From positions 3,020 through 67,019 of the forward strand of contig JANNAN010000017.1 in the NCBI GenBank assembly GCA_031384385.1: a stretch of 64,000 nucleotides of DNA, given 5' to 3'. The translations under genes were made by a program, and so were the position numbers. Positions within the stretch are counted from its first letter, which is position 1, and the number at the start of each line of letters is the position of its first letter. The notes under the pieces are model-generated. The model was given only the letters and a program-made list of their open reading frames with translations. It did no database searches and was not told the origin of the DNA. This document shows, one piece after another, positions 1 through 64,000 of this stretch. Source of the DNA: Candidatus Tayloriibacteriota bacterium (GTDB lineage Bacteria; Patescibacteriota; Minisyncoccia; Phycocordibacterales; PALSA-1337).

Positions 1-290
1 TTAAACCAAACACAATGAATTTTTCCACTTTCGTCTTCAATCCAAGCATCAGCCATTGCTATTTTTGTTTTGAACCCTTTACTAGTTTTTAATTTAGAAA
101 TTTTTCCAAAAATAACTGCAGTATCACCTTTTCCCAATGAAGAAATATTTCTAGTTTCAGAAATATCACCATAACGAGAAGGGAAATGATATAGCAAATC
201 CATAATGGTTTCTAAACCAAGTTTTTTAAGTGCAATTTTTTGCGGTGGTATAAGTCGTGAATGATCTGTGATTAGTGAATCGTATTGCAT
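1..290 (-). CDS. recG: ATP-dependent DNA helicase RecG, N-terminal fragment. The gene continues past the window edge.
   Basis: The reverse-strand translation from ATG at 290 reads MQYDSLITDHSRLIPPQKIALKKLGLETIMDLLYHFPSRYGD... This matches the RecG N-terminal wedge/HhH region motif (LGI.TV.DLL.H.P.RYED). No stop occurs before position 1. Confidence 0.55.
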   Translation of the reverse strand, partial: MQYDSLITDHSRLIPPQKIALKKLGLETIMDLLYHFPSRYGDISETRNISSLGKGDTAVIFGKISKLKTSKGFKTKIAMADAWIEDESGKIHCVWF

Positions 291-322
291 TTGCTCATTA
301 TACGATATAATCTAAGAAGAAT

Positions 323-410
323 GGAATCGTGGTGGAGTGGTCTAACATACCTCTTTGCTAAAGAGGCAGGCCCTTTAAAGGTCTCGAGGGTTCGAATCCC
401 TCCGATTCCG
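323..410 (+). tRNA. tRNA-Ser (GCT), type II with a long variable arm
   Basis: Acceptor GGAATCG/CGATTCC. Anticodon stem CCTCT/AGAGG with loop TTGCTAA. Variable-arm hairpin, T-loop GGGTTCGAATCCC, discriminator G. CCA is not encoded. Confidence 0.8.
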
Positions 411-412
411 CA

Positions 413-545
413 ATGATCCACGAAGAAGCCTGAATGGCTTCTGAGTTGGAGCGTCTTGGGAATACCGAGGAGATGAGAAGACCGGACTGAGCGAAGGCGA
501 AGGAGGCGGGGTCGAGGAAATTTCCAGCAGGAAATTATCCGTGAC
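413..545. repeat. GC-rich trailer downstream of tRNA-Ser, family A (aaggcgaagg ... ggcgggg ... ggaaatttcc). Related trailers are at 1888-1965 and 27534-27650.
   Basis: GC content is about 55-60% in a roughly 33% GC genome. It contains hairpin AGAAGCC-tgaat-GGCTTCT and the palindrome GGAAATTTCC. It shares motifs with the trailers of two other tRNAs. Confidence 0.45.
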
Positions 546-648
546 CGAATCCCTCTTTTTGAAACAATAAATCTATTTACACAATAGTGTCTTATTATTC
601 TTACATGATATTATTTATTCATATTTAATCTAATCAATAAAAATTATC

Positions 649-1203
649 ATGAATAAAAATAATAAGATTTCGATTTTTGAAGAAAGGGGAATAAAAAAAC
701 ATTGGGATGGGAGTAAAGAATTATGGTACTTTTCAGTGGTGGATGTTATCGCCACTCTTACAGACAGTGATAATCCACAAGTCTATTGGAGAGTTTTAAA
801 AAAACGCTTGTTAGATGAAGGTTTAAATGAAACCGTTACAAAATGTAACGGTTTGAAAATGATTGCAGAAGACGGAAAAATGAGAGAAACAGATGTTGCT
901 GATACAGAAACTTTGCTTAGACTTATTCAATCAATTCCATCGCCAAAAGCAGAGCCTTTTAAATTATGGCTTGCTAAGATTGGTTATGAAAGACTTGAAG
1001 AGACAGCTGATCCAGAGTTGGTTATAAATAGAGCGCTAAAGACATATTTACAAAAAGGGTATAGTTCACAATGGATAAACCAGAGACTTAAAAGTATTGA
1101 AATCAGAAAAGAATTAACTGATGAATGGGAGAAGAGAGGAGTTAAAGATGGGCTTGAGTTTGCGATACTTACGAATGAAATTACAGAAAGAATAATTTAT
1201 TGA
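649..1203 (+). CDS. Bro-N / DNA-damage-inducible protein D (DinD)-like protein, shorter than E. coli DinD
   Basis: The N-terminus (KKHWDGSKELWYFSVVDVIATLTDSDNPQVYWRVLKKRL) parallels the E. coli DinD Bro-N region (FWSARELAPLLDYRDWRNFQKVLARA). The C-terminus EFAILTNE resembles DinD FAIFQNH. Confidence 0.55.
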   Translation: MNKNNKISIFEERGIKKHWDGSKELWYFSVVDVIATLTDSDNPQVYWRVLKKRLLDEGLNETVTKCNGLKMIAEDGKMRETDVADTETLLRLIQSIPSPKAEPFKLWLAKIGYERLEETADPELVINRALKTYLQKGYSSQWINQRLKSIEIRKELTDEWEKRGVKDGLEFAILTNEITERIIY

Positions 1204-1224
1204 AATAATATTCAATAACTCACA

Positions 1225-1782
1225 ATGAACAACTTAAAAACATTCATCAAACAATCTGTCAAAAATTTCATTGAAGTTGGGGCTATTTTACCTAGCTCAT
1301 CTTTTCTTGCAAGAAGAATGATAAAAAATATAAAAAGCCCTATTATTCTTGAGCTTGGTCCTGGTACGGGTGTTTTTACAAAAGAGATACTTAAGAAATT
1401 GCCAAAAGATGGAATATTGATTTCAATTGAATCTAATACAGAGTTTTATAATCATTTAAAAAGTAAGATAAAAGATTCAAGATTGAAGCTCTATAATGGT
1501 GATGCTTTATTGATGAATGAATTTCTTCAGAAAAATAATATAAATAAAGTTGATTGTGTCATTTCTGGATTGCCACTAGGTCATTTCAAGAATGAATTTA
1601 GGGATAAAATATTAAATGAAATATCCTTATCTTTAAATGAAAATGGTGATTATATTCAATTTCAATATATTCTTGCGGATATAGTGGGTATAAAGAAAAT
1701 ATTTTCTAATATAAAAATTAGTTATGAATTATTTAATTTCCCTCCAGCTTTTGTAATAATGTGCAAAAAAAGTAAAAAATGA
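1225..1782 (+). CDS. Class I SAM-dependent methyltransferase (COG3963 'phospholipid N-methyltransferase'-like)
   Basis: GAILPSSSFLARRM plus SAM motif I ILELGPGTGVFT. This pattern is typical of COG3963 / RrnaAD-like methyltransferases. Confidence 0.6.
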   Translation: MNNLKTFIKQSVKNFIEVGAILPSSSFLARRMIKNIKSPIILELGPGTGVFTKEILKKLPKDGILISIESNTEFYNHLKSKIKDSRLKLYNGDALLMNEFLQKNNINKVDCVISGLPLGHFKNEFRDKILNEISLSLNENGDYIQFQYILADIVGIKKIFSNIKISYELFNFPPAFVIMCKKSKK

Positions 1783-1798
1783 TAAGCTAGACAACAAT

Positions 1799-1885
1799 GG
1801 AGAGATGGGTGAGTGGTTTAAACCAGCGGTTTACTAAACCGCCGTTCCTTAATCGGAACCGCGAGTTCGAATCTCGCTCTCTCCG
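1799..1885 (+). tRNA. Type II (Ser-like) tRNA whose anticodon loop reads UUACUAA, giving anticodon ACU
   Basis: Acceptor GGAGAGA/TCTCTCC. D-arm GGT..ACC. Anticodon stem GCGGT/ACCGC. Long variable hairpin GTTCC-ttaatc-GGAAC. T-arm GCGAG-TTCGAATC-CTCGC. Discriminator G (the Ser identity element). The loop differs from the Ser-GCT loop (TTGCTAA) by one base. Confidence 0.65.
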
Positions 1886-1887
1886 CA

Positions 1888-1965
1888 AAAAACCAGAAAC
1901 CTCGGAATCGGCGAAAAACGGAGAAAGAATCGCAGAATGTGGAGGGCTAAGCAAGCACATATAGA
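1888..1965. repeat. GC-rich tRNA trailer, family B (gaatcggcgaaaaacggagaaagaatcgcagaatgtggagggc)
   Basis: About 80% identity over about 48 nt with the trailer after tRNA-Gln at 27546-27595. On the minus strand it encodes ..PPHSAILSPFFADSE.., similar to the tail of the serine recombinase. Confidence 0.5.
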
Positions 1966-2006
1966 TTTGTTTACACTTTGATTTTAAAATATGATAAAAT
2001 AATCCC

Positions 2007-2177
2007 ATGCCTTACTTAACCATAGGTATTCATTACCCTAAACTGGAGCATGGAGAAGAAATTTTGAGTACAATCAAGAGTGTGGCTGATACAGCTCGTA
2101 CTTTACCTGGACTTATTGAAACAGGAGCGTGGTATGATCAATCAGCAGACAGGCTTATGGGATCGCAAGTCGAGTGA
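2007..2177 (+). pseudogene. Short ORF (56 aa) resembling the N-terminal half of an ABM (antibiotic-biosynthesis monooxygenase-like) domain. It may be a gene remnant.
   Basis: MPYLTIGIHYPKLEHGEEILSTIKSVADTARTLPGLIETGAWYDQ fits the ABM pattern (V.V.P..eeF......A....PG.L.y.ly.D) but is truncated. Local GC is higher than in surrounding DNA. Confidence 0.25.
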
Positions 2178-2263
2178 AAACTTTTTGGGTCTTAAGCAAG
2201 TTGTTTAATACAATATTGTGTTATCATATTAACTATAGAATAATTCATTTTTAATTAAAATCT

Positions 2264-2680
2264 ATGAAAAAAATAATCATAATTACTGTCTCCATATATT
2301 TAGTTTTGATAGTTGCGAAGTCTTTTTATGTAGCATTTAAAGATACTACAGAACAGAGATCTGCAGTATCTTATATTGTTGATACAACAATAAATAAAGA
2401 TCAATTAGTTGCCTCATCAGTAAGTGGAAAATCTGCATCTGGGATAATCGATACTAGAACCTCTTCATCTCCTACAGCAATAAATCCAATAAAATTATCA
2501 AAGGCTGAATATGATAAACTTTCACCTTCACAAAAAAGCTTATGGACATGGATAGTAGACTTTGTTGTTGGGGGGTATTTTATACCAGTTGTATCTAGGG
2601 GTATTCCAAAAAGTTTTGGTGGCAATCCAAATGATTCAAGGGGATGGACCATTGGCTTTACTTTTAGTAAGAGATTCTAG
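2264..2680 (+). CDS. Hypothetical secreted or membrane-anchored protein
   Basis: N-terminal hydrophobic segment IIIITVSIYLVLIVA. No recognisable domain. Confidence 0.4.
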   Translation: MKKIIIITVSIYLVLIVAKSFYVAFKDTTEQRSAVSYIVDTTINKDQLVASSVSGKSASGIIDTRTSSSPTAINPIKLSKAEYDKLSPSQKSLWTWIVDFVVGGYFIPVVSRGIPKSFGGNPNDSRGWTIGFTFSKRF

Positions 2681-2753
2681 TTTTGGTATCTATTAACACT
2701 AAAATACTAGTTATGGTAGTATTTAGCTATAGTAACCATTAATATAAAATAAT

Positions 2754-3008
2754 ATGCCAAAAGCAAATTCAGCATTCATGAAGCCATTAAGTGTTAGTGC
2801 AGACCTAGAAGCAGTTGTAGGAAAAGGTCCTATGCCAAGATCAGAGGTTGTAAAGGCTCTATGGGTTTATATAAAAAAGAATAATCTTCAAGATCCAGCT
2901 AAGAAAAGAAATATTGTTGCAGATGAACCTCTTAAAAAAGTTTTTGGTGGTAAGGCTGTAGTAGATATGTTTGAAATGACGAAGTTAGTTTCAAAGCATC
3001 TTTCATAA
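2754..3008 (+). CDS. Standalone SWIB/MDM2 domain protein
   Basis: RSEVVKALWVYIKKNNLQDPAKKRNIVADEPLKKVFGGKAVVDMFEMTKLVSKHL matches the SWIB/MDM2 consensus. Confidence 0.7.
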   Translation: MPKANSAFMKPLSVSADLEAVVGKGPMPRSEVVKALWVYIKKNNLQDPAKKRNIVADEPLKKVFGGKAVVDMFEMTKLVSKHLS

Positions 3009-3014
3009 TTTACT

Positions 3015-3317
3015 ATGATAAATTTATTTGCAAATTCATATAGTTCACTCCCTTTGGGTATCGGGAATTGGGGACTAGGATTTCTTACTCTTGGTGCTAT
3101 ATTGCTATTCGCTATAGCCCTAGGTCTGATTGCATTAAAAGGTTATTGTCTTTGGACGGCAGCAAGAAGAAATGAAAATGGATGGTTCGTGGCGATACTT
3201 CTTGTTAATACATTAGGTGTTCTAGAATTAATCTATCTATATTTTATTGTAGAAAAATGGAAGAAAAATAAAATAGAGAAGACAGAAACAACAACGACAA
3301 CACCTAGTGTGCAATAG
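3015..3317 (+). CDS. Small membrane protein with two predicted TM helices
   Basis: Two hydrophobic helices and a Thr-rich C-terminus. Confidence 0.35.
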   Translation: MINLFANSYSSLPLGIGNWGLGFLTLGAILLFAIALGLIALKGYCLWTAARRNENGWFVAILLVNTLGVLELIYLYFIVEKWKKNKIEKTETTTTTPSVQ

Positions 3318-3942
3318 TTAGACACTCTACATTCCGATAATCATTTAAAAGAAGCTCATCACGGGCTTCTTTTAGTGTACTTCCAGTCGTAGTTACATCA
3401 TCAATTATTATTATTTTTTGATTTGTTTTTAGTAATTTACTTACCTTAAAGATATTTTTTGCATTACCTATTCTTTCGTCTCTATTTTTAAAAGTTTGTT
3501 TTTCTATATCCTTTTGGCGTATTAAAATATTAAAATCCTTAATAAATACATTTTTACAATCTAATTTAATTATTTCATCGATTATCAATTCGGCCTGATT
3601 GTATCCTCTTTCTTTTCTGCGTTTCTTGGAAATTGGTATTGGTATAAGTATGATCTTATCTAGATTTAATTTAACTAATTCATTATATAAAGCATAGCCA
3701 GCACACCTTAATGCATGCTTATTCTTTTTATATTTAATTTGCCAAATCATTTCACGAATTATTGGATTTTTATACGAAAATATCGAAGAAATGAAGGGGA
3801 ATTCAGTCTTAGTTGATCTGGGTGCATTTTCTAGTAATTCTTCAGAAGAAATATTACGAAGCTCTATTTCCTCTGGTTTTGGTGGGAAAATGAAATCGAT
3901 AATGTAATTAAATATATTCTGCATTATATTATTATACAGCAT
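3304..3942 (-). CDS. comFC: ComF family competence protein with a phosphoribosyltransferase domain (ComFC-like)
   Basis: PRTase motif IIIIDDVTTTGSTL, plus YNQAELI. Adjacent to the pilus/competence locus. Confidence 0.7.
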   Translation of the reverse strand: MLYNNIMQNIFNYIIDFIFPPKPEEIELRNISSEELLENAPRSTKTEFPFISSIFSYKNPIIREMIWQIKYKKNKHALRCAGYALYNELVKLNLDKIILIPIPISKKRRKERGYNQAELIIDEIIKLDCKNVFIKDFNILIRQKDIEKQTFKNRDERIGNAKNIFKVSKLLKTNQKIIIIDDVTTTGSTLKEARDELLLNDYRNVECLTIAH

Positions 3943-3968
3943 AGTATTCTCTGTGATATAATGTTTCT

Positions 3969-5087
3969 ATGTCTTTTTTGACTGATATTTTTTTAAATTT
4001 ATTTTCTAAACAAAGCCAAAGCGTTCTTGGTATTGATATTGGATCATCAGCCATAAAAGTTGTTCAAATAAAGAAAAAACGAGGAAGAGCTGTATTAGAA
4101 ACATATGGAGAACTTGCTCTCGGTCCTTATGCAGATACAGAGGTTGGTAGAGCAACTAGTCTTTCTGTCGAAAAAACAATAGAAGCTCTAAAGGATATTT
4201 TAAGAGAATCAAAGACCACGACTATTTCATCTGGAATTGCTTTGCCATTATCTTCAAGTCTAATTTCTTTTATTACAATTCCTATTGTTCCAGAAAAACA
4301 AGTAGCAGAGGTCATATCTCTTGAAGCAAGAAAATATATTCCAGTTCCAATGAGTGAAGTTTCTTTAGATTATTCTCTTATTCCAAAAGAAGATTCGTAT
4401 TCCTATACAGATGAAAAAGGAATAGATACAGCCCAAAAACAAACTCAAGATGCATTGGTTGTTGCCATTCACAATGAATATTTAAATAATTATCAAGCTA
4501 TTAGTGTAGGAACTGGCCTTCAGCCAGCATTTTATGAAATTGAGATTTTTAGTTCAATTCGTGCTGTTGTAGAGCAGGGAATACAAGCAGTTATGATTAT
4601 TGATATGGGTGCAAGAGTTACAAAACTTTATATTATTGAAAGAGGAATTTTGCGTGCTTCACATATTATTAATAGAGGTTCACAAGATATTACTTTAGCT
4701 ATTTCTAAATCTTTAAGTATTAGTGTAAATGAAGCAGAAAATATGAAAAGAACCTATGGATTGAAGGGTGGGCCAGAATATAAAGAGCTTACAGAAATAA
4801 TTACGGTAAATTTAGATTTTATTTTTTATGAATCTAATGCAACTATGTTAAATTATCAAAAAAAATACCAGAAGAATATTAGTAAGGTTATTTTGACTGG
4901 TGGAGGAGTGCTTTTGAAAGGATTTACAGATTTGGCTCGTATAAGTTTTCAAACAGAAATTGTTTATGCCGATCCATTTAGTCATTTGGAGACCCCGGCA
5001 TTCCTTTCAGAGCAATTCGCCCAAGCTGGACCAGAGTTCGCTGTTGCTATCGGTTGTGCATTGCGTAGAATTTCAGAATTAGAATAG
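3969..5087 (+). CDS. pilM: Type IV pilus assembly protein PilM (actin-like ATPase)
   Basis: N-terminus LGIDIGSSAIKVVQI. Size 372 aa. Operon context with pilN/pilO. Confidence 0.8.
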   Translation: MSFLTDIFLNLFSKQSQSVLGIDIGSSAIKVVQIKKKRGRAVLETYGELALGPYADTEVGRATSLSVEKTIEALKDILRESKTTTISSGIALPLSSSLISFITIPIVPEKQVAEVISLEARKYIPVPMSEVSLDYSLIPKEDSYSYTDEKGIDTAQKQTQDALVVAIHNEYLNNYQAISVGTGLQPAFYEIEIFSSIRAVVEQGIQAVMIIDMGARVTKLYIIERGILRASHIINRGSQDITLAISKSLSISVNEAENMKRTYGLKGGPEYKELTEIITVNLDFIFYESNATMLNYQKKYQKNISKVILTGGGVLLKGFTDLARISFQTEIVYADPFSHLETPAFLSEQFAQAGPEFAVAIGCALRRISELE

Positions 5088-5142
5088 ATATACACAGTCA
5101 GGCACTTCTTATTTATCTATTGTTCTAGTATAATTTAAATAA

Positions 5143-5766
5143 ATGGAAACTAAATTTCAAACATCGTTCATTCCTAAAAAACCTTTGATATCAGATTCAA
5201 AGACCCACTCTTCTGGTGGTGGCACAAGTGTATTGATGATTATTGGATCTTTGATATTTGTATTCTCTCTTGCTGGAGCTGTCTTTACTCTTATTTGGCA
5301 AAATGTATTAAATAAGGATCAAGTAGCTTATAAGGCTCAACTAGCAGATAGTGAAAAGAGATTCAATACTACTTTGATTAAAGATCTAAAAAGATCAAAT
5401 ACAAAAATAGATTTTAGTAAAAAATTATTAAATGATCATCTTGCTGCATCATCAATTTTCTCTATAATCAGTGCCTTGACAATAGAGGGAGTTAGGTTTA
5501 ATAGTTTTGATTTTACGGCTCCAGGAAAAGATTCCGATGGGGTAAAGATTTCTATGAGAGGGGTGGGGAGTAGTTTTAGTGCCATTGCTTTTCAATCTAG
5601 TGTATTTGGTGAATCAGAAAAATATGGTTCAAATAAGATTTTAAAAAATCCTGTTCTTTCAGATCTTTCTCTTGATCAGAATGGTAATGTTGGATTTACT
5701 TTTACATCTACTATAAATCCAGCAGAAATTTCTTATGATAAGATTTTAAATTCTACAACAAAATAA
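5143..5766 (+). CDS. pilN: PilN-like inner-membrane pilus assembly protein
   Basis: Single N-terminal TM helix then a periplasmic domain. Position after pilM. Confidence 0.55.
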   Translation: METKFQTSFIPKKPLISDSKTHSSGGGTSVLMIIGSLIFVFSLAGAVFTLIWQNVLNKDQVAYKAQLADSEKRFNTTLIKDLKRSNTKIDFSKKLLNDHLAASSIFSIISALTIEGVRFNSFDFTAPGKDSDGVKISMRGVGSSFSAIAFQSSVFGESEKYGSNKILKNPVLSDLSLDQNGNVGFTFTSTINPAEISYDKILNSTTK

Positions 5767-5770
5767 TTCT

Positions 5771-6346
5771 ATGAATAAAAACCTAACACCAATAATACTT
5801 GTGATACTAGCAGTCGGAATATATTTTACTTTTACTGCTGGAAAAATCGATGAATTAAAATCTATTCAGTCTGTTAATGCTGGATATCAACAAGCTTTAA
5901 ATAATTCAGAAAAGCTAATCAAGGTTCGTGATACTGTTTTGAAAAATTATAATAATATTTCTGAAGAAGATCGTGCTCGTCTTGATAAAATGTTGCCAGA
6001 TAATGTAGATAATGTTCGTCTAATTATTGATGTTAATGGTGTTGGGGCTAGGCACGGTTTATTTTTAAAAAATATAAAAACAAATGCAACCAATATAATT
6101 CCGACGGCAGAAATTACAAAGGGAAGTATTATTACAACAAAAAATAATGTAAATGGTTCTCAAGGGTATGAAACAGTAACTCTTTCATTTAATGTAACAA
6201 CAGACTATCAAACATTCATTGATTTATTGAAGGATTTAGAAATGAGTTTAAGAATTATGGATATTTCAAAAATTACACTTAATGCAAATGATGGTAAAAA
6301 TTATGAATACAGTGTTGAGTTAAAAACATATTGGTTAAAACAATAA
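5771..6346 (+). CDS. pilO: PilO-like pilus assembly protein
   Basis: N-terminal TM helix, coiled-coil region and operon position. Confidence 0.5.
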   Translation: MNKNLTPIILVILAVGIYFTFTAGKIDELKSIQSVNAGYQQALNNSEKLIKVRDTVLKNYNNISEEDRARLDKMLPDNVDNVRLIIDVNGVGARHGLFLKNIKTNATNIIPTAEITKGSIITTKNNVNGSQGYETVTLSFNVTTDYQTFIDLLKDLEMSLRIMDISKITLNANDGKNYEYSVELKTYWLKQ

Positions 6347-6350
6347 TTAT

Positions 6351-6701
6351 ATGAATAATAATAAATCATCATCAACTAAGTCAATAATTATTTTTATAGC
6401 TGTTATCGTTGTTGCTGGTTTATTATTCTTCTATTTTTTGGGCAATAAAACTCCAGATTCTAATTCTTCAATAGATACAGAGGGTGGTTCATCAGAAACT
6501 CAAATTGCTGGTGCAAGAGTTCTTACTTTATTAAATCAAGTCTCTTCTTTAAAAATTGATAAAAGCCTATTTGATAGCGCAAGTTACAGATCTTTAGTCG
6601 ATTATACTGTTAATATACCAGAACAGAATGTTGGTAGACCAAATCCATTTGCACCTATTGGTGGTATAACCAATGGTACAAGTACAGCAAAAGGGCGTTA
6701 A
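6351..6701 (+). CDS. Small membrane-anchored pilus-associated protein (PilP-like?)
   Basis: N-terminal TM segment. Translationally coupled within the pil operon. Confidence 0.35.
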   Translation: MNNNKSSSTKSIIIFIAVIVVAGLLFFYFLGNKTPDSNSSIDTEGGSSETQIAGARVLTLLNQVSSLKIDKSLFDSASYRSLVDYTVNIPEQNVGRPNPFAPIGGITNGTSTAKGR

Positions 6702-6713
6702 TTTAATTTTTAT

Positions 6714-8426
6714 ATGAGTATAATCGATATACTACTTTCAAAAAATCTTATAGGTAAAGATGATGTCACTGAATTAAGACAAAGAGTTTCCAAAGGAGAA
6801 TCTTTGGATCAAGTTTTAATTGAAAAAGGAATAGGACCTGATGAAATTTTATCTGCGCATGGTGAATTTTTAAATATCCCAATACGCGCATTGGGAGATA
6901 CTATTGTTCCTTTTGAAGCACTTGATTATATTCCTGAAGAATCAGCTACTCATTATAAATTTGTTCCAATTGCAATTAAAGCTGGAGTTCTTGAGGTAGG
7001 AATTGTTGATCCAGACAATATTGAAGCTCGTGATGCTTTAAATTTTATTGCCGCAAAGAAAAATATTCCTTATAAAGTTTTTCTTATAAATATAGATGAT
7101 TTTAACAAAGTAATTGAATCGTATAAAGGAATTGGCGGAGAGGTGTCCAAAGCTCTTACTGAACTTGAATCTGTGCTCTCTGTTGATACGGGTGATTCAA
7201 TTGATTTAAAACAAGCAAAAACTGACGATTCAGATGCAATCATTATTGAAGATGCGCCGGTAGTAAAAATCGTTGCTTCTATTGTTAGATATGCTACAGA
7301 AGGAAATGCTTCTGATGTACACATAGAACATATGAGAGACAAAATTCGTGTGCGTTTTCGTGTCGATGGTATTTTAAATACAAGTTTAGTTCTTCCTCCA
7401 CAAGTTCATGGAGCTGTAGTTTCTCGTATTAAAATTCTTTCAAATATGAAACTTGATGAAAAACGCAAGCCGCAAGACGGTCGTTTTTCTGCAAGAATTG
7501 ATGGAAGAAAAATAGATTTCCGTGTTTCAACCTTTCCAGCTTATTATGGAGAGAAGGTTGTGATGCGTATCCTTGATCAAGAAAAAGGTGTTAAAAAAAT
7601 AGATGATTTGGGCATGACATCAAAAAATCTAGCCCTTTTAAAAGAAGCAATTCAAAGACCATACGGGTTGATACTTTTGACTGGTCCGACTGGTTCAGGA
7701 AAATCTACTACTCTCTATTCTATGTTAAATGAAGTAGATAAAGAAAGTTATAATGTGCTTTCTCTAGAAGATCCTATTGAATACAATATGGACGGTGTAA
7801 GTCAATCACAAGTTCGTCCAGAAATTGGTTATACATTCGATTCAGGACTTCGTACTACTCTTCGTCAAGATCCAGATATTATAATGGTGGGAGAAATTCG
7901 AGATAAGGAAACTGCGCAGCTTGCTGTGCAAGCTGCGCTTACTGGTCACCTTGTATTTTCTACACTCCATACAAATAATGCTGCAGGCGTGATCCCTCGT
8001 CTTATAGATATGGGTGTTGATCCTTTCCTTATCGCTCCCACACTTATCTGTGCGATTGCCCAGCGTCTAGTTGGAACATTACCACCCGGTGCGGGAAAAC
8101 CTCTGCCAGTTGAGGGTAGTATAAAAATGATGATAGATAAACAATTTTCTGATCTCCCAGAACAATATAAAAAAGATATTCCTTTTTCAGATACAGTTTA
8201 TGGAATTGCACCAACAGCAGAATGTCCAAGAGGTACTAGAGGGCGTATGGCTGTATTTGAAGTATTTAAAATGGATAAAGAAATTGAAAATGCAATTCTT
8301 ACAAATCCAACAGAGCTTGAAATCAGCAGACTGCTTCGCCAAGAGGGTATGATAACAATAAAAGAAGATGCAATGATTAAGGCATTTCAAAAACTTGTTC
8401 CTTTTGAAGAAGTTAATAAGCTTTAA
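6714..8426 (+). CDS. pilB: Type IV pilus assembly ATPase PilB (GspE family)
   Basis: N-terminal GSPII_E_N-like domain. Walker A LTGPTGSGKSTTLYSML. His box GHLVFSTLHTNNAAG. Confidence 0.85.
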   Translation: MSIIDILLSKNLIGKDDVTELRQRVSKGESLDQVLIEKGIGPDEILSAHGEFLNIPIRALGDTIVPFEALDYIPEESATHYKFVPIAIKAGVLEVGIVDPDNIEARDALNFIAAKKNIPYKVFLINIDDFNKVIESYKGIGGEVSKALTELESVLSVDTGDSIDLKQAKTDDSDAIIIEDAPVVKIVASIVRYATEGNASDVHIEHMRDKIRVRFRVDGILNTSLVLPPQVHGAVVSRIKILSNMKLDEKRKPQDGRFSARIDGRKIDFRVSTFPAYYGEKVVMRILDQEKGVKKIDDLGMTSKNLALLKEAIQRPYGLILLTGPTGSGKSTTLYSMLNEVDKESYNVLSLEDPIEYNMDGVSQSQVRPEIGYTFDSGLRTTLRQDPDIIMVGEIRDKETAQLAVQAALTGHLVFSTLHTNNAAGVIPRLIDMGVDPFLIAPTLICAIAQRLVGTLPPGAGKPLPVEGSIKMMIDKQFSDLPEQYKKDIPFSDTVYGIAPTAECPRGTRGRMAVFEVFKMDKEIENAILTNPTELEISRLLRQEGMITIKEDAMIKAFQKLVPFEEVNKL

Positions 8427-8449
8427 TTTTCTTGTGATATAATAAATAT

Positions 8450-8854
8450 ATGGATACATCAAATACAAATAAAAAACTTTCCATACTCTTCGTTGACGAT
8501 GATCAATTTTTGCTTGATATGTATTCTCTGAAATTTTCAAATAATAATTTTGATGTTCATATTGCAAGAAATCCAGAAGAAGCTTTGAAAATACTTAGAA
8601 ATAATTTTATTCCAGATATTATGTTACTTGATGTTGTGATGCCTGGAATGGATGGTATTGAACTTCTGACTATTATTCGCAATGAAAATTTGGCAAAGGG
8701 AAGTGTAGTCATAATGCTTACAAATCAAGGTCTCCCAGATGATGTGATTAAGGCCAAAAAACTCAATGTAGATGGCTATTTAATAAAAGCCACTACTATT
8801 CCTTCCGAAGTTTTATCTGAGGTAAATAAAATTTATTCAAATTTAAGAAAATAA
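8450..8854 (+). CDS. Single-domain response regulator (CheY-like receiver), between pilB and pilT
   Basis: LSILFVDDD...DIMLLDVVMPGMDGIELL receiver motifs. No output domain. Confidence 0.7.
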   Translation: MDTSNTNKKLSILFVDDDQFLLDMYSLKFSNNNFDVHIARNPEEALKILRNNFIPDIMLLDVVMPGMDGIELLTIIRNENLAKGSVVIMLTNQGLPDDVIKAKKLNVDGYLIKATTIPSEVLSEVNKIYSNLRK

Positions 8855-8857
8855 TAT

Positions 8858-9916
8858 ATGGATTATAGAAAAGATATAGAACAGCTTGTAAATATGGTAA
8901 TAAATGAAGGTGCTTCAGATTTGCATCTTTCTGAAGCGCGTAATCCTGTTATTAGAGTTGCTGGTGTCCTTATTCCGATTACAAAAAGATCTGTTTTGAC
9001 CAAAGAAGATTTGAAAGGTTTTTTAAATGAATTTTTGAGTGAAGAAAATAAGGTTTTATTACAAAAAGATCGTGATGTAGATTTTTCATATAGCCTTACA
9101 AATGCTAGATTTCGTGGAAATATATATTATCATCAAGGTGAGCTTTCAATTGCCCTAAGACTTATTCCAAAGAAAATTAGTACACTTCAAGAATTAAATT
9201 TACCTCCAATTCTTGAAACATTTACTCGACACCAGCAAGGATTCTTTTTGGTAGTAGGTCCTATTGGACAGGGCAAGTCTACAACACTGGCTGCTCTTAT
9301 TGAAATGATAAATCAGACAAGAACAGAACATATTATGACCATTGAAGATCCTATTGAATATCTGTATGAATCAAAGAAATCAATTATAGATCAAAGAGAG
9401 GTTAGGATAGATACTCCAGATTTTAAAGATGCACTTATTGCAATGTTCCGTCAGGATATCGATGTAGCTTTGGTAGGAGAAATGCGCGATTCAGAAACTA
9501 TGGCAACTGCTGTTACAGCAGCAGAAACTGGTCACCTTGTATTTTCTACACTCCATACAAATAATGCTGCACAAACCATAAATCGTATCATTGATTCATT
9601 TCCAGCATCTCAACAAGATCAAATCCGTATTCAATTGGCAAGTAGTTTGACTGGTATTTTTTCTCAAAGACTAATACCTAGAATTTCTGGAGGTCTAATT
9701 CCAGCTTATGAGCTTTTGATAAATAATAATGCTGTTTCAAATTTAATTCGTGAAAAAAGAATTCATGAAATAAATAGTGTTATAGAAACAAGTTCTGGTG
9801 ATGGAATGATAGATATGAATCGTTCACTAGCAGAATTAGTTCGTTCAGGTGAAATAACAGTAGAAAATGCTTATTTAAATTCTAATAATCCCAAGACATT
9901 AGAGCGTCTTGTCTAA
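8858..9916 (+). CDS. pilT: Twitching-motility / pilus retraction ATPase PilT
   Basis: Walker A VVGPIGQGKSTTLAALI and GHLVFSTLHTNNAAQTINRIID. Size 352 aa. Confidence 0.85.
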   Translation: MDYRKDIEQLVNMVINEGASDLHLSEARNPVIRVAGVLIPITKRSVLTKEDLKGFLNEFLSEENKVLLQKDRDVDFSYSLTNARFRGNIYYHQGELSIALRLIPKKISTLQELNLPPILETFTRHQQGFFLVVGPIGQGKSTTLAALIEMINQTRTEHIMTIEDPIEYLYESKKSIIDQREVRIDTPDFKDALIAMFRQDIDVALVGEMRDSETMATAVTAAETGHLVFSTLHTNNAAQTINRIIDSFPASQQDQIRIQLASSLTGIFSQRLIPRISGGLIPAYELLINNNAVSNLIREKRIHEINSVIETSSGDGMIDMNRSLAELVRSGEITVENAYLNSNNPKTLERLV

Positions 9917-9925
9917 TATATTTAT

Positions 9926-11134
9926 ATGTTATTTATTTATAAAGCTGTAGATGAAAAAGGGGAACAAAGATCTGGATCAGTAGATGCAGTAAATATAGAT
10001 GTAGCTATTGCCTCACTCCAAAGAAGAGGATTTGTTATCACAACAATAAATGAAGAGGGTGTTAATAAATCATTCCTATCAACAAATATATCTTGGCTTG
10101 AAAGAGTTTCCAATAAAGATGTAGTTATTCTTTCTAGACAACTTGCTACATTGTTTGAAGCTCAGGTTTCTGCGCTTCGTATTTTTAGACTTCTTGCTGC
10201 AGAAACAGAAAATGTTGCATTAGCAAAAAAATTAGTAATGATATCAGATGATTTGCAGGCAGGTAGTCAGATTTCAGCTGCTTTGGCAAAACATCCAAGA
10301 GTGTTCTCAGATTTTTATGTCAGTATGGTAAAAGCAGGTGAAGAATCTGGTAAATTAGATGAAACTTTCAATTACCTTGCAGATTATCTTGATCGTACAT
10401 ATGAATTAGTTTCAAAAGCCAAAGGAGCTCTCGTTTACCCAGCATTTGTTGTTATTACCTTTGTTACTGTTATGATTCTAATGTTCACAATGGTTATTCC
10501 AAAAATTAGTGGAATTCTAGTAGATTCCGGTCAAGAAATTCCATTCTATACAAAAATCATTCTTGGTATAAGTAGTTTTTTGGTAAGCTATGGTTTTATT
10601 CTTCTTGCTATTGTTGTGGTGGGTGGATTCTTCTTGATACGCTATATTCGTACTCCGTCAGGCTCTATTATTTTTGATAATTTTAAATTGAGTATTCCAT
10701 ATATAAGTAATCTATTTAGAAAGCTTTACTGGTCACGCTTGGCAGACAATATGAACACGATGCTTATTTCTGGTATCCCCATGATTCGTGCATTAGATCT
10801 GACTTCTTCTGTTATAAACAATTCTATCTATCGTAAAATAATTGCTGATTCTGTAGAATCTGTAAAAGCAGGTAAGGCATTGTCCGAAGCTCTTTCTGGA
10901 AACGATGAAATACCTGGAATTATGATTCAGATGATTAAGGTGGGTGAAGAGTCTGGAGAGCTCGGTGCTATTCTTAAAACTCTAGCTAAATTTTACGCTA
11001 GAGAAGTAGTTACTGCTGTTGATGCTCTTGTAGATCTTATTGAACCTTTGATGATTGTTTGTTTGGGTGCTGGTGTGGCTATACTTCTAGCTTCTGTACT
11101 TATTCCTATTTACAATGTAGCTAGTTCACAATAG
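9926..11134 (+). CDS. pilC: Type IV pilus platform protein PilC (GspF family)
   Basis: Two repeated GspF-like domains, each with TM segments. Size 402 aa. Confidence 0.8.
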   Translation: MLFIYKAVDEKGEQRSGSVDAVNIDVAIASLQRRGFVITTINEEGVNKSFLSTNISWLERVSNKDVVILSRQLATLFEAQVSALRIFRLLAAETENVALAKKLVMISDDLQAGSQISAALAKHPRVFSDFYVSMVKAGEESGKLDETFNYLADYLDRTYELVSKAKGALVYPAFVVITFVTVMILMFTMVIPKISGILVDSGQEIPFYTKIILGISSFLVSYGFILLAIVVVGGFFLIRYIRTPSGSIIFDNFKLSIPYISNLFRKLYWSRLADNMNTMLISGIPMIRALDLTSSVINNSIYRKIIADSVESVKAGKALSEALSGNDEIPGIMIQMIKVGEESGELGAILKTLAKFYAREVVTAVDALVDLIEPLMIVCLGAGVAILLASVLIPIYNVASSQ

Positions 11135-11153
11135 AGCTTGGTTAATTAAGTCT

Positions 11154-11264
11154 AAAAAGTATATTGTCCGACTCAAGAGGTTTTACATTGATTGAATTGC
11201 TAGTAGTTATAGCTATTATTGGTATTCTGTCATCTGTAGTGTTGGCGTCATTATCAACAGCGAG
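11154..11264 (+). repeat. Pilin 5' cassette, copy 1: 5'UTR plus the conserved N-terminal coding region. About 110 nt near-identical to the copies at 12070-12180 (inverted) and 12496-12606.
   Basis: Identical string aaaaagtatattgtccgactcaagaggttttacattgattgaattgctagtagttatagctattattggtattctgtcatctgt. Confidence 0.85.
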
Positions 11265-11598
11265 GACAAAAGGAAAGGATGGATCTGCAAAAGCTAGTAT
11301 GAGTTCACTGAGAACTCAAGCAGAACTTGCGGTTGATGCAAGCGGAAATTATCACAGTGCGATCTGTACCGCGGCTGGAAATGCAGCCACACCAGGTCTT
11401 TTAACTTTAATCACTGGTATTAATGCTCAAGTTCCAACCGCAAATGCAGCTGACTGCGATGTTTCTGCATCTCCATATTCTGCATGGGCAGTGGGCGTAA
11501 CATTAAATGATGCCACATTTTTTTGTGCAGACAGCACTGGATTTAGTGGAAAAACAGCAGCTATAAAGGGTGCAACAGCTACAGTTTGTACTCCATAA
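11164..11598 (+). CDS. Type IV major pilin (prepilin), paralogue 1, TTG start
   Basis: Leader MSDSRG followed by FTLIELLVVIAIIGIL (class III signal, Glu5). Variable C-terminal domain with Cys pair. Confidence 0.8.
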   Translation: MSDSRGFTLIELLVVIAIIGILSSVVLASLSTARTKGKDGSAKASMSSLRTQAELAVDASGNYHSAICTAAGNAATPGLLTLITGINAQVPTANAADCDVSASPYSAWAVGVTLNDATFFCADSTGFSGKTAAIKGATATVCTP

Positions 11599-11642
11599 TA
11601 ACTTAATAGTCTAATTACAAATTTAGTTAGTAAAAAACCATC

Positions 11643-11673
11643 TTAACAAAAGATGGTTTTTTAAATCTGCGGT
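11643..11673. terminator. Bidirectional Rho-independent terminator between the convergent pilin genes
   Basis: AAAAAA-CCATCTT-aacaa-AAGATGG-TTTTTT. Confidence 0.7.
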
Positions 11674-11693
11674 AATTATTTAAGAAATTATAA

Positions 11694-12194
11694 TTACAGA
11701 CACACTGTTGTTGCAGCTGCGATTGAACTTGTTAGTGTAGTTGTATAATCTGCACCTGAACTATTAGACTTTCTTGAAACTCCAGTACTATCAACACACC
11801 AAGCCCCTGTTGATGTGACCGCTGATACCGCCCAAGCAGAGCCGTTAGATGAAGGATTGCCAGTAGCTGAGGCACATCTTACATTTGCTAAAGTAAGTCC
11901 ACCACCCAAAAGATTTCCTAAGCCACTGTTAGCTGTATCAAATAATGTTCCACTTGTTGCCGCACAAGGAGTAACAGCTGTAACAGCAGTACCATTTGCT
12001 GTATATAATTCAGCTTGTGCTCTCATTGATGCTAGTTGTGATTGTATTTTTGCATCATTCCCCTTACTTCTAGCAGTAGATAATGACGCCAACACCACAG
12101 ATGACAGAATACCAATAATAGCTATAACTACTAGCAATTCAATCAATGTAAAACCTCTTGAGTCGGACAATATACTTTTTGTGTTTCTTTTCAT
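11694..12194 (-). CDS. Type IV major pilin (prepilin), paralogue 2, inverted orientation
   Basis: MKRNTKSILSDSRG then FTLIELLVVIAIIGILSSVVLASLSTARSKG. The N-terminal 110 nt is identical to paralogues 1 and 3. The C-terminal domain is divergent. Confidence 0.8.
   Translation of the reverse strand: MKRNTKSILSDSRGFTLIELLVVIAIIGILSSVVLASLSTARSKGNDAKIQSQLASMRAQAELYTANGTAVTAVTPCAATSGTLFDTANSGLGNLLGGGLTLANVRCASATGNPSSNGSAWAVSAVTSTGAWCVDSTGVSRKSNSSGADYTTTLTSSIAAATTVCL
12070..12180 (-). repeat. Pilin 5' cassette, copy 2, on the minus strand. It forms an inverted repeat with copy 1.
   Basis: Reverse-complement identity to 11154-11264 over about 110 nt. Confidence 0.85.
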
Positions 12195-12495
12195 AACAAA
12201 ATAAATTAACTTAATAAATAATAAAAATAAAACTTATAACATAAGTATATCAAAAATAGAAAGAATAGCTTCATAGTGGATATGTGGATAACTTTTAGTG
12301 TTGCAAAATATGGCTATTTTAGTGATTAAAAATAAAATTTGTCTTAATTTAATAAAAGAAATCGTATGATCTTAAGCTGTTCTATATTTAAATATAAATG
12401 AGTAAAATATTTAATCGATATTTAATTTAGATAAAAATTAGCAAATAACTAGGTTTTTAATATAAATACGCATATTACAGACATAATCTTGGTCT

Positions 12496-12606
12496 AAAAA
12501 GTATATTGTCCGACTCAAGAGGTTTTACATTGATTGAATTGCTAGTAGTTATAGCTATTATTGGTATTCTGTCATCTGTGGTGTTGGCGTCATTGAATAC
12601 AGCGAG
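12496..12606 (+). repeat. Pilin 5' cassette, copy 3
   Basis: Identical to copy 1 apart from 1-2 mismatches over about 110 nt. Confidence 0.85.
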
Positions 12607-12970
12607 AGGAAAAGGTGCGGACACAGCCATTAAGGGGAATCTAGCCGGCATTAGAACACAAGCCGAAATATATTACGATGGAAATTCAAATTCATATGGT
12701 ACTCAAGCTTCAAGCACTATTACATCTTCAACTGGTGTTTGTGGAGGAGCGGGTATATTTAGTGATGCTAATGTTACAGCCGCGCTTAAATCAGCAATGT
12801 CACAGACAGGAGATACTGCAAAAGGGTATTGTGTAGCGAATGGCACTTATTGGTCAATTGCTGTACCTTTAAAAACAGATAATACATCATCTTGGTGTGT
12901 GAGTTCAGCTGGAAAGGCACAATCAATAACTACTGCCGCAACTGCTGCTGCATTCGTAGGTTGTTTATAA
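12506..12970 (+). CDS. Type IV major pilin (prepilin), paralogue 3, TTG start
   Basis: MSDSRG then FTLIELLVVIAIIGILSSVVLASLNTARGKG. Divergent C-terminal domain. Confidence 0.8.
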   Translation: MSDSRGFTLIELLVVIAIIGILSSVVLASLNTARGKGADTAIKGNLAGIRTQAEIYYDGNSNSYGTQASSTITSSTGVCGGAGIFSDANVTAALKSAMSQTGDTAKGYCVANGTYWSIAVPLKTDNTSSWCVSSAGKAQSITTAATAAAFVGCL

Positions 12971-12997
12971 TAAAATTAGTTTTATTTATTTTTCTCA

Positions 12998-13035
12998 AAA
13001 CCCCTCGCCACTCGGCGGGGGTTTTTGTGTTTTTA
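12998..13035 (+). terminator. Rho-independent terminator after pilin paralogue 3
   Basis: AAAACCCCTCGCC-actc-GGCGGGGG followed by TTTTTGTGTTTTT. Confidence 0.65.
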
Positions 13036-13478
13036 CTTCAGCATTATACTGAAGAAGTGTTTACTATTGTCTTTGATTTGTCTAATAACAACTGTAATTT
13101 CTTGATTGTCTATTTTCCCAGTAAATGATCAGAAATTAGTAAAATTTTTGTCTTTGATATTTTTATTAAAATCTTTAATTTTCTTACTAGGACTCACTAT
13201 TTTGGGTGCATATTTAATTAAATTTAGTCTTCTGATTTGCTCATGTATTTTTCTTTATTTTCTGTATGAATATTTTGTGTTTTTTGTTAAGCATTAGACA
13301 ATTTTAACAAAGCCCAGATAAAGATCTGATAAAGAAGTTCTAAAGAAATGATAAAGATTTTTTGTGAATAAAATGAATATAGCCGTAGAATACAAATTTT
13401 AGCCACATGTTAATAGAATTTATATTCTGTGGACTTCTCTTGTATAAAAATTATGATTTTATTGCTATAATTGATTAT

Positions 13479-13979
13479 ATGAATATTAACTATACAAGAT
13501 TTAAAAAAGGTTTTACATTAGTAGAGCTAATGATAGTGATTGCTATTATTGGAATTTTAACAGCTATTGTTACTTCAAATTTTTCTCAATCAAAAGCAAA
13601 ATCAAGAGATGCTAAGCGCATTTCTGATCTTGCGCAAATTCAACTAACATTAGAATTAGCTTTTGATAGATGTAATGCATATCCAGCTAATATAAACGAT
13701 ACAAACACAGTTGTATGTTCGGGCTATCCTTTAAGTTATTTTATTTCAGTAATTCCAAAAGAGAATTCAACGACTGGTTATGATTATATTACGAATGTAG
13801 CATCTACAGACTATGTTTTGGGGGCTAAATTAGAAACAAATAGCAGTGCATTAGTAGATGCGATAACAGCTTTTCCATCTAGCTTTGGACCTACTATTAC
13901 TAGTTTTACAAGTGGTAATAATAACTGCACTCATAGTAATCCAGCTGGTCCATTCTATTATTGTGTTCAACCAAAATAA
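13479..13979 (+). CDS. Pilin-like protein with a prepilin-type N-terminus
   Basis: MNINYTRFKKG then FTLVELMIVIAIIGILTAIV. The upstream N-terminal extension in the ORF track is unlikely. Confidence 0.65.
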   Translation: MNINYTRFKKGFTLVELMIVIAIIGILTAIVTSNFSQSKAKSRDAKRISDLAQIQLTLELAFDRCNAYPANINDTNTVVCSGYPLSYFISVIPKENSTTGYDYITNVASTDYVLGAKLETNSSALVDAITAFPSSFGPTITSFTSGNNNCTHSNPAGPFYYCVQPK

Positions 13980-13983
13980 ATAA

Positions 13984-14781
13984 ATGCCAACATTCTTCTT
14001 AATTTATTCGTTTGTAATTGGTGCAATAGTCGGTAGCTTTTTGAATGTTGTTGCTTTGAGATATAACACTGGCATGACATTGAAGGGAAGATCAAAATGT
14101 TTTTCTTGTGGTAAAAATCTAAATTGGCGTGAACTTGTACCAGTTTTTAGTTTTCTATTTCAAAAAGGTAAATGTAAAAATTGTAAAAGTAAAATTTCTT
14201 GGCAATATCCTCTTGTTGAAATAATGGCTGGAATTTTATTTATAATGATTTTCTTTGTTTTTCCACCTACAACTATTCAAGAAAGTTTCACTACTCTATT
14301 TTATATTTTTGTAACTTGCTTGCTTTTGATTATTACAATTTATGACATAAAACATAAAATTATTCCTGATTCTATGTCATATACTTTTAGCGCTGTGGCT
14401 TTAGCTCATCTATTTATTGGTTCAGATTTATCTTTTATTATTCCAAATTGGACTCAACTATTAGCTGGCCCGCTTCTATCTTTGCCTTTTGTATTAATGT
14501 TCTTAATTTCAAAAGGTACTTGGATGGGTCTTGGTGATGCAAAACTTGTTCTGGGAATTGGATGGATACTGGGTATTTCAGCTGGAATATCAGCTATAGT
14601 TCTAGCCTTCTGGATAGGTGCAGTTATAAGTATAATGTGGATGTATATTATTTTTAGAAAAATTAAATCTAGATATGAAATACCATTTGGACCATATTTG
14701 ATTTTGGGTATGTATATTGTTCTTTTGTTTGAAGTTAAAATAATTGATCTTAGACCTTTTTATGAAATATTCTTTAAATAA
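13984..14781 (+). CDS. pilD: Prepilin peptidase PilD (A24 family leader peptidase / N-methyltransferase)
   Basis: N-terminal CxxC...CxxC (CFSCGKN...CKNCKS) Zn-binding region and a multi-TM A24 peptidase body. Confidence 0.8.
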   Translation: MPTFFLIYSFVIGAIVGSFLNVVALRYNTGMTLKGRSKCFSCGKNLNWRELVPVFSFLFQKGKCKNCKSKISWQYPLVEIMAGILFIMIFFVFPPTTIQESFTTLFYIFVTCLLLIITIYDIKHKIIPDSMSYTFSAVALAHLFIGSDLSFIIPNWTQLLAGPLLSLPFVLMFLISKGTWMGLGDAKLVLGIGWILGISAGISAIVLAFWIGAVISIMWMYIIFRKIKSRYEIPFGPYLILGMYIVLLFEVKIIDLRPFYEIFFK

Positions 14782-15331
14782 TACAAAAGGATTTACACTT
14801 GTAGAACTAATGATTTCTGTAGGCATTTTTGCAATGATGACTGCACTTCTTCTTGCAAAATTCGGAACTTTCAATCAAGGTATTCTTCTTTCAAATTTAG
14901 CTTATGATGTTGCTCTTACTATTCGTAATGCTCAATCTTATGGATTAAATGTAAAAAGTGCCGATAGAGCAACTAATGTTTTTGATTATCCTTACGGAGT
15001 TCACTTCGTAGCTGGAGAATCTAAATTTACATTTTTTGCTGATGTTAATTCTAGTGGAGTTTATGATAGTGGTGATGATAGTATTCCAACTCAAATTACA
15101 AATATCAAAAGAGGAAGTAAAATATTAAAAATTTGTTTAAATTCAGATTGTACACCTCCACCAACACCTCCAACAACTCTAGACATAACTTTTAAAAGAC
15201 CAGATCCAAATGCTTTGATACGCATAGATGGAGGAACGAAATCTTATGCTAAAATTGTTCTAGAAGCTACCGATGGTTCAATAAGAAATATTGTCGTGAG
15301 ATCAACTGGTCAGATAGCGGTTGAAGATTAA
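14762..15331 (+). CDS. Minor pilin / pseudopilin
   Basis: MKYSLNNTKG then FTLVELMISVGIFAMM prepilin signal. Start chosen at the internal Met. Confidence 0.65.
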   Translation: MKYSLNNTKGFTLVELMISVGIFAMMTALLLAKFGTFNQGILLSNLAYDVALTIRNAQSYGLNVKSADRATNVFDYPYGVHFVAGESKFTFFADVNSSGVYDSGDDSIPTQITNIKRGSKILKICLNSDCTPPPTPPTTLDITFKRPDPNALIRIDGGTKSYAKIVLEATDGSIRNIVVRSTGQIAVED

Positions 15332-15336
15332 AAATT

Positions 15337-15972
15337 ATGAATAAAGCCCAATACAAAAAAGGATTTACTTTGATAGAAATGATAGTATCATTGGGGATTT
15401 TTACTATTGTAGCTTTGGTGGCTGTTGGTGCATTGATAAAAGTTATGGATGCAAATAAAAAATCAATTGCATTAAAAACTGCTATAAATAATATGAATTT
15501 TACTCTAGAATCAATGTCTCGCGAAATGAGAGTGGGGAGCGAGTATCATTATTATAATACCAGTTCTCCTAGTATATTAACAACATTTTCGGCTGGTTCA
15601 GAAACTGGTGGTGTATCAGGCGAAGATGGAATGACTTCATGGACAATTGCTTTTAATTCATCAAAAAGACATTCAAAAACTACTCCAGACACAGGATCAT
15701 GTCATCTTATTTATGCATATAGATTTATTTATAATATCGCTGGAAGTAAATTACAAAAAGCTCAGCAAACAGATTGTGAGACAGCTTCAGATGATAATTC
15801 TTTTGAAGATCTGATTTCTCCAGAAGTAAAAATCACAAAATCTTTAGTTGAGGTTAATACTGAAGGACAACCCTATGTTTCTTTCTTTTTTAAGGGATAC
15901 AGTGGAGCTAGAGCTAGAGAACAAGCAGAATTTACTGTACAGTCTTTGGTTTCTCAAAGATTACCAAATTAA
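15337..15972 (+). CDS. Minor pilin / pseudopilin
   Basis: MNKAQYKKG then FTLIEMIVSLGIF. Confidence 0.65.
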   Translation: MNKAQYKKGFTLIEMIVSLGIFTIVALVAVGALIKVMDANKKSIALKTAINNMNFTLESMSREMRVGSEYHYYNTSSPSILTTFSAGSETGGVSGEDGMTSWTIAFNSSKRHSKTTPDTGSCHLIYAYRFIYNIAGSKLQKAQQTDCETASDDNSFEDLISPEVKITKSLVEVNTEGQPYVSFFFKGYSGARAREQAEFTVQSLVSQRLPN

Positions 15973-15975
15973 TTT

Positions 15976-16455
15976 ATGCATAATTTAATTAAATTAAAAA
16001 ATAATAAAGGATTTACAATTATAGAAACTCTTGTAGCTGTAGCTATTTTAATGATTTCTATTGCTGGCCCACTAACTATTGCACAAAAAGGTTTAACCGC
16101 AGCTATTTATGCGAGAGATCAGATTACAGCTGCATTTTTGGCACAAGAAAATATGGAATTGATAAGATCTAATATAGATAGTCTAAATTTGGCAAATTTT
16201 ACGACTAATGTTGTTGACCAGAATTTTTGTTCATCAAGTAATACTTATGGCCTTTTAAATATTCAAACCACTGATGGTAAATATGGTTCTTTGGATGGTG
16301 TTCCTAGTCGTTTTTCTCGTCTTTTCTGTTTTAAGAGAATGGCAACTGATGATGTAAATTATGAAAATGAATTCACTGCAGTAGTAAAAGTAAAATGGTC
16401 AAATGGAACTGTTGAAAATGAAGTTATTCTGGAGAATGAATTATTTAAAATATAA
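15976..16455 (+). CDS. Minor pilin / pseudopilin
   Basis: MHNLIKLKNNKG then FTIIETLVAVAIL. Confidence 0.65.
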   Translation: MHNLIKLKNNKGFTIIETLVAVAILMISIAGPLTIAQKGLTAAIYARDQITAAFLAQENMELIRSNIDSLNLANFTTNVVDQNFCSSSNTYGLLNIQTTDGKYGSLDGVPSRFSRLFCFKRMATDDVNYENEFTAVVKVKWSNGTVENEVILENELFKI

Positions 16456-16457
16456 AA

Positions 16458-17006
16458 ATGATAAAATATAATATATTAAAAAATAATAGAGGGTATACAT
16501 TACTTTTTGCAGTTCTAGTCTCTTCTATTGTTTTGGCGGTTGGTATTTCGATTCTAACAATTAGTAAAAAAGAATTTTTACTCTCATCATCTGCTCGAGA
16601 TTCTATTGTTGCATTCTATGCAGCTGATAGTGGATTGTCATGCGCTATTTTTAGTATTGAACAAAATCCAGGAAATTTTTCTACCACTACAGCAAGTGCT
16701 AATATTCGCTGTATGCAAAAAGATTTTAGTACAATAGCAATATCGCCAGCTACCCCCTCGATTATTTTTAATCTTAATGATGATACTTTTACTTTTCATT
16801 TAAAAATTAGTCAAGATAGTAACAGTAAGGTATGTGCTGTTATAGAAGTTAAAAAATTCTATGAATATGATACTGACTTTGCACAAAATATTCTCATGAC
16901 AACTATTATTTCAAAAGGATATAATCTTGGTTGGAATGATTCATCAAATACTTGTTCAGCCCCTAGCCCTCGTCGTGTAGAGCGTGCCCTAGAATATACT
17001 TTCTAA
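16458..17006 (+). CDS. Minor pilin-like protein (PilX/GspK-like)
   Basis: NNRG then YTLLFAVLVSSIVLAV hydrophobic N-terminus. Last gene of the pilin block. Confidence 0.5.
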   Translation: MIKYNILKNNRGYTLLFAVLVSSIVLAVGISILTISKKEFLLSSSARDSIVAFYAADSGLSCAIFSIEQNPGNFSTTTASANIRCMQKDFSTIAISPATPSIIFNLNDDTFTFHLKISQDSNSKVCAVIEVKKFYEYDTDFAQNILMTTIISKGYNLGWNDSSNTCSAPSPRRVERALEYTF

Positions 17007-17025
17007 AACAATATGATATCCTTAG

Positions 17026-19020
<1,995 letters not shown>

Positions 19021-19040
19021 TTTTGCTATACTATAAATCT

Positions 19041-19334
19041 ATGATAACTGTAAAGGAAATTGAAAATCTAGCCAATCTTGCACGAATTAAATTGAATGAT
19101 GATGAGAAGCAAGGTCTTACAAAAGAAATTGATTCTATATTAACTTATATTGATCAAATAAAATCAGCGAAGGTTGATATGGATCAATCAGCTAGTGTCG
19201 GCGTGAATCGTAATATTTTCCGTGAAGATATTTCAGAAGATTCTACTCCTGAAGAGCGTGAAGGTATATTGGCTGAAGCCCCAAATAGAGAAGGTGATTT
19301 TATTGCTGTTAAGAAAATAATTGCACAGGATTAA
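19041..19334 (+). CDS. gatC: Asp/Glu-tRNA amidotransferase subunit C
   Basis: MITVKEIENLANLARIKLNDDEKQGLTKEIDSILTYIDQI matches GatC. Start chosen at the ATG rather than the upstream TTG. Confidence 0.75.
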   Translation: MITVKEIENLANLARIKLNDDEKQGLTKEIDSILTYIDQIKSAKVDMDQSASVGVNRNIFREDISEDSTPEEREGILAEAPNREGDFIAVKKIIAQD

Positions 19335-19338
19335 TTTT

Positions 19339-20751
19339 ATGATTGATTTATCAAAACTTACAATTACAAAAGCTCATGAGGATTTGAAAAGTGGAAAATA
19401 TTTTGCCGTAGATCTTGCTCAGGCTTATCTTGATGAAATCGCAAATAAAAATAAAGAAATAAATGCATATTTGGAAATTTTTTCTGATGTAATAGAACAA
19501 GCCAAAGAAGCTGATAAAAGATTCAAAGATGGCACAGCCACTATTTTAACTGGAATTCCATTTGCGATTAAAGATAATATTTTGATAAAAGGACGAATAG
19601 CTAGTGCCGCTTCAAAGATTTTAGAAAATTATCATGCAATCTATGATGCTACCGTAATTGAAAAATTAAAAAAAGAAGGAGTTGTTTTTATGGGTAGAAC
19701 AAATATGGACGAATTCGCTATGGGTGGCTCTACAGAGAATTCTTCTTTTGGAGTTACAAAGAATCCTTATGATATTTCAACTGTTGCAGGTGGTTCTTCT
19801 GGTGGCTCTGCTGCAGTTTTGGCAATGAATGGCGCATTAGCAGCTCTGGGAACAGATACTGGGGGCTCTATTCGTCAGCCAGCAAGTTTTTGTGGCCTTG
19901 TTGGCCTGAAGCCCACTTATGGTCGTGTTTCTAGATATGGAGCAATGGCTATGGGTTCTTCATTGGATCAAATTGGTCCATTTGGGAAAACAGTTGAAGA
20001 TACTGAAATAATTTATAATGCGATTAAAGGAAAAGATATAAAAGATAGCACAACTATTTCTGATGAAACTTATTCAATTAAAAATTCCGGTAAAAACTTT
20101 GTTATTGGTGTTCCTAGACATTTTCTCGGTGGTGACGGAATTAAAAAAGATATAATTGATAATTTCAATGAATCAATTGAAAAATTTAAAAAACTTGGTT
20201 ATGAAATAAAAGATATTACTTTACCAAATATAGGATATTCTTTGGCTGTTTACTATGTGATTATGCCCGCTGAAGTTTCTTCAAATCTCGCTAGATTTGA
20301 TAGTGTAAGATTTGGTCTTCATAAGGATGGAGATAATGGTATAGATGATTATTTTGTAACTCGTGGTCTTGGTTTTGGTAAAGAAGTCAGAAGAAGAATA
20401 TTGCTTGGAACTTATGTTCTTTCATCTGGATACTATGATGCTTATTATAATCGTGCCAATGCTGTAAGAAAAATAATTACTGATGATTTTGTGAAAGCTT
20501 TTGAGAATGTTGATATAATACTAACACCTACAACTCCAGCACCGGCTTTCAAAATTGGTGAAAAGACTTCTGATCCAGTTGCAATGTATCTTGAAGATAT
20601 ATTTACAGTTACAGCAAATCTTACCGGAATGCCAGCGATTTCAATTCCATCTGGTTTTAGTGGGCCACTTCCAATTGGACTTCAATTGACTGCAAATCAT
20701 GGTAACGAAGATTTATTATTTAAAGTTTCAAAAGAATTTTTAGCTGAATAA
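19339..20751 (+). CDS. gatA: Asp/Glu-tRNA amidotransferase subunit A (amidase signature family)
   Basis: Amidase signature GGSSGGSAAVLA...GTDTGGSIRQPA. Confidence 0.85.
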   Translation: MIDLSKLTITKAHEDLKSGKYFAVDLAQAYLDEIANKNKEINAYLEIFSDVIEQAKEADKRFKDGTATILTGIPFAIKDNILIKGRIASAASKILENYHAIYDATVIEKLKKEGVVFMGRTNMDEFAMGGSTENSSFGVTKNPYDISTVAGGSSGGSAAVLAMNGALAALGTDTGGSIRQPASFCGLVGLKPTYGRVSRYGAMAMGSSLDQIGPFGKTVEDTEIIYNAIKGKDIKDSTTISDETYSIKNSGKNFVIGVPRHFLGGDGIKKDIIDNFNESIEKFKKLGYEIKDITLPNIGYSLAVYYVIMPAEVSSNLARFDSVRFGLHKDGDNGIDDYFVTRGLGFGKEVRRRILLGTYVLSSGYYDAYYNRANAVRKIITDDFVKAFENVDIILTPTTPAPAFKIGEKTSDPVAMYLEDIFTVTANLTGMPAISIPSGFSGPLPIGLQLTANHGNEDLLFKVSKEFLAE

Positions 20752-20761
20752 TTTAAAAAAT

Positions 20762-21364
20762 ATGGAAGAAAAAACAGCAGAATTGATAACAGTTCCAACA
20801 TACGATATAGCACATTTTTTTAATGTCATTATCGATTTTTTTGTAAATTATTTTCCACAAATCATTTTTGGATTTAAAAGTTTATTAGGGTATATTATTG
20901 CCTTATCTATTGTAGTTTCTTTAGTTTTATTTCTTGGAATAATATTTTCAGTTGAAAGTTTAAAAGCTATTCGTAGAAGAGAAAGTGAAATATTAGATGC
21001 AAAAGTCGATATGGGATACGAGACGGTAGTTAAAGGAGGTGATCCTGAATTGACTAATAGATGGAAAAGGATTACTCAAAAAATTGAATCCATAAATGAA
21101 AGTGATTGGCGTCAGGCTATTATTGAAGCTGATGTAATTCTTGCTGATCTTTTAACAAAAATGGGATATAAAGGTAATGGTGTTGGTGAACAATTAAAAA
21201 GAGTTGTAAGAGGGGATTTTGAAACAATTGATCAAGCTTGGGAAGCTCATAAGGTTAGAAATGATATTGCTCATGGTGGTTCAGAAATTGTTTTGAATCA
21301 AATGGAAGCCAGAAGAGTAATAAATTTATATAGGCAGGTATTCGAAGAATTCTACTATATCTAG
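20762..21364 (+). CDS. Membrane-anchored HEPN-domain protein
   Basis: N-terminal TM helix. C-terminal HEPN motif R-x4-H (KVRNDIAHGGSEIV). Confidence 0.5.
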   Translation: MEEKTAELITVPTYDIAHFFNVIIDFFVNYFPQIIFGFKSLLGYIIALSIVVSLVLFLGIIFSVESLKAIRRRESEILDAKVDMGYETVVKGGDPELTNRWKRITQKIESINESDWRQAIIEADVILADLLTKMGYKGNGVGEQLKRVVRGDFETIDQAWEAHKVRNDIAHGGSEIVLNQMEARRVINLYRQVFEEFYYI

Positions 21365-21409
21365 CCATTATTGCTTTTTTATGTCTGTATGATATTATAA
21401 TATTTACAT

Positions 21410-21481
21410 AGCGGGGTAGGGTAACGGTAACCCGTCAGGCTCATAACCTGAAAATTGGCGGTTCGATTCCGCCCTCCGCAA
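21410..21481 (+). tRNA. tRNA-Met (CAT), initiator-like with an unpaired 1-72 position
   Basis: Anticodon loop CTCATAA. Acceptor positions 2-7 GCGGGG pair with CTCCGC. A1 opposes A72. T-loop GGCGG-TTCGATT-CCGCC. Confidence 0.7.
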
Positions 21482-21492
21482 CAAGTAAAATG

Positions 21493-21518
21493 AAAAGTGG
21501 CGCGATTCGCCATTTTTT
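21493..21518 (+). terminator. Hairpin with T-run between the two CAT tRNAs
   Basis: AAAAG-TGGCG-cgatt-CGCCA-TTTTTT. Confidence 0.5.
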
Positions 21519-21535
21519 GTTATATTTTATTTTAT

Positions 21536-21606
21536 GTCGGTGTAGTTCAATGGTAGAACGAAGGACTCATAAGCCTTAGACAATGGTTCGATTCCATTCA
21601 TCGACA
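21536..21606 (+). tRNA. tRNA with CAT anticodon (elongator Met or lysidine Ile2)
   Basis: Acceptor GTCGGTG/CATCGAC. Anticodon loop CTCATAA. T-arm ATGG-TTCGATT-CCAT. Confidence 0.7.
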
Positions 21607-21684
21607 CAAATTTTTTCAAACGTTTTTTAATTGCAGACATTTTTTCTTGCCTTTTCTGTATTTTTTGATACATTTATCAGTATT

Positions 21685-21758
21685 GCGATCGTAGCTCAAC
21701 TGGTTAGAGCACCCGCCTGTCACGTGGGAGGTTACGGGTTCGAGCCCCGCCGATCGCG
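21685..21758 (+). tRNA. tRNA-Asp (GTC)
   Basis: Acceptor GCGATCG/CGATCGC. Anticodon loop CTGTCAC. Discriminator G. Confidence 0.8.
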
Positions 21759-21773
21759 CATAAATAAAATATT

Positions 21774-21983
21774 ATGGATACAGAAAATTTTGAAGGTATA
21801 TTTGTAGATGATAATAGGTCAAAAGTTTTGGCTATAAGAGATCAGGTTTTTGCTATGGGAAATAATGATTCAGAGAAATCTCGTTTTGATGAAATTTTGG
21901 CTGGACTTGAAAATGATTCTATAAGTGGTGACAAAGCAATAGAGGAAGCAAATAGCATTCTTAATAGTAAGATAATGAGATAA
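21774..21983 (+). CDS. Small acidic hypothetical protein (69 aa) embedded in the tRNA array
   Basis: Intact ORF with ATG start between tRNA-Asp and tRNA-Thr. No recognisable domain. Confidence 0.3.
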   Translation: MDTENFEGIFVDDNRSKVLAIRDQVFAMGNNDSEKSRFDEILAGLENDSISGDKAIEEANSILNSKIMR

Positions 21984-21997
21984 TTGAATTTTATTGT

Positions 21998-22073
21998 GCC
22001 GACGTAGCTCGGTTGGTAGAGCACTCCATTGGTAATGGAGAGGTCATCGGTTCGATCCCGATCGTCGGCTCCA
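21998..22073 (+). tRNA. tRNA-Thr (GGT), with encoded CCA
   Basis: Acceptor GCCGACG/CGTCGGC. Anticodon stem CTCCA/TGGAG with loop TTGGTAA. 3' TCCA. Confidence 0.85.
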
Positions 22074-22078
22074 GTGTC

Positions 22079-22143
22079 GCCAAAGTAGCTCAGTTGGTAG
22101 AGCATCACTTTCGTAAAGTGAGGGCCTCCGGTTCGATCCCGGA
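22079..22143 (+). tRNA. tRNA-Thr (CGT)
   Basis: Acceptor GCCAAAG/CTTTGGC. Anticodon stem TCACT/AGTGA with loop TTCGTAA. Confidence 0.8.
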
Positions 22144-22303
22144 CTTTGGCTCATTTAAGAATATATGCTATAATAGTTTTTAACCGAGATGGAAGTTGTG
22201 GTCAATTAATGTCCTAGGACATTTGATGATATGGTGAGACATCCGTCTCTTTTTTCCATTCATCTTCTACCCACTACGACCCCACTCGGTTTTCTTTTTA
22301 TAT

Positions 22304-23185
22304 ATGGATAAGCAAAAAACAGAATTAAGAATACAAGAAATTGAAATAGCAATGCAAGCAGGAGATTTTTGGTCTGATAAAAATAAAGCTCAAGCAACAC
22401 TGAAGGAACTGCAAGATTTAAAAAATAATCTTGAAGGAATTGGTAAATTTGATAAAGGAAATGCCATCATGACTATTTTTTCTGGTGCAGGAGGAGATGA
22501 TGCGGAAGATTTTTCTGCAATTTTATATAGAATGTATAGAAAATTTTGTGAGAAACAAGGATGGGGAATGGAATTAATTCACGAAAATGTTAATGATCAT
22601 GGTGGTTTTAGAAATATTACAGTCGAAATAACTGGTAAAAATATTTATGGAACTTTAAAAAATGAAAGTGGAGTTCATCGTCTTGTTCGTATCTCTCCAT
22701 TTAATGCTAAACAACTTCGGCACACTTCATTTTCAATGGTTGAAATTATTCCAAAATTTGAAAAGATAAACAGTATTGATATGGAATTATCAGAAAAAGA
22801 CATTGAAATTTCAATTGCAAAATCAGGAGGTCCTGGAGGACAGAACGTCAATAAAAGAGAAACTGCAGTTAGGATTGTCCATAAACCAACAGGACTTTCG
22901 GTGCATGTAACTTCAGAAAGATCCCAAGCCCAAAATAAAGAAAAAGCATTAGATATTTTGAAGGGTAAATTATTTAAGCAAATGGAAGATGAGAGAATCG
23001 CCAAAGAAAAAGGAATGTATATTAGTAAGTCTACATCTATTGAATGGGGCAATCAAATTCGATCATATGTATTTCACCCTTATAAAATGGTAAAAGATCA
23101 TAGAACCAATGTAGAAACAAATCAAGTTGAAAAAGTTCTCGAGGGAGAATTGGAGGATTTTCTTGAAGCAGAGAAGGTATTATAA
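22304..23185 (+). CDS. prfB: Peptide chain release factor 2, N-terminally short. No programmed frameshift site is apparent.
   Basis: SPF tripeptide motif (SPFNAK) and GGQ motif ([20 protein letters not shown]). The N-terminus aligns with the post-frameshift portion of canonical RF2. Confidence 0.8.
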
Positions 23186-23212
23186 AAAGAGTTTTTTTGT
23201 TATAATAACTGC

Positions 23213-23893
23213 ATGATTTATTTTGATAAAGTTTCAAAAATATACCCAGACGAATCGATGGCTCTTGACGGAGTTAGTTTTGGAATAAAACCCAATGAAT
23301 TCGTGACTATTGTTGGTCATTCAGGAGCAGGAAAAACTACACTTATAAAAATGCTAATCGCCGAAGACAGACCGTCAGAAGGTGCTGTTTTTTTTGAATC
23401 AGCAAATATTCATAAATTAAAAAAGGGAGAAATGAATAAATTGCGAAGACGCATTGGAACTATTTTTCAAGACTTTCGTTTGATTCCAAATAAGACAGCA
23501 TACGAAAATATTGCATTTGCTATGGAGGCTTCTGGATGTACAGATGGAGAGATAGCATCTGATGTTCCTCATGTTTTAGAGCTTGTAGGTCTTGGTCATA
23601 AGATTTGGAGTTTTCCGCATGAACTTTCTGGTGGTGAAAAACAACGCGTGGCTATTGCGAGGGCAATTGTAAATCAGCCAGATATTATTATTGCAGATGA
23701 ACCTACTGGAAATCTTGATCCAATAAATACTTATGAAATTATAAAAATTCTTCAAAAAATTAATGAATTGGGAACTACTGTTTTGCTAACAACTCATAAT
23801 AAGGGTGTTGTAGATACAGTAAACAGTCGAGTTATTACAATGGAAAAGGGTAAGATTATCCGTGATGATAAAGATGGGAAGTATGTTTTATAA
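23213..23893 (+). CDS. ftsE: Cell-division ABC ATPase FtsE
   Basis: Walker A GHSGAGKTT, LSGGEKQR signature, and an adjacent ftsX. Confidence 0.8.
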   Translation: MIYFDKVSKIYPDESMALDGVSFGIKPNEFVTIVGHSGAGKTTLIKMLIAEDRPSEGAVFFESANIHKLKKGEMNKLRRRIGTIFQDFRLIPNKTAYENIAFAMEASGCTDGEIASDVPHVLELVGLGHKIWSFPHELSGGEKQRVAIARAIVNQPDIIIADEPTGNLDPINTYEIIKILQKINELGTTVLLTTHNKGVVDTVNSRVITMEKGKIIRDDKDGKYVL

Positions 23894-23910
23894 TTAATTA
23901 CTTATTAAAT

Positions 23911-24867
23911 ATGATTTTTACTAATTTAAAAAGAATAACTAGAACAGGATTTATAAATTTTTGGCGAAATGGTTTTCTTTCATTTTCTGCAATGGTTGTC
24001 ATTACGCTTTCGCTTTCAGTTTTCGGAGCTTTGATTTTTGGAAGTGCATTTGGAAGAGCTCTTCTTAAGGAGGTTAAAAATAAAGTCGATATAAATGTAT
24101 ATTTCGTACTAGATTCTCAAGAGACAGACATTTTGGCTTTGAAAAAAATAGTAGAAAGTTTACCAGAGGTTGATAAAATCGAGTATGTTTCTCGTGAACA
24201 ATCATTGATTGATTTCAAAAATAAATGGAAAGATAATACGCTAATTTTACAGGGTCTTGATGAAATTGGGGATAATCCTTTTCCTGCTGTTTTAAATATA
24301 AAAGCAAAAGAACCATCACAATATTCTGGTATTACTCATTTTCTTGATAGTAAAAGTGCACTTTCAAAAGGCGGTACAAATATTATAGAAAAGATAAATT
24401 ATAATCAGAATAAATTAATTATTGATAGGCTTGGTAGAATTATTCCAGCAGCTGAAAAGACTGGATCACTTATTGCGATACTTTTTGTAATTGTGGCTAT
24501 TGTTATTACATTCAATACTATTAGACTTATTATTTTTACAGCAAAAGATGAAATTTCAGTTATGAAATTGGTAGGTGCATCAAATCTTTATATCAGAGGA
24601 CCATTCGTTGTTTCTGGAATAATGTACGGAGTTTTTTCTGGAATTCTAACACTCATAGTTCTTGGTGGATTTGCATATTATAGCGATACTTTAATTATGA
24701 GATTTGCTGGAGTTCGTGGAGCTCAAGATTTCTCACTTCTTATAAATGTTTTCTCAAGTTATTTTATTCAAAATTTTGGTCAAATATTTGCAATTATAAT
24801 GGGATCAGGAATTGTCCTTGGAGGTATATCAAGCTACTTATCAGTTAAAAGATATTTGCGAATATGA
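23911..24867 (+). CDS. ftsX: Cell-division permease-like protein FtsX
   Basis: N-terminal TM helix, a large extracellular loop, three C-terminal TM helices. Located downstream of ftsE. Confidence 0.75.
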   Translation: MIFTNLKRITRTGFINFWRNGFLSFSAMVVITLSLSVFGALIFGSAFGRALLKEVKNKVDINVYFVLDSQETDILALKKIVESLPEVDKIEYVSREQSLIDFKNKWKDNTLILQGLDEIGDNPFPAVLNIKAKEPSQYSGITHFLDSKSALSKGGTNIIEKINYNQNKLIIDRLGRIIPAAEKTGSLIAILFVIVAIVITFNTIRLIIFTAKDEISVMKLVGASNLYIRGPFVVSGIMYGVFSGILTLIVLGGFAYYSDTLIMRFAGVRGAQDFSLLINVFSSYFIQNFGQIFAIIMGSGIVLGGISSYLSVKRYLRI

Positions 24868-26531
24868 AAAAGAAAAATCATCATAAATATATCTTTGTTG
24901 TTGGAGGAGTTATGTCTGGAGTTGGAAAGGGAATCGCCACTTCGTCTATTGGAACTCTTCTTCAAGCAAAAGGTTTTGATGTAAATCTAGCTAAGGTTGA
25001 TCCATATTTGAATGTCGACGCAGGAACAATGAACCCCACCGAACATGGTGAGGTTTTTGTTTTGAATTCTGGGCTCGAAACAGATCAGGATATGGGGAAT
25101 TATGAAAGATTTTTAAATAGAGATTTAATTCATGAAGATTATATTACTTCTGGAATGGTCTATAAGCATGTAATTGATAAAGAAAGAAATTTAGGATTTA
25201 AAGGTAAATGTGTAGAAGCAGTACCACATATTCGTGATGAAATTGTTGGTAGATTTGAAAATGCTGCAAAATTAAATAAAAGTGAAATCTCGATAATTGA
25301 AATTGGTGGTACAGTTGGTGATTATCAAAATATTATGTTTATTGAAGCTGCCCGTGTTTTGAAAATCAATCATCCAGATGATGTAGTATTTATTATGGTG
25401 AGTTATCTTCCAATTCCTTCAAAAATAGGTGAAATGAAAAGCCGACCAACTCAAAATGCTGTTCATCAGCTTGCTGGCTACGGCGTTACAACTGATATTA
25501 TAATTGCTCGTTCTGAAGCCGTGGTTGATCAAAAGAGAAAGGAGAAAATTGGTATTGCATGTAATATTCCTGAACAAAATGTTATTTCAGCGCCTGATAT
25601 TGATTCTGTTTATGATGTTCCATTAAATTTTGATAAAGATGGACTCGGCGATATTTTATTAAAATCTCTAAAATTAGAAAAAAGAAAAGGTAAAGGATTG
25701 GGTAATTGGAAGAAATTTGCTCACAATATTAAAAATTCTGAAAAAGAAATTAATATTGCAATTGTTGGTAAATATTTTAATACTGGTGACTTCGTTCTTA
25801 CTGATGCATATCTTTCTGTTCTTGAAGCAATTAAATACTCAGCTTGCGTTCATAAAGTAAAAGCAAAAATTCATACTGTAAATTCTCGTGATTTTGAAAT
25901 TAAAAATCCTGATTATTCTTCTCTAAATAAATTTGATGGTGTAATTGTGCCAGGTGGATTTGGCGAAACTGGAATTGAAGGAAAATTGAATGTAATTAAA
26001 TATGTTCGTGAAAATAAAATTCCATATTTTGGACTTTGTTATGGAATGCAATTGATGACTATTGAATATGCAAGAAATGTTCTTGGTCTTGAAAACGCTC
26101 AAACTGCTGAAATAAATCCAAAAGCTGAGCATTTGATTATCGATATTATGCCCGATCAAAAGAAGAAATTACTTGAAAAGGACTATGGTGCAAGTATGAG
26201 ACTTGGTTTATACACTGCAAAAATTAGAAAAGATACTATTGCATTTAATGCCTATAAAACAAATACAATTCATGAAAGACATCGTCATCGTTATGAGGTG
26301 AATCCAAAATATATTGAAAGATTGGAAAAAGGAGGACTAGTATTTTCTGCTACATCACCAAATGGTACTCTTATGGAGATTGCTGAACTTCCACAAGGAG
26401 AAGGTGAGGGTCAGCATCCATTTTTTCTTGGAACACAATTCCATCCAGAATATTTAGCTAGACCATTAAGACCACATCCATTATTTACGGAATTTATTAA
26501 GGTAGCGAAGAATAGGAAGAGTAAGATATAA
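24864..26531 (+). CDS. pyrG: CTP synthase
   Basis: N-terminal synthetase domain (IFVVGGVMSGVGKGIATSS) and C-terminal class I glutamine amidotransferase (GLCYGMQL). Confidence 0.9.
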   Translation: MKKKNHHKYIFVVGGVMSGVGKGIATSSIGTLLQAKGFDVNLAKVDPYLNVDAGTMNPTEHGEVFVLNSGLETDQDMGNYERFLNRDLIHEDYITSGMVYKHVIDKERNLGFKGKCVEAVPHIRDEIVGRFENAAKLNKSEISIIEIGGTVGDYQNIMFIEAARVLKINHPDDVVFIMVSYLPIPSKIGEMKSRPTQNAVHQLAGYGVTTDIIIARSEAVVDQKRKEKIGIACNIPEQNVISAPDIDSVYDVPLNFDKDGLGDILLKSLKLEKRKGKGLGNWKKFAHNIKNSEKEINIAIVGKYFNTGDFVLTDAYLSVLEAIKYSACVHKVKAKIHTVNSRDFEIKNPDYSSLNKFDGVIVPGGFGETGIEGKLNVIKYVRENKIPYFGLCYGMQLMTIEYARNVLGLENAQTAEINPKAEHLIIDIMPDQKKKLLEKDYGASMRLGLYTAKIRKDTIAFNAYKTNTIHERHRHRYEVNPKYIERLEKGGLVFSATSPNGTLMEIAELPQGEGEGQHPFFLGTQFHPEYLARPLRPHPLFTEFIKVAKNRKSKI

Positions 26532-26539
26532 TAATCATT

Positions 26540-27415
26540 ATGTTAGCCACAGGAATAGTTCTTGCAATAATAGCCATGCTCTCTTGGGGTTTTGGTGATT
26601 TTCTTATTCAAAAAAATACTAGAAAAATTGGTGATTGGGATACTTTATTTTTTATAACATTATTTGGTTCGGTAATACTTTTACCATTTTGCTATAAACA
26701 AGTTTGGGATTTAATGAATCATTTTAATAGTGAGACATTGATTCTCTTGGTCGCATCAGTTACTCTATTTTTTGCGGCGATTATAGACTTTGAAGCTTTG
26801 AGAAAAGGGAAGCTTTCAATAGTTGAATCAATTTGGTCATTTGAAATTCCAATGACATCATTTTTGGCCTTTTTTATTTTAAAAGAAACTATTTCAGTAA
26901 CTGAATTTATTTTAATTGCATTACTTTTGATCTGTCTCGTTCTTGTTGCTTTTAATGAAAATAAATTTACTAAAAAATTCTTCTTAGAAAAAGGTGTAAT
27001 CTTTGCTTTGCTTTGGGCTGTACTGATGGGGTCTGCTAACTTTTTTATAGGCTGGGGTGCAAGAGTTACCGATCCAATTACAATTAACTTTATTACAGAT
27101 ACATTTTTAATGTTGATTTGTTTGATCGTACTTTTATTTAAAGGTAATTATAAAAAAACAGTAAAAGATATTAAAAATAATTTAGGTACACTTTTACCAA
27201 TGTCTATTGCTGATAAAGTAGCATGGCTAGCCTTTGCCTATGCAATGGTTCTAACTCCGATAGCGATTGCAACAGCTTTAAGTGAAAGTTATATAATTGT
27301 GGCGGTTATGCTCGGAGTTTTTATTAATAAAGAGAAATTATATAAACATCAAAAAATTGGAATTGTGGGGGCGGTGGCATTTGCAATAACTTTGGCAGTG
27401 ATTAGTTCGAATTAA
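26540..27415 (+). CDS. EamA/DMT-family membrane transporter-like protein
   Basis: About 10 predicted TM helices in two repeated halves. Confidence 0.45.
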   Translation: MLATGIVLAIIAMLSWGFGDFLIQKNTRKIGDWDTLFFITLFGSVILLPFCYKQVWDLMNHFNSETLILLVASVTLFFAAIIDFEALRKGKLSIVESIWSFEIPMTSFLAFFILKETISVTEFILIALLLICLVLVAFNENKFTKKFFLEKGVIFALLWAVLMGSANFFIGWGARVTDPITINFITDTFLMLICLIVLLFKGNYKKTVKDIKNNLGTLLPMSIADKVAWLAFAYAMVLTPIAIATALSESYIIVAVMLGVFINKEKLYKHQKIGIVGAVAFAITLAVISSN

Positions 27416-27460
27416 TTTAGCTTGAATAAACTCAATTTTTAAGGTATTTTGTAAGGACAT

Positions 27461-27532
27461 TGCCAGATCGTCTAACGGTAGGACGTCGCTCTCTGAAAGC
27501 GAAAATTTTGGTTCGATTCCAAGTCTGGCAGC
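27461..27532 (+). tRNA. tRNA-Gln (CTG)
   Basis: Acceptor TGCCAGA/TCTGGCA (U1-A72 as in bacterial tRNA-Gln). Anticodon stem TCGCT/AGCGA with loop CTCTGAA. T-arm TTTGG-TTCGATT-CCAAG. Confidence 0.8.
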
Positions 27533-29085
27533 AATTTCGCAAAAATCGCAGAATCGCCGAAAAAAGGCGAAGGGGTCGCAGAATGAGGAGGGCGGGGCGG
27601 AATTCCCCCCTGAAACACCCCTTCCGCCCCGCCCGCTTCCTTGTTGGCGTTTTTGGGAATTTTCGTTACAAATGCAAAAGGAAAATGCGGAGAAAAAATG
27701 AGGGTGCGGTTGTGGACGAGTGGGTTCGAACCGACTTTTTCAAAGAATGATCGAATTTTCGTAGCATCAGTACTCTCTGCCAAAATAGTGGCTTGTTTAC
27801 AGTCGTTTAGGAAATTTATGATAGGTTCGAACCGATTGCTAGAAACTTTGCCGAAAGCAGTGATTTTGTCTTTCAAAACCTGCTTTTCGGTCACCAATTT
27901 ATTCTTTGTTTCTTGATACTCTTCAAGAGTTAGGGCATTGCCAAGATATGCTGACATAAGTTTTTCTAATTTAGCGTCAACGGCTAGTGCCTCACTATTT
28001 ACTTTCTGAATCTGATTTTTTGAGGAATCATCGTCTTTAGATCGATCTTTCTCTACTTCCGCAATAAGCCAGTCGGCCACTTCACTAGACAGTGATACTT
28101 TTCTGATCTCATCCTGGATGAGTGTCGTCATAGCTTCCTCACGGACATACTTTTGAGAGCATGGGCCTTTGCGTTTGGTGCAGCGTAAATAGTTATGACC
28201 TTTTTGTGTCTCAATAGTAAGGCAACAGCCACATTCAGCGCATTTGAACAGTCCGCGATAAACATATGGTTTCAAATCACCGTCATGTTGTGGTTTACTT
28301 TTTTTGGTCATGACTTCCTGGCATATATCAAAAATTTTCTTGGTGATAATCGGCTCATGCTTGCCTTCATAAAATTCACCATGAAAAAGTATGAGTCCAT
28401 GATAAAGATTATTTTTGAGTAGATACTGATAATTTGAAATGGAAAGCTCCTTGCCTTTGTGTCCAGTCAAGCCAAGTTCACCTATACTTTTGCGGAGGGC
28501 TGATAAAGTATAATTTCTGGTAGCATATGTTTCAAAAGCTTTCTTGATGAAAGGAGCTTTTTCAGGATCGACTACAATGAGTTTTGTTTTCTTGTCGTTA
28601 AGATATCCAATCGGCGCTTTCTGTGGCCAGATGCCGTTCTTCAATTTTTGTTTGTAACTCCTCTTAACATTTTCGGAAAGATTGTCTACATAATATTTCG
28701 ATTGAGAAAAAGAGATGGAAAGCATAAATTTTCCCTGCGGAGTTGCGTCAAACCAGAAAGTTGGAAATTTTAAATCAGTAATTACACCAGTATCAACCAT
28801 GTAAATGATTTTTCCACCATCAACCGAGTTACGAGCGAGCCTGTCGGGATGCCAAGCCAAAATCCCTGAAGCCTCGCCAGCTTCTATGCGCTCCAACATC
28901 TCCGCGAAAACAGGTCTACCGGGAGTTTTGGCAGTTTGCTTCTCGATAAATACATCTACAACCTCCAGTTGCTCTTTTTTGGCGAGCTCGCGTAGCTCGG
29001 AGAGCTGGTCGGCAAGACTTCGGACTTGTCGATCCTCGGTATCGGTAGATTTGCGGGTGTAAATAAAATATTTCTTGTCGCTCAT
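27472..29085 (-). CDS. Large serine recombinase (resolvase/invertase N-domain, recombinase domain, zinc ribbon). The ORF reads through the GC-rich trailer into tRNA-Gln.
   Basis: N-terminus YTRKSTDTEDRQVRSLADQ (catalytic Ser region). Cys cluster CAECGCC...CTKRKGPC. Size 537 aa. The last ~20 codons overlap tRNA-Gln on the opposite strand. Confidence 0.8.
   Translation of the reverse strand: MSDKKYFIYTRKSTDTEDRQVRSLADQLSELRELAKKEQLEVVDVFIEKQTAKTPGRPVFAEMLERIEAGEASGILAWHPDRLARNSVDGGKIIYMVDTGVITDLKFPTFWFDATPQGKFMLSISFSQSKYYVDNLSENVKRSYKQKLKNGIWPQKAPIGYLNDKKTKLIVVDPEKAPFIKKAFETYATRNYTLSALRKSIGELGLTGHKGKELSISNYQYLLKNNLYHGLILFHGEFYEGKHEPIITKKIFDICQEVMTKKSKPQHDGDLKPYVYRGLFKCAECGCCLTIETQKGHNYLRCTKRKGPCSQKYVREEAMTTLIQDEIRKVSLSSEVADWLIAEVEKDRSKDDDSSKNQIQKVNSEALAVDAKLEKLMSAYLGNALTLEEYQETKNKLVTEKQVLKDKITAFGKVSSNRFEPIINFLNDCKQATILAESTDATKIRSFFEKVGSNPLVHNRTLIFSPHFPFAFVTKIPKNANKEAGGAEGVFQGGIPPRPPHSATPSPFFGDSAIFAKLLPDLESNQNFRFQRATSYR
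27534..27650. repeat. GC-rich tRNA trailer, family C, with a perfect 12-bp inverted repeat (GGCGGGGCGGAA ... TTCCGCCCCGCC at 27590-27632)
   Basis: Shares gaatcgccgaaaaaaggcgaaggggtcgcagaatgaggagggc with trailer B (about 80% identity). TCGCAGAAT occurs twice. Hairpin with a 19-nt loop. Confidence 0.55.
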
Positions 29086-29240
29086 GGATGTATTTTACCA
29101 AATTTTTCAGAAAGCAAGAAATATTTTTTACATAAATCAGTGCATAAACAGTTAACAACTATACTTTCATTGAGAAGCGGTCGACTTTTGCTTCCCTCAC
29201 TGGACATTGTTCACCCTATCACATATCTGTATGTCGGATG

Positions 29241-29274
29241 CTTCCCACGGTTGCAATGAGTAACCGTGGGAAGC
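29241..29274. repeat. Perfect 12-bp inverted repeat hairpin within the GC-rich region upstream of the recombinase
   Basis: CTTCCCACGGTT-gcaatgagt-AACCGTGGGAAG. The surrounding 29100-29560 is about 50% GC with a further stem GAAGCGG-aagtgag-CCGCTTC. Confidence 0.6.
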
Positions 29275-29597
29275 GCGGGAGCCGTTCGGATATGCGTCTG
29301 GAGCGCCACAGACCTACTAGAAGCGGAAGTGAGCCGCTTCGAGTCACTGTAGCCTGTGATTTGTGATGTGTGATTGCGTTCAAAAATGAAAAGTAAAAGG
29401 AGGTGAGTACCCATCTGGTCCGCAACCGCACCCTCGTTTTTTCACCACGCTTGCCCTATGCCCTCGTCACGCACATTCCCGGAAAAATAAGGATTTATGC
29501 GGGCGGGTGATGGGGTTTGATTCTACTAAAGGAAAACGTAAATTATGTGTAAAGGCAGGACTTTTAAAATTGACTAAAACATAGTATTATTACCTGT

Positions 29598-32500
29598 ATG
29601 TTTGAAGGACCTCATATACCTAATGACGAATTGGAGAAAGATAAAGTTGAATCATCTGCATCAGATGCATTAGAGGCTCCTCTAGAAGATTGGAAAAATA
29701 GAGCATATTTTCGTATAAATCTCGGTGTTCATCGAGAAAGGATTGATCGAATAGTGGAACCTCTCAAAGAGACTCATCCGGAGTGGTTCAGATCTTTTAA
29801 AAATAAAACTGGGATGGGTGAGTATTTCTCCCCCGAGCTTGTTTCGATAGTTAGAGAAGAACTTGAAAAATATAAAAAGGCACCGGAAGGCTGGGAAGTC
29901 ATTAGTACTCTAGAGGAGTTAACTGGTAAATCAGGTGGTTTTATAAGTAAGACTATTGAACCATATAGAGAAACTCATCCCGAGTGGTTTAAAGATTATC
30001 TAAGTAAGAGGTCTAAGATTCTTGAACATTACGCACCTGAACTTATAACAATATTAAAAAAAGAATTTCAAAGTTATGAATATGCTCCTGAAGGATGGAA
30101 AACAAGAAATTCTGTGGCAAAGTCACTGAATGCTACAGATTTTATAGTTCAAAAAATTGTTAATCAGTTTGAACAAATTCATCCAGAGTTGGTAAAAGAT
30201 TACATGACAAAATCAGGTGTACTCACGCATTTTTCACCAGAATTAATCCTGATTATTGAAGAAGAACTGCTAAAAGAAGAAAAAGCACCAGAAGGGTGGG
30301 AAGTGATAAGTATGTTAGCTGAATTAACTGACAGAAGTCCTTTATTAATCAGAAGAACCATTGAACCATATAGAGAAACTCATCCCGAGTGGTTTAAGAA
30401 TTATAAGACTAGATCTGGTTTATTTGAACATTTTTCTCCTGAGTTAGTTGCGGTTATTAAAAATGAATTTTTAAAAGAAGAAAAACCACCAGAAGGGTGG
30501 ATGAATAGAAATGAATTGCATGATTCTTTGGGAATCAGTTATAAGAAACTTAATCGAATGGTAGCAACTCAGAAAGAAATTCATCCTGAGTGGTTTAAGT
30601 TCTTTAAGGGCAAGGCATTAGTTACGGAGTATGTATCCCCAGATGCTATTTTATTTTTTAAGGATATCGTAGTAAAAGAAGAGGAACCTCAAAAAGGTTG
30701 GATGAGTCCAGGGGAGTTAGGAGATTATTTGAAAGTTGCTTTTAAAACTATCAAAAAGGTAGCTGTAGAGCATAAAAAAAGTAATCCAGAGTGGTACAAA
30801 CTTTATAAATCAGATAATGCGAATATGACGGAGTACTATTCTCCCGAGTTGGTTATGATCCTGGAGGATAGATTTTTAAAGCCTCCACCACCTCTGGATT
30901 GGAAGACTATAAAATCATTTGCTGTTTCTAGAAATAGTGCCGTTAAGACAATTGAGAAACTTGTAGAATCGTATAGGGAGACAAATCCAGAATGGTTCAA
31001 GAATTATCGAACAAATAATGGTGTACACGAGCATATTTCTCCCGAACTGATTTCAGTAATAGAAAATTATTTTTCTAAGCAAAGCCCCCTTAAAGGATGG
31101 GAGGTTTTACAGTCATTGATTGTTTCCACGGGAAGATCGAATAAATTCATTGAGAAATTAATATTACCTTATAGAGAAACACACCCTGAATGGTTTAAGG
31201 AATTCAGAAGTGAAGATGGCAATTTGCGAAAATATTATTCTCCAGAATTAATTTCAATAATCAAGAATGAACTTTCAAATACTGAGTTTGTTCCAGAAGG
31301 ATGGGTGACTAGGAATTTCTTCTCCAAATCTAAGGGAGTAGATGTTGATATGATCGAGGACATAATAGCGCCGTATAAAGAAAAAAATCCAGAATGGTTT
31401 AGAAAGTTTGTATCAAAAAATGGTGGACAGAAGGTGGAGTATCTTTCACCGGAGCTAGTTTCCATTTTACAAAAAGAATTGGTAGATAATATAGCTCCAG
31501 AAGGTTGGAAGGTCTTGAGAGCCCTAAGATTTTCTATTGGTATTTCAGGATCTCCAATTAAGAAAATAGCCGAACCATATAGAGATTCTAATCCTGAATG
31601 GTTTAAAACTTTCAGAAGCGAAGATGGTAATTTACGCGAATATTTTTCTCCAGAATTAGTCTCGATTATAGAAACTGAACTATTAAAAGAAGGTGAGGCG
31701 CCAGAAGGATGGTTGAGAAATACTACTATAGCCAATTCACTTGAAGTAACAAAAGAAAAAACTAAGAAACTTGCAGATCAAAGTAGGGAAGCACATCCAG
31801 AATGGTTTAAAGATTTTAGGGGGAAAGAAGGTATATTCGAGTACTATTCACCCGAATTAATTTTGATTATTAAGAATTCTATTTTTATAGAAGAAAATGA
31901 GGCGCCTGGTGGCTGGGAGACCAATAAAGGTTTACAAAATAAAACGAATTTTTCTTACTACCTTCTCGAAAAAATTGAAGAACCTTACAGACTTACTCAT
32001 CCAGAATGGTTCAAAAACTTCAGAAGCAAGACAGGTGTGTATGAGCACCTTTCACCAGAACTGGTCTCAATTATTAAAGAAGAGGCTGAAAGACGACAAA
32101 GCTATGAGAGTGAAATTTTGAATAGAGAAAATTTCGATAAAAACCTTGTCGGATTTCTTAAAGGTGTAGACTCCTCAAAAGAAGGTATCGAATTCAAAGA
32201 CCTTATCAGTGTTTTCGGCTCGTCATCTGTTTTAGATATATTGTATGCAACGCACCCAGAATTCAAAGCAGTTCCTGTTGAACGTGTAAAATCTGTTATT
32301 GCTGAATATCTTGGAAATTACTTATTGTCGCCAGGTGCTTTTTCATTAGATTCGGTTAAAAATAATTTGTCATATCTTAAAGAAGAAAATATAAAGAATG
32401 GACTGGTTGAAGTGGTGAAAGATCATTGTCTGACGTATTTTTTAGAATATAAAAAGGCTAACCATGATAAAGATGATCAACAAATATTTACCGAATATTT

Positions 32501-35066
32501 TGCTCAGTTGGAAGATCAAACAAGTAGTTTTAATAATGCTGATCTTGATTCTGTGATCAAAGAGATAACTGAATACTATCAATCTATATTCAATCTAGAA
32601 AAGGGTGAACATCTCATTGAATCGTTAAACTCCGGAAGAAGCTTCCCGGATATTTATCAGAGTATCAATATAAAGGAAATTTCTGATAAGAAAAGATTGT
32701 TGATTGCCGATGAAATGGGTGTAGGTAAGAGTGCTTCAGCAATAATTGCAAAGGAATCTCTCGGCTCAAAATTGGCGCTAGTGGTTGTACCAAGTAATGT
32801 AGTAAATACATGGGAAAAATATCTGTCTGACACAGTCGGAGAAGATGCTAAAAAGATTGGATATTTCAAGAGTGGCGAAGCGCCTCGTGTTTTGGTTGTG
32901 AATGATATAGAAGAACTGAATAATATTGATCAAAATTTATACGATTATATTCTCATTTCTCATGAGAAACTTACTGGAAAATATACTGGAGCACTTGATG
33001 TCTTGGACTACGACATGCTCATTGTCGATGAAGTTCATAAGTTTAAGAATCTCAGTAGTGCAAAACGTCCAGAACAGCTCATTAGATTAGCTGAAAAGAT
33101 ACAAGGTGATGATAAATATCTTGCACTTCTATCGGGTACGCCAGTGCCAAATAAGATTGAGGATGTGGCATTACTCTTGAGACTCCTCCATCCAGATCGT
33201 TTCGAGGACCAAGATAATAAGCAAATTGTATCAAGTGTGCTCAATGGCAACCTTTCTGATATTCGAGCTTTGCTTGTGCCATATATGCAGAGAAAAGATC
33301 TGCGAGATCACATTGAGATGCCAAAACTTGATGAGGAAGTCATACCAGTTACACTTACTGGATCAGAGAAGGATGTATACGAAGTTTTGCTTGAAGAAGA
33401 TGAACTTACTCCAACTGAAAAAATGATTACCTTGCGTCGTTTCCTTATGAACCATGAGACACTGGATATTACACCAAATATACAAAGTAGTAAGGTTGAG
33501 ACCTTGAAAGGAAAGCTCACTGAAACTTTTGAATCAAAAGATAAGGTTGTTTTGTTTGTGAATGATTATGTGAAAGGTGTGATTGAAGGCGATAATTCAA
33601 TATTGTCTAATCTTGAATTACCAGAAGATGTTGAGATTAAGGTTGTCTACGGTGAAGTGTCTCAAGCCGAGAGAGTCTCTATTCAAGAAGAATTTAATAC
33701 TGAAAACGGTAAGAAAATATTATTGGTTGTTAGTGGTCAGACTGCTGGCGTCGGAGTTGATTATACTGGTGGAGAACACATATATTTCTATAATGAACCA
33801 TGGACAAAGGCGGACAGCGATCAACAAAAAGCTCGAGTATATAGACCTGGACTTAAACACGATATCCAATCAGAGACTCTGATTACAAAAGATACAATTG
33901 AGGAAGGTATACATCGATATGTTGAGTTGAAACACCAAGCAGTCAATAAGCTTCTGAATGGTATTCCAATTACAGAATTTGAAAAAGAACTATTGGAGAA
34001 GAGTGAACAATCAGAGGGCAATCTTGAAGTGAATCCAGAACTAGCTAACTATTATTTCTCATCTTTTGATAAGATGAATAGAATTTTTGCAGCGGTTAAA
34101 GAAATGGGTGAAGAAAATTTTTGGGATTTCATTGAGAAGCATGGCGCAGAATATGCTGATTGTTACTTTGAACTTGGTAATAGAAGCTATCAAGCCAATG
34201 CAAGTCGAGTCTGTGCCACATTGATTGATTCAATGATCAAAGCAGAAAAGTCTGATCCAAAAGATCTCAAAATTATCGATATTGCATCTGGTCCCGAGAT
34301 GCTTCGCCGTCACAGTAAAGAAGATGTTCAATCTGCTATTGTCAGTGCGGATATAAACATCAATCATTTCATCAATCGAGGCACGAAGGATGCGGTAGTC
34401 GCTGGCTTTACTGAATTACCATTCCCAGATAATAATTTTGATTATGCTAATTTTTCGCTCGCATTTCATTATAGTAAATTCTTACCAAGTAAAAATGAGT
34501 ATGAACGCGCAGAAGTATTAAAGGAAATTAATCGCGTTCTCAAAGTTGATGGCACAGCTGTTATTAATATGATTTATAGTCTTGATTTCAAGGACGTTGA
34601 TAAGTTTAAAAAGCTTGTTGGTTCTTTTGGTTTTGATGTTGTAGAAGGTTATTCCGGTGAAGTGGAATCTTCGGATAATTATAGATCAAGAGTTATTACA
34701 CTTAGAAAAAATAGTGATATAGAGCAATCAGCAGAAGAAGTGCTGAAAGATATGACCAGAGAAGAAATGGATGGTTTGAAGTTTGTTAGAACGACAGAAG
34801 GCCTCAAGGATTCAAGAAAGATTGTTTCTGATTTCAAACTCAATGGTAAAAGTTTTCATATTGATTTCAATGATTCAGATAAAATAGTCGTAAGAGAGGA
34901 AAAAGGTATTTTGGAGGACGGTAAAAGACTAAAAGATAAATATGGTTCAATCAAGGATATATCAAAGGAGGAGGTTGTGAATAATAATTTTGTCAGATTG
35001 TTGGTAGGGGAAAAGCATATTCTTTTCAAGAAGCTTTCAAAAGGAGGGGTGGTTTTGGTGAGATAG
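29598..35066 (+). CDS. Giant multidomain protein (1822 aa). It has an N-terminal array of 12 tandem ~68-aa repeats, an SNF2-family helicase/translocase, and a C-terminal class I SAM-dependent methyltransferase (Methyltransf_11-like).
   Basis: Repeats have the form W..L...IEPYRETHPEWFK.Y....G..EHYSPELISII..E...APEG. SNF2 motifs DEMGVGKS (I), LIVDEVHKFKN (II, DExH), LLSGTPVPNKIEDVALLLRLLHPDRF (III) and QQKARVYRPG (VI). MTase motifs IIDIASGPEML and LPFPDNNFDYANFSLAFHY. Confidence 0.8.
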   Translation: MFEGPHIPNDELEKDKVESSASDALEAPLEDWKNRAYFRINLGVHRERIDRIVEPLKETHPEWFRSFKNKTGMGEYFSPELVSIVREELEKYKKAPEGWEVISTLEELTGKSGGFISKTIEPYRETHPEWFKDYLSKRSKILEHYAPELITILKKEFQSYEYAPEGWKTRNSVAKSLNATDFIVQKIVNQFEQIHPELVKDYMTKSGVLTHFSPELILIIEEELLKEEKAPEGWEVISMLAELTDRSPLLIRRTIEPYRETHPEWFKNYKTRSGLFEHFSPELVAVIKNEFLKEEKPPEGWMNRNELHDSLGISYKKLNRMVATQKEIHPEWFKFFKGKALVTEYVSPDAILFFKDIVVKEEEPQKGWMSPGELGDYLKVAFKTIKKVAVEHKKSNPEWYKLYKSDNANMTEYYSPELVMILEDRFLKPPPPLDWKTIKSFAVSRNSAVKTIEKLVESYRETNPEWFKNYRTNNGVHEHISPELISVIENYFSKQSPLKGWEVLQSLIVSTGRSNKFIEKLILPYRETHPEWFKEFRSEDGNLRKYYSPELISIIKNELSNTEFVPEGWVTRNFFSKSKGVDVDMIEDIIAPYKEKNPEWFRKFVSKNGGQKVEYLSPELVSILQKELVDNIAPEGWKVLRALRFSIGISGSPIKKIAEPYRDSNPEWFKTFRSEDGNLREYFSPELVSIIETELLKEGEAPEGWLRNTTIANSLEVTKEKTKKLADQSREAHPEWFKDFRGKEGIFEYYSPELILIIKNSIFIEENEAPGGWETNKGLQNKTNFSYYLLEKIEEPYRLTHPEWFKNFRSKTGVYEHLSPELVSIIKEEAERRQSYESEILNRENFDKNLVGFLKGVDSSKEGIEFKDLISVFGSSSVLDILYATHPEFKAVPVERVKSVIAEYLGNYLLSPGAFSLDSVKNNLSYLKEENIKNGLVEVVKDHCLTYFLEYKKANHDKDDQQIFTEYFAQLEDQTSSFNNADLDSVIKEITEYYQSIFNLEKGEHLIESLNSGRSFPDIYQSINIKEISDKKRLLIADEMGVGKSASAIIAKESLGSKLALVVVPSNVVNTWEKYLSDTVGEDAKKIGYFKSGEAPRVLVVNDIEELNNIDQNLYDYILISHEKLTGKYTGALDVLDYDMLIVDEVHKFKNLSSAKRPEQLIRLAEKIQGDDKYLALLSGTPVPNKIEDVALLLRLLHPDRFEDQDNKQIVSSVLNGNLSDIRALLVPYMQRKDLRDHIEMPKLDEEVIPVTLTGSEKDVYEVLLEEDELTPTEKMITLRRFLMNHETLDITPNIQSSKVETLKGKLTETFESKDKVVLFVNDYVKGVIEGDNSILSNLELPEDVEIKVVYGEVSQAERVSIQEEFNTENGKKILLVVSGQTAGVGVDYTGGEHIYFYNEPWTKADSDQQKARVYRPGLKHDIQSETLITKDTIEEGIHRYVELKHQAVNKLLNGIPITEFEKELLEKSEQSEGNLEVNPELANYYFSSFDKMNRIFAAVKEMGEENFWDFIEKHGAEYADCYFELGNRSYQANASRVCATLIDSMIKAEKSDPKDLKIIDIASGPEMLRRHSKEDVQSAIVSADININHFINRGTKDAVVAGFTELPFPDNNFDYANFSLAFHYSKFLPSKNEYERAEVLKEINRVLKVDGTAVINMIYSLDFKDVDKFKKLVGSFGFDVVEGYSGEVESSDNYRSRVITLRKNSDIEQSAEEVLKDMTREEMDGLKFVRTTEGLKDSRKIVSDFKLNGKSFHIDFNDSDKIVVREEKGILEDGKRLKDKYGSIKDISKEEVVNNNFVRLLVGEKHILFKKLSKGGVVLVR
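29688..32136 (+). repeat. Twelve tandem ~204-bp coding repeats inside the giant gene. They are divergent at the nucleotide level.
   Basis: Periodic recurrence of HPEWF(K/R), YSPEL and APEGW every ~68 aa. Confidence 0.8.
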
Positions 35067-35108
35067 TAAAATCTTGCTAAAAATGATGATAAGTGAGATT
35101 ATCAGGCT

Positions 35109-35819
35109 ATGAAAAAGTTTGTTAAATTATTACAAAATCATGTTATCCTCGGTGCACTTGTTGCAACTATTTTGTTATTAGTTTTGTATTTATCTTGTAC
35201 AAATTTTAGGATTTACCTTTCAAATCATCAAATTGATCCAAATTTCATCATTGGATTTTTTACTGTGATCGCACTCCTCTTGAGTCTTATTCAGACATCA
35301 AAAGACAAGAGATACGCTTATAATCTACAACTAGTTAAATCTATAGAAGATAAAGGGCTTCTGGTTATTGCAAAGCTGATAAGTATAAAAGGTAGAAGCT
35401 TGGTTTATGTTGGCACTATAAAACAATTAAAATCCGTCTTTGGAACAAATCGGATATATCGGGATACAAATGAAGTTCTTTCTAAAACAGAAATCGAAAA
35501 AGGCATGGAACTTGTTGCGACTTATTTAGACACTTTTTTCCCTGCAATTAAAGAAAAATGGAATGATCTAACCGACAGATTAAGTGAACTTGGTACTATA
35601 AGCACGAATATCATTATTAATTATAATGAAAACTATAATCTGATTGGTACAAAAGGTTTTACAAATATTGCGTTAGATAATATAGATGCAAGTATCAAGA
35701 GAGCGGATGTATTAAATCAAGAAATTGATCAGATTACTCTTGAAATGAGAGATTCGATCGTTGGAAAAATAAATGAGTCGACGGGTGAATTTAAAAATAC
35801 TTTTGACTTTAGTTTCTAA
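35109..35819 (+). CDS. Hypothetical membrane protein (two N-terminal TM helices with a cytoplasmic helical domain)
   Basis: Hydrophobic N-terminus. No recognisable domain. Confidence 0.4.
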   Translation: MKKFVKLLQNHVILGALVATILLLVLYLSCTNFRIYLSNHQIDPNFIIGFFTVIALLLSLIQTSKDKRYAYNLQLVKSIEDKGLLVIAKLISIKGRSLVYVGTIKQLKSVFGTNRIYRDTNEVLSKTEIEKGMELVATYLDTFFPAIKEKWNDLTDRLSELGTISTNIIINYNENYNLIGTKGFTNIALDNIDASIKRADVLNQEIDQITLEMRDSIVGKINESTGEFKNTFDFSF

Positions 35820-35846
35820 GTAATAATTTTTGACTATAATCAAATT

Positions 35847-36323
35847 ATGAAATCATTTGGTGGAGGAAAAATTACACCATTACAGCTTTTACGGGAGGGA
35901 AAGGTATGGTTAGAAATATGGGAGAATACATCAAAAAAAACAACAAGTCTCCTACCTGCAACTTACTGTCTTTTTACAGCGTTAGAATTATATCTGAAGG
36001 CGTATCTTGTCCTTGAAAATAGTGAATATGCAGACGTTAAAAAATTAAAGAAACTGGGACATAACCGGGCTGAGAAAGCAGACACGGTCATATTTTTAGA
36101 CTTCTCCAGACGAGTTGTATATTGGAGGGTCTTAAAAAGGTACCTGGGAGATTTTAAAAACATCATTGATAACTTTTCAAATACATTGGGAATATTTAAG
36201 TATGTTTGGAAATTTCCACGAATGGAAATACTTTCTACTCTTGAAAAGTACAAGGAAGGTAAACGAATACTCATTTTACATAATCAAACAGAAGTTAGAA
36301 GTCTTCTAAAGCTTTCATCTTAG
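35847..36323 (+). CDS. Hypothetical protein, possibly HEPN-like
   Basis: ALELYLKAYLVL...KKLGHNRAEK helix pattern reminiscent of HEPN. Weak. GC-richer composition than the flanking genes. Confidence 0.3.
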   Translation: MKSFGGGKITPLQLLREGKVWLEIWENTSKKTTSLLPATYCLFTALELYLKAYLVLENSEYADVKKLKKLGHNRAEKADTVIFLDFSRRVVYWRVLKRYLGDFKNIIDNFSNTLGIFKYVWKFPRMEILSTLEKYKEGKRILILHNQTEVRSLLKLSS

Positions 36324-36332
36324 AATCTATAA

Positions 36333-36539
36333 ATGAACATCATGAAAAACCTTTCCATCAACAAAATAATCCTCTCAGACAGAGACGCCTACAAAACCAT
36401 CTACTGCATGAGCCCAGAGTATAAACGAGGAGCAGAAAAAGCCCTGGATGTTGAACACGCATATTACTCGAATGCTTTGGAAGGCTGTAAGATTGACCGA
36501 ATAGAATTTGAAAAGCTGGCAGAAAGCATAGCGGCATAG
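36333..36539 (+). CDS. Small hypothetical protein (68 aa)
   Basis: Intact ORF with atypical C-rich third positions suggesting foreign origin. Confidence 0.3.
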   Translation: MNIMKNLSINKIILSDRDAYKTIYCMSPEYKRGAEKALDVEHAYYSNALEGCKIDRIEFEKLAESIAA

Positions 36540-36622
36540 AAAATTTGTTGACTCAAACTATTCTGGTATACTATCAACACTACGGCTTCGGCCCGACTCC
36601 GCCTCAGCGGGGGTAAAAACAA

Positions 36623-37177
36623 ATGGAAAATAAAGAACTTAAAAATATAGCTTTCATAGACGGACAAAACCTGTATATGAATACTGCCAAAAAGGAAAAG
36701 AATTCTTGGCTCATCGACCTTGCCCGTTTTCACGTTTATTTACAGAAGAAATATAATGTCGATAAGGCATACTACCACCTCGGTTACGTGCAGCCTGAGA
36801 ACAATGACCTTTATGAAGAAATTCAAAAGACTGGATTCATCCTACTTTTCCGTTTACACAATCCTGCCATGGTCGGTAAAAAGAAAGGCAATGTAGATTC
36901 GGACATCATCTTCAATGTTATGAAGAGGCTCTACAAAAAGGAGGAATTTGATAAAGTCGTGCTTGTTTCAGGTGATGGAGACTACAAGCTACTGGTTGAT
37001 TTTCTTATTGAAGAAAATAGATTTGAAAAAATACTCTTTCCAGATAGGCAGTACAGATCATCTCTCTACAAAGAACTCACTAACCTATACTTTGCATATT
37101 TGGATGATGAGGATATAAAAAGCAAAATTATCAAAATTAAAGAAGAGGATTCGGATAAAAAGAAAAGGGTGCCTTAG
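36623..37177 (+). CDS. NYN-domain (LabA-like) predicted RNase
   Basis: AFIDGQNL, VDSDI and LVSGDGDY acidic motifs typical of the NYN/PIN-like fold. Confidence 0.6.
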   Translation: MENKELKNIAFIDGQNLYMNTAKKEKNSWLIDLARFHVYLQKKYNVDKAYYHLGYVQPENNDLYEEIQKTGFILLFRLHNPAMVGKKKGNVDSDIIFNVMKRLYKKEEFDKVVLVSGDGDYKLLVDFLIEENRFEKILFPDRQYRSSLYKELTNLYFAYLDDEDIKSKIIKIKEEDSDKKKRVP

Positions 37178-37520
37178 GTAGTTAGCCGTTTGGACCCCTT
37201 TTCGTCTGAATACCTATATCTTAGCATGGAGGTTCTCGAAAAGTCAATCGCCAAAATAACCTTATCACGTCTTCACTATCCTGAACCAATTGAGATCAGA
37301 TATGCTCATAAGTGAGGTTCTAACATCGTCCAAGCCCGGTAGCCAAGTTGAATGTTTCAAAACTAGCGTCTGCGGATGCTGTTTTATTCGAAAGCAAAAC
37401 AATTTATAGTTAAAATAATTCTAAGTATATTTTTTAAACTAGTCGGGCACTCCGTACTTTGTCTTCTTGTATGTAAAGTCGTCTTTACATACTGTATTCT
37501 TATATGTATAATCAAAGCTT

Positions 37521-37733
37521 ATGCAAGAGAAAATAAAAAATGATGTAAGTAAATATAGAATAGAGGTAGGTGTGACACAAGAGGATCTTGCATCCAAGGT
37601 CAGTGTGAGTAGGCAGACTATCATTGCCTTGGAGAAGGGAAACTATACACCTTCAATTTTACTAGCTCTTAAAATCGCTGGTTTCTTCAAGATGCCTGTC
37701 GAGAAAATATTTAAAATTTCTTATGAAAAATAA
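37521..37733 (+). CDS. XRE-family helix-turn-helix transcriptional regulator
   Basis: VGVTQEDLASKVSVSRQTIIALEKG is an HTH_3 motif. Confidence 0.7.
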   Translation: MQEKIKNDVSKYRIEVGVTQEDLASKVSVSRQTIIALEKGNYTPSILLALKIAGFFKMPVEKIFKISYEK

Positions 37734-38085
37734 TCTAAAAGAATCTATTGTTACTGTTGGCCTTGTCATCACAGCGGTATTACTTTTGAATCCATTTCAT
37801 TTTTGGATGCCGGATATGATGGTGATGAGCATGCTCGCTATAATTCTCGTTCTTTTCGCTATATTTGCAAGTTTTATTCTTAGAGAAAAAACTATTGATG
37901 AAAGAGATACTCAGCATCGAACACTTGCTGGTCGGAATGCTTTTCTGGCAGGATCTGCAGTACTCATCCTTGGTATCCTTGTTCAGGGATATTCACATAA
38001 AGTTGATGAATGGTTGATAGTCGCTCTTATATTCATGATAGTAGCTAAAATAGGTACTCGTATTTGGAGTGACAGAAATCTTTAA
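37723..38085 (+). CDS. Small membrane protein co-encoded with the XRE regulator
   Basis: Three TM helices. Overlaps the XRE gene stop. Confidence 0.4.
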   Translation: MKNNLKESIVTVGLVITAVLLLNPFHFWMPDMMVMSMLAIILVLFAIFASFILREKTIDERDTQHRTLAGRNAFLAGSAVLILGILVQGYSHKVDEWLIVALIFMIVAKIGTRIWSDRNL

Positions 38086-38169
38086 AATCTGATGTAAAGT
38101 ATACTTTACATTTATTTTGTTTCATATATAATAGTATGTATATAAGTAATTAATAAATAACAATATTTT

Positions 38170-38736
38170 ATGAATAAAAAAATAGGAATTATTATTGGGG
38201 TTATAGCATTAGTAATAATAGCTGGAGGAATTTATGCATCTCAGAATTCAAAAGAAAATGCAATGATGGCTAAAGAAAAAATGGAACAGGCGGGTGTGGT
38301 AGATCCAAATATGTCTGCAGAAAAGGCTATGATGGAGAAAAAGGTTATGGAAGAAAAAAGTGTAATGATGAAAGCTGACACTACAAAAACCGACACAATA
38401 ATAAAGGCAGATAGTATGATGAAGGTTGGTTCATACGAAGCTTATACACCAGAAAAAGTAGCTCTTGCTTCCGCTACTCATCATGTAGTTCTATTTTTCA
38501 GAGCAAGTTGGTGTCCGACATGTATTTCTCTTGATAAAGATATAAAATCAAATCTTAGTAAGATTCCTTCTGACTTATCAATTCTAGATATTAACTATGA
38601 CAATTCATCCGAACTAAAGAAAAAATATGGTGTAACATATCAACATACATTTGTACAAGTTGATAAAGATGGAAACTTAATCAAAAAGTGGAGTGGTAGT
38701 CCAACTCTCACTGTACTCGTAGGAGAAGTAAAATAA
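38170..38736 (+). CDS. Thioredoxin-fold protein (membrane-anchored, WCPTC)
   Basis: N-terminal TM helix. FFRASWCPTC active-site motif. Confidence 0.6.
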   Translation: MNKKIGIIIGVIALVIIAGGIYASQNSKENAMMAKEKMEQAGVVDPNMSAEKAMMEKKVMEEKSVMMKADTTKTDTIIKADSMMKVGSYEAYTPEKVALASATHHVVLFFRASWCPTCISLDKDIKSNLSKIPSDLSILDINYDNSSELKKKYGVTYQHTFVQVDKDGNLIKKWSGSPTLTVLVGEVK

Positions 38737-38737
38737 T

Positions 38738-40534
38738 ATGTTGCTCCTCCTGATCTCATTTATCGCTGGAGTATTGACGGTGCTTGCACCATGTATTCTT
38801 CCACTTCTTCCTGTAATTATCGGAGGATCACTTTCTGATGGTGGGACAGGAGGATTTAATAAAAAGAAAGCTTTCACTATTATTGTATCTCTCGGTGTAT
38901 CGGTTATTGTTTTTACGCTTCTTTTGAAAGCAAGTACACTTTTTATTGATATACCAGAATATGTTTGGAAGTGGATTTCAGGTGGCATCGTCTTATTTTT
39001 AGGTCTTGTTACTCTTTTTCCATCTCTTTGGGAAAGTTCACTACTAGCAAAACTTAGTTCAAAATCAAATGTTCTCATGGGTAAGGGTTATCAGAAAAAG
39101 AATTTTTGGGGCGATGTAATTATTGGGGCATCTCTCGGTCCTGTATTCTCAACATGTAGTCCTACTTATTTTATTGTCCTAGCAACAGTATTACCTGTAA
39201 ATCCTGCTATTGGCATAGTCTATCTCCTGTCTTATACCATAGGACTATGTCTCTCATTGCTCATTGTATCTATTGTTGGTCAAAAAATAATGAATAAGCT
39301 TGGCGTCGCAGCAGACCCGAAAGGCTGGTTCAAGAAAACCTTAGGAATTATATTTATTATTGTTGGTATAGCGGTCATCGGTGGATTTGATAAAAAGACC
39401 CAGCTATTTTTATTAAATTCAGGATTTTTTGATGTAACAAAAATTGAGCAAAAGCTTTTAGAAAAAAATAATGCTCCGGTTTTTATCCCATCAAGTATTT
39501 CATCAACTACCTTACAGATTGATTCACAAATGCAAAATGAATCGACAACTGAAAAAACAATTATGAAAAAAAGTGAAATGGTATATCTAAGTCAGGAGCA
39601 AAAACAGGCGAAGTTTAAAAAAGTTCCAGAACTCAGTTCTATTGATGGATATATAAACACTGATGGAAAAAGGATAACCCTTGACTCACTAAAAGGTAAG
39701 GTTGTGCTGTTAGATATATGGACATACAGCTGTATCAATTGTCAGCGAACATTGCCTTATATAAATGATTGGTATGGAAAATACAAAGAGCAGGGACTTG
39801 AGATCGTTGGTCTTCATACGCCAGAGTTTGCATTTGAAAGAGTAATATCAAATGTTGAAAAGGCAGTAGAAAAATTTGGTATCAAGTATCCCGTTGTCTT
39901 GGATAATGATTATTCAACATGGCAAGCGTTAGGTAATCAATTTTGGCCAAGAAAATATCTTATTGATATTGATGGATATATTGTTTATGACCATATTGGT
40001 GAAGGAAATTATGAAGAAACAGAAAAAGCTATTCAAGAAGCTCTAAAGGAGCGTTCTTCTCGAATGGGTATGCAGGATAAAATATCTGAAAGTATTTCAA
40101 AACCTAACAATGTTGTGTCTGTAGATTCACACCAAGTCAAAAGTCCAGAAACCTACTTCGGCTCTGCACGAAATAGTCTACTCACGAATGGGAAAAGTGG
40201 GATAACTGGAGAGCAGACACTTTCTGTACCATTGGGCATCTCTCCAAACAGATTGTATCTTGATGGTACATGGAATATGACATCTGAATATGCTGAAAAT
40301 AAAAGTGTTGGAAGTATAGTTTTTAACTATGAAGCAAAAAATGTCTATATTACTGGAGGCTCGAAGGAGGGTATTGAGATTGAAATCTATAAAGATGATG
40401 TATTTTTAAAGAAAATAATGATCAAAGATGAAACACTATATACTCTTATTCAAGATGCAGAGTATGGAAAACACGATCTTCGAATTGTAATACCAAAAGC
40501 TGGACTACAAGCATTCACTTTTACATTCGGTTAG
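38738..40534 (+). CDS. Fusion protein with an N-terminal CcdA/DsbD-type thiol-disulfide transporter domain and a redoxin/TlpA domain (SCINC), plus a C-terminal beta-rich domain
   Basis: N-terminal multi-TM region with LAPCILPLLP (a CcdA hallmark). DIWTYSCINCQRTLP redoxin motif. Confidence 0.6.
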   Translation: MLLLLISFIAGVLTVLAPCILPLLPVIIGGSLSDGGTGGFNKKKAFTIIVSLGVSVIVFTLLLKASTLFIDIPEYVWKWISGGIVLFLGLVTLFPSLWESSLLAKLSSKSNVLMGKGYQKKNFWGDVIIGASLGPVFSTCSPTYFIVLATVLPVNPAIGIVYLLSYTIGLCLSLLIVSIVGQKIMNKLGVAADPKGWFKKTLGIIFIIVGIAVIGGFDKKTQLFLLNSGFFDVTKIEQKLLEKNNAPVFIPSSISSTTLQIDSQMQNESTTEKTIMKKSEMVYLSQEQKQAKFKKVPELSSIDGYINTDGKRITLDSLKGKVVLLDIWTYSCINCQRTLPYINDWYGKYKEQGLEIVGLHTPEFAFERVISNVEKAVEKFGIKYPVVLDNDYSTWQALGNQFWPRKYLIDIDGYIVYDHIGEGNYEETEKAIQEALKERSSRMGMQDKISESISKPNNVVSVDSHQVKSPETYFGSARNSLLTNGKSGITGEQTLSVPLGISPNRLYLDGTWNMTSEYAENKSVGSIVFNYEAKNVYITGGSKEGIEIEIYKDDVFLKKIMIKDETLYTLIQDAEYGKHDLRIVIPKAGLQAFTFTFG

Positions 40535-40626
40535 AAAATATTGAAATACAATCTAATGATTGAACTAAGGCTATGTTATAGTATTAGTATTGTTTTTAAA
40601 TTTAATTTAAATAGATAAACTATAAT

Positions 40627-40995
40627 ATGAAAAAATACAAAATAATTTTTTGGGTAACTACGGGTATTATATTTTTAATGGAAGGTGTACTACCTGCTTT
40701 TACTTCGCAAAGTAAAATGGCAATTGAGGGAATTACTAGTTTAGGTTATCCAGTATATTTTAGTGGTATGCTGACCGTATTTAAAGTATTTGGATCATTA
40801 TCATTAATAATTCCGCAAATATCATCTCGCATAAAAGAGTGGGCATATGCAGGTTTTGGAATTGATTTTATTTCAGCATTTGTGAGTATTTGGATTGTTG
40901 CTGGTTTTAGAATAATGTTAATTCTCCCTGTTATTTTTATGATCTTGCTTGTGCTTTCATACATCTCTTATCATAAAATAAAAATGATAAATTAA
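40627..40995 (+). CDS. DoxX-like small membrane protein
   Basis: Four TM helices. Position in the redox cluster. Confidence 0.35.
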
Positions 40996-40997
40996 AT

Positions 40998-41354
40998 ATG
41001 AATTCTCTCACTCCTGAAGAAAAAAGAATAATAATCAATAAAGGTACAGAAGCTCCATTTTCTGGTGAATATGTTAATAATAAAGAAACTGGAATTTATG
41101 TTTGTAGACAATGCGAAGCGCCACTTTATAATTCAAAAGATAAATTTGAATCTGATTGCGGTTGGCCAAGTTTCGATGATGAGATAGAAGGTTCTGTTAA
41201 AAAAAGTATTGATGCTGATGCTCAGAGAACAGAAATAACTTGTGTTAAATGTGGAGGACATTTGGGCCACTTATTTTTTGGAGAAAATTTAACTCCTAAA
41301 AATACTAGATATTGTGTTAATTCTATATCAATGAAATTTATACCAGGGAAATAA
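40998..41354 (+). CDS. msrB: Peptide-methionine (R)-S-oxide reductase MsrB
   Basis: CxxC...CxxC zinc sites ([20 protein letters not shown]) and the catalytic RYCVNS. Confidence 0.85.
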
Positions 41355-41355
41355 T

Positions 41356-41844
41356 ATGATAAAGAAAATAATATTAGCAGGTGGTTGTTTTTGGGGATTA
41401 CAAAATTTAATCAGAAAACAAAAAGGAATTATAAATACTCGAGTTGGTTATACTGGTGGTAAAAATGAAAATCCGACCTATGAAAATCATCCGGGGCATG
41501 CTGAAGCGATAGAAATTGAATATGATTTAGAAAAAACTTCTTATAAAAATTTATTAGATTTTTTCTTTCAAATTCATAATCCCACTACCATCAATCAACA
41601 AGGCAATGATATTGGTACTTCTTATAGATCTGCAATTTTTTATTCTAATGAAGAAGAAAGAAAAGAGGCAAATGATTTTATTAAAATTGTAAATAAATCT
41701 GATCGCTGGAAAAATCCTGTAGTTACGACGATTGAGCCATTTATTAAATTTTATCTTGCAGAAGATTATCATCAAAATTATCTACAAAAAAATCCAAATG
41801 GATATACATGTCACGCTATATGGTTTGATAGTTATCTAAAGTAG
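41356..41844 (+). CDS. msrA: Peptide-methionine (S)-S-oxide reductase MsrA
   Basis: GGCFWG active site and [10 protein letters not shown]. Confidence 0.85.
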
Positions 41845-41860
41845 TGTTATTCTCTAATTC

Positions 41861-43321
41861 ATGTCTAAGAACGATACAGTACTAAGTTTTGACGAAGTTT
41901 CATTTGAATATGGTCATAATAAGCCTATTTTACAAGAGGCTTCTCTTTCTATACGCGAAGGTATGAAGGTTACTCTAATGGGTCAAAATGGGGCTGGAAA
42001 GACTACTATATTCGATTTGATTACTAAAGAGTCAGAGCCAGAATCAGGAGATATCCATATTCACAATGGAGTTTCGATTGCTATTGCTCGTCAGGTTATT
42101 GCTCGTGATCAGCTCGATCTTACAATGAAGGAATTTTTTGAAAACTGTTTTAAAGAAAAAATTTATGATATTGATGTGAAAATTGAAGAAGTTTTAGAAA
42201 TTGTAAATTTTCATGCGCCACATAACAGAATAATTCGTTCGTTTTCTGGTGGACAACAAGCCCGTCTTTTACTTGCTTCTGCAATTATTCAAAATCCAGA
42301 TTTGCTTTTACTCGATGAGCCAACAAATAATCTAGATAAAGCTGGCATTGAACATTTAACTATATTTCTTAAAAATTATGAAAAAACTGTAATTGTCATT
42401 TCCCACGATGCCGATTTCTTGAATTCATTTACAGATGGAGTTCTTTATTTAGATATTTATACAAAGAAAATAGAACAATATTTCGGTAATTATTTTGATG
42501 TGAGAGAACAGATACGAATTCGTCTTGAAAAAGAAAATATGAAGAATGCTCAATTGGCAAAAGAAATTCAAGAAAATAAAGATAAGGCAGGATTTTTTGC
42601 AAATAAAGGCGGTCAAATGCGTCTTGTTGCAAAAAGAATGCGTGAAAAAGCAGAAGAACTTGAAGAAGAGATGGTTGATGTTAGAAGAGAGGATAAGACT
42701 ATTCGTCCTTTCGAAATTCCAGCACAACCAGAATTACTTGGCGAAATAATTAAAATAAATTCATATAAAGTAATTAGAAATCATGAGGCAACAAGTCGTA
42801 AGGTTAGTATCTCATTAAAAAGAAATAACCATTTACTTTTAAAAGGACCAAATGGAATTGGTAAAAGTACATTATTACAAACAATTGCAGAAGGTGGTTC
42901 TGGCTCAGTAATTGCATCTGATGTTCGTGTTGGATATTATCGTCAGGATTTCTCAACTTTGAATTTTGAAGATTCAGTATATGAATCTTTGATTGAAGTT
43001 GTAAAAAAAAGAACAAGCCATAATACAGAAGAGGAAATGAGATCTGTAGCTGCAGGATTTCTTATAACTCGTGATGTTATGGATACAAAGATTGGTAGTT
43101 TATCAGAAGGACAAAAAGGTCTTGTTGCATTTGCTAGGCTAGTTCTTGAAAAACCAGGTTTACTTATTCTAGATGAACCGACAAATCATATAAATTTTCG
43201 CCATCTTCCACTCATCGCTGAAGCATTAAATAATTATAAGGGTGCAATGATATTAGTCTCTCATGTTCCAGAATTTGTTGGAAAGATTAGAATTGATGAA
43301 GTTTTGGATTTAGATAAATAA
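41861..43321 (+). CDS. ABC-F family ATPase with two ABC domains and no TM domain
   Basis: Two Walker A sites (GQNGAGKTT, GPNGIGKST), two LSGGQ-like signatures (FSGGQQ, LSEGQK), and a linker between them. Confidence 0.75.
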   Translation: MSKNDTVLSFDEVSFEYGHNKPILQEASLSIREGMKVTLMGQNGAGKTTIFDLITKESEPESGDIHIHNGVSIAIARQVIARDQLDLTMKEFFENCFKEKIYDIDVKIEEVLEIVNFHAPHNRIIRSFSGGQQARLLLASAIIQNPDLLLLDEPTNNLDKAGIEHLTIFLKNYEKTVIVISHDADFLNSFTDGVLYLDIYTKKIEQYFGNYFDVREQIRIRLEKENMKNAQLAKEIQENKDKAGFFANKGGQMRLVAKRMREKAEELEEEMVDVRREDKTIRPFEIPAQPELLGEIIKINSYKVIRNHEATSRKVSISLKRNNHLLLKGPNGIGKSTLLQTIAEGGSGSVIASDVRVGYYRQDFSTLNFEDSVYESLIEVVKKRTSHNTEEEMRSVAAGFLITRDVMDTKIGSLSEGQKGLVAFARLVLEKPGLLILDEPTNHINFRHLPLIAEALNNYKGAMILVSHVPEFVGKIRIDEVLDLDK

Positions 43322-43365
43322 AACGACCTTTGCGCATTAAATTATTTTCTGTATAATGATTATCT

Positions 43366-43500
43366 ATGGCAAAAAGACAAAGTGCGAGTACGAATATGAA
43401 AACTTCTCGTTCTCACAAGACAAAAAAGCGTTTGGCAGTAAAACACGCTCGTCTTAGTGCGAAGAAGGCAAAGAAGGGAGGAAAACGTACAAAGAAATAA
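43366..43500 (+). CDS. rpmH: Small basic protein (44 aa) resembling ribosomal protein bL34
   Basis: MAKRQSASTNMKTSRSHKTKKRLAVKHARLSAKKAKKGGKR versus L34 [38 protein letters not shown]. Followed by a hairpin and T-run. Confidence 0.45.
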   Translation: MAKRQSASTNMKTSRSHKTKKRLAVKHARLSAKKAKKGGKRTKK

Positions 43501-43538
43501 AAACTAGCCACTTGAGATAATCCCTCAGGTGGCGGTTT

Positions 43539-44789
43539 TTATTTATTATTAATATTATTTCCCGCCACAAATCCTGTAGTCCAACAAAGTTGCAGACTAT
43601 AACCTCCAGAAGGTCTATCAATATTTAAAATATCTCCAACCAAATAAAGATTTGGAATTATTTTTGATTGCATCGTTTTAAAATCTACTTCAGTTAAATC
43701 TACACCCCCAGAAGAAACAATAGCCTTATCTGCTCCCAATAAGCCTGAAACATTCATTGGTATACCCTTGATTATTTCTATAAGTTTCAATCTTTGTTCA
43801 CGATTTATACTGTTATTTGGAATGTTCCCATCAATATTGGAAAGTTCTAAAACAATATCAACCAAAGATGATGAGATAAAAGATCCAAGAGAATTCTTTA
43901 TTTTCTTTTTATTATCAAGTAAAAATAATTCCTGAAGTCTTGAATTCATCATTCCATGATCTAGAGAGGGAAGAAGATCAAGCCTGATCTCGACTTCTCC
44001 ATATTTTAGAAGTTCACTAATATCTTTGCTCATATTTAAAACAGTTGGTCCGCTAATTCCAAAATGTGTAAAAAGCAATCTTCCTTTTTTTATTTCTTGT
44101 TTTTGATTATTTTGAAATGTTGTTAATTTTATATCTTGTAGTGTTACTCCGGATAATCCTTTTACCCATTTATCTGAAAGTGTTATAGGTACAAGAGCAT
44201 TTTCTGAAGCTATAACCTTATGACCCAAATCTTTTAGCCAAGAGAAACCATCACCAGTAGAACCAGTTTCTGGTCTAGAAGTACCACCAGTTGCGAGTAT
44301 AAATCTCTTGGCTAAGATTTTTTTATTATCTTTTAATTTAACTAAATTAATTAAATTATTTTCTTTTTCAAAACCAATAACCGTAGCTTCATTCATTATT
44401 TCTACTTTTCCTCTTTTAATATATTCAATTAGAACATTCCAGACTGATTGTGCGCTATCACTTACTGGAAATACACGGTTCTCAGCTTCAATTTTTGTTT
44501 CCATTCCTCTGGAATTAAAAAATTCCAAAGTATCTTTTACACTAAATTGTGAAAAAGCAGAAAAAAGGAATTTGTCACTATCTTTGTATTTATTTAAAAA
44601 TGTACGCACATTAAACTCTGCATTCGTAACATTGCATCTTCCTCCCCCAGTTATTAGGAGTTTTACACCTAAGGTGGAATTTTTTTCAAGAATAATAACT
44701 TTCTTACCAAGCTCAGCTGCACGCCCAGCAGACATTAATCCTGCAGGCCCTCCACCAATTATTGCTATATCATAAATAATTTCATTCAT
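43539..44789 (-). CDS. HI0933-like NAD(P)/FAD-dependent oxidoreductase (aminoacetone-oxidase / BaiN-like flavoprotein)
   Basis: N-terminus DIAIIGGGPAGLMSAG with a dinucleotide-binding fold. GGGRCNVTN motif. Confidence 0.7.
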   Translation of the reverse strand: MNEIIYDIAIIGGGPAGLMSAGRAAELGKKVIILEKNSTLGVKLLITGGGRCNVTNAEFNVRTFLNKYKDSDKFLFSAFSQFSVKDTLEFFNSRGMETKIEAENRVFPVSDSAQSVWNVLIEYIKRGKVEIMNEATVIGFEKENNLINLVKLKDNKKILAKRFILATGGTSRPETGSTGDGFSWLKDLGHKVIASENALVPITLSDKWVKGLSGVTLQDIKLTTFQNNQKQEIKKGRLLFTHFGISGPTVLNMSKDISELLKYGEVEIRLDLLPSLDHGMMNSRLQELFLLDNKKKIKNSLGSFISSSLVDIVLELSNIDGNIPNNSINREQRLKLIEIIKGIPMNVSGLLGADKAIVSSGGVDLTEVDFKTMQSKIIPNLYLVGDILNIDRPSGGYSLQLCWTTGFVAGNNINNK

Positions 44790-44962
44790 ATACTAAATTT
44801 CTTGCTGTTCTTTATATGGTATCACAATGCTTATAAATATGACTAACTTCAGATACATATAACTAACCTCACATACATATTGCATTAAAATATATTTAAA
44901 TATATAATCTAAAGGTGTGAGTACTAAATAAAGCATTTTGCTTAGTTGTTAGTACAATCCAA

Positions 44963-44990
44963 AATAAAATGTCTACATAAGGTCCTGCCT
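44963..44990 (+). terminator. Orphan Rho-independent terminator on the + strand with no upstream + gene
   Basis: TCCTGC-ctcg-GCAGGA then TTTTGTGTTTTT. Confidence 0.5.
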
Positions 44991-45015
44991 CGGCAGGATT
45001 TTGTGTTTTTAAATA

Positions 45016-45060
45016 TTAAATTTTGCAAAATAAAAACCGCAATGATGAATCATCGCGGAG
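45016..45060 (-). terminator. Terminator for the minus-strand gene 45089-45427
   Basis: On the minus strand: CCGCGATGA-ttc-ATCATTGCGG followed by TTTTT. Confidence 0.55.
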
Positions 45061-45088
45061 AAAGGGTAACCTTTCATTGGTTGAGGGT

Positions 45089-45427
45089 TTAGCCATGAAT
45101 AGCAGATTCAAGCGCCCCGGCGAAGACTCCAGTGTGGAATCCTTGAGCACTTTGATGAGCTTGACGGATGATAATCTCAGCCTCGCGAGATTTGGCATGG
45201 ATCATGCGAGAACCATTTTCCGTGATGATTCCCTCGACATCTTTCAGTGAATATTTCCTGATCTCGACTTCGTTAGAAGTCTGTGGTTCCGGTATGATAA
45301 ACACCTCGATGTGAGAATGTTTGTTGAAGAAGTCCAACACGCTTTGTAAGGCGTCGTTGTTTTTTTGTTTGACATATTCAACATAAGTATTCAAAACCGA
45401 ATAGGGTACTATTTTGTGGGCACTCAT
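45089..45427 (-). CDS. Hypothetical protein (112 aa) with GC-rich, foreign-looking composition
   Basis: Intact ORF at about 45% GC versus about 32% for neighbouring genes. No recognisable domain. Confidence 0.4.
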   Translation of the reverse strand: MSAHKIVPYSVLNTYVEYVKQKNNDALQSVLDFFNKHSHIEVFIIPEPQTSNEVEIRKYSLKDVEGIITENGSRMIHAKSREAEIIIRQAHQSAQGFHTGVFAGALESAIHG

Positions 45428-45587
45428 TTAATTTATTCCTCTGTATTTTACTACTGTATTTTTTGTTTGACTGCATCTTTCAGGGCACTTCCTCGGTGCA
45501 CTGAATAATACAATCAAAAACAGTATTTTGAAGATCAGTTTATCTTGATATATCGTAACATATATACCCACTGATGTCAACGAAAAA

Positions 45588-46256
45588 TTAATTATCAACT
45601 ATATATCCTCGTCCTGGAATATTTCTTATCATTTCATCTTCATTTTGAATATTGATCTTTTTTCTTAAATTTACAATATGAGACTCTACAGTATTTGAAA
45701 ATGGATCACTTTCTGCATTCCATACATGCTCCATAATTATTCCACGAGACAAAACCATACCTTTGTTTTTTAATAAATACTCAAGAAGATTATATTCTGT
45801 GCGTGTTAAATATATTGGAATATTTCCGCGAGAAACTACTTGTTTTTTTGTATCTAAAACTAAATTTCTACAATACAATAAAGAGCTTTCGATTTTCTTG
45901 GGTCGCCTTTGTAATGCTTTTATTCGAGCATTTAATTCTTCAAATGAAAAAGGTTTGGTTAGATAATCATCAGCACCAGCTTCGAGACAAGCAATTTTGT
46001 GTTGGGTACTGTGATTCATACTTAGAAATATTATAGGAGAATTTGAGCCAGATGATCGTATTTCTGTACAAACAGTGAAGCCATTTTTTTCTGGTAGAGA
46101 ATAATCAAGAACAATAATATCATAAGCATTTGTCCTTGCCATATAAGAACCATCAGCACCATTTGTAGAAGTATCTACAGTATGTGAAATATTTATAAAA
46201 CTATTTTTTAAAAAATCTAAAATTTCTGAATCATCTTCAATTATTAAAATTTTCAT
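45588..46256 (-). CDS. OmpR/PhoB-family response regulator (REC plus winged-helix). Orphan: no histidine kinase nearby.
   Basis: MKILIIEDD...DIIVLDYSLPEKNGF receiver. C-terminal RTEYNLLEYLLKNKGMVLSRGIIMEHVW winged helix. Start set at the internal Met, so the long N-terminal extension in the ORF track is rejected. Confidence 0.75.
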   Translation of the reverse strand: MKILIIEDDSEILDFLKNSFINISHTVDTSTNGADGSYMARTNAYDIIVLDYSLPEKNGFTVCTEIRSSGSNSPIIFLSMNHSTQHKIACLEAGADDYLTKPFSFEELNARIKALQRRPKKIESSLLYCRNLVLDTKKQVVSRGNIPIYLTRTEYNLLEYLLKNKGMVLSRGIIMEHVWNAESDPFSNTVESHIVNLRKKINIQNEDEMIRNIPGRGYIVDN

Positions 46257-46348
46257 GAATAAAATTATATCATAAAGATAAAATTTAGTTTTATATAAAA
46301 AAATTTGACATACTAATAATTTTAGTATATTATGTAGTTCAATAAAAT

Positions 46349-47593
46349 ATGTATAAAAATAAAGGAAATTACGGCTCAAAACCATCATTTAATTCATCAA
46401 GTCCCTCTTCTGGAAGGTCTCGTTTTTCTTCCGGAAGACCACCACACCGTAGTGGGGGAAATAGAACAAAAAATAGAGGTCCACAGGGAGAAAATATTTC
46501 ACATGCTCGTTTTATAAATAAAGCCACCATTACTGAAGAGGTAGAACATTTTGTTCCAGAGCATAAATTTGCTGATTTTGTAATTGAAGAAAATTTAAAA
46601 GCTGGAATTATTAAAAAAGGTTATACATTACCAACACCAATCCAAGACAGATCAATTCCACATATATTAAAGGGTCAAGATATTGTTGGTATTGCCAATA
46701 CAGGAACAGGAAAGACAGCAGCATTTCTTATTCCTCTTATTGATAAGGTGCTAAAAAATAGAAAAAATAAAATATTGATAGTTGTTCCAACTCGTGAACT
46801 TGCTATTCAAATTCAGAATGAACTTATTGGTTTTACTCCCGGCATGAAAATATTCTCAGTTTGTTGTGTGGGAGGTGCTTATATAGGTAAACAACTTTCT
46901 GAACTTCGTTATAATAATGAATTTATAATTGGAACTCCCGGTCGTCTAAAAGATCTTATCGAAAGAAAGGCTATTCGTCTTAATGAATTTTCTACAATTG
47001 TTCTTGATGAAGCTGATAGAATGCTGGATATGGGTTTTGTGAATGATATGAGATTTTTGATGGCTGGTATGCCAAAGCCTCGTCATACATTATTCTTCTC
47101 TGCGACTATCTCTTCAGAAATTGAAAGAATGATCGGTGAATTTTTACACGAACCAGTTAGAATTTCTGTAAAAACTCGTGATACATCAAAAAATGTCGAA
47201 CAAGATATTGTTAGGGTTTCTAGAGGTCTAAACAAAATAGATGTTTTGGGTGAATTACTTGCAAAAGAAGATTTTAATAAAGTTATTATTTTTGGACGCA
47301 CTAAGCATGGAGTAGAAAAACTGTCAAAAGCACTTATTGCTAAAGGATTTAAGGCTGAATCAATTCATGGTGATAAAAATCATAGTCAAAGACAAAGAGC
47401 ATTGAAAGGATTTAAAGAAAATGTTGTTCAAATTCTTGTGGCGACTGATGTTGCGGCTAGAGGTCTTGATATTCCTGATGTAAGTCATGTTATTAACTTT
47501 GATATTCCAGCTACCTATGATGATTATGTTCACAGAATTGGACGAACTGGAAGAGCAAATAAAAAAGGAAAGGCTTTAACTTTTGTAGAGTAA
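46349..47593 (+). CDS. DEAD-box ATP-dependent RNA helicase with an N-terminal RG/S-rich low-complexity region
   Basis: Q motif region PTPIQ. Motifs TGTGKT, VLDEADRMLDMGF, SAT and HRIGRTGRA. Confidence 0.85.
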   Translation: MYKNKGNYGSKPSFNSSSPSSGRSRFSSGRPPHRSGGNRTKNRGPQGENISHARFINKATITEEVEHFVPEHKFADFVIEENLKAGIIKKGYTLPTPIQDRSIPHILKGQDIVGIANTGTGKTAAFLIPLIDKVLKNRKNKILIVVPTRELAIQIQNELIGFTPGMKIFSVCCVGGAYIGKQLSELRYNNEFIIGTPGRLKDLIERKAIRLNEFSTIVLDEADRMLDMGFVNDMRFLMAGMPKPRHTLFFSATISSEIERMIGEFLHEPVRISVKTRDTSKNVEQDIVRVSRGLNKIDVLGELLAKEDFNKVIIFGRTKHGVEKLSKALIAKGFKAESIHGDKNHSQRQRALKGFKENVVQILVATDVAARGLDIPDVSHVINFDIPATYDDYVHRIGRTGRANKKGKALTFVE

Positions 47594-47619
47594 AATATCT
47601 TATGTGCTATAATCATTCT

Positions 47620-48060
47620 ATGAAGAAAATTCTGATTATTTCATTGTCTATTTTTGTTATTGTTTTAATTATCCTTTTTTCTTTTAAATTTTATAAATCA
47701 TCAAATATTTTTAAAATAATAAAACCAAGTGATAAGTCTGATTTCATAATTATTTCCTCACCCGTAAAAGATTCTCAAATTTCTTCACCATTGAGTATAA
47801 CCGGACGAGCTAGAGGAGGATGGTTTTTTGAAGGTAGTTTTCCAATTACTTTGCTTGATAGTTATAAAAATGTTATTGCCGAAGGTCATGTTACTGCACA
47901 AGGAGAATGGATGACAGAAGATTTTGTTAAATTTATAGGGAATATTCAATTTAATAATTATATAAAAGGCGCAAAGGGCTTCCTTGTTTTAAAGAAAGAC
48001 AATCCATTTGGTCTATCAGAAAACGATGCTTCTATAGAAATACCAATCACATTTAAATAA
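47620..48060 (+). CDS. Gmad2 immunoglobulin-like domain protein (membrane anchored)
   Basis: SPLSITGRARGGWFFEGSFPITLLD matches the Gmad2 Ig-like motif (SPL.I.G.ARG.WFFE.SFPV.L.D). Confidence 0.55.
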   Translation: MKKILIISLSIFVIVLIILFSFKFYKSSNIFKIIKPSDKSDFIIISSPVKDSQISSPLSITGRARGGWFFEGSFPITLLDSYKNVIAEGHVTAQGEWMTEDFVKFIGNIQFNNYIKGAKGFLVLKKDNPFGLSENDASIEIPITFK

Positions 48061-48065
48061 TTTTT

Positions 48066-49070
48066 ATGACAGATATTGTTAGAAAACTTGCACCAGAAAT
48101 TTTGGCAGAAATTAAGAAATCAAAAAATATTCTTTTACATTGCCATCCATCGCCAGATCCAGACAGTGTAGGTTCTGCATTGGCAATGAAATTAGCACTT
48201 GAACAATTGGGTAAAAAGACAACTTTAATAAAAGGAGATAGTAATATTCCTAAAGCATTTCAATTTCCATCTATTGAAACTATTTTAAATAAATCATACG
48301 CAGAAATTGATATAAAAGAATTCGATTTGTTTATCATTTTAGATAGTGGTTCTATAGAAATGATTTCTGCTAAAAATGAAATTATTTTCCCAGAAAGATT
48401 GATGACAATTGTAATTGATCATCATGCATCAAATAAGGGATATGGTGAATTAAATTTAGTCGACTCTACATATCCAGCCACAGCCCAACTCCTCTTTGAT
48501 TTATTTAAAGAAATTGGAATTAAATTAAATCATGATATTGCCCTGAATCTTTTTATGGGTATTTATAGTGATACTGGAGGATTTAGATTTGGTAATACAA
48601 TTTTAGAAACCTTCGAAATAGTTGTAGAACTTGTTAAATTAGCACCAGATTATACAAAGACAATTTCTATTATGGAGAATAGTAAGAGAAAAGAAGGCTT
48701 AATTTTTGAAGGAATAGCTCTTTCTTCAATGCAAACATTTTTTGATGGAAAATTTGCAATATCTTTTGTAAAATATGAAGATTTAAAAAAGAATAATATT
48801 CAAGAAGAAGATATTTCTACGGGTTATATTTCAAGTAAAATAAAATCAATTATCGGTATAAATTTATCAGCAACTTTAATTGAGTCAGCGCCTAATAAGA
48901 TTAAAATAAGTTTTCGAACTCGTGATTCTGAAAAATATGATGTATCAAAATTAGCAGTAGCACTTGGAGGAGGTGGTCATGTAGGTGCTGCTGGAGCTAA
49001 ACTTAATATGACCATGGAAGAGGCAATTGATAAAGTAGTAAAAAAAGTTAAAGAAATATATAATTTATAA
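48066..49070 (+). CDS. nrnA: DHH-family phosphoesterase (NrnA-like oligoribonuclease / pAp phosphatase)
   Basis: [13 protein letters not shown] and VIDHHASN (DHH). GGGGH in the DHHA1 C-terminus. Confidence 0.75.
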
Positions 49071-49072
49071 AT

Positions 49073-49687
49073 ATGAATAAAAATACATATATCATTGCAA
49101 GTGTGGCGATTTTAATTTTACTAGGTATTTATTTCATTTTTCCAGAAAAAAAGATGAATCAAAAATTATCAAATTTATCAACCTCAACTTCATTAACATC
49201 AATAAAATCTATGCATACAGTAACAATTGAAACAAATAAGGGTACTATAGTTTTTGAAACATATGATCAGGACGCACCAAAAACAGTAGAAAATTTTATT
49301 AAATTAGCCAATAATGGTTTTTATAATGGAATAATTTTTCATAGAGTAATTAATAGTTTTATGATACAGGGAGGTGATCCTACAGGAACTGGTAGAGGTG
49401 GACCTGGCTATACTTTTGATGATGAATTAAATTTGGAAACAGAATCATACAAAATAGGTTATAAGCGTGGAGTTGTGGCAATGGCTAATGCAGGTCCAAA
49501 TACGAATGGTAGTCAATTCTTTATTATGCACAAAGATACTCCATTACCACACAATTATACTATTTTTGGTCGGGTGATTTCTGGAATTGAAGTTGTGGAT
49601 TCTATAGAAAGCGTAAAGACTGATGCCTCTGATCGACCTATTGAGAAAATTATAATGAATAAAGTTACTATTGCAGATAAGAAATAG
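49073..49687 (+). CDS. ppiB: Cyclophilin-type peptidyl-prolyl cis-trans isomerase with an N-terminal membrane anchor
   Basis: [30 protein letters not shown] and [23 protein letters not shown]. Confidence 0.85.
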
Positions 49688-49705
49688 AAGAGTATAATTA
49701 TTATT

Positions 49706-50020
49706 ATGAATAATAATTTACAGTTTATTTTAGTTTTGATATCTCTTATTATTGGCACATCTTCAGCTTTCTACTTCTATTTATCTACAGAGATTTTTAT
49801 TAATTTATTACAAAAGCCACTAAAACTAATCTCTTCTGGAATGATTATTATATCTTTCGGAGTTTTAATGGCTGTATTTATTTCATTCTATCAAAATCAG
49901 GGATATTCAATTTCATTTATGAGTATTCCTATTTCAGCATTCTTTTTCTTGATGTATATTGTAGGCTCTTTAATGATTTTAGCTGGCTCTAGACAATTTT
50001 CTAAAAAACCAATTAGATAA
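49706..50020 (+). CDS. Small membrane protein (three TM helices)
   Basis: Hydrophobic profile only. Confidence 0.35.
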   Translation: MNNNLQFILVLISLIIGTSSAFYFYLSTEIFINLLQKPLKLISSGMIIISFGVLMAVFISFYQNQGYSISFMSIPISAFFFLMYIVGSLMILAGSRQFSKKPIR

Positions 50021-50032
50021 TTTTTCTTTAAA

Positions 50033-50881
50033 ATGCCAAAAGATCCATACAGTGCTATTTGGGTTTCTCATTCATCTATCGGTGATTTTTTGAAATGTCC
50101 CCGTGCTTATTATTTGCATAATGTTTATAAAGATCCAAATACTAAAAGAAAAATAAATATTGTAAATCCAGCACTTGCTTTGGGTATTGCTGTACATGAA
50201 GTTGTTGAGGGATTAGCCAATTTTAAAACAGAAGAGAGATTCGTTCATTCACTTTTAAATGATTTGAATAAGACTTGGAAAAAGGTAAGTGGTAAATGGG
50301 GAGGTTTTAATTCTATGGAAGAGGAATTAGAAGTTAAGACTAGAGCGGAAGCTATGATAAAAAGGGTTGAGAAAAATCCTGGATTATTAGCTATGAAAGC
50401 TGTAAAAATTAAAGAAAATGAAAGTGGAATGCCGCCACATTTTTATTTGTCAGAAGAAGAAAATATTATCCTTTGTGGAAAAATAGACTGGTTAGTCTGG
50501 AGACCAGAAGACGATAGTGTACATATTTTAGATTTTAAAACTGGTAAAAATGAGGAAAATAAAGATTCTCTTCAATTACCAATTTATCAATTACTTCTTA
50601 AAAATCTACAAAACAGAAAAGTTACGGGCGCTAGCTATTGGTATTTAGATAAAGATGATGCTCCAATAGAGGTTGATTTGCCAAATTTAGATGAATCATA
50701 CAGAAGGGTATTTGATATTGCTAAACAAATTAAAGATGCGCGTCAAAAAAAGGAATTCAAATGTCCAGAAGGTGAAGATGGATGTTTCTATTGCAGACCT
50801 TTTGAAAAAATTCTTAACGGAGAAGCGGAATATATTGGAAAAGGAGAGATGAATCAGGATCTTTATATGATAAGTAAATAG
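50033..50881 (+). CDS. Standalone PD-(D/E)XK nuclease with a Cas4-like four-Cys iron-sulfur cluster arrangement
   Basis: N-terminus SHSSIGDFLKCPRAYYL (first Cys). Central DFKTGK. C-terminus CPEGEDGCFYC (C-x6-C-x2-C). Confidence 0.6.
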   Translation: MPKDPYSAIWVSHSSIGDFLKCPRAYYLHNVYKDPNTKRKINIVNPALALGIAVHEVVEGLANFKTEERFVHSLLNDLNKTWKKVSGKWGGFNSMEEELEVKTRAEAMIKRVEKNPGLLAMKAVKIKENESGMPPHFYLSEEENIILCGKIDWLVWRPEDDSVHILDFKTGKNEENKDSLQLPIYQLLLKNLQNRKVTGASYWYLDKDDAPIEVDLPNLDESYRRVFDIAKQIKDARQKKEFKCPEGEDGCFYCRPFEKILNGEAEYIGKGEMNQDLYMISK

Positions 50882-50900
50882 ACTTTGTATCTCTGTATAA

Positions 50901-52235
<1,335 letters not shown>

Positions 52236-52244
52236 CTATGACAT

Positions 52245-53012
52245 ATGGACAAAAAAGACACATCATGGGGAAAGGTAGCTGATTGGTACGATGAAATGCT
52301 TGAGAATAAAGACGGAACTTATCAAAAAGAAGTTATTTTGCCAAATCTTAAGCGTCTAATTAATCCTCAGAAAGGAGAATTGATACTTGATATCGCTTGT
52401 GGTCAAGGTTTTTTTTCTCGTGCTTTAGATGAAATTGGTGCAAAAGTTACCGGAGTAGATATTGCCAAAGAACTTATTGGACTTGCCAAGTTACATTCTC
52501 CCAAAACTATTCAATTTGAAGTTGCACCAGCAGATTCATTGATTTTTTCTAAAAATAATTCCTTCGACAAGGCTTTAATAGTTCTTGCATTACAAAATAT
52601 TGAAAATTTACATGGAACTATTCACGAAGCGTATAGATCTTTAAAATCTGGTGGTAGCTTTTTTATTGTATTGAATCATCCGGCATTTCGTATTCCCAAA
52701 AACTCTAGTTGGCAGTGGGATAATGAAAATCAGACACAATATCGTCGTATAGATTCTTATATGTCAGATATGAGAAATAGAATTGAAATGAATCCAGGAG
52801 CAATAAATATTCAGGATAAGAAATTTACAGTTTCATTTCATAGACCATTACAAGTATATTTTAAAGCTCTAGCAAAAGCGGGTTTTGTTGTTAGTCGCCT
52901 AGAAGAATGGGTTTCTCATAAAGAAAGTAAGGCAGGTCCAAGATCAAAAGAAGAGGATAGAATACGCAAAGAAATACCTATGTTCTTAATGCTTGAAGGA
53001 AAGAAAATATAA
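52245..53012 (+). CDS. Class I SAM-dependent methyltransferase
   Basis: Motif I LDIACGQGFFS and a post-I acidic residue. Size 255 aa. Confidence 0.6.
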   Translation: MDKKDTSWGKVADWYDEMLENKDGTYQKEVILPNLKRLINPQKGELILDIACGQGFFSRALDEIGAKVTGVDIAKELIGLAKLHSPKTIQFEVAPADSLIFSKNNSFDKALIVLALQNIENLHGTIHEAYRSLKSGGSFFIVLNHPAFRIPKNSSWQWDNENQTQYRRIDSYMSDMRNRIEMNPGAINIQDKKFTVSFHRPLQVYFKALAKAGFVVSRLEEWVSHKESKAGPRSKEEDRIRKEIPMFLMLEGKKI

Positions 53013-53014
53013 TA

Positions 53015-54187
53015 TTAATTTGTGTCGTGAAGAGTTGCTATTGGGTAAAGTGTTATTAGCAAGATTGCTCCTATTATTAGAAATAAATAAGGAATATCTA
53101 CATATACAAGAGCAACTGTGGTTATCAATGGTGCAATAAAGAATGATAGCGGACGAGTTGTTCTGAATAAACTTAATATTTCTGGATCTTCATCTGATAT
53201 CTTTTTAAAGAAATAAGTTTCTATCATTATTTCTGCTGCGGCTGCTCCAATACGAGTTAGGAATAATAATGCTGACCACAATAGTACACTTTTAAATGTA
53301 AATAACATTAGAGAAGCGGTAGTTATACCGAGAATTATAAAGGCAATAGCCATTATTTCTTTCTCACCCCACTTTTTATCTGCCAACTTTCCAAGTGGAA
53401 TTTCTACAAGAATAAAAGGAACTAACATTATTGTAAAAATAATACTAATTTCAGTCCAATTAAAACCTATATTATTGTATAAATATATTGGCATATAAAC
53501 AGTCATCCATGCATAAAAAGTCTGAAGAACAATGTTTATTATAAAAATTCTAGTAGTACATTTACTTCTAAGAATTCGCATAGTCGTCTGTCTGGTGGAG
53601 ATTTTAGTGTATGTAGAATCTTCAAAATTTTTGAAATTTTTGTATACAAGATAAAGTAATGGAAAAAGTAAAACAAAAGCAATAACGAAAACATTTTTAT
53701 AATTATTTCCAGCTATAAGCATTCCTCCAAGTAGTGGTGAGAATACCCATGCCATATTTATAATTGTCATATAATGTCCTCGAATACTTCCTGTATTTTT
53801 TGAAGAACTACTTTTTTGTAAGAAAATATCAAGAGTAAGAGATATAAAACTAACAATACACATTTCAATTATGAAAAGAGCTGTAACAATATCAGGATTT
53901 GTTTGTGTGATTAGACCATAAAATGTAATTATTTGAATTAGAATTAATAAAATAGCTAATTTAAAATTTCCTATTTTTTTTAGAATACTATGTATCGATA
54001 GGAAGCCTATTATAGTTAAAGCTGAAATGATAAGATAAATAAAACTTACCATCTTTTCGTCTAAAAAAGTCCTAAGAAAACTAGAATTAAAGTAGTTTGG
54101 TATTGCTGAATGTAAGGCATAAAAAAAACCAATAACACCAAGTGAATAAAGTGCTACTGGTTTTTCTACACTGTGATGATGTTTCAT
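53015..54187 (-). CDS. MFS-type transporter-like membrane protein
   Basis: About 12 predicted TM helices. Confidence 0.45.
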   Translation of the reverse strand: MKHHHSVEKPVALYSLGVIGFFYALHSAIPNYFNSSFLRTFLDEKMVSFIYLIISALTIIGFLSIHSILKKIGNFKLAILLILIQIITFYGLITQTNPDIVTALFIIEMCIVSFISLTLDIFLQKSSSSKNTGSIRGHYMTIINMAWVFSPLLGGMLIAGNNYKNVFVIAFVLLFPLLYLVYKNFKNFEDSTYTKISTRQTTMRILRSKCTTRIFIINIVLQTFYAWMTVYMPIYLYNNIGFNWTEISIIFTIMLVPFILVEIPLGKLADKKWGEKEIMAIAFIILGITTASLMLFTFKSVLLWSALLFLTRIGAAAAEIMIETYFFKKISDEDPEILSLFRTTRPLSFFIAPLITTVALVYVDIPYLFLIIGAILLITLYPIATLHDTN

Positions 54188-54211
54188 TACAGTATTATAA
54201 CATTAGAATAT

Positions 54212-56086
54212 TTAGATCGTTAATAGTACGGGGATAACTATGGGTCTTTTGGCTGTCTTTTGCATTAGAAATTTGCTTACATTATCAGATATATTGGCTT
54301 TAACATAATCAATATTTATTGGATTCTGACCTTTTGTCGATTCTTCAACTGTATTTTTGATTATGATACGAGCTTGATGTAGAAGTTCTTGTGATTCACG
54401 CAAATATACAAATCCTCTTGAAATAATGTCTGGAGATTTCTTTAATTTTCCTGTTTGAGCGTTTACTATTGCAAAGACAATGAATATTCCATCTTGTGCA
54501 AGCATTTGTCTGTCACGAATAACAACATCTTGAATATCTCCGACAGAGAATCCATCAACCATAACTATTCCTGATGGTGCTTTTTCTTTTAATTTAATTA
54601 TTTTCTCACCATTATTTTGAATTTCTATAATTGAACCATTATCTGGAATAATTATCTGATCATCGGTAAGACCATTTGTATCTCGTGCAATCTCACCGTG
54701 AACACGCAACATATAATGATATCCGTGAACTGGCATAAAGAATTTCGGATTGATTTTTTTATGAATCCAAGCAGTTTCATCTCTGTTGGCATGACCAGAT
54801 GAATGAACATCAGCAATACGGTAGTGAATAATATTTGCCCCTTGTCTTGAAAGATTGTCTTTTAATTTTTGAACAGCTCTTTCATTTCCTGGAACAATCG
54901 ATGATGAAAGTAGAATAGTGTCTCTTTTATTTATTTTGATGTATTTATGTGTCTTATTTGAAATTCTCATCATGGCTGCGAATTCATCTCCTTGAGCACC
55001 TGTTGCAAGGACAACAATTCTTTCTGGTGGAAAATCATTTATTTCTTCAACTGTTATGAGCGTGTCTTTCTTTGGTTTAAGAAGTCCAAGATGACGACAA
55101 ATTTCTATATTTGTTTTCATACTTCTTCCTTCAACTACAACTTTCTTACCATATTTTTCAGAGTAGTCTATTATTTTAAGCATTCTTTCTAAAAGAGAAG
55201 CGAATGTAGCAATGATAAGTCTTCCTTTTGCATTTTTTATGATTTCCTCGATATTTCTATGAACTGTTTTTTCTGGAATTGAAAATCCAGGATTCTCCAC
55301 ATTTGTAGAATCAGCCATAAGTAAAAGAACTTTCTCTTTTCCAAAAGCACGATCAAATTCTGATACTTCTTCATCAGTAGGGATTCCATTATCGTGATCA
55401 AGTTTTAAGTCACCCGTATGCACTATTGATCCATGAGGTGTTTGCACAATGATACCCATTGCATCTGGAATTGTATGAGTTACAGCAAAAAATTTAATTT
55501 TTAATGAACCAAGAGTAATTGTCTCATCTTTTTCAACAATTTTGATATCTAATGCTGGAAATTGTGGGAATTCTTCCTGACGCTTTTTTATCATCACAGA
55601 TGTAAGCATTCTTGTATAAAGTGGTGGATTACCAATACGGGGCATGACATAAGGAATACCTCCAATATGGTCTAAGTGACCATGAGTAATAATTACAGCC
55701 CGTACCCTGTCCTTTCTTTCCTCTAAATATTTCGTATTAGGAAGAATGTAATCAATTCCTGGTGTATTTTCATCTTTAAATTGAAAACCAATATCAATAA
55801 CAATAATGTCATTGCCGTATTCAATCATTGTCATATTTTTACCAATTTCCTCTACTCCTCCTAATGGAATTATTCTAATTGCATCAGGTGAAAGTACAGG
55901 TATAGTATCTTCAATTTTTTTATGTACCTGTGTGGCTTCTGGTGGTCTTGCTGGTCTCATTCCATGAGAACGCATCGCATGTCTTGGTTTAGGACTATGT
56001 GTATGTGGTCTACTGGCAACGATTCCTGAAGGTGTTTTATTTACTGAAACTTCTACTTCTTTCTCTGTTTGTTTTACTTCATTCAT
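54212..56086 (-). CDS. rnj: Ribonuclease J (metallo-beta-lactamase / beta-CASP) with an N-terminal basic extension
   Basis: HxHxDH motif ITHGHLDHIGG and beta-CASP motifs. Size 624 aa. Confidence 0.85.
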   Translation of the reverse strand: MNEVKQTEKEVEVSVNKTPSGIVASRPHTHSPKPRHAMRSHGMRPARPPEATQVHKKIEDTIPVLSPDAIRIIPLGGVEEIGKNMTMIEYGNDIIVIDIGFQFKDENTPGIDYILPNTKYLEERKDRVRAVIITHGHLDHIGGIPYVMPRIGNPPLYTRMLTSVMIKKRQEEFPQFPALDIKIVEKDETITLGSLKIKFFAVTHTIPDAMGIIVQTPHGSIVHTGDLKLDHDNGIPTDEEVSEFDRAFGKEKVLLLMADSTNVENPGFSIPEKTVHRNIEEIIKNAKGRLIIATFASLLERMLKIIDYSEKYGKKVVVEGRSMKTNIEICRHLGLLKPKKDTLITVEEINDFPPERIVVLATGAQGDEFAAMMRISNKTHKYIKINKRDTILLSSSIVPGNERAVQKLKDNLSRQGANIIHYRIADVHSSGHANRDETAWIHKKINPKFFMPVHGYHYMLRVHGEIARDTNGLTDDQIIIPDNGSIIEIQNNGEKIIKLKEKAPSGIVMVDGFSVGDIQDVVIRDRQMLAQDGIFIVFAIVNAQTGKLKKSPDIISRGFVYLRESQELLHQARIIIKNTVEESTKGQNPINIDYVKANISDNVSKFLMQKTAKRPIVIPVLLTI

Positions 56087-56104
56087 ATTAATTAATTATT
56101 ATTT

Positions 56105-57850
56105 TTATTTTACAAATATTTTCCAAACATTATCTGTTGCTATATAAGATTTATTCATGCTGTACCATCTGTCTGAAGGATTGGTAATTGGTCCAAAATT
56201 CATACCTAGTAATTTATTTGGAACAATATATATATATTCTGGCGAATAAAGGAATATGGCTGGTACTTCTTCTTTTATTATCTTTTCAAAAGATAAATAT
56301 TTGCTCTCTTTTATTTTTTCATCTGAAGTTGATCTCGCTTCCTCTAAAAGTTTATCTGCTTTGCTATTTACATACATTGATATATTCAATCCCGGATAAT
56401 TTCTTTGTGATGAATGCCAGAATGCATATAAGTCTAAATCTTTTCCTATAAATTCACCGAAGAGCAGAGAATCATATTTTCTAGTTTTTATAATATTTTG
56501 TGAAAGATCACCATATTCAAATATTTTTATTGAAATTTGAGCACCTATACTTTCCCATTCTGACTTTACAATTTCTGCTGCTTGTTTTAAATCTGGTATA
56601 TCTGCGGTTGAAATTGAGAATGAAAGAATTTGACTTGATTTTTTATCTTTTTTCTCTAGAATACCATCTTTATTAATTAACCAACCCGCTTTTGCTAATA
56701 TCATTTTTGCAGATTCTTTATTTGATACCGACTCATTTTTTATTTTTTTATTAGAGATACTTACTGGAATTGGACTATCTATACTTAATCCATATCCATA
56801 AAGTATTTGATTTACTAATTTATCTTTATCAATTGCTAAATTTAAAGCTGTTCGTACTTCTTTATTGGCTAAAACTGGTGCATTATTTTGATTTAAGAAA
56901 ATACCAAATATTCTTGGAATTGGAGTATTTAAGACATTGATTTCATTGTTTGATATAGAAGAAATTTTCGATGTTTCTAGTGCAGAAATTCCAGCAATAC
57001 TTTCTATTGTACCTGAATTGTATGCTTCAATGGCCATTGATTCACTTTGATAAAAATTTAGAACTAAAGATGAAATATAAGCCTCACCATCATAAAATCT
57101 ATTAAATGAAGTCAAATTGTATGTTTGAGGAATACCACCACTATCTCTTTTTATACTGCCTATCTTATAAGGACCAGAACCTATTGGTTCAATATTGTAT
57201 TGACTAAAAATAAATTGATCGGCATCTACATTTTTCCAAATATGTTTTGGTAGTATTCCAATGGTTGTATTTGATAAAAACGGTGAATATGGCTGTTTAA
57301 GAATAAATTGAATTTGATTTGAACTTATTTTTTTTACAGTAACATTTGCCCAATCAGCACGGCGTGGACTTTTCAGAGCGCTGTCTTGGATTTTTTGTAT
57401 TGTAAATTCAATATCGTCTGCTGTAAGGGGAGTTTTATCATGAAAACGAATATCATTTTTTAAAGTGAAGGTATAATTTAATCCATCATCTGAAATTGTA
57501 TATTTTTCTGCAATATCTCCAATAATTTTGCCATTTTCATATTTCATTAGACCAGAATATATAAGCGTCGTAAGATCTTTATCCGCATCTGTAAAAGCTA
57601 GTACTGGATTTATTGAGCGTGGAAGTCCAATTATTCCTTCAATTAAAGAACCTCCATGTGCTGGGACCTCAATTAGGAATGACTTGTTGACTCTAAAGGC
57701 CATAGTTAAAGCACTTATAATTGCTATTATAATTAATATAGCAAATATAACTCTTTCCGTAGCAGAAAAATGTTTAATTAAATTTAGGATTTTTTCCCCA
57801 CCTTTAATTGTTAATTCTCTTTTAAATTTAGATGATTTTGAATCTTTCAC
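56105..57850 (-). CDS. ABC transporter substrate-binding protein, family 5 (oligopeptide/nickel type), membrane anchored
   Basis: N-terminal TM helix then an SBP_bac_5-like domain. Size 581 aa. Confidence 0.65.
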   Translation of the reverse strand: MKDSKSSKFKRELTIKGGEKILNLIKHFSATERVIFAILIIIAIISALTMAFRVNKSFLIEVPAHGGSLIEGIIGLPRSINPVLAFTDADKDLTTLIYSGLMKYENGKIIGDIAEKYTISDDGLNYTFTLKNDIRFHDKTPLTADDIEFTIQKIQDSALKSPRRADWANVTVKKISSNQIQFILKQPYSPFLSNTTIGILPKHIWKNVDADQFIFSQYNIEPIGSGPYKIGSIKRDSGGIPQTYNLTSFNRFYDGEAYISSLVLNFYQSESMAIEAYNSGTIESIAGISALETSKISSISNNEINVLNTPIPRIFGIFLNQNNAPVLANKEVRTALNLAIDKDKLVNQILYGYGLSIDSPIPVSISNKKIKNESVSNKESAKMILAKAGWLINKDGILEKKDKKSSQILSFSISTADIPDLKQAAEIVKSEWESIGAQISIKIFEYGDLSQNIIKTRKYDSLLFGEFIGKDLDLYAFWHSSQRNYPGLNISMYVNSKADKLLEEARSTSDEKIKESKYLSFEKIIKEEVPAIFLYSPEYIYIVPNKLLGMNFGPITNPSDRWYSMNKSYIATDNVWKIFVK

Positions 57851-57883
57851 GATAGTATACGCCCGAAATATTTGATTTGGATA

Positions 57884-58114
57884 TTAGATAAGATTTATAA
57901 GTGCAGAAACAGCAAAAAGTATAGCTACTATTATAGTTATAATGAAGAGAGTCTTTTCAAATCCACGACGCGTATGAAATGCAGAGCTGAAATTGTCACT
58001 ACCACCAAAAGCTCCACCGATCTGAGCACCAGTTCGTTGAAGTAGTATTGCAGTTACAAGGATAACGGCAAGTACAATCTGTATGTACGGAAGTATGGAG
58101 GTAATAATCTTCAT
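57884..58114 (-). CDS. secG: Preprotein translocase subunit SecG
   Basis: MKIITSILPYIQIVLAVILVTAILLQRTGAQIGGAFGG. Two TM helices with a Gly-rich loop. Confidence 0.7.
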   Translation of the reverse strand: MKIITSILPYIQIVLAVILVTAILLQRTGAQIGGAFGGSDNFSSAFHTRRGFEKTLFIITIIVAILFAVSALINLI

Positions 58115-58172
58115 TGCTAGATAGTCTAGCATATTGATATAAGGAGTCAAGATATGCTACAATATTTCTACT

Positions 58173-58835
58173 ATGAAAAAAATTATCGCTTTATTTATTG
58201 TGGTATTAATAATAGGTCTAGTTATTTGGAAATTTAATTCAGGTATTTCAATTCCTGAAAGTGCTTATAAAGAGTCTACTACAACTATTTCCACAAGTCA
58301 GACAGTTAAAGTATCTGATAAATTATCAGAATATAAAAATGATGAACTTGGTTTTTCAGTAAAATATCCAACATCATGGGAGAGTTTAGAATCATCTTCA
58401 AATGTTGCATTCGTTATTTCAACAAATGAAACTACAGAAAAAAATACGATTGGTAAATTAGAAGCCAAGATTGATGTTATCTCTGCTACTTGTACATTTC
58501 CACCAGTTACTACTATAAAGGAAAGAAATACTATAAAAGTTGGAGATTTATCATTCAATATGATTTCAATGTCGAACACTGTTCAAGGACGAAATTATTT
58601 TAATAGAATGTATTCATTACAAAAAGATTCTATTTGTTATTATTTTACATTTAGCTCAATTACATCAAGTCCAACAAATAAAGGATATACAGGTGCTGAT
58701 GCACAAAAAGTTGGAGCTAGAAACTTAAGTCTTGTCGATATGGCGGATTCACAATTTAAAGATATGGTAAAGTCATTCACATTCGTTATTGGTCCAACTG
58801 GAAAAGATGAGACCACTGTCTCTCCTAATAAATAA
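58173..58835 (+). CDS. Hypothetical exported protein (N-terminal anchor)
   Basis: Signal or anchor helix. No recognisable domain. Confidence 0.4.
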   Translation: MKKIIALFIVVLIIGLVIWKFNSGISIPESAYKESTTTISTSQTVKVSDKLSEYKNDELGFSVKYPTSWESLESSSNVAFVISTNETTEKNTIGKLEAKIDVISATCTFPPVTTIKERNTIKVGDLSFNMISMSNTVQGRNYFNRMYSLQKDSICYYFTFSSITSSPTNKGYTGADAQKVGARNLSLVDMADSQFKDMVKSFTFVIGPTGKDETTVSPNK

Positions 58836-58845
58836 TTTAAAAAAT

Positions 58846-59400
58846 ATGAAAAAAATATTAATTATAATTGGAATAGTTGTTCTTTTAATAGTATTGTTTT
58901 GTTTTACTACTTACAATAGTCTTATAACATTAAATATTAATGCTGATGCTCAATGGAAACAGGTAGAAACAGATTATCAAAGACGCTTTGATCTTATTCC
59001 TAATCTTATAGAATCTGTTAAGGGAATAATGAAACAAGAGCAGTCTGTATTTACAGCAATTGCAGATGCTCGTACAAAATATTCTGGCGCTACAACAGTA
59101 GATGCAAAAGCTAAAGCAGCAGGACAAGTAGAAAGTGCATTAGGAAGACTTCTTGTAATTACAGAAAATTATCCACAATTAAAATCTTCAGATACTGTTC
59201 AAACTCTGATGTCTCAATTAGAAGGAACTGAAAATCGTATTAGTGTTCAAAGAATGAGATTCAATGATTCTGTTAAAGAATACAATTTGAAAGTAATGAG
59301 AATTCCAAGTTCAATTATTGCATCTATATTTGGTTTTGAACAAAAATCATATTTTGAAGCTGTTAAGGGTTCAGAAACAGTTCCACAAGTTAAATTCTAA
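58846..59400 (+). CDS. lemA: LemA family protein
   Basis: N-terminal TM helix then YNSLITLNINADAQWKQVETDYQRRFDLIPNL. Start chosen at the internal Met. Confidence 0.8.
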   Translation: MKKILIIIGIVVLLIVLFCFTTYNSLITLNINADAQWKQVETDYQRRFDLIPNLIESVKGIMKQEQSVFTAIADARTKYSGATTVDAKAKAAGQVESALGRLLVITENYPQLKSSDTVQTLMSQLEGTENRISVQRMRFNDSVKEYNLKVMRIPSSIIASIFGFEQKSYFEAVKGSETVPQVKF

Positions 59401-59403
59401 TTT

Positions 59404-60246
59404 ATGAAGCGAGCTATTCTACTCGCAGTTAGCGCTTTCTTTTTAAGTACAATTTTTGTTTATGCATATACAAGTCCTGGCAAACCTCAGGGTTTTGTAA
59501 ACGATTTTGCAAAAATCCTAAATCCAGAGGCTAAAGGTGTATTAGAAGAAAAATTAAATAATTTTAATTCATCTTCCACTATTCAGATCGCTGTTGTTAC
59601 TGTTTCGGGTCTTGGAGATGAAACAATAGATACTTACTCGGTAAAACTCTTTGAGGATTGGAAAATTGGTGAAAAAGGGAAAGATAATGGAGTTTTATTT
59701 CTTATTGCACTAACAGAAAAGAAAGTAAGAATAGAAGTTGGGTATGGTCTTGAAAGTGTGCTTACGGATGCTCAGTCAAATGGAATAATTCAAAAAATAA
59801 TTCTGCCGGAATTTAGGGGTGGAAATATTCAGAAAGGAATTTTGAATGGTACTGATGCAATTATTTCAGTTGTGTCTGGTCAGGCAGATTATTATCAAAA
59901 AAATAATAATAAATCCTTTAAATTTAATTTTGAATTTGTACTGATACTTTTAGGTATAATAATAAGTATACTTGCAAGTACAAAATCTTGGTGGCTCGGA
60001 GGTGTATTCGGTGGTATTGCTGGAATAATTATTGGATTCGTTACCATTTCATTAATTACAGGAATTATTTCAACGATAGGTTTAATATTGCTCGGATTAT
60101 TGATTGATTTCTTGGTTTCAAAAAATACTGGAAAGGGAGGTGGAGGCTTTTGGGGTGGATTTGGAGGTGGTAGTTTCGGCGGTGGAGGCTTTGGTGGATT
60201 CGGAGGTGGTTCATCTGGAGGAGGAGGTTCAAGTGGAAGTTGGTAA
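59404..60246 (+). CDS. TPM-domain (YgcG-like) protein with a Gly-rich C-terminal tail
   Basis: GFVNDFAKILNPEAKGVLEEKL...GVLFLIALTEKKVRIEVGYGLE is a TPM phosphatase fold. It has a TM helix and the tail GGGFGGFGGGSSGGGG. Confidence 0.75.
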   Translation: MKRAILLAVSAFFLSTIFVYAYTSPGKPQGFVNDFAKILNPEAKGVLEEKLNNFNSSSTIQIAVVTVSGLGDETIDTYSVKLFEDWKIGEKGKDNGVLFLIALTEKKVRIEVGYGLESVLTDAQSNGIIQKIILPEFRGGNIQKGILNGTDAIISVVSGQADYYQKNNNKSFKFNFEFVLILLGIIISILASTKSWWLGGVFGGIAGIIIGFVTISLITGIISTIGLILLGLLIDFLVSKNTGKGGGGFWGGFGGGSFGGGGFGGFGGGSSGGGGSSGSW

Positions 60247-60264
60247 TATGTTACAATATATTTT

Positions 60265-60756
60265 ATGACATATACAATAATATTAATTATTTCTTCTCTG
60301 TTGCTTATTCCAGGAATTATTATGGCTTTTATTCCCGGTATTCCAAATCTTGTATATATGTTCGCGATTGCGATATTTTTTGGATTATATGATAACTTTT
60401 TTAATATTACCCCAATGAATATTTTGACTTTAGCAATTATTTCAATGATTGCTATGTTGATTGATTTTATTTCAGGAATTATTGGCGCAAAATGGGGAGG
60501 TGCTCATTGGTCATCTATCGCTTCTGGTATCATTGGTCTTATTATCGGTTCAGTCTTTATTCCAGTTCCAATATTGGGAAGTCTAGTAGGAATGTTTCTC
60601 GGCGTATTTTCTTCAGAATATTATCGTACTCATAATTTAAAAAAGGCAGAGAAGGCTGCGTTAGGTAGTTTTTTAGGATTTATAGCTGGAACAGGAGTTC
60701 GTATTATTGCTTCTATAGTTTTCTTTGTTTTATTTATAGTTTTTGCTTGGAATTAA
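60265..60756 (+). CDS. Membrane protein of a DUF456-like family
   Basis: Four TM helices, co-operonic with the LemA/TPM genes. Confidence 0.4.
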   Translation: MTYTIILIISSLLLIPGIIMAFIPGIPNLVYMFAIAIFFGLYDNFFNITPMNILTLAIISMIAMLIDFISGIIGAKWGGAHWSSIASGIIGLIIGSVFIPVPILGSLVGMFLGVFSSEYYRTHNLKKAEKAALGSFLGFIAGTGVRIIASIVFFVLFIVFAWN

Positions 60757-61212
60757 ATGCTAAAATCCCTCTTAAAATTCATAATTCTAATCATTATCTT
60801 CACTAGTTTAATTTTCTTGTTCTCAAAATCAAAAAATATCAATCAAAATCCTAAATATATTCTAAATATAGCAAATAAAGAGATAAATTTAATTATCGCA
60901 AACACAGAAGAATTAAAAACTAAAGGTTTGGGCGGTATAGAGTCTTTGTCTGAAAATACTGCCATGCTTTTTACTTTTGACAAAAAAGATTTTTATGGAA
61001 TTTGGATGAAGGATATGAAAATTTCATTAGATATTTTTTGGTTAGATGAAAATGGAAAAATAATTTCCCTTGAAGAAAATATTTCACCCAATACTTATCC
61101 AAAGATCTTCTATCCGGTGGGAAAAGGTTCATTTATACTTGAAACAAACGCTAATTTTGCCAAAAAGAATAATCTGCTAGTGGGAAAAGTTTTAGATTTA
61201 ACTCTAAAATAG
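60757..61212 (+). CDS. DUF192 domain protein
   Basis: MLFTFDKKDFYGIWMKDMKISLDIFWLDENGKII matches DUF192. Confidence 0.6.
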   Translation: MLKSLLKFIILIIIFTSLIFLFSKSKNINQNPKYILNIANKEINLIIANTEELKTKGLGGIESLSENTAMLFTFDKKDFYGIWMKDMKISLDIFWLDENGKIISLEENISPNTYPKIFYPVGKGSFILETNANFAKKNNLLVGKVLDLTLK

Positions 61213-61366
61213 CTTTATTTATCAGTCTGTATCAAGGGCTCGTTTTACATTGTTCTAAATTTATTTCTTATTGCTAAATTTTGTTGAAAAATATTTTTTT
61301 GATAAGAATTTTTAGTGTACAATGAGTATATTACAAAATTTTATTAAAATAATTTATTGAATTTAT

Positions 61367-63697
61367 ATGATGATGGCAAAAGTCAAAAAGGTTTCCGGAA
61401 AGTCAGGTAGGTCTGTAGAGTTCGTACAGTCTATTCTTAAGAGAGATGGAAGAGTTGTTCCTTTTGATATAGAAAAAATTGCCAATGCTATTTTTAAGGG
61501 CATGTCTACAACAGGTGAAGGTTCACAAGAAGAGTCTGCGCTTGTGGCCAATAAAGTTTATGGAGAACTTGTTAGAATTGCCAAGAAATTTAAGAATTTC
61601 GTACCTACAGTTGAAGGAGTTCAAGATGTCGTAGAAGCAGAACTTATGCGTTCTGATTATATAAAAACAGCCAAACATTATGTTCTATATAGACAAGAGC
61701 GTTCAAAAATTCGTGCTGAAGGTTTGGAAGTTCCAGAAAATATAAAAAAACTTGCTGTTGATAGTAAAAAATATTTCAGAAATCCATTAGGAGAATTTGT
61801 TTATTATAGAACATATTCAAAATGGATTGATGCAGAAAATCGTAGAGAAACTTGGATAGAGACTGTTGAGCGTTATATTGGATTCATGAAAGAAAATCTT
61901 GGAAATAAACTTACAGAGAAAGAATATTCTGAAGTTCGTGAATCTATTTTGAAACAAGAAGCAATGCCATCAATGAGATTGCTACAATTCGCTGGTCCAG
62001 CAGCTCGAACAACAAATGTATGTGCATACAATTGTTCATTTATTGCCCCAAGTTCATTTCAGGATCTTGCAGAAATAATGTATGTATCAATGTGTGGAAC
62101 TGGAGCGGGATTTTCTGTAGAAAGTAATGCAGTACAAAAATTTCCACAAATTGAAATTCAAAATGGTGAAAAAGTTCCAACACATTTAATTCCAGATAAT
62201 AAAGAAGGGTGGGCGGACTCACTTTCTTTTGGAATGAAGACTTGGGCTTCGGGAAAGGATATAGATTTTGATTTTTCAAAGTTACGTCCAGCCGGTGCTC
62301 GTCTGAAAACTATGGGTGGAAAATCATCAGGACCAGAACCATTACGCCGTCTCCTGTCATTTACTCGTGAAATTATGCTTGCAAGACAAGGTAGACGCCT
62401 TAGAAATATAGATGTTCATGATATTGCTTGTATGATTGGGGACTGTGTGGTCTCTGGAGGCGTTAGAAGAAGTGCTCTTATTTCATTGTCAGATCTTGAC
62501 GATTCTGATATTCGAGATGCAAAGAAAGGCGCATTTTATATGACTCATCCACATCGTGCTCTAGCAAATAACTCCGCTATTTATCTAACCAAACCAAGCA
62601 ATGAGGAATTTTTGAAGGAATGGATGGCTCTTATAGAAAGTAAATCTGGAGAAAGAGGAATATTCAATAGAGGTTCTCTTGCTAAAACTCTCCCAGAAAG
62701 AAGATTAAAACTGCTGAAGCAATATAAAGGATATTTTGATGCAACGGGAAGTACAATTGTAGGAACAATGGGAACAAATCCTTGTGGAGAAATCATACTT
62801 CAGTCAAAACAATTTTGTAATCTTTCAGAAATTGTAGCTAGATCAGATGATGATGAAAAATCACTTATTAGAAAAATGAGAATCGCCACAATTATTGGTA
62901 CTTATCAATCATCTCTTACAAATTTTCCATATCTTTCAAAAGAATGGAAGGAAAATTGTGAGAAAGAAAGATTGCTTGGAGTTTCTATTACAGGACAATG
63001 GGATTCTCCAGCCGTAAGAAAACCAGAAGTTATGAGAAAGTTGAGGGCAGAGTCAATTAAAATAAATAAAGAATTTGCAAAGAGATTCGGAGTCAATGAG
63101 TCAACATGCATCACCGCAGTTAAACCATCAGGGACTCTTTCACAAACTGTAGATTGTTCTTCTGGAATGCATCCACGACATTCAAAATATTATATTCGAA
63201 GGATTCGTATCGCAGCAACAGATACATTATTTAAAATGTTGAAGGATCAAGGAGTTCCATATGCACCAGAAGTTGGTCAAACTAAAGAGAATGCCACAAC
63301 TTATGTTCTTGAGTTCCCAGTAAAAGCTCCAAATGGTTCAATCTTCAAGAATGATCAAACAGCCATCGAACAATTAGAATATTGGAAAATGGTTAAGGAA
63401 AATTATACAGAGCACAATCCGTCAATCACAATTTCAGTTGGAAATAATGAATGGATAGAAGTTGCAAATTGGGTCTATAAAAATTGGGATATTGTTGGAG
63501 GTCTGTCATTTCTTCCAAGAGAAGATCATATATATCAACTTGCTCCATACGAAACAATTGATGAAAAGAGATATAAAGAACTTGCCAAAAGACTTGAACA
63601 TATTGATTATTCAAAGATCATTACTTATGAAAAGCAGAATGAACTTGATTTAAAGAAGGAATTAGCTTGTGTAGGAGGAGTTTGCGAGGTTATGTAG
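61367..63697 (+). CDS. nrdJ: Class II (adenosylcobalamin-dependent) ribonucleotide reductase with an N-terminal ATP-cone
   Basis: ATP-cone VEFVQSILKRDGRVVPFDIEKI. Class II hallmark TNPCGEI. C-terminal Cys pair CVGGVCE. Confidence 0.85.
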   Translation: MMMAKVKKVSGKSGRSVEFVQSILKRDGRVVPFDIEKIANAIFKGMSTTGEGSQEESALVANKVYGELVRIAKKFKNFVPTVEGVQDVVEAELMRSDYIKTAKHYVLYRQERSKIRAEGLEVPENIKKLAVDSKKYFRNPLGEFVYYRTYSKWIDAENRRETWIETVERYIGFMKENLGNKLTEKEYSEVRESILKQEAMPSMRLLQFAGPAARTTNVCAYNCSFIAPSSFQDLAEIMYVSMCGTGAGFSVESNAVQKFPQIEIQNGEKVPTHLIPDNKEGWADSLSFGMKTWASGKDIDFDFSKLRPAGARLKTMGGKSSGPEPLRRLLSFTREIMLARQGRRLRNIDVHDIACMIGDCVVSGGVRRSALISLSDLDDSDIRDAKKGAFYMTHPHRALANNSAIYLTKPSNEEFLKEWMALIESKSGERGIFNRGSLAKTLPERRLKLLKQYKGYFDATGSTIVGTMGTNPCGEIILQSKQFCNLSEIVARSDDDEKSLIRKMRIATIIGTYQSSLTNFPYLSKEWKENCEKERLLGVSITGQWDSPAVRKPEVMRKLRAESIKINKEFAKRFGVNESTCITAVKPSGTLSQTVDCSSGMHPRHSKYYIRRIRIAATDTLFKMLKDQGVPYAPEVGQTKENATTYVLEFPVKAPNGSIFKNDQTAIEQLEYWKMVKENYTEHNPSITISVGNNEWIEVANWVYKNWDIVGGLSFLPREDHIYQLAPYETIDEKRYKELAKRLEHIDYSKIITYEKQNELDLKKELACVGGVCEVM

Positions 63698-63714
63698 TTT
63701 GTGGTATAATAGTA

Positions 63715-64000
63715 TTACATATCAGACAATCGCTGTTGGAACAATAGTTCTAATAGAGGAAAGTCCGAGCACTGGCTATACGAAATTATAGACAGAAGGG
63801 TAGCGGGTAATTCCCGTCCACCGTGAGGTGTGAGGTGCGAACAGAGACGCCAAAGTCGAAAGGCAATGGCATCCTACGCAAGTAGGATGAGTTGTAAAAG
63901 TAATTTTACAATTGCAACGGCAAAATCCTTACTTCAGTGCAAGGCCGTGCCGATGAAAGTCGGAGTGCCGCTTGAGGGATGGTGTAAATCATCTCCCAGA
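63715..64000 (+). ncRNA. rnpB: RNase P RNA, bacterial type, 5' portion. It continues past the window end.
   Basis: P4 hallmark AGAGGAAAGTCCGAGC. Downstream ACAGAAGGGTAGCGGGTAATTCCCGTCC and TGCGAACAGAGACGCCAAAG match conserved rnpB regions. Confidence 0.75.

Follow-up and report, generated by a model that had tools for sequence, protein, structure and literature searches.

A probable tRNA-junction relic downstream of tRNA-Ser(ACT) and a candidate family of small serine-recombinase elements in Patescibacteria

In the 64,000-nt stretch of Candidatus Tayloriibacteriota DNA analysed here (the window), the sequence that directly follows the tRNA-Ser(ACT) gene (ACU in RNA notation) is probably the non-functional relic of an attR-type junction, in which the tRNA 3' end was joined to the outer arm of an integrative element. 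This sequence, copy B (1887-1947, minus strand, read as ...SPPHSAILSPFFADSE...), represents a truncated and degenerate P half of an attachment site, and its counterpart in the window, copy C, lies behind tRNA-Gln(CTG) at the 3' end of the gene for a resident large serine recombinase (LSR). Taken alone, copy B is an ordinary molecular fossil; the element family behind it is the more interesting part.

The window is AT-rich (G+C content of 32.8%) and contains eight tRNA genes, only two of which are followed by sequence of the copy B/C type. These are tRNA-Ser(ACT) (1799-1886, plus strand), the putative integration target (B' half of attB) of a lost sister element, and tRNA-Gln(CTG) (27461-27532, plus strand), the target of the resident element, both annotated by ARAGORN and Rfam. 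The attR crossover core CAGCAATTTC overlaps the final bases of tRNA-Gln(CTG), and the 25.6 kb between copies B and C include a five-gene tRNA cluster (Met, Met, Asp, Thr, Thr). Copies B (1887-1947) and C (27533-27593) are identical at 45 of 61 positions in an ungapped alignment over the full 61 nt after the tRNA, and they share their direct orientation and their offset from the tRNA 3' end. A local alignment, likewise gapless and starting from offset 7 after both tRNA ends, yields 42 identities in 54 positions, and blastn inside the window pairs 1905-1947 with 27551-27593 at 36 of 43 positions (83.7%, E=0.006). These values confirm the alignment of sequences behind two tRNAs that the earlier note had reported. 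In addition, an nhmmer profile of tRNA-adjacent arms, which was built from 15 other genomes and from which the window was left out, matches 1877-1947 with E=5e-7 and keeps the tRNA-end register. The same register is shared by 13 of 14 arms from other genomes, with a shift of about 10 nt in L017. The minus-strand reading frames described for the two copies are present as well: ORF 1787-2008 (73 aa, spurious) holds ...SPPHSAILSPFFADSE... and continues into tRNA-Ser(ACT), and the recombinase ORF (27472-29085) holds ...PPHSATPSPFFGDSA... and runs antisense into tRNA-Gln. Finally, a search for further recombinase fragments, as suggested by the earlier note and run on the window by tblastn with homologous recombinases, finds three recombinase-like pieces only, namely the gene itself, 29406-29507 and 1898-1945, of which the last corresponds to residues 499-514 of P0003 (E=0.016).

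The resident LSR is encoded by an ORF of 537 aa (27472-29085, minus strand), whose last 20 or so codons are tRNA-Gln antisense. Its domain order, an N-terminal resolvase catalytic domain (Resolvase PF00239, 8.6e-21) followed by recombinase (PF07508, 1.5e-11) and zinc-ribbon (Zn_ribbon_recom PF13408, 3.4e-07) domains, is that of an LSR integrase, and its matches in the PDB are the SPbeta and A118 integrases. The protein is 92% identical to P0001, and its homologues number in the thousands, nearly all of them in Patescibacteria. The arm that holds copy C comprises roughly 210 nt and corresponds to the 3' end of the LSR gene together with the P half of attP. Within it, copy C constitutes the outer arm (27533-27589, minus strand), which consists of a putative P half-site and, where the recombinase ORF has its 3' end, a variable in-frame linker; no other part varies as much from locus to locus, but inside a given locus the two arms are nearly the same here. 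Further inward lie a G+C-rich arm hairpin (27590-27642; GGGCGGGGCGGAA ... TTCCGCCCCGCCC, inverted repeat I2), which encodes AGGAEG..IPPRPP, and the inner arm (27643-27769, minus strand), a genuinely coding part of the recombinase C-terminal region (KVGSNPLV..RTLIFSP..) that forms an inverted repeat with 29371-29523.

Upstream of the recombinase gene, a G+C-rich structured leader (29086-29370, minus strand) is conserved in L001, L003, L021 and L081, and the fold z-score of 29087-29600 is -3.7. The leader displays long perfect hairpins, and a similar piece adjoins the far-end tail copy in L006. For the leader and the arm hairpin, no Rfam family was detected at gathering thresholds, the only matches being meaningless miRNA ones (E of about 0.4-0.8). 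The leader is followed by an inverted spare arm, armU (29371-29523, plus strand), which is decayed and truncated: it is 75% complementary to 27612-27769, matches positions 1-99 only of the attP profile and contains a stop codon at 29508-29510. In intact relatives, the counterpart of armU runs on into a tail exon, FLxxVRTFFxENP; neither this exon (VRTFFAENP) nor the terminator region was found anywhere in the window by tblastn and the attP profile. The resident tRNA-Gln element is missing its tail exon, its attL and the outer half of the spare arm, and of its sites the window retains the attR side only; the element is presumably immobilised despite its intact ORF. Starting 75 nt past the decayed spare arm, an ORF of 1822 aa (29598-35066) has about 12 PEGW...HPEWFK repeats in its N-terminal part, and regions that resemble SNF2 helicases and methyltransferases come after them. 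This candidate cargo gene of the immobilised element is missing in the closest relative, L001.

The conservation of the arms at the level of protein or DNA was assessed through a codon-position test, in which the mean column entropy was determined at codon positions 1/2/3 across 15 loci. The gene body (0.53/0.32/1.10) and the inner arm (0.49/0.24/0.76) present the pattern of coding sequence. The hairpin (0.25/0.10/0.27) is near-invariant at every codon position and conserved at the nucleotide level, and in the outer arm, the part represented by copies B and C, both a coding signal and indels are absent (0.57/0.75/0.71). The outer-arm peptide was therefore rejected as a conserved protein feature, given its lack of codon-position periodicity. 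The earlier note had stated that copy B and the recombinase tail encode the same peptide; the shared peptide does exist, and the significance attached to it falls away, as it is a by-product of similarity between sequences that carry no codon-position signal. Judged from the sequences, the outer arm is conserved as DNA, as an att half-site and in-frame linker. The tail exon is conserved more than its flanks, which may reflect a role as P' half-site, and here peptide and DNA-site constraint give an ambiguous picture. In the tRNA-Ser clade, the equivalent arm hairpin occurs with compensatory variants. Its double changes (e.g. in L049 and L030) comprise GTCGGCGC/GCGCCGAC, GTCGGCAC/GTGCCGAC and GTCGCGCC/GGCGCGAC; they also alter the encoded peptide, from ALRAD to RLRRD. 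Since pairing is kept while the peptide changes, the apparent object of selection is a structure, of DNA or RNA, within the ORF.

Several features define what copy B represents. Positions 134-221 of the attP profile, which cover the outer arm and the junction, align to 1865-1947, with 1887-1947 as the relic part. In ungapped comparisons, copy B matches the arm of L021 at 47 of 61 positions, those of L001 and L002 at 46 and copy C at 45; as copy C does not match it better than the arms of other genomes do, copy B is assigned to a distinct sister element. Its homology stops at 1947, exactly where the arm hairpin GGGCGGGGCGGAA would begin, and no recombinase, hairpin, inner arm or tail relic was detected near copy B by tblastn or the arm and attP profiles. 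Copy B reads CAAAAAACCAG where arms from other genomes read CAATTTCGC or CAAATTCGC, and it is without the conserved arm-proximal motif ATTTCGC/AATTCGC, for which reason it is filed as a decayed relic rather than an intact attR site. On the tRNA side, the T-arm of tRNA-Ser(ACT) carries ATTCGAA at the offset typical for attR junctions. Additionally, tRNA-Ser(ACT) directly abuts LSR arms in L061 and L062, and the tail of P0109 also points to this tRNA. Over its first 18 nt, copy B bears little resemblance to the arm (10/19), and the native tRNA-Ser(ACT) trailer of L039 is about equally weakly alike (shuffle p of about 0.05 for the arm against 0.03 for the trailer), which leaves the exact junction ambiguous. 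Among about 160 loci, no other truncated solo arm was found, so that relics of this type are not common. An intact element at tRNA-Ser(ACT) was not recovered in a close relative, the sole extra contig of the region belonging to the same strain. The interpretation of copy B as a tRNA junction with the recombinase 3' end of a decayed sister element, as initially proposed, is supported by the profile match (E=5e-7) and by the 46-47 of 61 identities to arms elsewhere.

Alternative origins of copy B have to be weighed against this reading. An ectopic arm fragment might have been placed 3' of tRNA-Ser(ACT) by gene conversion or illegitimate recombination with an arm, and such an event would suit the poorly arm-like first 18 nt, which could be native trailer, with the 43-nt core alone being clearly homologous. 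However, random placement would not give the tRNA-end register that is common to copy B, copy C and 13 of 14 arms, and copy B is no nearer to copy C (45/61) than to the arms of other genomes (46-47/61). Considering also that L061 and L062 prove the use of tRNA-Ser(ACT) as a target by the family, this origin is unlikely. The direct orientation and common register of the two copies could equally indicate that copy B is a still-functional secondary site, through which the resident LSR could excise or rearrange the 25.6 kb between B and C. The region of the zinc-ribbon-domain (ZD) motif is indeed partly kept (TCGGAAT versus GCAGAAT), and the family is able to rearrange the DNA that lies between tRNA genes, as seen in L062 and L063. 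Nevertheless, a functional copy B is very unlikely, as both sites are of the attR type and LSRs do not normally pair like sites (PMC3783163), as the conserved arm-proximal ATTTCGC is missing from copy B, and as the intervening 25.6 kb contain five tRNA genes.

The remaining alternatives concern the nature of the shared sequence itself. That only two of the eight tRNAs in the window are followed by it makes it highly improbable that copies B and C are a host-encoded signal in tRNA 3' trailers, for processing or termination for example, which the recombinase ORF merely overlaps, even though both copies lie directly 3' of tRNAs in a region without coding constraint. Empty tRNA sites bear ordinary terminator hairpins instead, and in other genomes an inverted duplicate of the sequence is always present 5' of the LSR gene, joined to the tail exon, so that the sequence travels with the element. 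A chance match of purine-rich low-complexity sequence would be compatible with the A/G-rich composition and with a blastn E-value of only 0.006 inside the window, yet the probability of this explanation is close to nil: the profile from other genomes (E=5e-7) effectively refutes it, the register is identical and tblastn provides a separate match. The earlier note had named similarity confined to low-complexity sequence, without positional conservation relative to the tRNA end, as the weak point of its proposal; instead, the register is kept in 13 of 14 other arms. On sequence grounds, the similarity of B and C is real and beyond chance, and a decayed attR-type junction of a sister element stands as the preferred reading of copy B.

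The element family to which this junction is ascribed was surveyed in 80 related Patescibacteria genomic loci. The LSR ORF is convergent with a tRNA gene in about 60 of them, which, together with the attL/attP/attR triads described below, bears out the earlier proposal of repeated tRNA-targeted integration by one recombinase family. The adjoining tRNA is tRNA-Gln in the closest relatives and tRNA-Lys in two loci, and in a clade with 56-68% identity any tRNA-Ser, anticodon ACT included, is found beside the LSR. The C-termini of the homologues fall into two classes, antisense-tRNA peptides (..RDLDSNQ.., ..RRRRDSNPRG..) versus a conserved tail, FLxxVRTFFxENPxx. A regular-expression tally of 111 full-length proteins places at least 49 in the first class and at least 24 in the second, with 38 unclassified. 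A third tail (ALWDDIRTELGSKYSRF / AWDDVR..) follows the downstream arm and replaces the tRNA in L009 (7555-7605), P0024, P0035 and P0036; it may be a variant attP tail or reflect another target.

Inverted arms of at least 80 nt, and mostly of 120-210 nt, flank the LSR gene in 66 of the 80 loci. Within a locus, the median arm-to-arm identity is 98.5% and 25 pairs are identical; that the same positions differ strongly between loci indicates concerted evolution of the arms, and gene conversion or flipping would keep them identical. The downstream arm, whose neighbour is the tRNA, supplies the 3' end of the ORF, and the outer side of the upstream arm abuts the FLxxVRTFFxENP tail exon. Each element therefore includes a full inverted spare copy of arm, tail and terminator. 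Integrated elements measure 3.6-7 kb and are arranged in the order attL, tail (T, forward), cargo, tail (T, reversed), arm (A, reversed), leader, LSR gene (forward), arm (A, forward) and attR/tRNA. Their variable cargo includes methyltransferases, R-M-like genes and ORFs of unknown function; among the cargo ORFs listed, no phage genes were seen and no replication gene was evident. Both orientations of the recombinase cassette are represented: in isomer A (L001, L003, L021), the gene is fused to the tRNA-side arm, and in isomer B (L081, the contig of P0003, 89% identical) it is fused to arm and tail, and the second arm is found at the start of the contig, which is broken there. Around 35 of the 80 contigs stop 20-600 nt 5' of the recombinase start, at a perfect inverted arm, and the length and perfection of these arms account for the many metagenome-assembled contigs that break just upstream of the LSR gene. 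In L062 (5765-7569) and L063 (53-2044), a recombinase cassette lies between inverted tRNA-Ser genes, with arms extending into both, a layout that looks like a chromosomal inversion between an internal attP and a second tRNA attB. A phage origin of the family was rejected, as only one relative occurs among 2.9 million viral contigs. No description of this LSR element family was found in the searchable literature, and it is apparently a large, undescribed class of small mobile elements of Patescibacteria.

The logic of the attachment sites can be followed in 13 loci in which three junctions are comparable: host flank/tail (H/T, attL-like), arm/tail (A/T, attP-like) and arm/antisense tRNA (A/tRNA, attR-like). 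The attL-like junction is located 2-5 kb upstream on the strand of the gene, and the attP-like junction is inverted and lies just upstream of the gene. All three share a core of 4-10 nt only, which is GCGG for tRNA-Ser, TTTGTGC for tRNA-Lys and GAAATTGCTG for tRNA-Gln; the last, a 10-nt core, is common to the attL-like and attP-like sites of L081 and to the attR-like sites of L003 and the window. Beside attL, the host flank contains a terminator hairpin, which would be expected of the stretch that originally lay downstream of the tRNA, and in at least 17 loci the region 2-5 kb upstream includes lone T copies whose sequence begins with the crossover. On the tail side, a TTCGAA-like hexamer starts at offset 16; in the tRNA, where the T-arm provides it, the offset is 11, and this 5-bp difference is present in 23 of 30 loci. 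The same spacing has been reported for LSRs, with the ZD motif at half-site positions 16-24 in attP and 11-19 in attB (PMC3783163). In the attP configuration, the ORF runs about 16 codons past the crossover (FLxxVRTFFxENP), and in attR it runs into the tRNA antisense. The triads and the 5-bp shift of the motif indicate that the family consists of canonical LSRs, with a predicted attP at the arm/tail boundary and the tRNA 3' end as attB, and this predicted site mechanism can be extended to a sequence of events.

In the proposed scenario, a small integrative element of the resident LSR family once integrated at the 3' end of tRNA-Ser(ACU). Its attP would have been located inside the 3' end of the LSR gene, with the last 16 or so codons and the terminator (T) beyond the crossover, and attB would be the tRNA 3' end, in which the T-arm TTCGAA would serve as the zinc-ribbon-domain motif. 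Integration would fuse the gene body and arm (A) to the antisense tRNA, giving attR, and would shift T to the other end of the element, beside the old terminator of the tRNA, giving attL. A second, inverted copy of A and T just 5' of the LSR gene would turn the gene into a cassette between near-identical inverted arms of 120-210 nt, which may adopt both orientations. At copy B, a later deletion would have taken everything inward of the arm hairpin, and the divergence of its arm-proximal recombinase-binding bases suggests that the site is inert. As a general model, these observations could describe widespread, hitherto undescribed elements of Patescibacteria, in which an LSR recognises the universal tRNA T-arm as attB motif, attP resides in its own ORF, an inverted attP and 3'-end copy evolves in concert and the cassette flips between native and tRNA-antisense tails; this comprehensive model is put forward tentatively, as somewhat less likely than not.

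The genomic surroundings of copy B provide additional context. Copy B is part of an insertion island (412-2753) between tRNA-Ser(GCT) (323-411) and a SWIB gene, as defined by comparison with the empty site of L114, in which RecG (minus strand), tRNA-Ser(GCT), 110 nt and SWIB follow one another. The island contains trailer A, a truncated Bro-N gene, a methyltransferase (MTase) gene, tRNA-Ser(ACT), copy B and two small ORFs. A comparison of 323-2200 with related genomes, which the earlier note had suggested, was successful in part: the exact-protein look-up returned the same strain only (99.99%), and a SWIB-anchored metagenome scan, which yielded mostly non-syntenic loci, provided an empty site in L114 as well as occupied or related sites in L149 and L162. 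At the same place upstream of SWIB, L162 carries a full-length Bro-N gene, an MTase gene like that in the cargo of L035 and a DUF262-like gene, and L149 harbors a tail/terminator relic adjoining SWIB. The Bro-N/MTase islet is located 5' of tRNA-Ser(ACT) and hence did not belong to the cargo of the lost copy B element; other insertions at tRNA-Ser(GCT) are the probable source of this debris.

Trailer A (412-560) was considered as a third arm copy and rejected, since neither the arm nor the attP profile matches it and plain blastn returned nothing. It belongs to another G+C-rich trailer family of about 150 nt, which also occurs in L012 (about 2162-2320) and as the tRNA-Leu(TAG) trailer of L007, with alignment scores of 65 and 62 compared to at most 38 for shuffled sequences. 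In the window and in L012, trailer A ends with a partial copy of the tRNA 3' end (548-558 in the window, CGAATCCCTC), which suggests a separate tiny tRNA-targeting insertion. The tRNA-Ser(ACT) gene (A34) itself is found in diverse Patescibacteria, including L039 (7676-7763), L061 (5760-5849), L062 (7480-7569) and L065 (7819-7908). Its anticodon stem-loop (CAACGGTTTACTAAACCGTCG) is almost invariant, and its acceptor and variable arms exhibit compensatory changes. This tRNA usually adjoins tRNA-Ser(GCT), with which it is redundant; it is unusual for bacteria and is itself an LSR target.

With respect to the region, copy B indicates that the tRNA-Ser/SWIB locus was probably struck more than once by the same element family. 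More broadly, LSRs that read the T-arm of tRNA-Gln, tRNA-Lys and all tRNA-Ser could explain the gain of restriction-modification and other cargo genes at tRNA hot spots in streamlined Patescibacteria. If the model holds, chromosomal rearrangements from one tRNA gene to another, of the kind that L062 and L063 suggest, would also be driven by these elements. The combination of an attP within the ORF and an inverted spare copy would represent a compact natural system to study how directionality and site choice are wired in serine integrases, which are also used as genome-engineering tools. Should the state of the tail or its orientation control directionality or expression, this would constitute a new, self-contained regulatory logic for these enzymes.

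Known LSR integrases (A118/LI, SPbeta SprA, phiC31, Bxb1) share the set of resolvase, recombinase and zinc-ribbon domains with the family described here, as well as the short-core recombination of attP with attB into hybrid attL and attR sites and the distal motif that lies 5 bp nearer the centre in attB. Unlike these integrases, the present family targets tRNA 3' ends and T-arms, places attP inside the integrase ORF and maintains a second, inverted, attP-bearing copy of the 3' end of its gene; in comparison with phage LSR integrases, its elements comprise 3.6-7 kb and no phage genes were seen in them. Invertases of the Hin/Gin type differ by their small recombinase and short sites from the 537-aa LSR and the 120-210-nt repeats of this family. 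Tycheposons are small cargo elements at tRNA genes that build variable islands; most of them utilize tyrosine recombinases with partial tRNA duplication and a minority encode LSRs, and the text examined on them mentions neither an inverted spare 3' end nor an attP within the ORF (bioRxiv 10.1101/2020.12.28.424599).

The family resembles archaeal SSV1-type elements in that the crossover lies within the integrase coding sequence and a tRNA gene is the target. Targeting of tRNA 3' ends and T-arms is typical of tyrosine rather than serine integrases, and in SSV1-type integrases attP resides inside the int gene, so that insertion into a tRNA gene alters the sequence that encodes the integrase. The SSV1 enzyme Int, a tyrosine recombinase, is split into two non-functional parts on integration; here, in contrast, the enzyme is a serine recombinase, only its last 16 or so codons are swapped and a spare intact 3' end is available in inverted orientation. 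A further parallel exists with the integration-dependent immunity of the mycobacteriophages BPs and Brujita, in which attP lies within a gene and the tyrosine integrase acts in a system where a C-terminal degradation tag is removed. In both cases C-terminal residues are replaced on integration, and in the present family this tail swap, seen at the sequence level, involves a serine integrase. Two long, near-identical inverted repeats, of which A encloses the LSR gene and T the cargo, and the occurrence of both isomers are reminiscent of the yeast 2-micron plasmid, a eukaryotic replicon in which the tyrosine recombinase FLP acts on two long inverted repeats and flipping serves copy-number amplification. 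Unlike this plasmid, the family element is integrated, relies on a serine recombinase and has no replication gene recognised in the cargo listed. Among serine-integrase elements, the predicted tRNA T-arm targeting, the attP inside the ORF and the concertedly evolving inverted spare copy are the features that set this family apart as a new variant.

Follow-up and report, generated by a model that had tools for sequence, protein, structure and literature searches.

Three anciently diverged major-pilin paralogues, which lie in the analysed stretch of DNA (64 kb; hereafter the window), very probably keep about 100 nt at their 5' ends identical through repeated intragenomic gene conversion. The ORF list and Pfam annotation of the 64-kb window gave three PF07963 pilin ORFs, found where a preliminary description had placed three pilin genes. 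The first, w1 (11164-11598, + strand), is a C1-type major-pilin paralogue of 144 aa if translation starts at TTG; it has neither an in-frame ATG nor a conserved pilin promoter. The second, w2 (11694-12194), is a C2-type paralogue of 166 aa that starts with ATG, carries a basic leader of 14 residues and is the only copy on the minus strand. The third, w3 (12506-12970, + strand), is a C3-type paralogue of 154 aa, likewise if TTG is used; it lacks an in-frame ATG, and no promoter could be recognised for it.

The three proteins are type IV (class III signal peptide) major pilins by motif, lollipop fold and operon location. The N-terminus of w1, w2 and w3 reads SRG followed by FTLIELLVVIAIIGIL, with Gly-1, Phe+1, Glu+5 and a hydrophobic alpha1-N helix, and the Pfam N_methyl hits (E-values from 7e-10 to 2e-9) were above the cutoff. 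The structure predicted for w2 (pLDDT 90.4) consists of a long N-terminal helix (residues 17-62) followed by a beta-sheet of four strands. The w2 profile gave a near-full-length match to the solved PilA chain 6xxd_A (2e-12), as well as matches to the solved major pilin chains 8tum and 8pfb; a Foldseek search of the w2 model against the PDB returned no significant match. Upstream of the pilins, the pilus operon codes for PilM, PilB, a response regulator, PilT and PilC (Pfam), of which the platform protein gene pilC was located at 9926-11134 (+; T2SSF, 1.6e-51) in synteny with the related loci L001, L002, L004, L005 and L150. Peptidase A24 and minor pilins follow downstream, and w1-w3 occupy the interval from pilC to the prepilin peptidase gene; the synteny of the pilus operon is the same in the relatives. 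The names on these relatives support a paceibacterial host (Patescibacteria/CPR), and together with the pilus gene neighbours they bear out the earlier assignment to a CPR organism with a type IV pilus operon. Between the convergent w1 and w2, a hairpin of the form AAAAAACCATCTT-AACAA-AAGATGGTTTTTT (11632-11664) with an A-run/stem/T-run layout folds as an intrinsic terminator on both strands (folding z of -4.1 on the + strand and -4.6 on the - strand), as had been proposed. A GC-rich intrinsic terminator hairpin with a T-run lies 3' of w3 (13002-13021, +).

The shared 5' cassette occurs at 11154-11255 (copy 1, +), 12079-12180 (copy 2, -) and 12496-12594 (copy 3, +). Copy 1 runs from 10 nt before the TTG through the SDSRG leader and the alpha1-N helix to LASLS. 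Near-identity over some 110 nt had been described; the core common to all three copies is in fact 99 nt long (11154-11252, +; 12180-12082, -; 12496-12594, +) and has a single variable base, at 11238, which is A in w1 and G in w2 and w3. Copies 2 and 3 are identical at 99/99 positions, the w1 and w2 cassettes differ by one mismatch in 102 nt, and those of w1 and w3 by one mismatch in 103 nt, the shared run beginning 4 nt further upstream, at GTCT. True identity could sit slightly under 99-100%, as De Bruijn assembly is able to merge repeat copies that differ a little. An 80-mer from the core was found exactly three times in the 64 kb and never in 100 shuffles (0 expected). With w2 in the opposite orientation to w1 and w3, its cassette forms a near-perfect inverted repeat, 99-102 nt long, with each of the other two. 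The proposal that copies 1 and 2 are an inverted repeat about 800 bp apart was upheld, with an inversion block of ~820 nt. In a repeat search, these inverted arms extended to 128 nt at 92% identity (771 nt apart), and the second inverted pair to 120 nt at 93% identity (315 nt apart).

The identity ends abruptly. In comparisons among w1-w3, 27-28 of the synonymous-capable codons within codons 1-31 were identical and 1-2 different, against 5-8 identical and 6-8 different within codons 32-62 (Fisher p = 0.0002-0.009). Synonymous differences start exactly at the 3' boundary of the shared tract; a few codons further on, DNA identity is down to background, in a part of the protein that is still conserved. 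Pilins of other genomes with the identical 26-residue segment have 72-83% DNA identity to the window cassette, compared with 99-100% among w1-w3, so protein constraint does not explain the identity in the window. In locus L007, a major pilin compared over the same region with a pilin from a different class showed no extended identity run. The C-terminal domains, which the preliminary description called unrelated, proved to be divergent homologues: they share four conserved Cys residues and the motif W[AS][VI]...C[AV][DS]S[TA]G at 26-34% mutual identity. Each is closer to orthologues in other genomes (57-73%) than to its neighbours, which argues against recent duplication. The orthologues of w1 (P0242-P0245; 59-66%) have normal MKxxxxG leaders, those of w3 (P0123, P0124; 72-73%) have ATG leaders, and the C1 and C2 types occur together in L150 and L077. 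The tract is therefore more alike within the genome than between genomes, has a sharp boundary, and has a history in conflict with that of its flanks, which consist of old, trans-specific C-terminal lineages. These are the marks of concerted evolution, and they favour the ongoing homogenisation by gene conversion suggested before.

Two other origins of the identity were weighed. It would be most improbable for the identical 5' ends to be the remnant of a recent tandem duplication, which the preliminary description had itself named as the case that would overturn its claim. The genes are adjacent and their 5' ends 99-100% identical, as such an event would leave them, but both the collapse of identity within a few codons of conserved protein and the age of the C-terminal lineages, with C1 and C2 types also paired in L150 and L077, contradict it. 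We also consider it improbable, if a little less so, that selection for a nucleotide element, be it a recombinase site, a regulatory RNA or a DNA motif, accounts for the identity, or that the identity is an artefact of assembly. The identity does run 10 nt upstream of the TTG, and repeats of ~100 nt are of a size at which short-read assemblers can merge variants. Against an element, synonymous sites vary freely between genomes: at 72-83% identity for the same peptide, no particular cassette DNA sequence is required, and a selected element was rejected on this ground. An Rfam search of the region gave no match. Against an artefact, each copy is flanked by unique sequence, and neither the convergent nor the divergent junctions derive from repeats; collapse may mask a few mismatches but cannot raise ~75% identity to 100%.

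Identity at the 5' ends of pilin paralogues is common in the clade and is a general phenomenon. Exact shared runs of at least 40 nt were found in 31 of the 109 multi-pilin loci, and L001, L002, L004, L005 and L150 have genome-specific shared 5' tracts with mosaic boundaries. The orientation is particular to the window. Inverted copies sharing a cassette were seen there only, among the 109 multi-pilin loci, and the inverted layout was found in none of 149 related loci, among them that of the nearest relative, of which the gene layout was compared. This relative (79% identity) and all others have tandem pilin genes with ATG starts; the relatives have 2-5 major-pilin genes in a row, every one with a start of its own and in many cases a separate copy of the promoter.

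The start codons set w1 and w3 apart as well. Only 2 of 458 pilin ORFs lack an in-frame ATG, and they are exactly these two. Setting w1 and w3 aside, 58 of the 61 ORF starts in the window are ATG and one is listed as GTG; two further TTG calls were ORF-finder artefacts. The preliminary description counted the start codon and the 5'UTR as part of the identical region. Of the three genes, however, w2 alone has an ATG, w1 and w3 being restricted to TTG, and the identity covers 5'UTR only in w1 and w3 (the 10 nt before TTG); in w2 the same bases code for leader residues (MKRNTKSILSDSRG). In w1 and w3 the TTG gives MSDSRG, whose leader has the modal length of the family, six residues, and lacks the basic residues found in every related leader. 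Leaders of the w1 and w3 orthologues are 6-8 residues long and start with ATG, so the ancestral ATGs of w1 and w3 would fall within the converted tract.

A generic sigma-70 and terminator scan returned 14 sites against 11.9 expected in AT-rich DNA and missed the w1/w2 hairpin; promoters and terminators were called instead from an extended -10 scan, homology to the upstream regions of relatives, and folding. The AT-rich spacer S of 315 nt (12181-12495), between the w2 and w3 cassettes, contains the ATG and first codons of w2 (12181-12194, leftward), an extended -10 element TGATATACT (12252-12244, leftward) with ~49 nt from the -10 box to the w2 ATG, and a conserved upstream motif AGTTATCCACAT (12293-12282, leftward). 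Compared with the pilin upstream regions of L150, L151 and L002, the region upstream of w2 scored z of 8.8-14, and those of w1 and w3 at most 0.7. Neither the extended -10 scan nor homology to the relatives' upstream regions revealed a comparable promoter directed at w3 in spacer S. Of the AT-rich promoter region earlier ascribed jointly to the divergent copies 2 and 3, the spacer itself was thus retained and the w3-directed promoter was not. As predicted from motifs and homology, w2 has the sole conserved pilin promoter, 5'UTR and ATG of the locus.

It is conceivable, though we think it rather unlikely, that all three genes are expressed as they are arranged, w1 and w3 from TTG, in heteropolymeric filaments or condition-specific pili. 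The tandem major pilins of the relatives (2-5 genes), with their own starts and often their own promoters, speak for this, as do the adjacent major pilins with an identical alpha1 region in Streptococcus sanguinis (PMC11121087). The TTG stands where a leader of the family-modal six residues would begin, so w1 and w3 may still be translated. In addition, the pilC stop is only 29 nt from the w1 TTG and no terminator intervenes; w1 is therefore probably co-transcribed with pilC. Weighing against joint expression, no window ORF other than w1 and w3 needs a TTG start, Shine-Dalgarno sequences are near-absent (3 of 61 ORFs) and many window genes look leaderless. Leaderless translation favours AUG. 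The absence of a recognisable w3 promoter and of basic residues in MSDSRG adds to these objections.

Based on the above, we propose the following history. Conversion would homogenise the stretch that codes for the last part of the leader and for the buried alpha1-N helix, and would end at the first type-specific codon, with selection for distinct globular domains presumably removing longer tracts. The most recent donor was probably w2, whose tract would have reached 28 nt upstream of the Phe+1 codon. The unusual length of the w2 leader would explain how the tract replaced the ATGs that w1 and w3, with their short leaders, once had, and left TTG, and the missing ATGs may thus be conversion damage from this donor. 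The outcome would be a fully equipped w2 (promoter, 5'UTR, ATG, basic leader) between two full-length copies that lack ATG. As the species is known from a single sample, we infer the recency and direction of conversion, and likewise any inversion. Homologous recombination across the inverted repeats would be expected at some low rate. Inverting 12181-12495 would put the body of w3 under the promoter and ATG module, and inverting ~11256-12078 would do so for the body of w1.

The confinement of ATG and promoter to w2 sharpens the idea of pilin switching, yet it also permits w1 and w3 to be genes disabled by conversion. A working switch would have spacer S as its sole expression site: RecA-type flips between cassettes would select the pilin, S being flipped for w3 and the block of C1, terminator and C2 for w1, in a population with three pilus surfaces. 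We consider such a switch possible but doubtful. In its favour, the inverted repeats are near-perfect over 99-102 nt and lie 315 and ~820 nt apart, the conserved promoter and ATG are confined to w2, and, judging from sequence, either inversion leaves the reading frame intact. The identity between the inverted copies 2 and 3 is perfect, which implies recent recombination between them. Two rarities coincide in one locus, namely the sole inverted cassette pairs among 109 loci and the sole ATG-less pilins (2 of 458). The mechanism itself is plausible, and a single inversion would suffice to place the body of w1 or of w3 behind the only promoter and ATG module. The ORFs of w1 and w3 are undamaged over their full length and retain the conserved cysteines, but this intactness is uninformative if the ATGs were lost as recently as the cassette divergence of at most 1% suggests.

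Several observations stand against a working switch. The architecture is not conserved, given that the nearest relative (79%) and the others are tandem with ATG. The public collections contained neither the alternative orientation, the cassette nor the predicted chimeric proteins, and no second sample of the species. In exact scans, a 38-mer against genome contigs and a 31-mer against metagenome contigs, the cassette was found in no other public contig. The w1, w2 and w3 proteins each occur once, on the same 78,548-nt NCBI contig, in a collection of 15 billion proteins, and the predicted inversion products (ATG leader with C1 or C3; short-leader C2) are absent from it. With the species represented there only once, that absence is uninformative either way. 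Furthermore, no recombinase is adjacent: Pfam annotation gave no recombinase gene between 3.9 and 21 kb of the window, and its only one, a large serine recombinase (27472-29085), is 15 kb away. As this gene overlaps tRNA-Gln, it more probably serves as integrase for an integrated element. A site-specific invertible element of the Piv, Hin/Gin, Rci or Fim type was rejected on this account, and also because the arms are ~100-nt coding homology and not conserved short sites.

Type IV pili are the main known means by which cultivated Patescibacteria find and hold hosts (PMC11623550). It is common for Paceibacteria to maintain several strongly differing pilin heads, in arrays, on a single homogenised assembly helix, and such arrays offer a simple route to a diversified pilus surface that leaves filament assembly undisturbed. 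If the switch operates, it would be a CPR phase-variation system that uses general recombination alone, and an ultrasmall, probably host-dependent cell would be able to choose its pilus surface heritably and reversibly, either to set the specificity of attachment or to evade phages that target the pilus. If it does not, the locus would indicate that neighbouring paralogues can be silenced when gene conversion gives them an ill-fitting leader.

Among known systems, the R64 shufflon uses the tyrosine recombinase Rci at 19-bp sfx sites, and its inversions exchange the C-terminal segments of pilV and change partner specificity. A switch in the window would likewise exchange C-terminal segments of a type IV pilus protein; the shufflon, however, has a single constant N-terminus and acts on a minor tip adhesin of a type IVb pilus. 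For tfpQ/tfpI of Moraxella bovis and M. lacunata, the breakpoint of Piv inversion falls inside the conserved N-terminal coding region, and the inversion swaps the variable C-terminal coding part of the type IV major pilin (PMC4073114 and references therein). That system is site-specific, with short sites, an adjacent piv gene and a single N-terminal constant region, whereas the window has no adjacent recombinase, three full cassettes and long homology. In Streptococcus sanguinis (PilE1/PilE2; PilA1-3), two to three adjacent major pilins have an identical leader and alpha1 and differ in their globular parts (PMC11121087). The window resembles it in its monoderm-type type IV pilus operon and in adjacent major-pilin genes with a common 5' part. 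The S. sanguinis copies, in contrast, have the same orientation and their own starts, are co-expressed, and have C-termini that are 70-94% similar, compared with 26-34% identity in the window.

Neisseria has one expressed pilE and pilS copies that lack promoter and start codon, and exchange between them is gene conversion. The window is similar in having one equipped pilin gene, copies without promoter and ATG, and conversion between copies. In Neisseria, pilS lacks the conserved N-terminal coding region and donates variable sequence to pilE; in the window it is the constant 5' end that is converted, and the variable parts remain distinct. The closest parallel for a switch is found in sap of Campylobacter fetus, where switching proceeds by homologous recombination with no dedicated invertase, as Dworkin and Blaser reportedly showed by experiment, their work being among the references of PMC5634654. 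In sap, the conserved region is ~600 bp, the invertible segment several kb and the cassettes number 8-9. The window differs in scale (arms of 99-102 nt, segments of 315 and ~820 nt, three cassettes), in protein family and in carrying the start codon itself on the invertible segment, and it is read here from its sequence. Nevertheless, both have divergent homologues with variable 3' parts, and oppositely oriented genes (w1/w2 and w2/w3 in the window) in which the conserved 5' regions serve as inverted repeats. In sap, one promoter lies on the invertible segment between the homologues; motifs and homology predict such a placement for the window, where w1 may also be transcribed from the pilC operon. 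The locus may, on a tentative reading, represent a minimal three-cassette CPR pilin switch of the sap kind that needs no dedicated recombinase, with a 315-nt module between 99-nt perfect inverted repeats.

Three major type IV pilin genes, w1 (11164-11598, +), w2 (11694-12194, -) and w3 (12506-12970, +), lie directly behind pilC (9926-11134) and ahead of a minor-pilin/prepilin-peptidase block (13480-14781). All three ORFs matched the prepilin N-methylation motif PF07963, and the genes around them encode PilM, PilB, a response regulator, PilT, PilC, peptidase A24 and further pilin-like proteins. The predicted structure of w2 has a long N-terminal helix and a small beta-sheet head, as in pilins (pLDDT 90.4, confident), and the pilin family profile matched solved major pilin chains, the top one being the PilA chain 6xxd_A (E = 2e-12). 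The relatives that bear names are Paceibacteria/Patescibacteria, so the earlier CPR assignment stands. The listed start of ORF 13407-13979 is probably wrong; the ATG at 13480, after TGCTATAAT (13463-13471), yields an ordinary prepilin leader, MNINYTRFKKG|FTLVEL.

A near-identical 5' cassette of about 100 nt is common to the three genes and covers the end of the leader and the alpha1-N helix. Its core copies were located at 11154-11252 (w1, +), 12180-12082 (w2, reverse) and 12496-12594 (w3, +). The three-way core is 99 nt long, with a sole variable base at 11238. The w2 and w3 cassettes were identical (99/99), while w1 matched w2 over 102 nt and w3 over 103 nt with one mismatch each, and w1 and w3 had four more upstream bases in common (GTCT). 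An 80-mer from the core had exactly three occurrences in the window, against 0 in 100 shuffles, in agreement with the near-identical 5' ends reported in the preliminary description. At a looser 92-93% extension, the inverted arms are spaced by 771 nt (w1/w2) and 315 nt (w2/w3). Between the convergent w1 and w2, a hairpin (11632-11664) has a terminator fold on both strands, and thus the first two copies do flank a bidirectional terminator, as had been described; a GC-rich terminator follows w3. The C-terminal domains had been called unrelated. They are in fact divergent homologues with 26-34% identity, four conserved cysteines and the common motif W[AS][VI]...C[AV][DS]S[TA]G. The claim that the identity covers the 5'UTR holds only in part, as it fails for w2, where the bases just upstream of TTG are leader-peptide codons.

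Judged from the sequences, the cassette repeat is probably caused by gene conversion, and the homogenisation proposed earlier is supported by the synonymous boundary, the cross-genome identity of 72-83% and the old C-terminal lineages. Among codons able to vary synonymously, 27-28 were identical and 1-2 different inside the cassette, against 5-8 identical and 6-8 different in the next 31 codons (Fisher p = 0.0002-0.009), a stretch in which some protein conservation persists (STAR.KG.D...Q.E). Pilins of other genomes with precisely these 26 residues, GFTLIELLVVIAIIGILSSVVLASLS, have DNA just 72-83% identical to the window cassette, and in the related locus L007 a major pilin has no extended identity run over the cassette region with a pilin of another class. 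Protein constraint alone therefore does not give 100%. The closest C-terminal relatives in other genomes (57-66% for w1, 68-79% for w2 and 72-73% for w3) are far above the within-genome identity, and the C-terminal body types of w1 and w2 (C1 and C2) were found together in other genomes too (L150 and L077). The three genes are therefore old paralogues, and a recent duplication was excluded on the same grounds. A selected DNA or RNA element was excluded as well, since the cassettes vary freely between genomes at synonymous sites; an Rfam search of the window returned tRNAs and no other match. The finding is classed as concerted evolution within a family of surface-protein genes, a kind already known.

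The clade survey comprised 150 loci, the window included, and at least two pilin N-terminal motifs were present in 109 of them. Paralogue pairs with an exact common run of at least 40 nt were found in 31 of these 109 loci. In L001, L002, L004 and L005, the tracts were genome-specific and mosaic, and often extended across the ATG into the 5'UTR. On these counts and mosaic tracts, homogenised pilin 5' ends are a regular trait of the Paceibacteria operons surveyed. In L005, a 55-75-nt core is common even to a pilin of another class; therefore, conversion crosses pilin classes. The L005 array (4769-7713, JGI Ga0558079_0000246) consists of five consecutive pilin genes with this identical core and mosaic boundaries, its odd-class member being of the DIKQIQLAL type. 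At 5186-6685 of L002 (ENA WANG18 scaffold_180), the pilin array is interrupted by an IS1595-family transposase gene with two small ORFs. This insertion sits between two cassette-sharing copies, and the array is therefore a rearrangement site in relatives too.

Inverted cassette-sharing copies were found in the window only, among all surveyed loci; the sole other locus with an inverted pilin, L140, has no shared sequence there. In the nearest relative, whose pilin P0002 is 79% identical to w2, the order is pilC, 30 nt, pilin, 298 nt and w2 orthologue, on a single strand. The surveyed loci contain 458 pilin ORFs, and w1 and w3 are the only ones without an in-frame ATG; their orthologues carry ordinary 6-8-residue leaders (e.g., MKKYTKG, MKKFSQRG). 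An ATG start is listed for 57 of the 61 window ORFs; the TTG calls for gatC (19023) and gatA (19321) are ORF-finder artefacts, as their orthologues start at an ATG a few codons downstream. Co-expression of all three pilins, with w1 and w3 translated from TTG, is unlikely. A Shine-Dalgarno-like motif was present in just 3 of the 61 ORFs, and TGnTATAAT lies 6-9 nt before the ATG in many genes, which suggests that translation in this genome is largely leaderless or SD-independent. Examples of such starts are 3969, 5143, 8450, 23213, 26540, 35847, 53015(-), 58173 and 60265.

Homology to the major-pilin promoter and 5'UTR of relatives was confined to the region upstream of w2: local alignments with L150, L151 and L002 gave z = 8.8-14 for w2 and z <= 0.7 for w1 and w3. 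The w2 region contains an extended -10 box, TGATATACT, at 12252-12244, and a scan of the w3 upstream side found no such box pointing to w3. A 12-nt motif, AGTTATCCACAT (12282-12293, minus strand), lies some 30 nt upstream of the w2 box, recurs unchanged in the orthologous promoter before the first L150 pilin and adjoins a second similar copy, ATATCCACT. The motif, which includes TTATCCACA, the DnaA-box consensus, is perhaps where a regulator binds the pilin promoter. As the sequence shows directly, the locus comprises a single complete pilin gene, plus two bodies that are full-length but have neither an ATG nor the conserved promoter.

Long leaders, of 13-16 residues, are typical of the C2-type pilins in this subclade. 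If conversion from w2 had extended to 28 nt upstream of the Phe+1 codon, it would have erased the ATG of a short-leader recipient, 18-24 nt upstream of Phe+1, and replaced it with internal leader codons of w2, Leu TTG among them. Such a tract would account for both start-less copies, and the common GTCT suggests a second conversion, between w1 and w3; we infer both events from the sequence comparison. The likelihood left by TTG co-expression and by an inversion switch belongs to a reading in which w1 and w3 have been newly disabled. Their intact ORFs are no proof of selection, because the ATG loss is perhaps as recent as the <=1% cassette divergence.

A functioning inversion switch of the expressed pilin, a possibility already raised in the preliminary description, is a tentative candidate, somewhat less doubtful than TTG co-expression. 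Since w2 is inverted, the cassettes form near-perfect inverted repeats. Inverting 12181-12495 would place ATGAAAAGAAACAC in frame with the w3 cassette, inverting what lies between the cassettes of w1 and w2 would bring the C1 body behind the w2 module, and recombination of the w1 cassette with that of w3, which has the same orientation, would remove the C1 body together with w2. RecA-type recombination has a minimum homology shorter than a perfect match of ~100 nt, and some inversion is therefore expected in a large population. Against a switch, no recombinase gene adjoins the pilin locus, the single one in the window being 15 kb away. A second sample of this species did not turn up. The cassette sequence had 0 matches in genome and metagenome collections. 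The w1, w2 and w3 proteins each occurred once, all three on one contig of 78,548 nt; the recombinant products predicted here were absent from the protein collection, where the native ones are themselves present just once.

Elsewhere in the window, a large serine recombinase gene (27472-29085, -) overlaps the end of tRNA-Gln(CTG) (27461-27532, +); the simplest reading makes it the integrase of an element that has integrated there. Next to it lies a giant SNF2 helicase/methyltransferase protein of 1822 aa, whose N-terminal part has ~12 tandem ~67-residue repeats with the motif HPEWFK...FSPEL (29770-32080, period 201-204 nt). The region 27461-35066 probably represents a mobile or defence element that has integrated. 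The tRNA features at 323-411, 1799-1886 and 21410-22152 comprise a cluster (Met, Met, Asp, Thr, Thr) with a small ORF in mid-cluster and two tRNA-Ser genes, one of them predicted to have the unusual anticodon ACT; between the tRNA-Ser genes is a protein with a BRO-N domain (649-1203). In the release-factor ORF (22304-23185, 293 aa), the PCRF domain match begins at profile position 95, so that either the N-terminus is short or the start or frame is miscalled.

In logic, the Campylobacter fetus sap locus is closest to the window layout. There, invertible DNA with one promoter separates divergent homologues whose 5' regions are conserved, and the inversion is driven by homologous recombination. 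The Moraxella tfpQ/tfpI inversion is closest by protein family; unlike the window locus, it has a site-specific recombinase, Piv (PMC4073114). The Neisseria pilE/pilS system differs in that its silent copies are without the constant N-terminal region. The clade-wide pattern resembles that of Streptococcus sanguinis, with tandem major pilins and an identical alpha1 region (PMC11121087).

Follow-up and report, generated by a model that had tools for sequence, protein, structure and literature searches.

A tRNA-proximal junction of a probable small integrative element with a large serine recombinase in Patescibacteria

Introduction

A recombinase gene whose reading frame finds its stop codon only inside a neighboring tRNA gene raises the question of whether site-specific integration has brought the two together and, if so, what kind of element was integrated. 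We addressed this for a locus in a 64,000-nt stretch of DNA from Candidatus Tayloriibacteriota (hereafter the window, i.e. the whole of what was analysed), for which a first-pass annotation had proposed an integrative element inserted at tRNA-Gln. Comparison with related loci suggests that the locus is probably the tRNA-proximal attL site of a small integrative element that relies on a large serine recombinase (LSR); elements of this kind are complete in relatives, and the copy in the window is partly decayed. Judged from the sequences compared, the element family is specific to Patescibacteria/CPR bacteria and common throughout these ultra-small cells.

Results

The recombinase gene and the tRNA overlap as follows:

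27461-27532, plus strand: tRNA-Gln(CTG), called by ARAGORN and scoring 60 bits with Rfam
27472-29085, minus strand: LSR open reading frame (ORF), 537 aa, with a stop codon from antisense tRNA-Gln(CTG)
27529-27538, no strand: junction and putative attL core, the tRNA discriminator ...GCAG being followed by CAATTTC...; element homology begins here

The Pfam domain set (Resolvase, Recombinase and Zn_ribbon_recom) identifies the protein as a large serine recombinase. PF00239 covers residues 7-152 (E=8.6e-21); C-terminal to this catalytic domain lie PF07508 (E=1.5e-11) and PF13408 (E=3.4e-07), each passing its curated cut-off. R11, S13 and R22 are invariant among the 28 sequences of alignment A2, in which the catalytic N-terminal motif YTRKSTD..R is kept as well, and the enzyme is predicted to catalyse attP x attB recombination. 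It has more than 7500 homologues, the best of which are from Patescibacteria; those scoring highest come from metagenomes of this group.

As had been noted, the minus-strand frame stays open until it is within tRNA-Gln. The accompanying estimate of about 60 final codons from trailer and tRNA was too low: the GC-rich trailer accounts for about 69 codons and the tRNA for a further 20, which are antisense to its 3' half. The GC-rich DNA described on both sides of the gene was confirmed (0.50 at 27500-27699 and 29200-29499 vs ~0.30 in the surroundings), and so were the two perfect inverted repeats, with stems of 13 instead of 12 bp (27590-27602/27622-27634, within a 21-nt imperfect pair, and 29240-29252/29262-29274). 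With Rfam, neither 26500-30500 (E<=1) nor the complete window (gathering score) yielded anything but tRNAs; these flanks are not a known RNA. Nor is the arrangement an assembly artefact, since an independently assembled Logan contig is 100% identical over 22016-29984.

An inverted repeat that brackets the entire LSR gene had been overlooked by the first-pass annotation. It spans 71-120 nt (27650-27720/29415-29485, 75% complementary), and BLAST stretches its arms to 27529-27739 and 29395-29507. The corresponding features are:

27533-27739 (core to 27720, ~190 nt), minus strand: arm B, tRNA-proximal, encoding LSR residues from about 450 to 518
27582-27642, no strand: GC-rich hairpin in arm B with a perfect 13-bp stem (27590-27602/27622-27634), translated as AGGAEGVFQGGIPPRPP
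29086-29394, minus strand: conserved leader of the Gln clade (alignment A3, 7 loci)
29395-29515, plus strand: remnant of arm A, which repeats the inner half of arm B in inverted orientation, is truncated and decayed, reading ...LVRNRTLVFSPRLPYALVTHIPGKIRIYAGG and a stop

Arm B is 90% identical over 212 nt to the inverted upstream arm of a related locus (L001). Its hairpin shows compensatory changes at 6 of 13 pairs across nine distinct arms, with 99.1% of cells paired, which was matched by 0 of 500 shuffles. The leader carries a TGGTAAAAT box 6 nt upstream of the ATG and three hairpins (29172-29194; 29240-29274, the second repeat of the earlier annotation; 29320-29340). Its palindromes GAAGCG..CGCTTC are invariant across the seven aligned loci, both sides of the stem at 29240-29274 are changed in L002, L005 and L006, and no Rfam family matched 29086-29394. 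The arm A remnant matches the arms at 74-78%; its outer half and the adjoining segment F are absent from the window, relatives carrying a complete arm and F at the same place. A 67-aa ORF (29414-29211) starting at the inner junction of arm A is a doubtful candidate for a directionality factor, as most of the Ser clade has only ~37 nt there.

Across 80 related loci from Patescibacteria, the usual layout runs from a tRNA 3' end through arm B, recombinase, arm A, F, cargo and an inverted F into host DNA, F having an end that mimics the 3' end of a tRNA. An inverted repeat brackets the LSR gene in nearly all 80 loci, and 23 arm pairs are perfect. Arms of 120-212 nt do so in 55 loci (median identity 99.2%), and in 46 of these 55 a tRNA adjoins the LSR 3' end, namely tRNA-Gln in the closest clade and four tRNA-Ser isoacceptors in the rest. 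Arm identity is 88-100% within an element vs 58-91% between elements, and the arms evidently evolve in concert. The F end is kept beside arm A in ~70 loci. In 20 loci, F is found again, inverted, at a distance of 1.5-5 kb; this copy always ends at the same nucleotide (...ACA, then CCGC), and what follows is host DNA of unrelated sequence, a terminator or, in tRNA clusters, the next tRNA. The tRNA/arm and the distal F/host junction are thus both present in these 20 loci, for instance in L045, where the element sits between tRNA-Ser and tRNA-Arg. The elements measure 3.5-7 kb and are devoid of phage genes, and a viral contig collection searched for a phage parent gave only three close matches, all cut at contig ends, and so no evidence of such a parent. 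At four loci whose arm B flanks neither a tRNA nor F (L022, L023, L028, L033), Rfam found no RNA gene. The literature searched held no description of this architecture.

The motif TTCGAA lies 11 nt from the repeat boundary in 39 of 43 tRNA flanks and 16 nt from it in 34 of 47 F flanks. In LI integrase, the motif of the zinc-ribbon domain (ZD) is shifted by 5 bp between attP and attB and is nearer the center in attB (PMC3783163). Because the TTCGAA of F sits 5 bp further out than that of the tRNA, F/arm would be the attP-like site and tRNA/arm attL; we infer this half-site assignment from the one motif and the LI integrase precedent, and the arm-side half-site and the crossover dinucleotide are putative. 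In the window, the 3' end of tRNA-Gln(CTG) (T-loop TTCGAT ... GGCAG) would then represent the host, attB-type half-site, and we tentatively place the crossover at 27529-27538. The arm boundary falls on the same nucleotide in the window, L001-L006, L107 and L156, and empty tRNA-Gln sites diverge from this position onward. At the distal F/host junction of L081, the common sequence is only CAGCAATTTC.

Integration at the tRNA, as proposed initially, is supported by its occupancy. Among the relatives listed that carry it, the tRNA-Gln(CTG) downstream of pyrG is mostly empty, with unrelated DNA after the tRNA and no recombinase match (e.g. L086, L089, L092, L101-L103, L129), and the window, L107 and L156 are the cases in which an element fills it; the family almost always resides at a tRNA 3' end, with several copies in some genomes. 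Our searches found neither a circular or excised form nor a precise empty site that matches an occupied locus on either side of the insertion. What does not apply is the label of a classic tRNA-island signature: the 3' segment of the tRNA is not duplicated, which is what one would expect with a serine recombinase, and the second copy of the tRNA-Gln 3' end that the first-pass annotation had suggested looking for was absent from the window with up to 3 mismatches allowed. The hallmark is instead the long inverted repeat together with the F mimic.

Discussion

That the att site may overlap the integrase 3' end, another suggestion of the first-pass annotation, agrees with the coding pattern of the family, the LSR frame being open through the arm to the junction in 52 of 53 distinct arms. 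One might object that this read-through is meaningless, the protein ending near ...FSPHFPFAFV and the long ORF arising from stop-poor GC-rich DNA. In line with this objection, the tail is of low complexity (AGGAEG..PPRPP) and doubles as a hairpin, and its last residues vary with the flank. We nevertheless consider it very unlikely, as the other two frames are open in only 26 and 22 of the 53 arms, and the pattern spans clades whose arms cannot be aligned. Besides, conservation of the tail in homologues away from tRNAs had been put forward as an argument against integration. The tail is indeed kept where the LSR 3' end faces no tRNA, because the element's own arm encodes it; only the last 15-20 residues are flank-derived.

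The orientation of the recombinase module calls for a closer look at what is mobile. L029 has the opposite recombinase orientation (tRNA, arm, then the ATG end), in L081 and L083 the recombinase 3' end is followed by an arm, F-cargo-F and host DNA, and L001 and L081, from related strains, show opposite orientations within the same flanks. Among the 120 best homologues, 47 tails fit a tRNA-type pattern and 11 a strict F-type pattern, the number of F-type tails being ~25 when judged by eye. Assemblies break at repeats that exceed their k-mer, which may make some of the orientations called on short contigs unreliable. These observations could indicate an inversion switch, with the LSR flipping its own gene between the arms like Hin and thereby altering its own C-terminal tail, perhaps also tRNA or cargo expression, and with mobility being secondary. 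Long near-perfect inverted repeats around the gene would suit such a switch, as would the identical arm half shared by both junctions, through which flipping regenerates both sites. Yet tRNA sites that are filled in some relatives and vacant in others, the use of five tRNAs and genomes with several copies all point to insertion, genome representatives are strongly biased to one orientation (46 vs 0), no outward promoter was detected, homologous recombination over 120-212-nt arms would explain flipping without the LSR, and the decayed arm A precludes any switch in the window. On balance, we regard this reading as unlikely, though it carries more weight than the other alternatives discussed here. 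Module orientation may reflect homologous recombination between arms, flipping by the LSR, or the use of either of two inverted attP sites; arm-specific SNPs in flipped vs unflipped relatives could not place the crossover, the arms being too homogenised. Recombination of attL with attP is not known from canonical serine integrases, and LSR-driven flipping would accordingly be non-canonical. It is rather doubtful that the module self-inverts through such a pair of attL-type (tRNA/arm) and attP-type (F/arm) sites; the reaction would be reversible without a directionality factor, because the identical arm half is common to both sites and both are regenerated, and the tRNA- or F-derived tail might then sense the state of the element and tune the stability or directionality of the enzyme. 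We give slightly less credence still to the notion that the mobile unit is only arm-recombinase-arm, resembling an insertion sequence with 120-212-nt terminal inverted repeats that settles next to TTCGAA-N-CCG ends (tRNA or F), F-cargo-F being separate and non-autonomous. Many contigs of 1.4-2 kb do consist of just the recombinase and terminate in the repeat, several genomes have more than one copy, and L075 is flanked by F-like ends on both sides. Short contigs are, however, expected wherever the repeat exceeds k, F accompanies arm A in essentially every locus and cargo goes with the unit as well, no tRNA/F junction without the recombinase module was seen, and an arm-to-arm circle would be a 240-420-bp perfect palindrome.

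An integrative element at the tRNA is thus the reading we prefer. As the relatives show, a complete element extends from the tRNA 3' end over arm B, the recombinase gene (transcribed towards the tRNA), arm A, F, cargo and inverted F to host DNA. Arm B is the translated 3' end of the LSR gene, such that the reading frame passes through the recombination site and takes its stop codon from the DNA outside, either the antisense tRNA or F, and the arm restores the discriminator/CCA end of the tRNA. With F/arm as the attP-like site, tRNA/arm as attL and distal F/host as attR, integration would proceed by attP x attB at the tip of tRNA-Gln or tRNA-Ser genes, typically delivering restriction/defence cargo. 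Less easily accommodated by this explanation is the internal attP-like site (arm A/F) that every integrated element keeps. The window copy has arm B and the LSR gene intact, arm A halved and no F, and is most likely immobilised; only a single junction survives in it.

In the window, one gene may represent cargo of the element:

29598-35066, plus strand: giant repeat-SNF2-helicase-methyltransferase gene (Pfam SNF2-rel_dom, Helicase_C, Methyltransf_11)

The junction had been taken as the border of an island with this gene. The gene lies where related elements have their cargo, and in the same orientation; restriction/defence genes are found there (in L003 and L002, a type III R-M system and an EcoRI-like MTase/GmrSD), and the DNA downstream of the pyrG-linked tRNA-Gln is non-syntenic among relatives. 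The giant protein had no tblastn match in 84 related loci, so there is no recurrent association. Neither a degenerate pattern nor an nhmmer profile revealed a copy of F in the window (best E=0.33), and since arm A is halved as well, no far border can be placed; an attempt via synteny after tRNA-Gln in pyrG-anchored relatives failed as the region is too variable, even the closest relative (L086) having nothing in common there. That the giant gene belongs to the element is therefore plausible only by analogy.

Among known systems, the element is close to phage-type LSRs (phiC31, Bxb1, A118/LI integrase), with which it shares the domains and the lack of target duplication; its junctions resemble attL, attR and attP, and the 5-bp offset of the motif between the putative host- and element-type half-sites recalls that of LI integrase. 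It differs in its target, the extreme tRNA 3' end, in an LSR ORF running across the att site, in the inverted repetition of the att-proximal 120-212 nt upstream of the gene, in the retained internal attP-like site, and in its small size of 3.5-7 kb with no phage genes and no recombination directionality factor identified. Hin and Gin likewise lie within inverted-repeat segments found in both orientations; as small serine invertases, they act on 26-bp sites together with a Fis-dependent enhancer and are not known to be mobile. The likeness is limited to a gene between inverted repeats (75% complementary in the window) and, in relatives, both orientations: the 537-aa LSR is not a Hin-type small invertase with a C-terminal helix-turn-helix and ~26-bp sites, its arms are 120-212 nt long, and it sits at a tRNA whose site is empty in relatives. 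In cluster G mycobacteriophages (integration-dependent immunity) and in SSV1 (int partition), recombination at an att site within a coding region reportedly changes the C-terminus of the protein. Those systems involve tyrosine integrases and a repressor or split int; here, the tail of a serine recombinase would be swapped between tRNA- and F-derived endings. Tycheposons and other tRNA-seeded islands also combine small, often defensive cargo, degenerate remnants and reuse of the same tRNA (bioRxiv 10.1101/2020.12.28.424599). They mostly employ tyrosine recombinases and partial tRNA direct repeats, in contrast to the serine recombinase, missing tRNA duplication and inverted F mimic as distal border of the present element.

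In summary, the elements would account for a recurrent difficulty in annotation and assembly, namely recombinase ORFs extending into tRNAs and contigs broken at the arms. They would provide many natural serine integrases whose attP-like (F/arm) and attB-like (tRNA 3' end) sites can be read from genomes, which could be useful for genome engineering, and would exemplify in nature the model of a 5-bp zinc-ribbon shift. An ORF across the att site with two alternative tails offers a testable route to directionality control. For CPR bacteria, whose tiny genomes have few recognised mobile elements, these loci may represent a large family of compact cargo carriers that has apparently not been described before and suggest a route by which restriction and defence genes are gained at tRNA hotspots.

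The recombinase gene and its junction with tRNA-Gln

The minus-strand open reading frame beside tRNA-Gln encodes 537 aa, in which Pfam recognized Resolvase, Recombinase and Zn_ribbon_recom domains, each over its curated cut-off, and which is therefore a large serine recombinase (LSR). Given the position of the tRNA, called by both ARAGORN and Rfam, the ORF stops 20 codons into the antisense tRNA.

27461-27532, plus strand: tRNA-Gln(CTG)
27472-29085, minus strand: LSR ORF
27590-27602/27622-27634: hairpin 1, 13 bp, perfect
29240-29252/29262-29274: hairpin 2, 13 bp, perfect

GC content rises to 0.50 on either side of the gene, against ~0.30 in nearby DNA, and positions 22016-29984 are 100% identical in an independent Logan assembly. 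The ORF call, ARAGORN, Rfam, GC profile and Logan assembly hence bear out the first-pass annotation, according to which the recombinase frame meets no stop before tRNA-Gln and is flanked by GC-rich DNA. The two perfect inverted repeats it described are also present, yet with a length of 13 bp each instead of 12 bp. It missed a larger inverted repeat that brackets the gene (27650-27720 versus 29415-29485; 75% complementary) and that BLAST and MAFFT widened to about 27529-27739 and 29395-29515. Translated from the plus strand, the right arm of this repeat reads ...LVRNRTLVFSPRLPYALVTHIPGKIRIYAGG-stop, which is a divergent version of the tail of the recombinase itself, ...LVHNRTLIFSPHFPFAFVTKIPKN.

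Inverted arms bracket the recombinase in nearly all loci of the family

More than 7500 homologues of the recombinase were found, with the top ones all stemming from Patescibacteria metagenomes. Many can be aligned with it through the final residue, and their tails (...DSNPR, ...ESNQ and similar) correspond to a tRNA T-arm translated in frame from its complementary strand. We surveyed tRNA adjacency and arms in 80 loci from GTDB genomes. Nearly everywhere, the recombinase 3' end adjoined a convergent tRNA; for the closest clade (L001-L004, L006) this was tRNA-Gln(CTG), for the others tRNA-Ser (GGA, TGA, GCT, CGA). Below, we refer to Gln and Ser clades by the tRNA targeted. Self-comparison revealed the bracketing repeat in almost all of these loci, and in 55 it measured at least 100 nt (100-212 nt), with a median arm identity of 99.2% and 23 perfect pairs. 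Arm B spans the ORF end and terminates at the final 3-6 nt of the tRNA, while its inverted copy, arm A, lies upstream of the start codon. Arm identity is 88-100% within an element versus 58-91% between elements, meaning that the arms evolve in concert. Besides, the recombinase frame is stop-free in 52 of 53 distinct arms, compared with 26 and 22 for the other two frames, so the arm is kept translatable and the stop codon is always supplied from outside the element.

The arm hairpin (27590-27634) displays compensatory changes at 6 of its 13 pairs over nine distinct arms, with 99.1% of cells paired, and neither shuffles nor slid registers of the stem came near the observed pairing. Judged from these alignments, the stem belongs to the arm, where its structure is conserved; the same DNA is also translated (AGGAEG..PPRPP). 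The second stem (29240-29274) sits in a conserved Gln-clade leader of 300 nt, which also contains two invariant GAAGCG..CGCTTC palindromes and, 6 nt ahead of the ATG, a TGGTAAAAT box; the leader matched no Rfam family. In an alignment of seven leaders (A3), window positions 29160-29394 form a conserved, GC-rich and hairpin-rich stretch of ~230 nt that, in the Gln clade, separates arm A from the promoter box of the recombinase and includes one covarying stem. This stretch, missing from most of the Ser clade, could be an RNA or a set of protein-binding sites.

Paired F ends enclose cargo

In front of arm A there is always a conserved segment, F, whose end mimics a tRNA 3' end; its terminal 45 nt read GGATT..C.AAA.A..TTCGAAcTTyGTCCAA.A.ACACCG/C. 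A profile search placed the F end ahead of arm A in ~70 loci, and in 20 loci with sufficient upstream DNA a second, inverted F was found 1.5-5 kb farther out. All distal copies end at one identical nucleotide and are followed by unrelated AT-rich DNA, commonly with a terminator hairpin; in L045, the distal F is succeeded by the neighbouring tRNA of a tRNA-Ser/tRNA-Arg cluster. F bodies contain hairpins whose loop is of the same kind as that of the arm hairpin. Accessory genes lie between the two F copies:

Cargo between paired F copies
L018: nucleotidyltransferase, HExxH protein, XRE regulator
L081: HTH/SocA_Panacea (antitoxin-type) gene
L083: Schlafen-like ATPase
L003: type III R-M system
L002: EcoRI-like methylase with GmrSD/HNH

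From the arms, the paired F and the accessory genes between them, the complete element reads tRNA / arm B - recombinase - arm A / F - cargo - F / host. Intact relatives are present in the samples ERZ27257034 and ERZ27300156.

Some loci deviate from this layout: L018 has two tandem distal F copies (2979-3031 and 3468-3520), in L065 the distal F (3813-3865) is followed by another arm, and L070 carries back-to-back F ends with hardly any body (5795-5851). These arrangements point to successive insertion and deletion events at a single tRNA. One contig (L066) holds tRNA-Ser(GGA) twice in the same orientation, at the element junction and ~1.8 kb past the distal F (1705-1789 and 7465-7551).

Junctions as proposed att sites and two orientations of the module

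In 39 of 43 tRNA flanks, 11 nt separate the end of the T-loop motif TTCGAA from the repeat boundary; in 34 of 47 F flanks, the distance is 16 nt. In attP half-sites of LI integrase, the zinc-ribbon (ZD) motif covers positions 16-24, while in attB half-sites it covers 11-19 and is shifted by 5 bp (PMC3783163). By this rule, the tRNA end corresponds to an attB-type and the F end to an attP-type half-site. The F/arm junction would then be attP-like, the tRNA/arm junction attL and the distal F/host junction attR, an inferred assignment that covers the flank-side half-sites. The junction core (Ser clade, CCGC(CA); Gln clade, CAGC) equals the tRNA discriminator plus CCA end, so the arm restores the tRNA tip. 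A palindromic GC dinucleotide recurs at every junction and is a candidate crossover site. The predicted empty sites are ..CCAAGTCCCGCAGCAATTTCCCTGATTATGGG for L081 and ..TCTCCGTCTCCGCGATTACAAAAAATGAGTCCGG for L018.

The recombinase module occurs in two orientations. On its opposite strand, the upstream arm of L001 encodes a tail ...AKLLSFLNEVRTFFAENPQN-stop, and exactly this kind of tail is found in P0003, a homologous protein with 89% identity. The contig of P0003 (L081) runs from the recombinase 3' end through arm, F, 3.9 kb of cargo and inverted F into host DNA; its F region is 91% identical to that of L001, yet flanks the gene on the opposite side. The complementary junction, tRNA-Ser(ACT) / arm - 37 nt - ATG, is present on one contig in L029. 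Among the 120 best homologues, 47 have the tRNA-type tail pattern, and 11 by strict pattern, or ~25 by eye (L[DN][EK]VRTFFAENP), have F-type tails. Genome representatives are heavily skewed: 46 loci have the tRNA on the side of arm B, and no locus has it on the side of arm A. As a caveat to these orientations, assemblies break at repeats that exceed the k-mer length, and this also accounts for the many contigs that end at arms.

Homologous recombination between the arms would give such a pattern, as would inversion driven by the recombinase itself, and integration of a circular form that used one or the other of two inverted attP sites would likewise fit. A comparison of SNPs did not discriminate between the three, because the arms are homogenised.

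Empty and occupied tRNA-Gln sites

As pyrG adjoins tRNA-Gln in the window and in L001, we retrieved 80 metagenome loci anchored on this gene, ~30 of which had tRNA-Gln(CTG) downstream of pyrG. Most of these showed no detectable recombinase homologue and unrelated sequence after the tRNA (e.g. L086, L089, L090, L092, L101-L103, L115, L121-L123, L129, L133, L135, L145, L155, L162). The window's recombinase family occupies the pyrG-linked tRNA-Gln in L107 and L156, where the arm hairpin carries compensatory changes, while distant LSRs (34-38% identity) lie directly downstream of tRNA-Gln(CTG) in L109, L112 and L125 and ~1.2 kb downstream in L137. Besides its distant LSR, L112 shows a Gln-type arm and a match to the F end. 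The comparison with relatives called for by the first-pass annotation thus yielded unoccupied tRNA-Gln sites, but none of the pyrG-anchored ones matched an occupied locus on both flanks. Synteny downstream of tRNA-Gln was not conserved among relatives, which marks the site as a variable hotspot. At one empty site (L162, 12663-12735), the tRNA 3' half is directly duplicated ~24 nt downstream; this is the scar expected of a different, tyrosine-type integrase and makes tRNA-Gln(CTG) a general hotspot.

The window copy and its surroundings

The window retains an intact arm B and tRNA junction as well as an intact recombinase ORF (92% identical to that of L001). Of arm A, the inner half alone is left at ~75% identity, the outer half being lost, and no F was found anywhere in the 64 kb. 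Having neither an internal attP-like site nor an attR, this copy is, on its sequence, most likely immobile.

29598-35066, plus strand: giant gene with SNF2, Helicase_C and methyltransferase domains

The giant gene begins 82 nt past what is left of arm A and points away from it, matching in position and orientation the R-M cargo of L002 and L003 and the giant surface-protein gene of L001. By this analogy, it is plausibly former cargo. Of the proposal that the recombinase borders an island with this gene, the cargo-like placement stands, whereas no homologue of the gene was found in related loci and no boundary could be placed.

Elsewhere in the window, a solo outer half of an arm (1887-1950) immediately follows tRNA-Ser(ACT) (1799-1886). 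It extends from the trailer to GGAGGGC, the hairpin start, is 80% identical to positions 12-65 of Gln-clade arms, gives way to unrelated AT-rich DNA, and is probably what a second insertion by the same element family has left behind. A tRNA-Ser with anticodon ACT (also in L011, L013, L018, L029 and L037) is unusual in bacteria, is conserved in many of the Patescibacteria genomes considered here, mostly beside tRNA-Ser(GCT), and is the insertion site in L029. In other genomes the two tRNAs are ~100 nt apart; in the window, tRNA-Ser(GCT) is followed by a GC-rich block of ~150 nt (412-560; 0.59 GC) unrelated to the arms, and antirepressor (Bro-N)-like and methyltransferase genes, as judged from sequence alone, precede tRNA-Ser(ACT) (649-1782). 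Block and genes may represent another small insertion.

Comparison with known systems

Unlike in described systems, the target here is the tRNA tip, the recombinase ORF crosses the att site, its 3' end is duplicated in inverted orientation, and the cargo is bounded by a tRNA-end mimic. The logic of a tRNA-seeded island is shared with tycheposons, which, however, mostly rely on tyrosine recombinases and leave behind partial tRNA direct repeats, the latter being absent from the window. Hin-type switches resemble the element only in having a recombinase inside a repeat layout. Our literature searches found no published description of the architecture tRNA / arm - recombinase - arm / F - cargo - F. 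The domains of the serine-integrase family are all present, and in its manner of working the element resembles an integrative element of that family. The copy in the window is a decayed representative.

Follow-up and report, generated by a model that had tools for sequence, protein, structure and literature searches.

A giant protein of Patescibacteria that joins a predicted winged-helix repeat array to an SNF2 motor and an RRP8-like methyltransferase

Gene and domain organization

The window, i.e., the whole 64,000-nucleotide stretch of DNA that was analysed, encodes a giant protein from an undescribed accessory gene family of ultra-small Patescibacteria (CPR bacteria) that occurs sporadically and stands alone. 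The most likely reading of the product is a DNA-anchored translocase, accessory and at times mobile, for delivery of a methyltransferase of a non-DNA type. The gene is an intact open reading frame for 1822 aa, and ORF and Pfam results bear out the predicted fusion of a repeat array, then an SNF2 core and then a methyltransferase. The parts are as follows.

29598..35066, + strand: whole gene, stop codon included, for the 1822-aa protein with a predicted winged-HTH (wHTH) array, an SNF2 core and an RRP8-like methyltransferase
29679..32102, + strand: twelve repeats, modelled as MerR-type winged-HTH domains (aa 28-835)
29679, 29880, 30084, 30285, 30486, 30687, 30888, 31086, 31290, 31494, 31698 and 31902, + strand: starts of the repeat units
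32103..32654, + strand: family-specific linker (aa 836-1019, acidic, pI 4.6), conserved in the family alignment
32655..33977, + strand: SNF2-family ATPase core with both RecA-like lobes (aa 1020-1460), from Pfam, the SSO1653 match and motifs
34020..34709, + strand: RRP8/nucleomethylin-like class I SAM methyltransferase (aa 1475-1704), with a three-helix N-terminal bundle and a Rossmann fold
34710..35063, + strand: basic C-terminal alpha/beta domain (aa 1705-1822, pI 9.1), conserved in family alignments

The linker carries the pattern FGSSR.VDILY..RPEF.G.PV..VKG..A.YLG.FL in the family alignment. It has no PDB match at E<=10 and no Pfam match, and relatives outside the giant-protein family were not detected. 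In a confident model, the C-terminal domain and the methyltransferase pack together as one rigid body. Genes of this family are among the largest in the genome-reduced CPR bacteria.

The N-terminal repeat array

The expression [HN]PE[WL][FYV][KR] finds exactly 12 anchors (aa 60-801) at a spacing of 66-68 aa, and the units tile aa 28-835 without gaps, so that the unbroken 12-fold array of ~68-aa units that had been proposed is present. In a six-frame translation of the window, a family HMM derived from 769 units picks out all 12 (i-E 2e-19 to 2e-26) and has no further match. Thus, the repeats are far beyond chance. Identity between units averages 38% for protein (range 26-58%) and 54% for DNA, and TRF does not detect repeats in the array. 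The copies are therefore old, as expected from the original prediction of an ancient repeat rather than a recent duplication. W5, HPEWF and YSPEL are strictly conserved in the unit, and about 12 positions per unit are variable, with high entropy. The signature motifs PEGW, HPEWFK and YSPEL are confined to this repeat family.

It had also been claimed that the repeat belongs to no recognised family. Pfam reports nothing in aa 1-900 of the window protein at E<=1, and its repeat is covered by no curated Pfam or NCBIfam model. The consensus unit remains below threshold for Pfam MerR_1 (15.5 bits, cutoff 21.6) and HTH_17 (16.3 bits, cutoff 27); the sole model reached is the generic HTH_29 (28.4 bits, cutoff 28.1). 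PF26109 (WHD_BrxR) and PF26137 (Toxin_SdpC) were rejected as the family of the repeat, as their precomputed matches in homologues are only faint. Sequence searches of the PDB with the repeat gave no match to any solved wHTH domain.

The fold is nevertheless recognizable in an AF2 model of three units (pLDDT 94.8, pTM 0.73). DSSP assigns the order strand, helix, turn, helix, beta hairpin (wing), helix to all three modelled units, and the unit superposes closely on solved minimal MerR-type wHTH domains (BldC/RacA/Par/Xis-like). The top structural matches are all dsDNA-binding domains, some of them solved on DNA. At the level of modelled structure, the N-terminus is thereby shown to be twelve covalently joined minimal MerR-type winged-HTH domains. 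The pTM for three units suggests, in addition, a defined geometry between neighboring modelled units.

Conserved basic positions of the unit map to helix 2 and the wing, and variable positions map to helix 1 and the N-terminal half of helix 2. The array of the window protein is net acidic (charge -10, pI 6.1); units across the family are near neutral on average. Given that there is no detectable sequence similarity to solved wHTH domains, DNA-contact residues are not transferable from BldC, Par or RacA. BldC of Streptomyces, the DBDs of pSK1 Par and RacA, and phage Xis share the fold, but sequence similarity to them is undetectable and DNA binding in the present case is predicted only. Those proteins are also single domains that form non-covalent oligomers, whereas here 12 units lie in one enzyme-fused chain.

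The SNF2 motor and the methyltransferase

The motor region matches Pfam SNF2-rel_dom (PF00176; aa 1030-1271, 69.8 bits, cutoff 24.9) and Helicase_C (PF00271; aa 1300-1418, 43.9 bits, cutoff 23.5), and both lobes align over their full length to the core of the Sulfolobus dsDNA translocase SSO1653 (1z63; E 1.8e-18). Motifs I (GVGKS, 1041), II (DEVH, 1144), III (SGTP, 1179) and VI (QQKARVYRPG, 1409) are intact, and all four are invariant in the family alignment. The SNF2 ATPase core is therefore complete, as had been read from its motifs.

Pfam places Methyltransf_11 and Methyltransf_8 matches at aa 1524-1683, and LPFPD is present at aa 1607, in line with the predicted class I SAM methyltransferase of the Methyltransf_11 type. 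The match to Methyltransf_8 (PF05148) is marginal (27.8 bits, cutoff 27); it is also precomputed in many homologues. A profile of the family methyltransferase matches 2zfu (E 5.4e-7), and the nearest structural neighbor is a member of the RRP8/nucleomethylin family. The cofactor motifs are conserved in the family. A [DNS]PP[YFWH] motif is absent from all 1822 aa, and the domain has no structural or profile similarity to DNA methyltransferases. The caution that this is not obviously a DNA amino-methyltransferase was thus well placed: the domain is closest to RRP8/nucleomethylin (rRNA m1A type). RRP8 itself methylates rRNA (m1A) in the nucleolus of eukaryotes, an activity known for yeast Rrp8 (PMC3553958). 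In contrast to RRP8/nucleomethylin, to which its identity is only 17%, the window enzyme has an unusual motif I (D-I-A-S-G-P-E) and, besides its fusion to an SNF2 motor, carries an additional basic C-terminal domain.

Distribution of the family

The core of linker, SNF2 motor, methyltransferase and basic C-terminal domain (~990 aa) is 45-54% identical over its full length in >120 proteins from distant CPR classes. The N-termini of these homologues vary, and the number of wHTH repeats, a point that the original prediction had marked for checking, ranges from 0 to 14; among proteins that carry the repeat in any architecture, copy number is 1 to 15. The alternatives found on the same core are arrays of unrelated repeat families (as in P0082, P0087 and P0183); one such cassette has a precomputed match to PF18780, which we take to be a homing-endonuclease-associated repeat. 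Conversely, the wHTH repeat was found in 1100 cluster representatives in four architectures, and the same array is also joined to restriction-type helicases and, separately, to an unannotated 250-aa domain. These comparisons show a strongly conserved core and an N-terminal array that is an exchangeable cassette.

Approximately 59 full-core loci are present among 185,579 species genomes, all of them in Patescibacteria, and all named sources of family members are Patescibacteria. One MAG encodes two copies (L027, L040), and another copy is inserted between rplB and rpsS, within a ribosomal-protein operon. The nearest homologue, P0081, sits amid clpB, rpmG, rarA, pheS and gyrB. Disrupted copies also occur (L001 and P0024/L026). 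L001 was considered as a "Rosetta-stone" split into a repeat-only gene and a separate SNF2 gene; it is instead one disrupted gene, since repeats remain encoded in its spacer and both a stop and a G7 frameshift interrupt the reading frame.

We clustered 773 flanking ORFs from the 59 loci and found no family in more than 7 of them, and no conserved synteny across the loci. Two small clusters of adjacent ORFs without annotation are present among the flanking genes. No full-core relative was found among IMG/VR viral contigs, and on this basis a viral origin of the gene was rejected. Nor was a description of the family found in the literature searched, in line with the first label of the system as "undescribed".

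Known SNF2-containing defence systems (DISARM, Zorya, Dpd, BREX helicases) give no equivalog-level match. NCBIfam scores are far below cutoff for DrmD (33.7, cutoff 610), DpdE (42.5, cutoff 500) and ZorD (18, cutoff 1500), and the best PADLOC match, ZorD at 80 bits, is confined to the helicase region. Membership in a known defence system was rejected, as PADLOC and NCBIfam yield generic SNF2 similarity only. Defence partner genes are absent from the neighbors in the window and from the 59 loci. DISARM DrmD, Zorya ZorD and Dpd DpdE share with the window protein this generic SNF2 similarity (30-80 bits), and the window gene is likewise accessory and sporadic. However, scores of 33-55 bits stand against equivalog cutoffs of 500-1500, and the DNA methyltransferases of those systems are separate genes, whereas here the methyltransferase is in the same chain. 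None of these comparisons (NCBIfam, PADLOC, IMG/VR) supports the DNA-modification, anti-restriction or defence role that had been proposed.

Recombinase, tRNA and the question of an island

A large serine recombinase (LSR) lies upstream of the giant gene and is divergent from it. The features around the gene are listed here.

27461..27532, + strand: tRNA-Gln (CTG), putative integration target (ARAGORN; Rfam tRNA 60 bits)
27472..29085, - strand: large serine recombinase, 537-aa ORF (Pfam Resolvase, Recombinase, Zn_ribbon_recom)
27650..27720, no strand: left arm of an inverted repeat, within the recombinase 3' coding region
29415..29485, no strand: right arm of the inverted repeat, within a GC-rich spacer that precedes the giant gene
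35109..37177, + strand: three downstream genes, for a 236-aa membrane-anchored ORF, a 158-aa ORF and a NYN-domain protein (ORFs; the only Pfam match is NYN)

The recombinase ORF and the tRNA-Gln gene overlap at their 3' ends, so this tRNA is a putative integration target. The recombinase region is compositionally foreign, with a GC content of 0.40-0.46 against 0.31-0.34 in its surroundings; that of the giant gene is only slightly above background. The inverted repeat brackets the recombinase alone. It is imperfect (71 nt, 75% complementary, with an alignment that extends to ~110 nt), and comparable repeats are absent around the recombinases of other family loci, save a weak AT-rich pair in L039. 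The three downstream genes are possible co-cargo. Next to the other family loci no relatives of these genes were found, except for a single weak NYN match in L030.

Neither direct repeats marking island ends nor a tRNA-derived repeat or tRNA 3' fragment that could be a far att site was found, and Rfam identifies only tRNAs in the window. A metagenome scan for an identical tRNA-Gln returned one contig, L119; it is not syntenic, and its similarity to the window ends exactly at the tRNA 3' end.

Across the family, a large serine recombinase occurs within 10 kb in 6 of the 59 genome loci, besides L118 and the window. Four loci, namely the window, L118, L020 and L018, have a tRNA-abutting recombinase with the giant gene on its cargo side, at four different tRNAs; in L118 the tRNA/recombinase arrangement is present as a remnant. 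In the other 53 loci, a recombinase is absent from the surrounding 10 kb, and several of these lie amid housekeeping genes. Adjacency is thus likely enriched, yet it is no defining association. Of the recombinase-borne island that had been envisaged, the tRNA-abutting recombinase with the gene on its cargo side stands, as it recurs in three other loci; against it are the 53 recombinase-free loci and an inverted repeat that encloses the window recombinase only. Co-occurrence of gene and recombinase across homologues, another point marked for checking, does not hold as a rule.

Predicted function

We interpret the protein as a single-polypeptide, DNA-anchored motor enzyme of an accessory, horizontally mobile, Patescibacteria-restricted family, a reading that we regard as an even call. 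By analogy with free 68-residue BldC and with Xis on DNA, the wHTH units may constitute a pre-assembled head-to-tail filament, in which successive units would place helix 2 and the wing against the duplex and together cover ~100 bp or more. The array would tether the SNF2 motor, which would translocate on or remodel dsDNA with ATP, and would position the methyltransferase on a conserved substrate. To judge by the fold, this substrate would not be a DNA amino group; the nearest precedent is RNA adenine-N1, and a protein substrate or an atypical position on DNA is possible. The fast-evolving array could then set the site of enzyme action on DNA. The enzyme may serve in conflict or maintenance, either for mobile DNA or for the host against it. 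Telling against this reading as a whole are the net acidic array, the lack of detectable similarity to solved wHTH domains, variable positions that differ between two 12-repeat relatives, the lack of a periodic DNA target in the window, the missing match to a known defence system or a viral contig, and the many homologues with no recombinase nearby.

The array itself can be read in other ways. Originally, it was suggested to be a modular nucleic-acid reader, perhaps TALE- or PUF-like. In a programmable version of this idea, each repeat would read a few bp with its hypervariable residues, and repeat order would spell a long DNA or RNA address for the motor and methyltransferase. Long tandem arrays of similar-sized helical modules, variable copy number and effector fusion are common to this array and TALE, PUF or PPR proteins. 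The array is also portable between different enzymes, and its variable positions occupy the classical HTH reading surface over a conserved scaffold. At 68 aa, however, the unit has twice the length of theirs and is modelled as a complete wHTH domain rather than a helical hairpin, and with a mean unit identity of 38% and about 12 variable positions, the highly divergent repeats have neither a small nor a two-residue code. P0202 is 41% identical to the window protein, collinear with it and also has 12 repeats. Between the two, repeats at matching positions have a similarity of 0.32 and all other pairs one of 0.33; for variable columns only, the values are 0.15 and 0.18, respectively. This lack of positional conservation between two 12-repeat relatives argues against a TALE-like code, although a changed target could also explain it; the differences at variable positions could mean that targets shift rapidly or that the array reads no specific sequence at all. 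MerR-type wHTH domains contact just one or two bases specifically and depend on indirect readout (PMC5859096), and in the DNA around the gene TRF found no periodic target. We consider a programmable reader of this kind improbable. That the array is a protein-protein scaffold or a spacer, with the SNF2 core engaging DNA unaided, seems very improbable. Its net acidic charge in the window protein, the structural look of W5, HPEWF and YSPEL, a variable surface that is not conserved between relatives and the unrelated repeats that take its place in other members would fit such a role. However, its best structural matches are all dsDNA-binding domains, its basic residues cluster on helix 2 and the wing, it is recurrently fused to DNA-acting enzymes (SNF2, restriction-type helicases), and one alternative cassette has the PF18780 match.

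Other readings concern the protein as a whole. SNF2-methylase dyads are a recurrent module in polyvalent proteins of phages and conjugative elements (PMC5512222), and the window protein has in common with these a large single chain, an SNF2 motor with a SAM methyltransferase and an occasional location on mobile DNA. It could accordingly be a DarB-like anti-restriction polyvalent enzyme, with the SNF2 motor tracking element DNA and the methyltransferase methylating bases against host restriction. The recombinase and tRNA that adjoin the gene in four loci, and the foreign composition of the recombinase region, are consistent with this. Unlike those proteins, however, it has an RRP8-like enzyme rather than an N6-adenine DNA methylase, its motor most resembles the SSO1653/compact Snf2 type, MPTase, ArdC, ParB and LPD domains are absent, it is missing from viral contigs, and its N-terminal wHTH array has no counterpart there. 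A DarB-like role appears improbable on balance. The high conservation of the core across distant CPR classes would fit a cellular housekeeping role too, such as a RapA-like nucleoid or transcription remodeller or an rRNA-methylating ribosome-biogenesis enzyme, inherited vertically and beside a recombinase by coincidence. The setting of P0081 among housekeeping genes and the rRNA m1A methyltransferases that are the nearest known relatives of the methyltransferase (PMC3553958) point the same way. Against it are the small number of full-core loci in the genome set, the lack of conserved synteny, N-termini swapped between unrelated repeat families, paralogues in one genome, disrupted copies, the copy inside a ribosomal-protein operon and the recurrence of recombinase adjacency; moreover, it is not obvious why an rRNA methyltransferase would require a dsDNA translocase and an array for DNA binding. 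We judge a housekeeping factor to be quite unlikely.

Beyond the DNA-anchored motor enzyme that we prefer, a bolder and unlikely proposal is that covalently joined BldC-like wHTH arrays are a new class of evolvable long-footprint DNA-address modules. Along with at least three other repeat families, these would be cassette-swapped in CPR bacteria onto the core of SNF2 motor and m1A-type methyltransferase and onto restriction-type helicases. The result would be a previously unrecognised system for nucleic-acid surveillance or modification in a single polypeptide, spread by serine-recombinase elements that target tRNAs. If the mechanism proposed for the preferred reading holds, these would be the first MerR-type winged-helix domains, which normally assemble on DNA non-covalently, to be hard-wired into single chains of 12-15 units as an interchangeable targeting cassette. 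No earlier SNF2 motor would have had an RRP8-type rather than a DNA-type methyltransferase as its partner. Interest would be more modest were the protein a non-specific nucleoid or rRNA factor instead. The chromatin, defence and mobile-element biology of CPR bacteria is almost unexplored, and the protein is a concrete, expressible handle on the role of SNF2 translocases in these organisms, on the targets of a bacterial RRP8-like enzyme and on wHTH arrays as engineerable DNA-binding scaffolds. For the hundreds of family members, existing annotations go no further than hypothetical protein, SNF2-related protein or methyltransferase.

The repeat array and its predicted fold

The giant gene of the window encodes an N-terminal repeat array, a linker, an SNF2 motor, an MTase and a C-terminal domain.

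29598..35066, + strand: giant gene, intact ORF, product of 1822 aa
aa 28-835: 12 repeat units, tiled gap-free
aa 1030-1271: SNF2-rel_dom (Pfam)
aa 1300-1418: Helicase_C (Pfam)
aa 1524-1683: Methyltransf_11/Methyltransf_8 (Pfam)

A simple pattern search of the window protein located 12 'HPEWFK' anchors at aa 60-801, spaced 66-68 residues apart. The family HMM identified every unit (i-E 2e-19 to 2e-26), and nothing else in the window, translated in six frames, matched it. Strictly conserved in the units are P2, W5, P-E-W-F and S-P-E-L. Between units, protein identity is 26-58% (mean 38%), codon-aligned DNA identity averages 54%, and the array went undetected by Tandem Repeats Finder. Thus, the units are old, diverged copies rather than a recent duplication, as the original prediction held; its description of the ORF, the 12 repeats, the domains and the motifs was also confirmed in every detail by the ORF, pattern, HMM, Pfam and motif checks.

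Pfam gave no match to the first 900 residues of the window protein, none of its HTH models matched the protein, and neither one-unit nor three-unit profiles matched a solved structure. For modeling, window units 2-4 were aligned with 40 three-unit segments of homologues. The AlphaFold2 three-unit model (mean pLDDT 94.8, pTM 0.73) confidently places each modelled unit in a MerR-type wHTH fold (strand, 8-residue helix, turn, 14-residue helix, beta-hairpin, 12-residue helix). Par and RacA have MerR-type wHTH domains that insert helix a2 into the major groove and touch the backbone with the wing (PMC11500499). BldC is a 68-residue MerR-like wHTH without a dimerisation domain, a length shared by the units of the window array (66-68 residues); on direct repeats it forms asymmetric head-to-tail oligomers that give protein-DNA filaments, as does Xis (PMC5859096). 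The consensus unit of the family barely reaches the generic HTH_29 model (28.4 bits, threshold 28.1), and its MerR_1 and HTH_17 matches are sub-threshold. Because the likeness to MerR-type wHTH domains is structural and invisible by sequence, we conclude that the repeat family is new in sequence and has a well-known DNA-binding fold. The claim of an unrecognised family therefore holds for the sequence, but not for the fold.

The enzymatic core

Both SNF2 lobes align to the Snf2 core of Sulfolobus SSO1653 (E 1.8e-18), and the window protein retains complete SNF2 motifs I, II, III and VI, which are invariant across the family. The 184-residue linker from array to motor is kept within the family, and nothing outside the family matched it. 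Invariance in the MTase extends to the SAM-binding positions D-x-A-S-G-P-E and S-x-D-x-N and to the 'RSYQAN' motif of its N-terminal helical bundle, which makes SAM binding and a conserved substrate probable for this domain. All motifs quoted in the original prediction were found in the window protein, and a motif search confirmed that [DNS]PP[YFW] is absent from it. In the predicted model, a basic C-terminal alpha/beta domain, some 115 residues long, lies packed onto the MTase.

Family architectures and exchange of repeats

A HMMER search with a three-unit profile, exhaustive over 1.84 billion cluster representatives, identified 1100 proteins at E <= 1e-3, of which 368 reach E <= 1e-30; the repeat family is real but small. 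The array search recovered 80 proteins with 2-15 units each (period about 68 residues). By their source-given organism names, these are from Patescibacteria except for two (one Deltaproteobacteria, one Bacteroidetes).

Four architectures among the 80 array proteins
1: array + SNF2 (+ MTase)
2: ~510-aa ResIII/DEAD/SWI2_SNF2 helicase with C-terminal array (29 proteins; P0008, P0011, P0014, P0025-P0029 and others)
3: conserved unannotated ~250-aa N-terminal domain (aa 1-250), then array (32 proteins; P0002-P0005, P0009, P0017 and others)
4: apparently array only; at least some are pieces of broken fusions

PADLOC likens the ~510-aa helicase to PbeA and to type I/IV restriction helicases. The ~250-aa domain (signature 'ILPPD...IPR...G.NDP.MMR.LSY...VNDEEGNATFV') was matched by neither Pfam nor PADLOC.

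The core query (C-terminal 988 residues) retrieved more than 120 proteins of 1013-1726 aa that are 45-54% identical at 97-100% query coverage. Half of these core homologues carry 1-12 copies of the wHTH repeat; repeat number thus varies in them, as in the array proteins. None of the 122 core homologues retrieved exceeds the window's 12 repeats; 12 also occur in homologue P0202, and 13 are encoded at genome locus L009. P0001, with 14 repeats, has a core devoid of the MTase part. The other half bear N-terminal extensions of different tandem repeats.

Alternative N-terminal repeats
~69-aa units: 'GEW...HYG...GYSYED'
~62-aa units: 'GYW...RGLDPKNLP...RFGS' (precomputed PF18780)
~74-aa units: 'AYT..AH..W..RG.FN..WL.KNGY'

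Carriers of these arrays, without the wHTH repeat, include P0082, P0087, P0183 and P0151. Since half of the core homologues bear the wHTH repeat and half bear unrelated repeats, the N-terminal array is an exchangeable cassette on a constant enzymatic core.

Distribution and genomic context

A pattern and tblastn scan of 185,579 species (one genome per species) identified about 59 loci with the full core, and every one belongs to a Patescibacteria lineage: Kaiser-, Levy-, Roizman-, Doudna-, Taylor-, Moran-, Magasanik-, Peri- and Gracilibacteria, Saccharimonadia and Paceibacterota (the titles of some MAGs are evidently wrong). Below these, matches drop to 23-27% identity and cover the SNF2 region only. 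Full-core relatives were not found in IMG/VR viral contigs. In two loci (L053, L055), the family gene appears shattered into short ORFs under table 11 and tblastn matches are nearly full length; the alternative genetic code of Gracilibacteria-type lineages is the likely cause.

When 773 flanking ORFs were clustered, no family of neighbours was shared by more than 7 of the 59 loci. The closest homologue is surrounded by clpB, rpmG, rarA, pheS and gyrB; further copies sit amid toxin-antitoxin genes or unannotated ORFs. At L001 (2194-9381), the rplB and rpsS genes of a ribosomal-protein operon are separated by a ~7-kb insertion that carries a family member (broken by a stop and a G7 frameshift), a YafQ-like toxin and a DAGK-like gene; a single MAG holds two copies (L027, L040). 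The lack of a common neighbour, the varied contexts, the operon insertion and the double copy mark the gene as sporadic, stand-alone and accessory. Small unannotated ORFs of 85-118 aa directly adjoin the giant gene in L024, L028, L032, L041 and L063, and a second cluster (122-175 aa) adjoins it in L013, L034, L040, L057, L060, L061 and L062. Such ORFs lie 8-164 bp from the gene in about 12 loci; the window lacks them.

The giant gene of the window had been placed on a recombinase-borne island, for which the following features are relevant.

27472..29085, - strand: large serine recombinase (LSR), divergently upstream of the giant gene, overlapping the tRNA-Gln 3' end
27582-27642: GC-rich hairpin, 13-bp stem (folds marginally better than shuffles, z -2.0)
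27650-27720: inverted repeat, left arm, inside the recombinase 3' coding region
29240-29273: perfect hairpin, CTTCCCACGGTT...AACCGTGGGAAG
29415-29485: inverted repeat, right arm, in the spacer preceding the giant gene

The LSR 3' end overlaps or abuts a tRNA 3' end, with the giant gene on the cargo side, in the window (tRNA-Gln), L118 (tRNA-Asn), L020 (tRNA-Gly) and L018 (tRNA-Pro). L118 encodes P0202 (41% identical) and its recombinase is a remnant; at L061 the giant gene is on the wrong side of the tRNA. The recombinase region of the window is compositionally foreign (GC 0.40-0.46 vs about 0.32), and the giant gene is only slightly raised (0.33-0.39). We looked for the far boundary of the putative island in the window and did not find it. 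An LSR lies within 10 kb of the family gene in 6 of 59 loci; the other 53 have none at that distance. The recombinase-borne island is supported in part, and we infer that the association with tRNA-targeting LSR elements is real but occasional.

The imperfect inverted repeat around the recombinase gene (75% over 71 nt; its alignment can be lengthened to about 110 nt) could mark an LSR-only minimal element, an invertible segment or a second-LSR relic, and the mobile or invertible unit could be the recombinase alone. The right arm, translated on the + strand, resembles the recombinase C-terminus (VRNRTLVFSPRLPYALVTHIPG vs HNRTLIFSPHFPFAFVTKIP). The recombinase's true C-terminus is doubtful because the ORF continues about 60 codons through the 13-bp-stem hairpin into the antisense strand of tRNA-Gln (27533-27700). 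The spacer upstream of the giant gene (29170-29400) is GC-rich (~0.46) with perfect hairpins; no Rfam family reached its gathering score there.

Possible mechanism and alternatives

The analysis shows the folds, motifs, pattern of conservation, exchange of cassettes, distribution and contexts, and from these we infer DNA binding, translocation, the methyl acceptor and the role. A single-chain, head-to-tail wHTH filament would anchor the enzyme along extended duplex DNA, the SNF2 motor would translocate or remodel, and the RRP8-like MTase would modify a conserved substrate other than a DNA amino group. The gene would be accessory and at times mobile, with a plausible function in genetic conflict. 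This reading is the best supported, and as a whole we regard it as an even bet. The yeast Rrp8 product is m1A645 of 25S rRNA (PMC3553958).

A modular nucleic-acid reader, perhaps TALE- or PUF-like, had been suggested for the array. High-entropy positions fall in helix 1 and the N-terminal half of helix 2 (12 window units; 769 family units), and conserved basic positions in helix 2 (23, 24, 28, 30) and the wing (38, 41, 46), as expected for a wHTH whose reading surface varies from unit to unit. The window array is acidic (net charge -10; family units average near neutral). Counterpart repeats of the window protein and the collinear 12-repeat P0202 are no more alike than non-counterparts (identity 0.32 vs 0.33 over all columns, 0.15 vs 0.18 over variable columns); the reading surface is either evolving fast or unconstrained. 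Because of the acidic array, the lack of positional conservation and the largely indirect readout of DNA by MerR-type domains (PMC5859096), a fixed code is disfavoured and we consider it quite unlikely. That the array is instead a protein scaffold seems more improbable still.

SNF2-methylase dyads are a known theme in polyvalent proteins of mobile elements (PMC5512222). DarB-like protective DNA methylation is contradicted by the MTase type and by viral contigs without a family member, and we rate it as poorly as the TALE-like code. A CPR housekeeping remodeller or rRNA factor, although unlikely, is a little less so; patchy distribution, swapped cassettes and insertion contexts argue against it. 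Neither the unknown fold, the reader-code analogy nor a firm mobile-island context was thus fully borne out.

The kinds of component, a MerR-type wHTH, a compact Snf2 motor and an RRP8-like class I MTase, are already known. Covalent arrays of 12-15 MerR-type wHTH domains, the combination of SNF2 motor and RRP8-type MTase, and a conserved, Patescibacteria-restricted core with interchangeable N-terminal repeat cassettes appear undescribed. A literature search found no description of the family, and a single paper that touches in passing on SNF2 ATPases in CPR restriction-modification-like proteins.

Other features of the window

Downstream of the giant gene (35109-37177) are a 236-aa membrane-anchored ORF and a 158-aa ORF, both without a family match, and an NYN-domain protein (predicted RNase; GC raised to 0.39). 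Just past the putative island (37521-38085), a ~70-aa XRE-type HTH ORF overlaps the start of a 120-aa membrane protein; small XRE ORFs also occur near the giant gene in L013, L020, L050 and L061. At 1799-1886, near a tRNA-Ser(GCT) at 323-411, ARAGORN called a tRNA-Ser whose anticodon, ACT, is atypical of bacteria.
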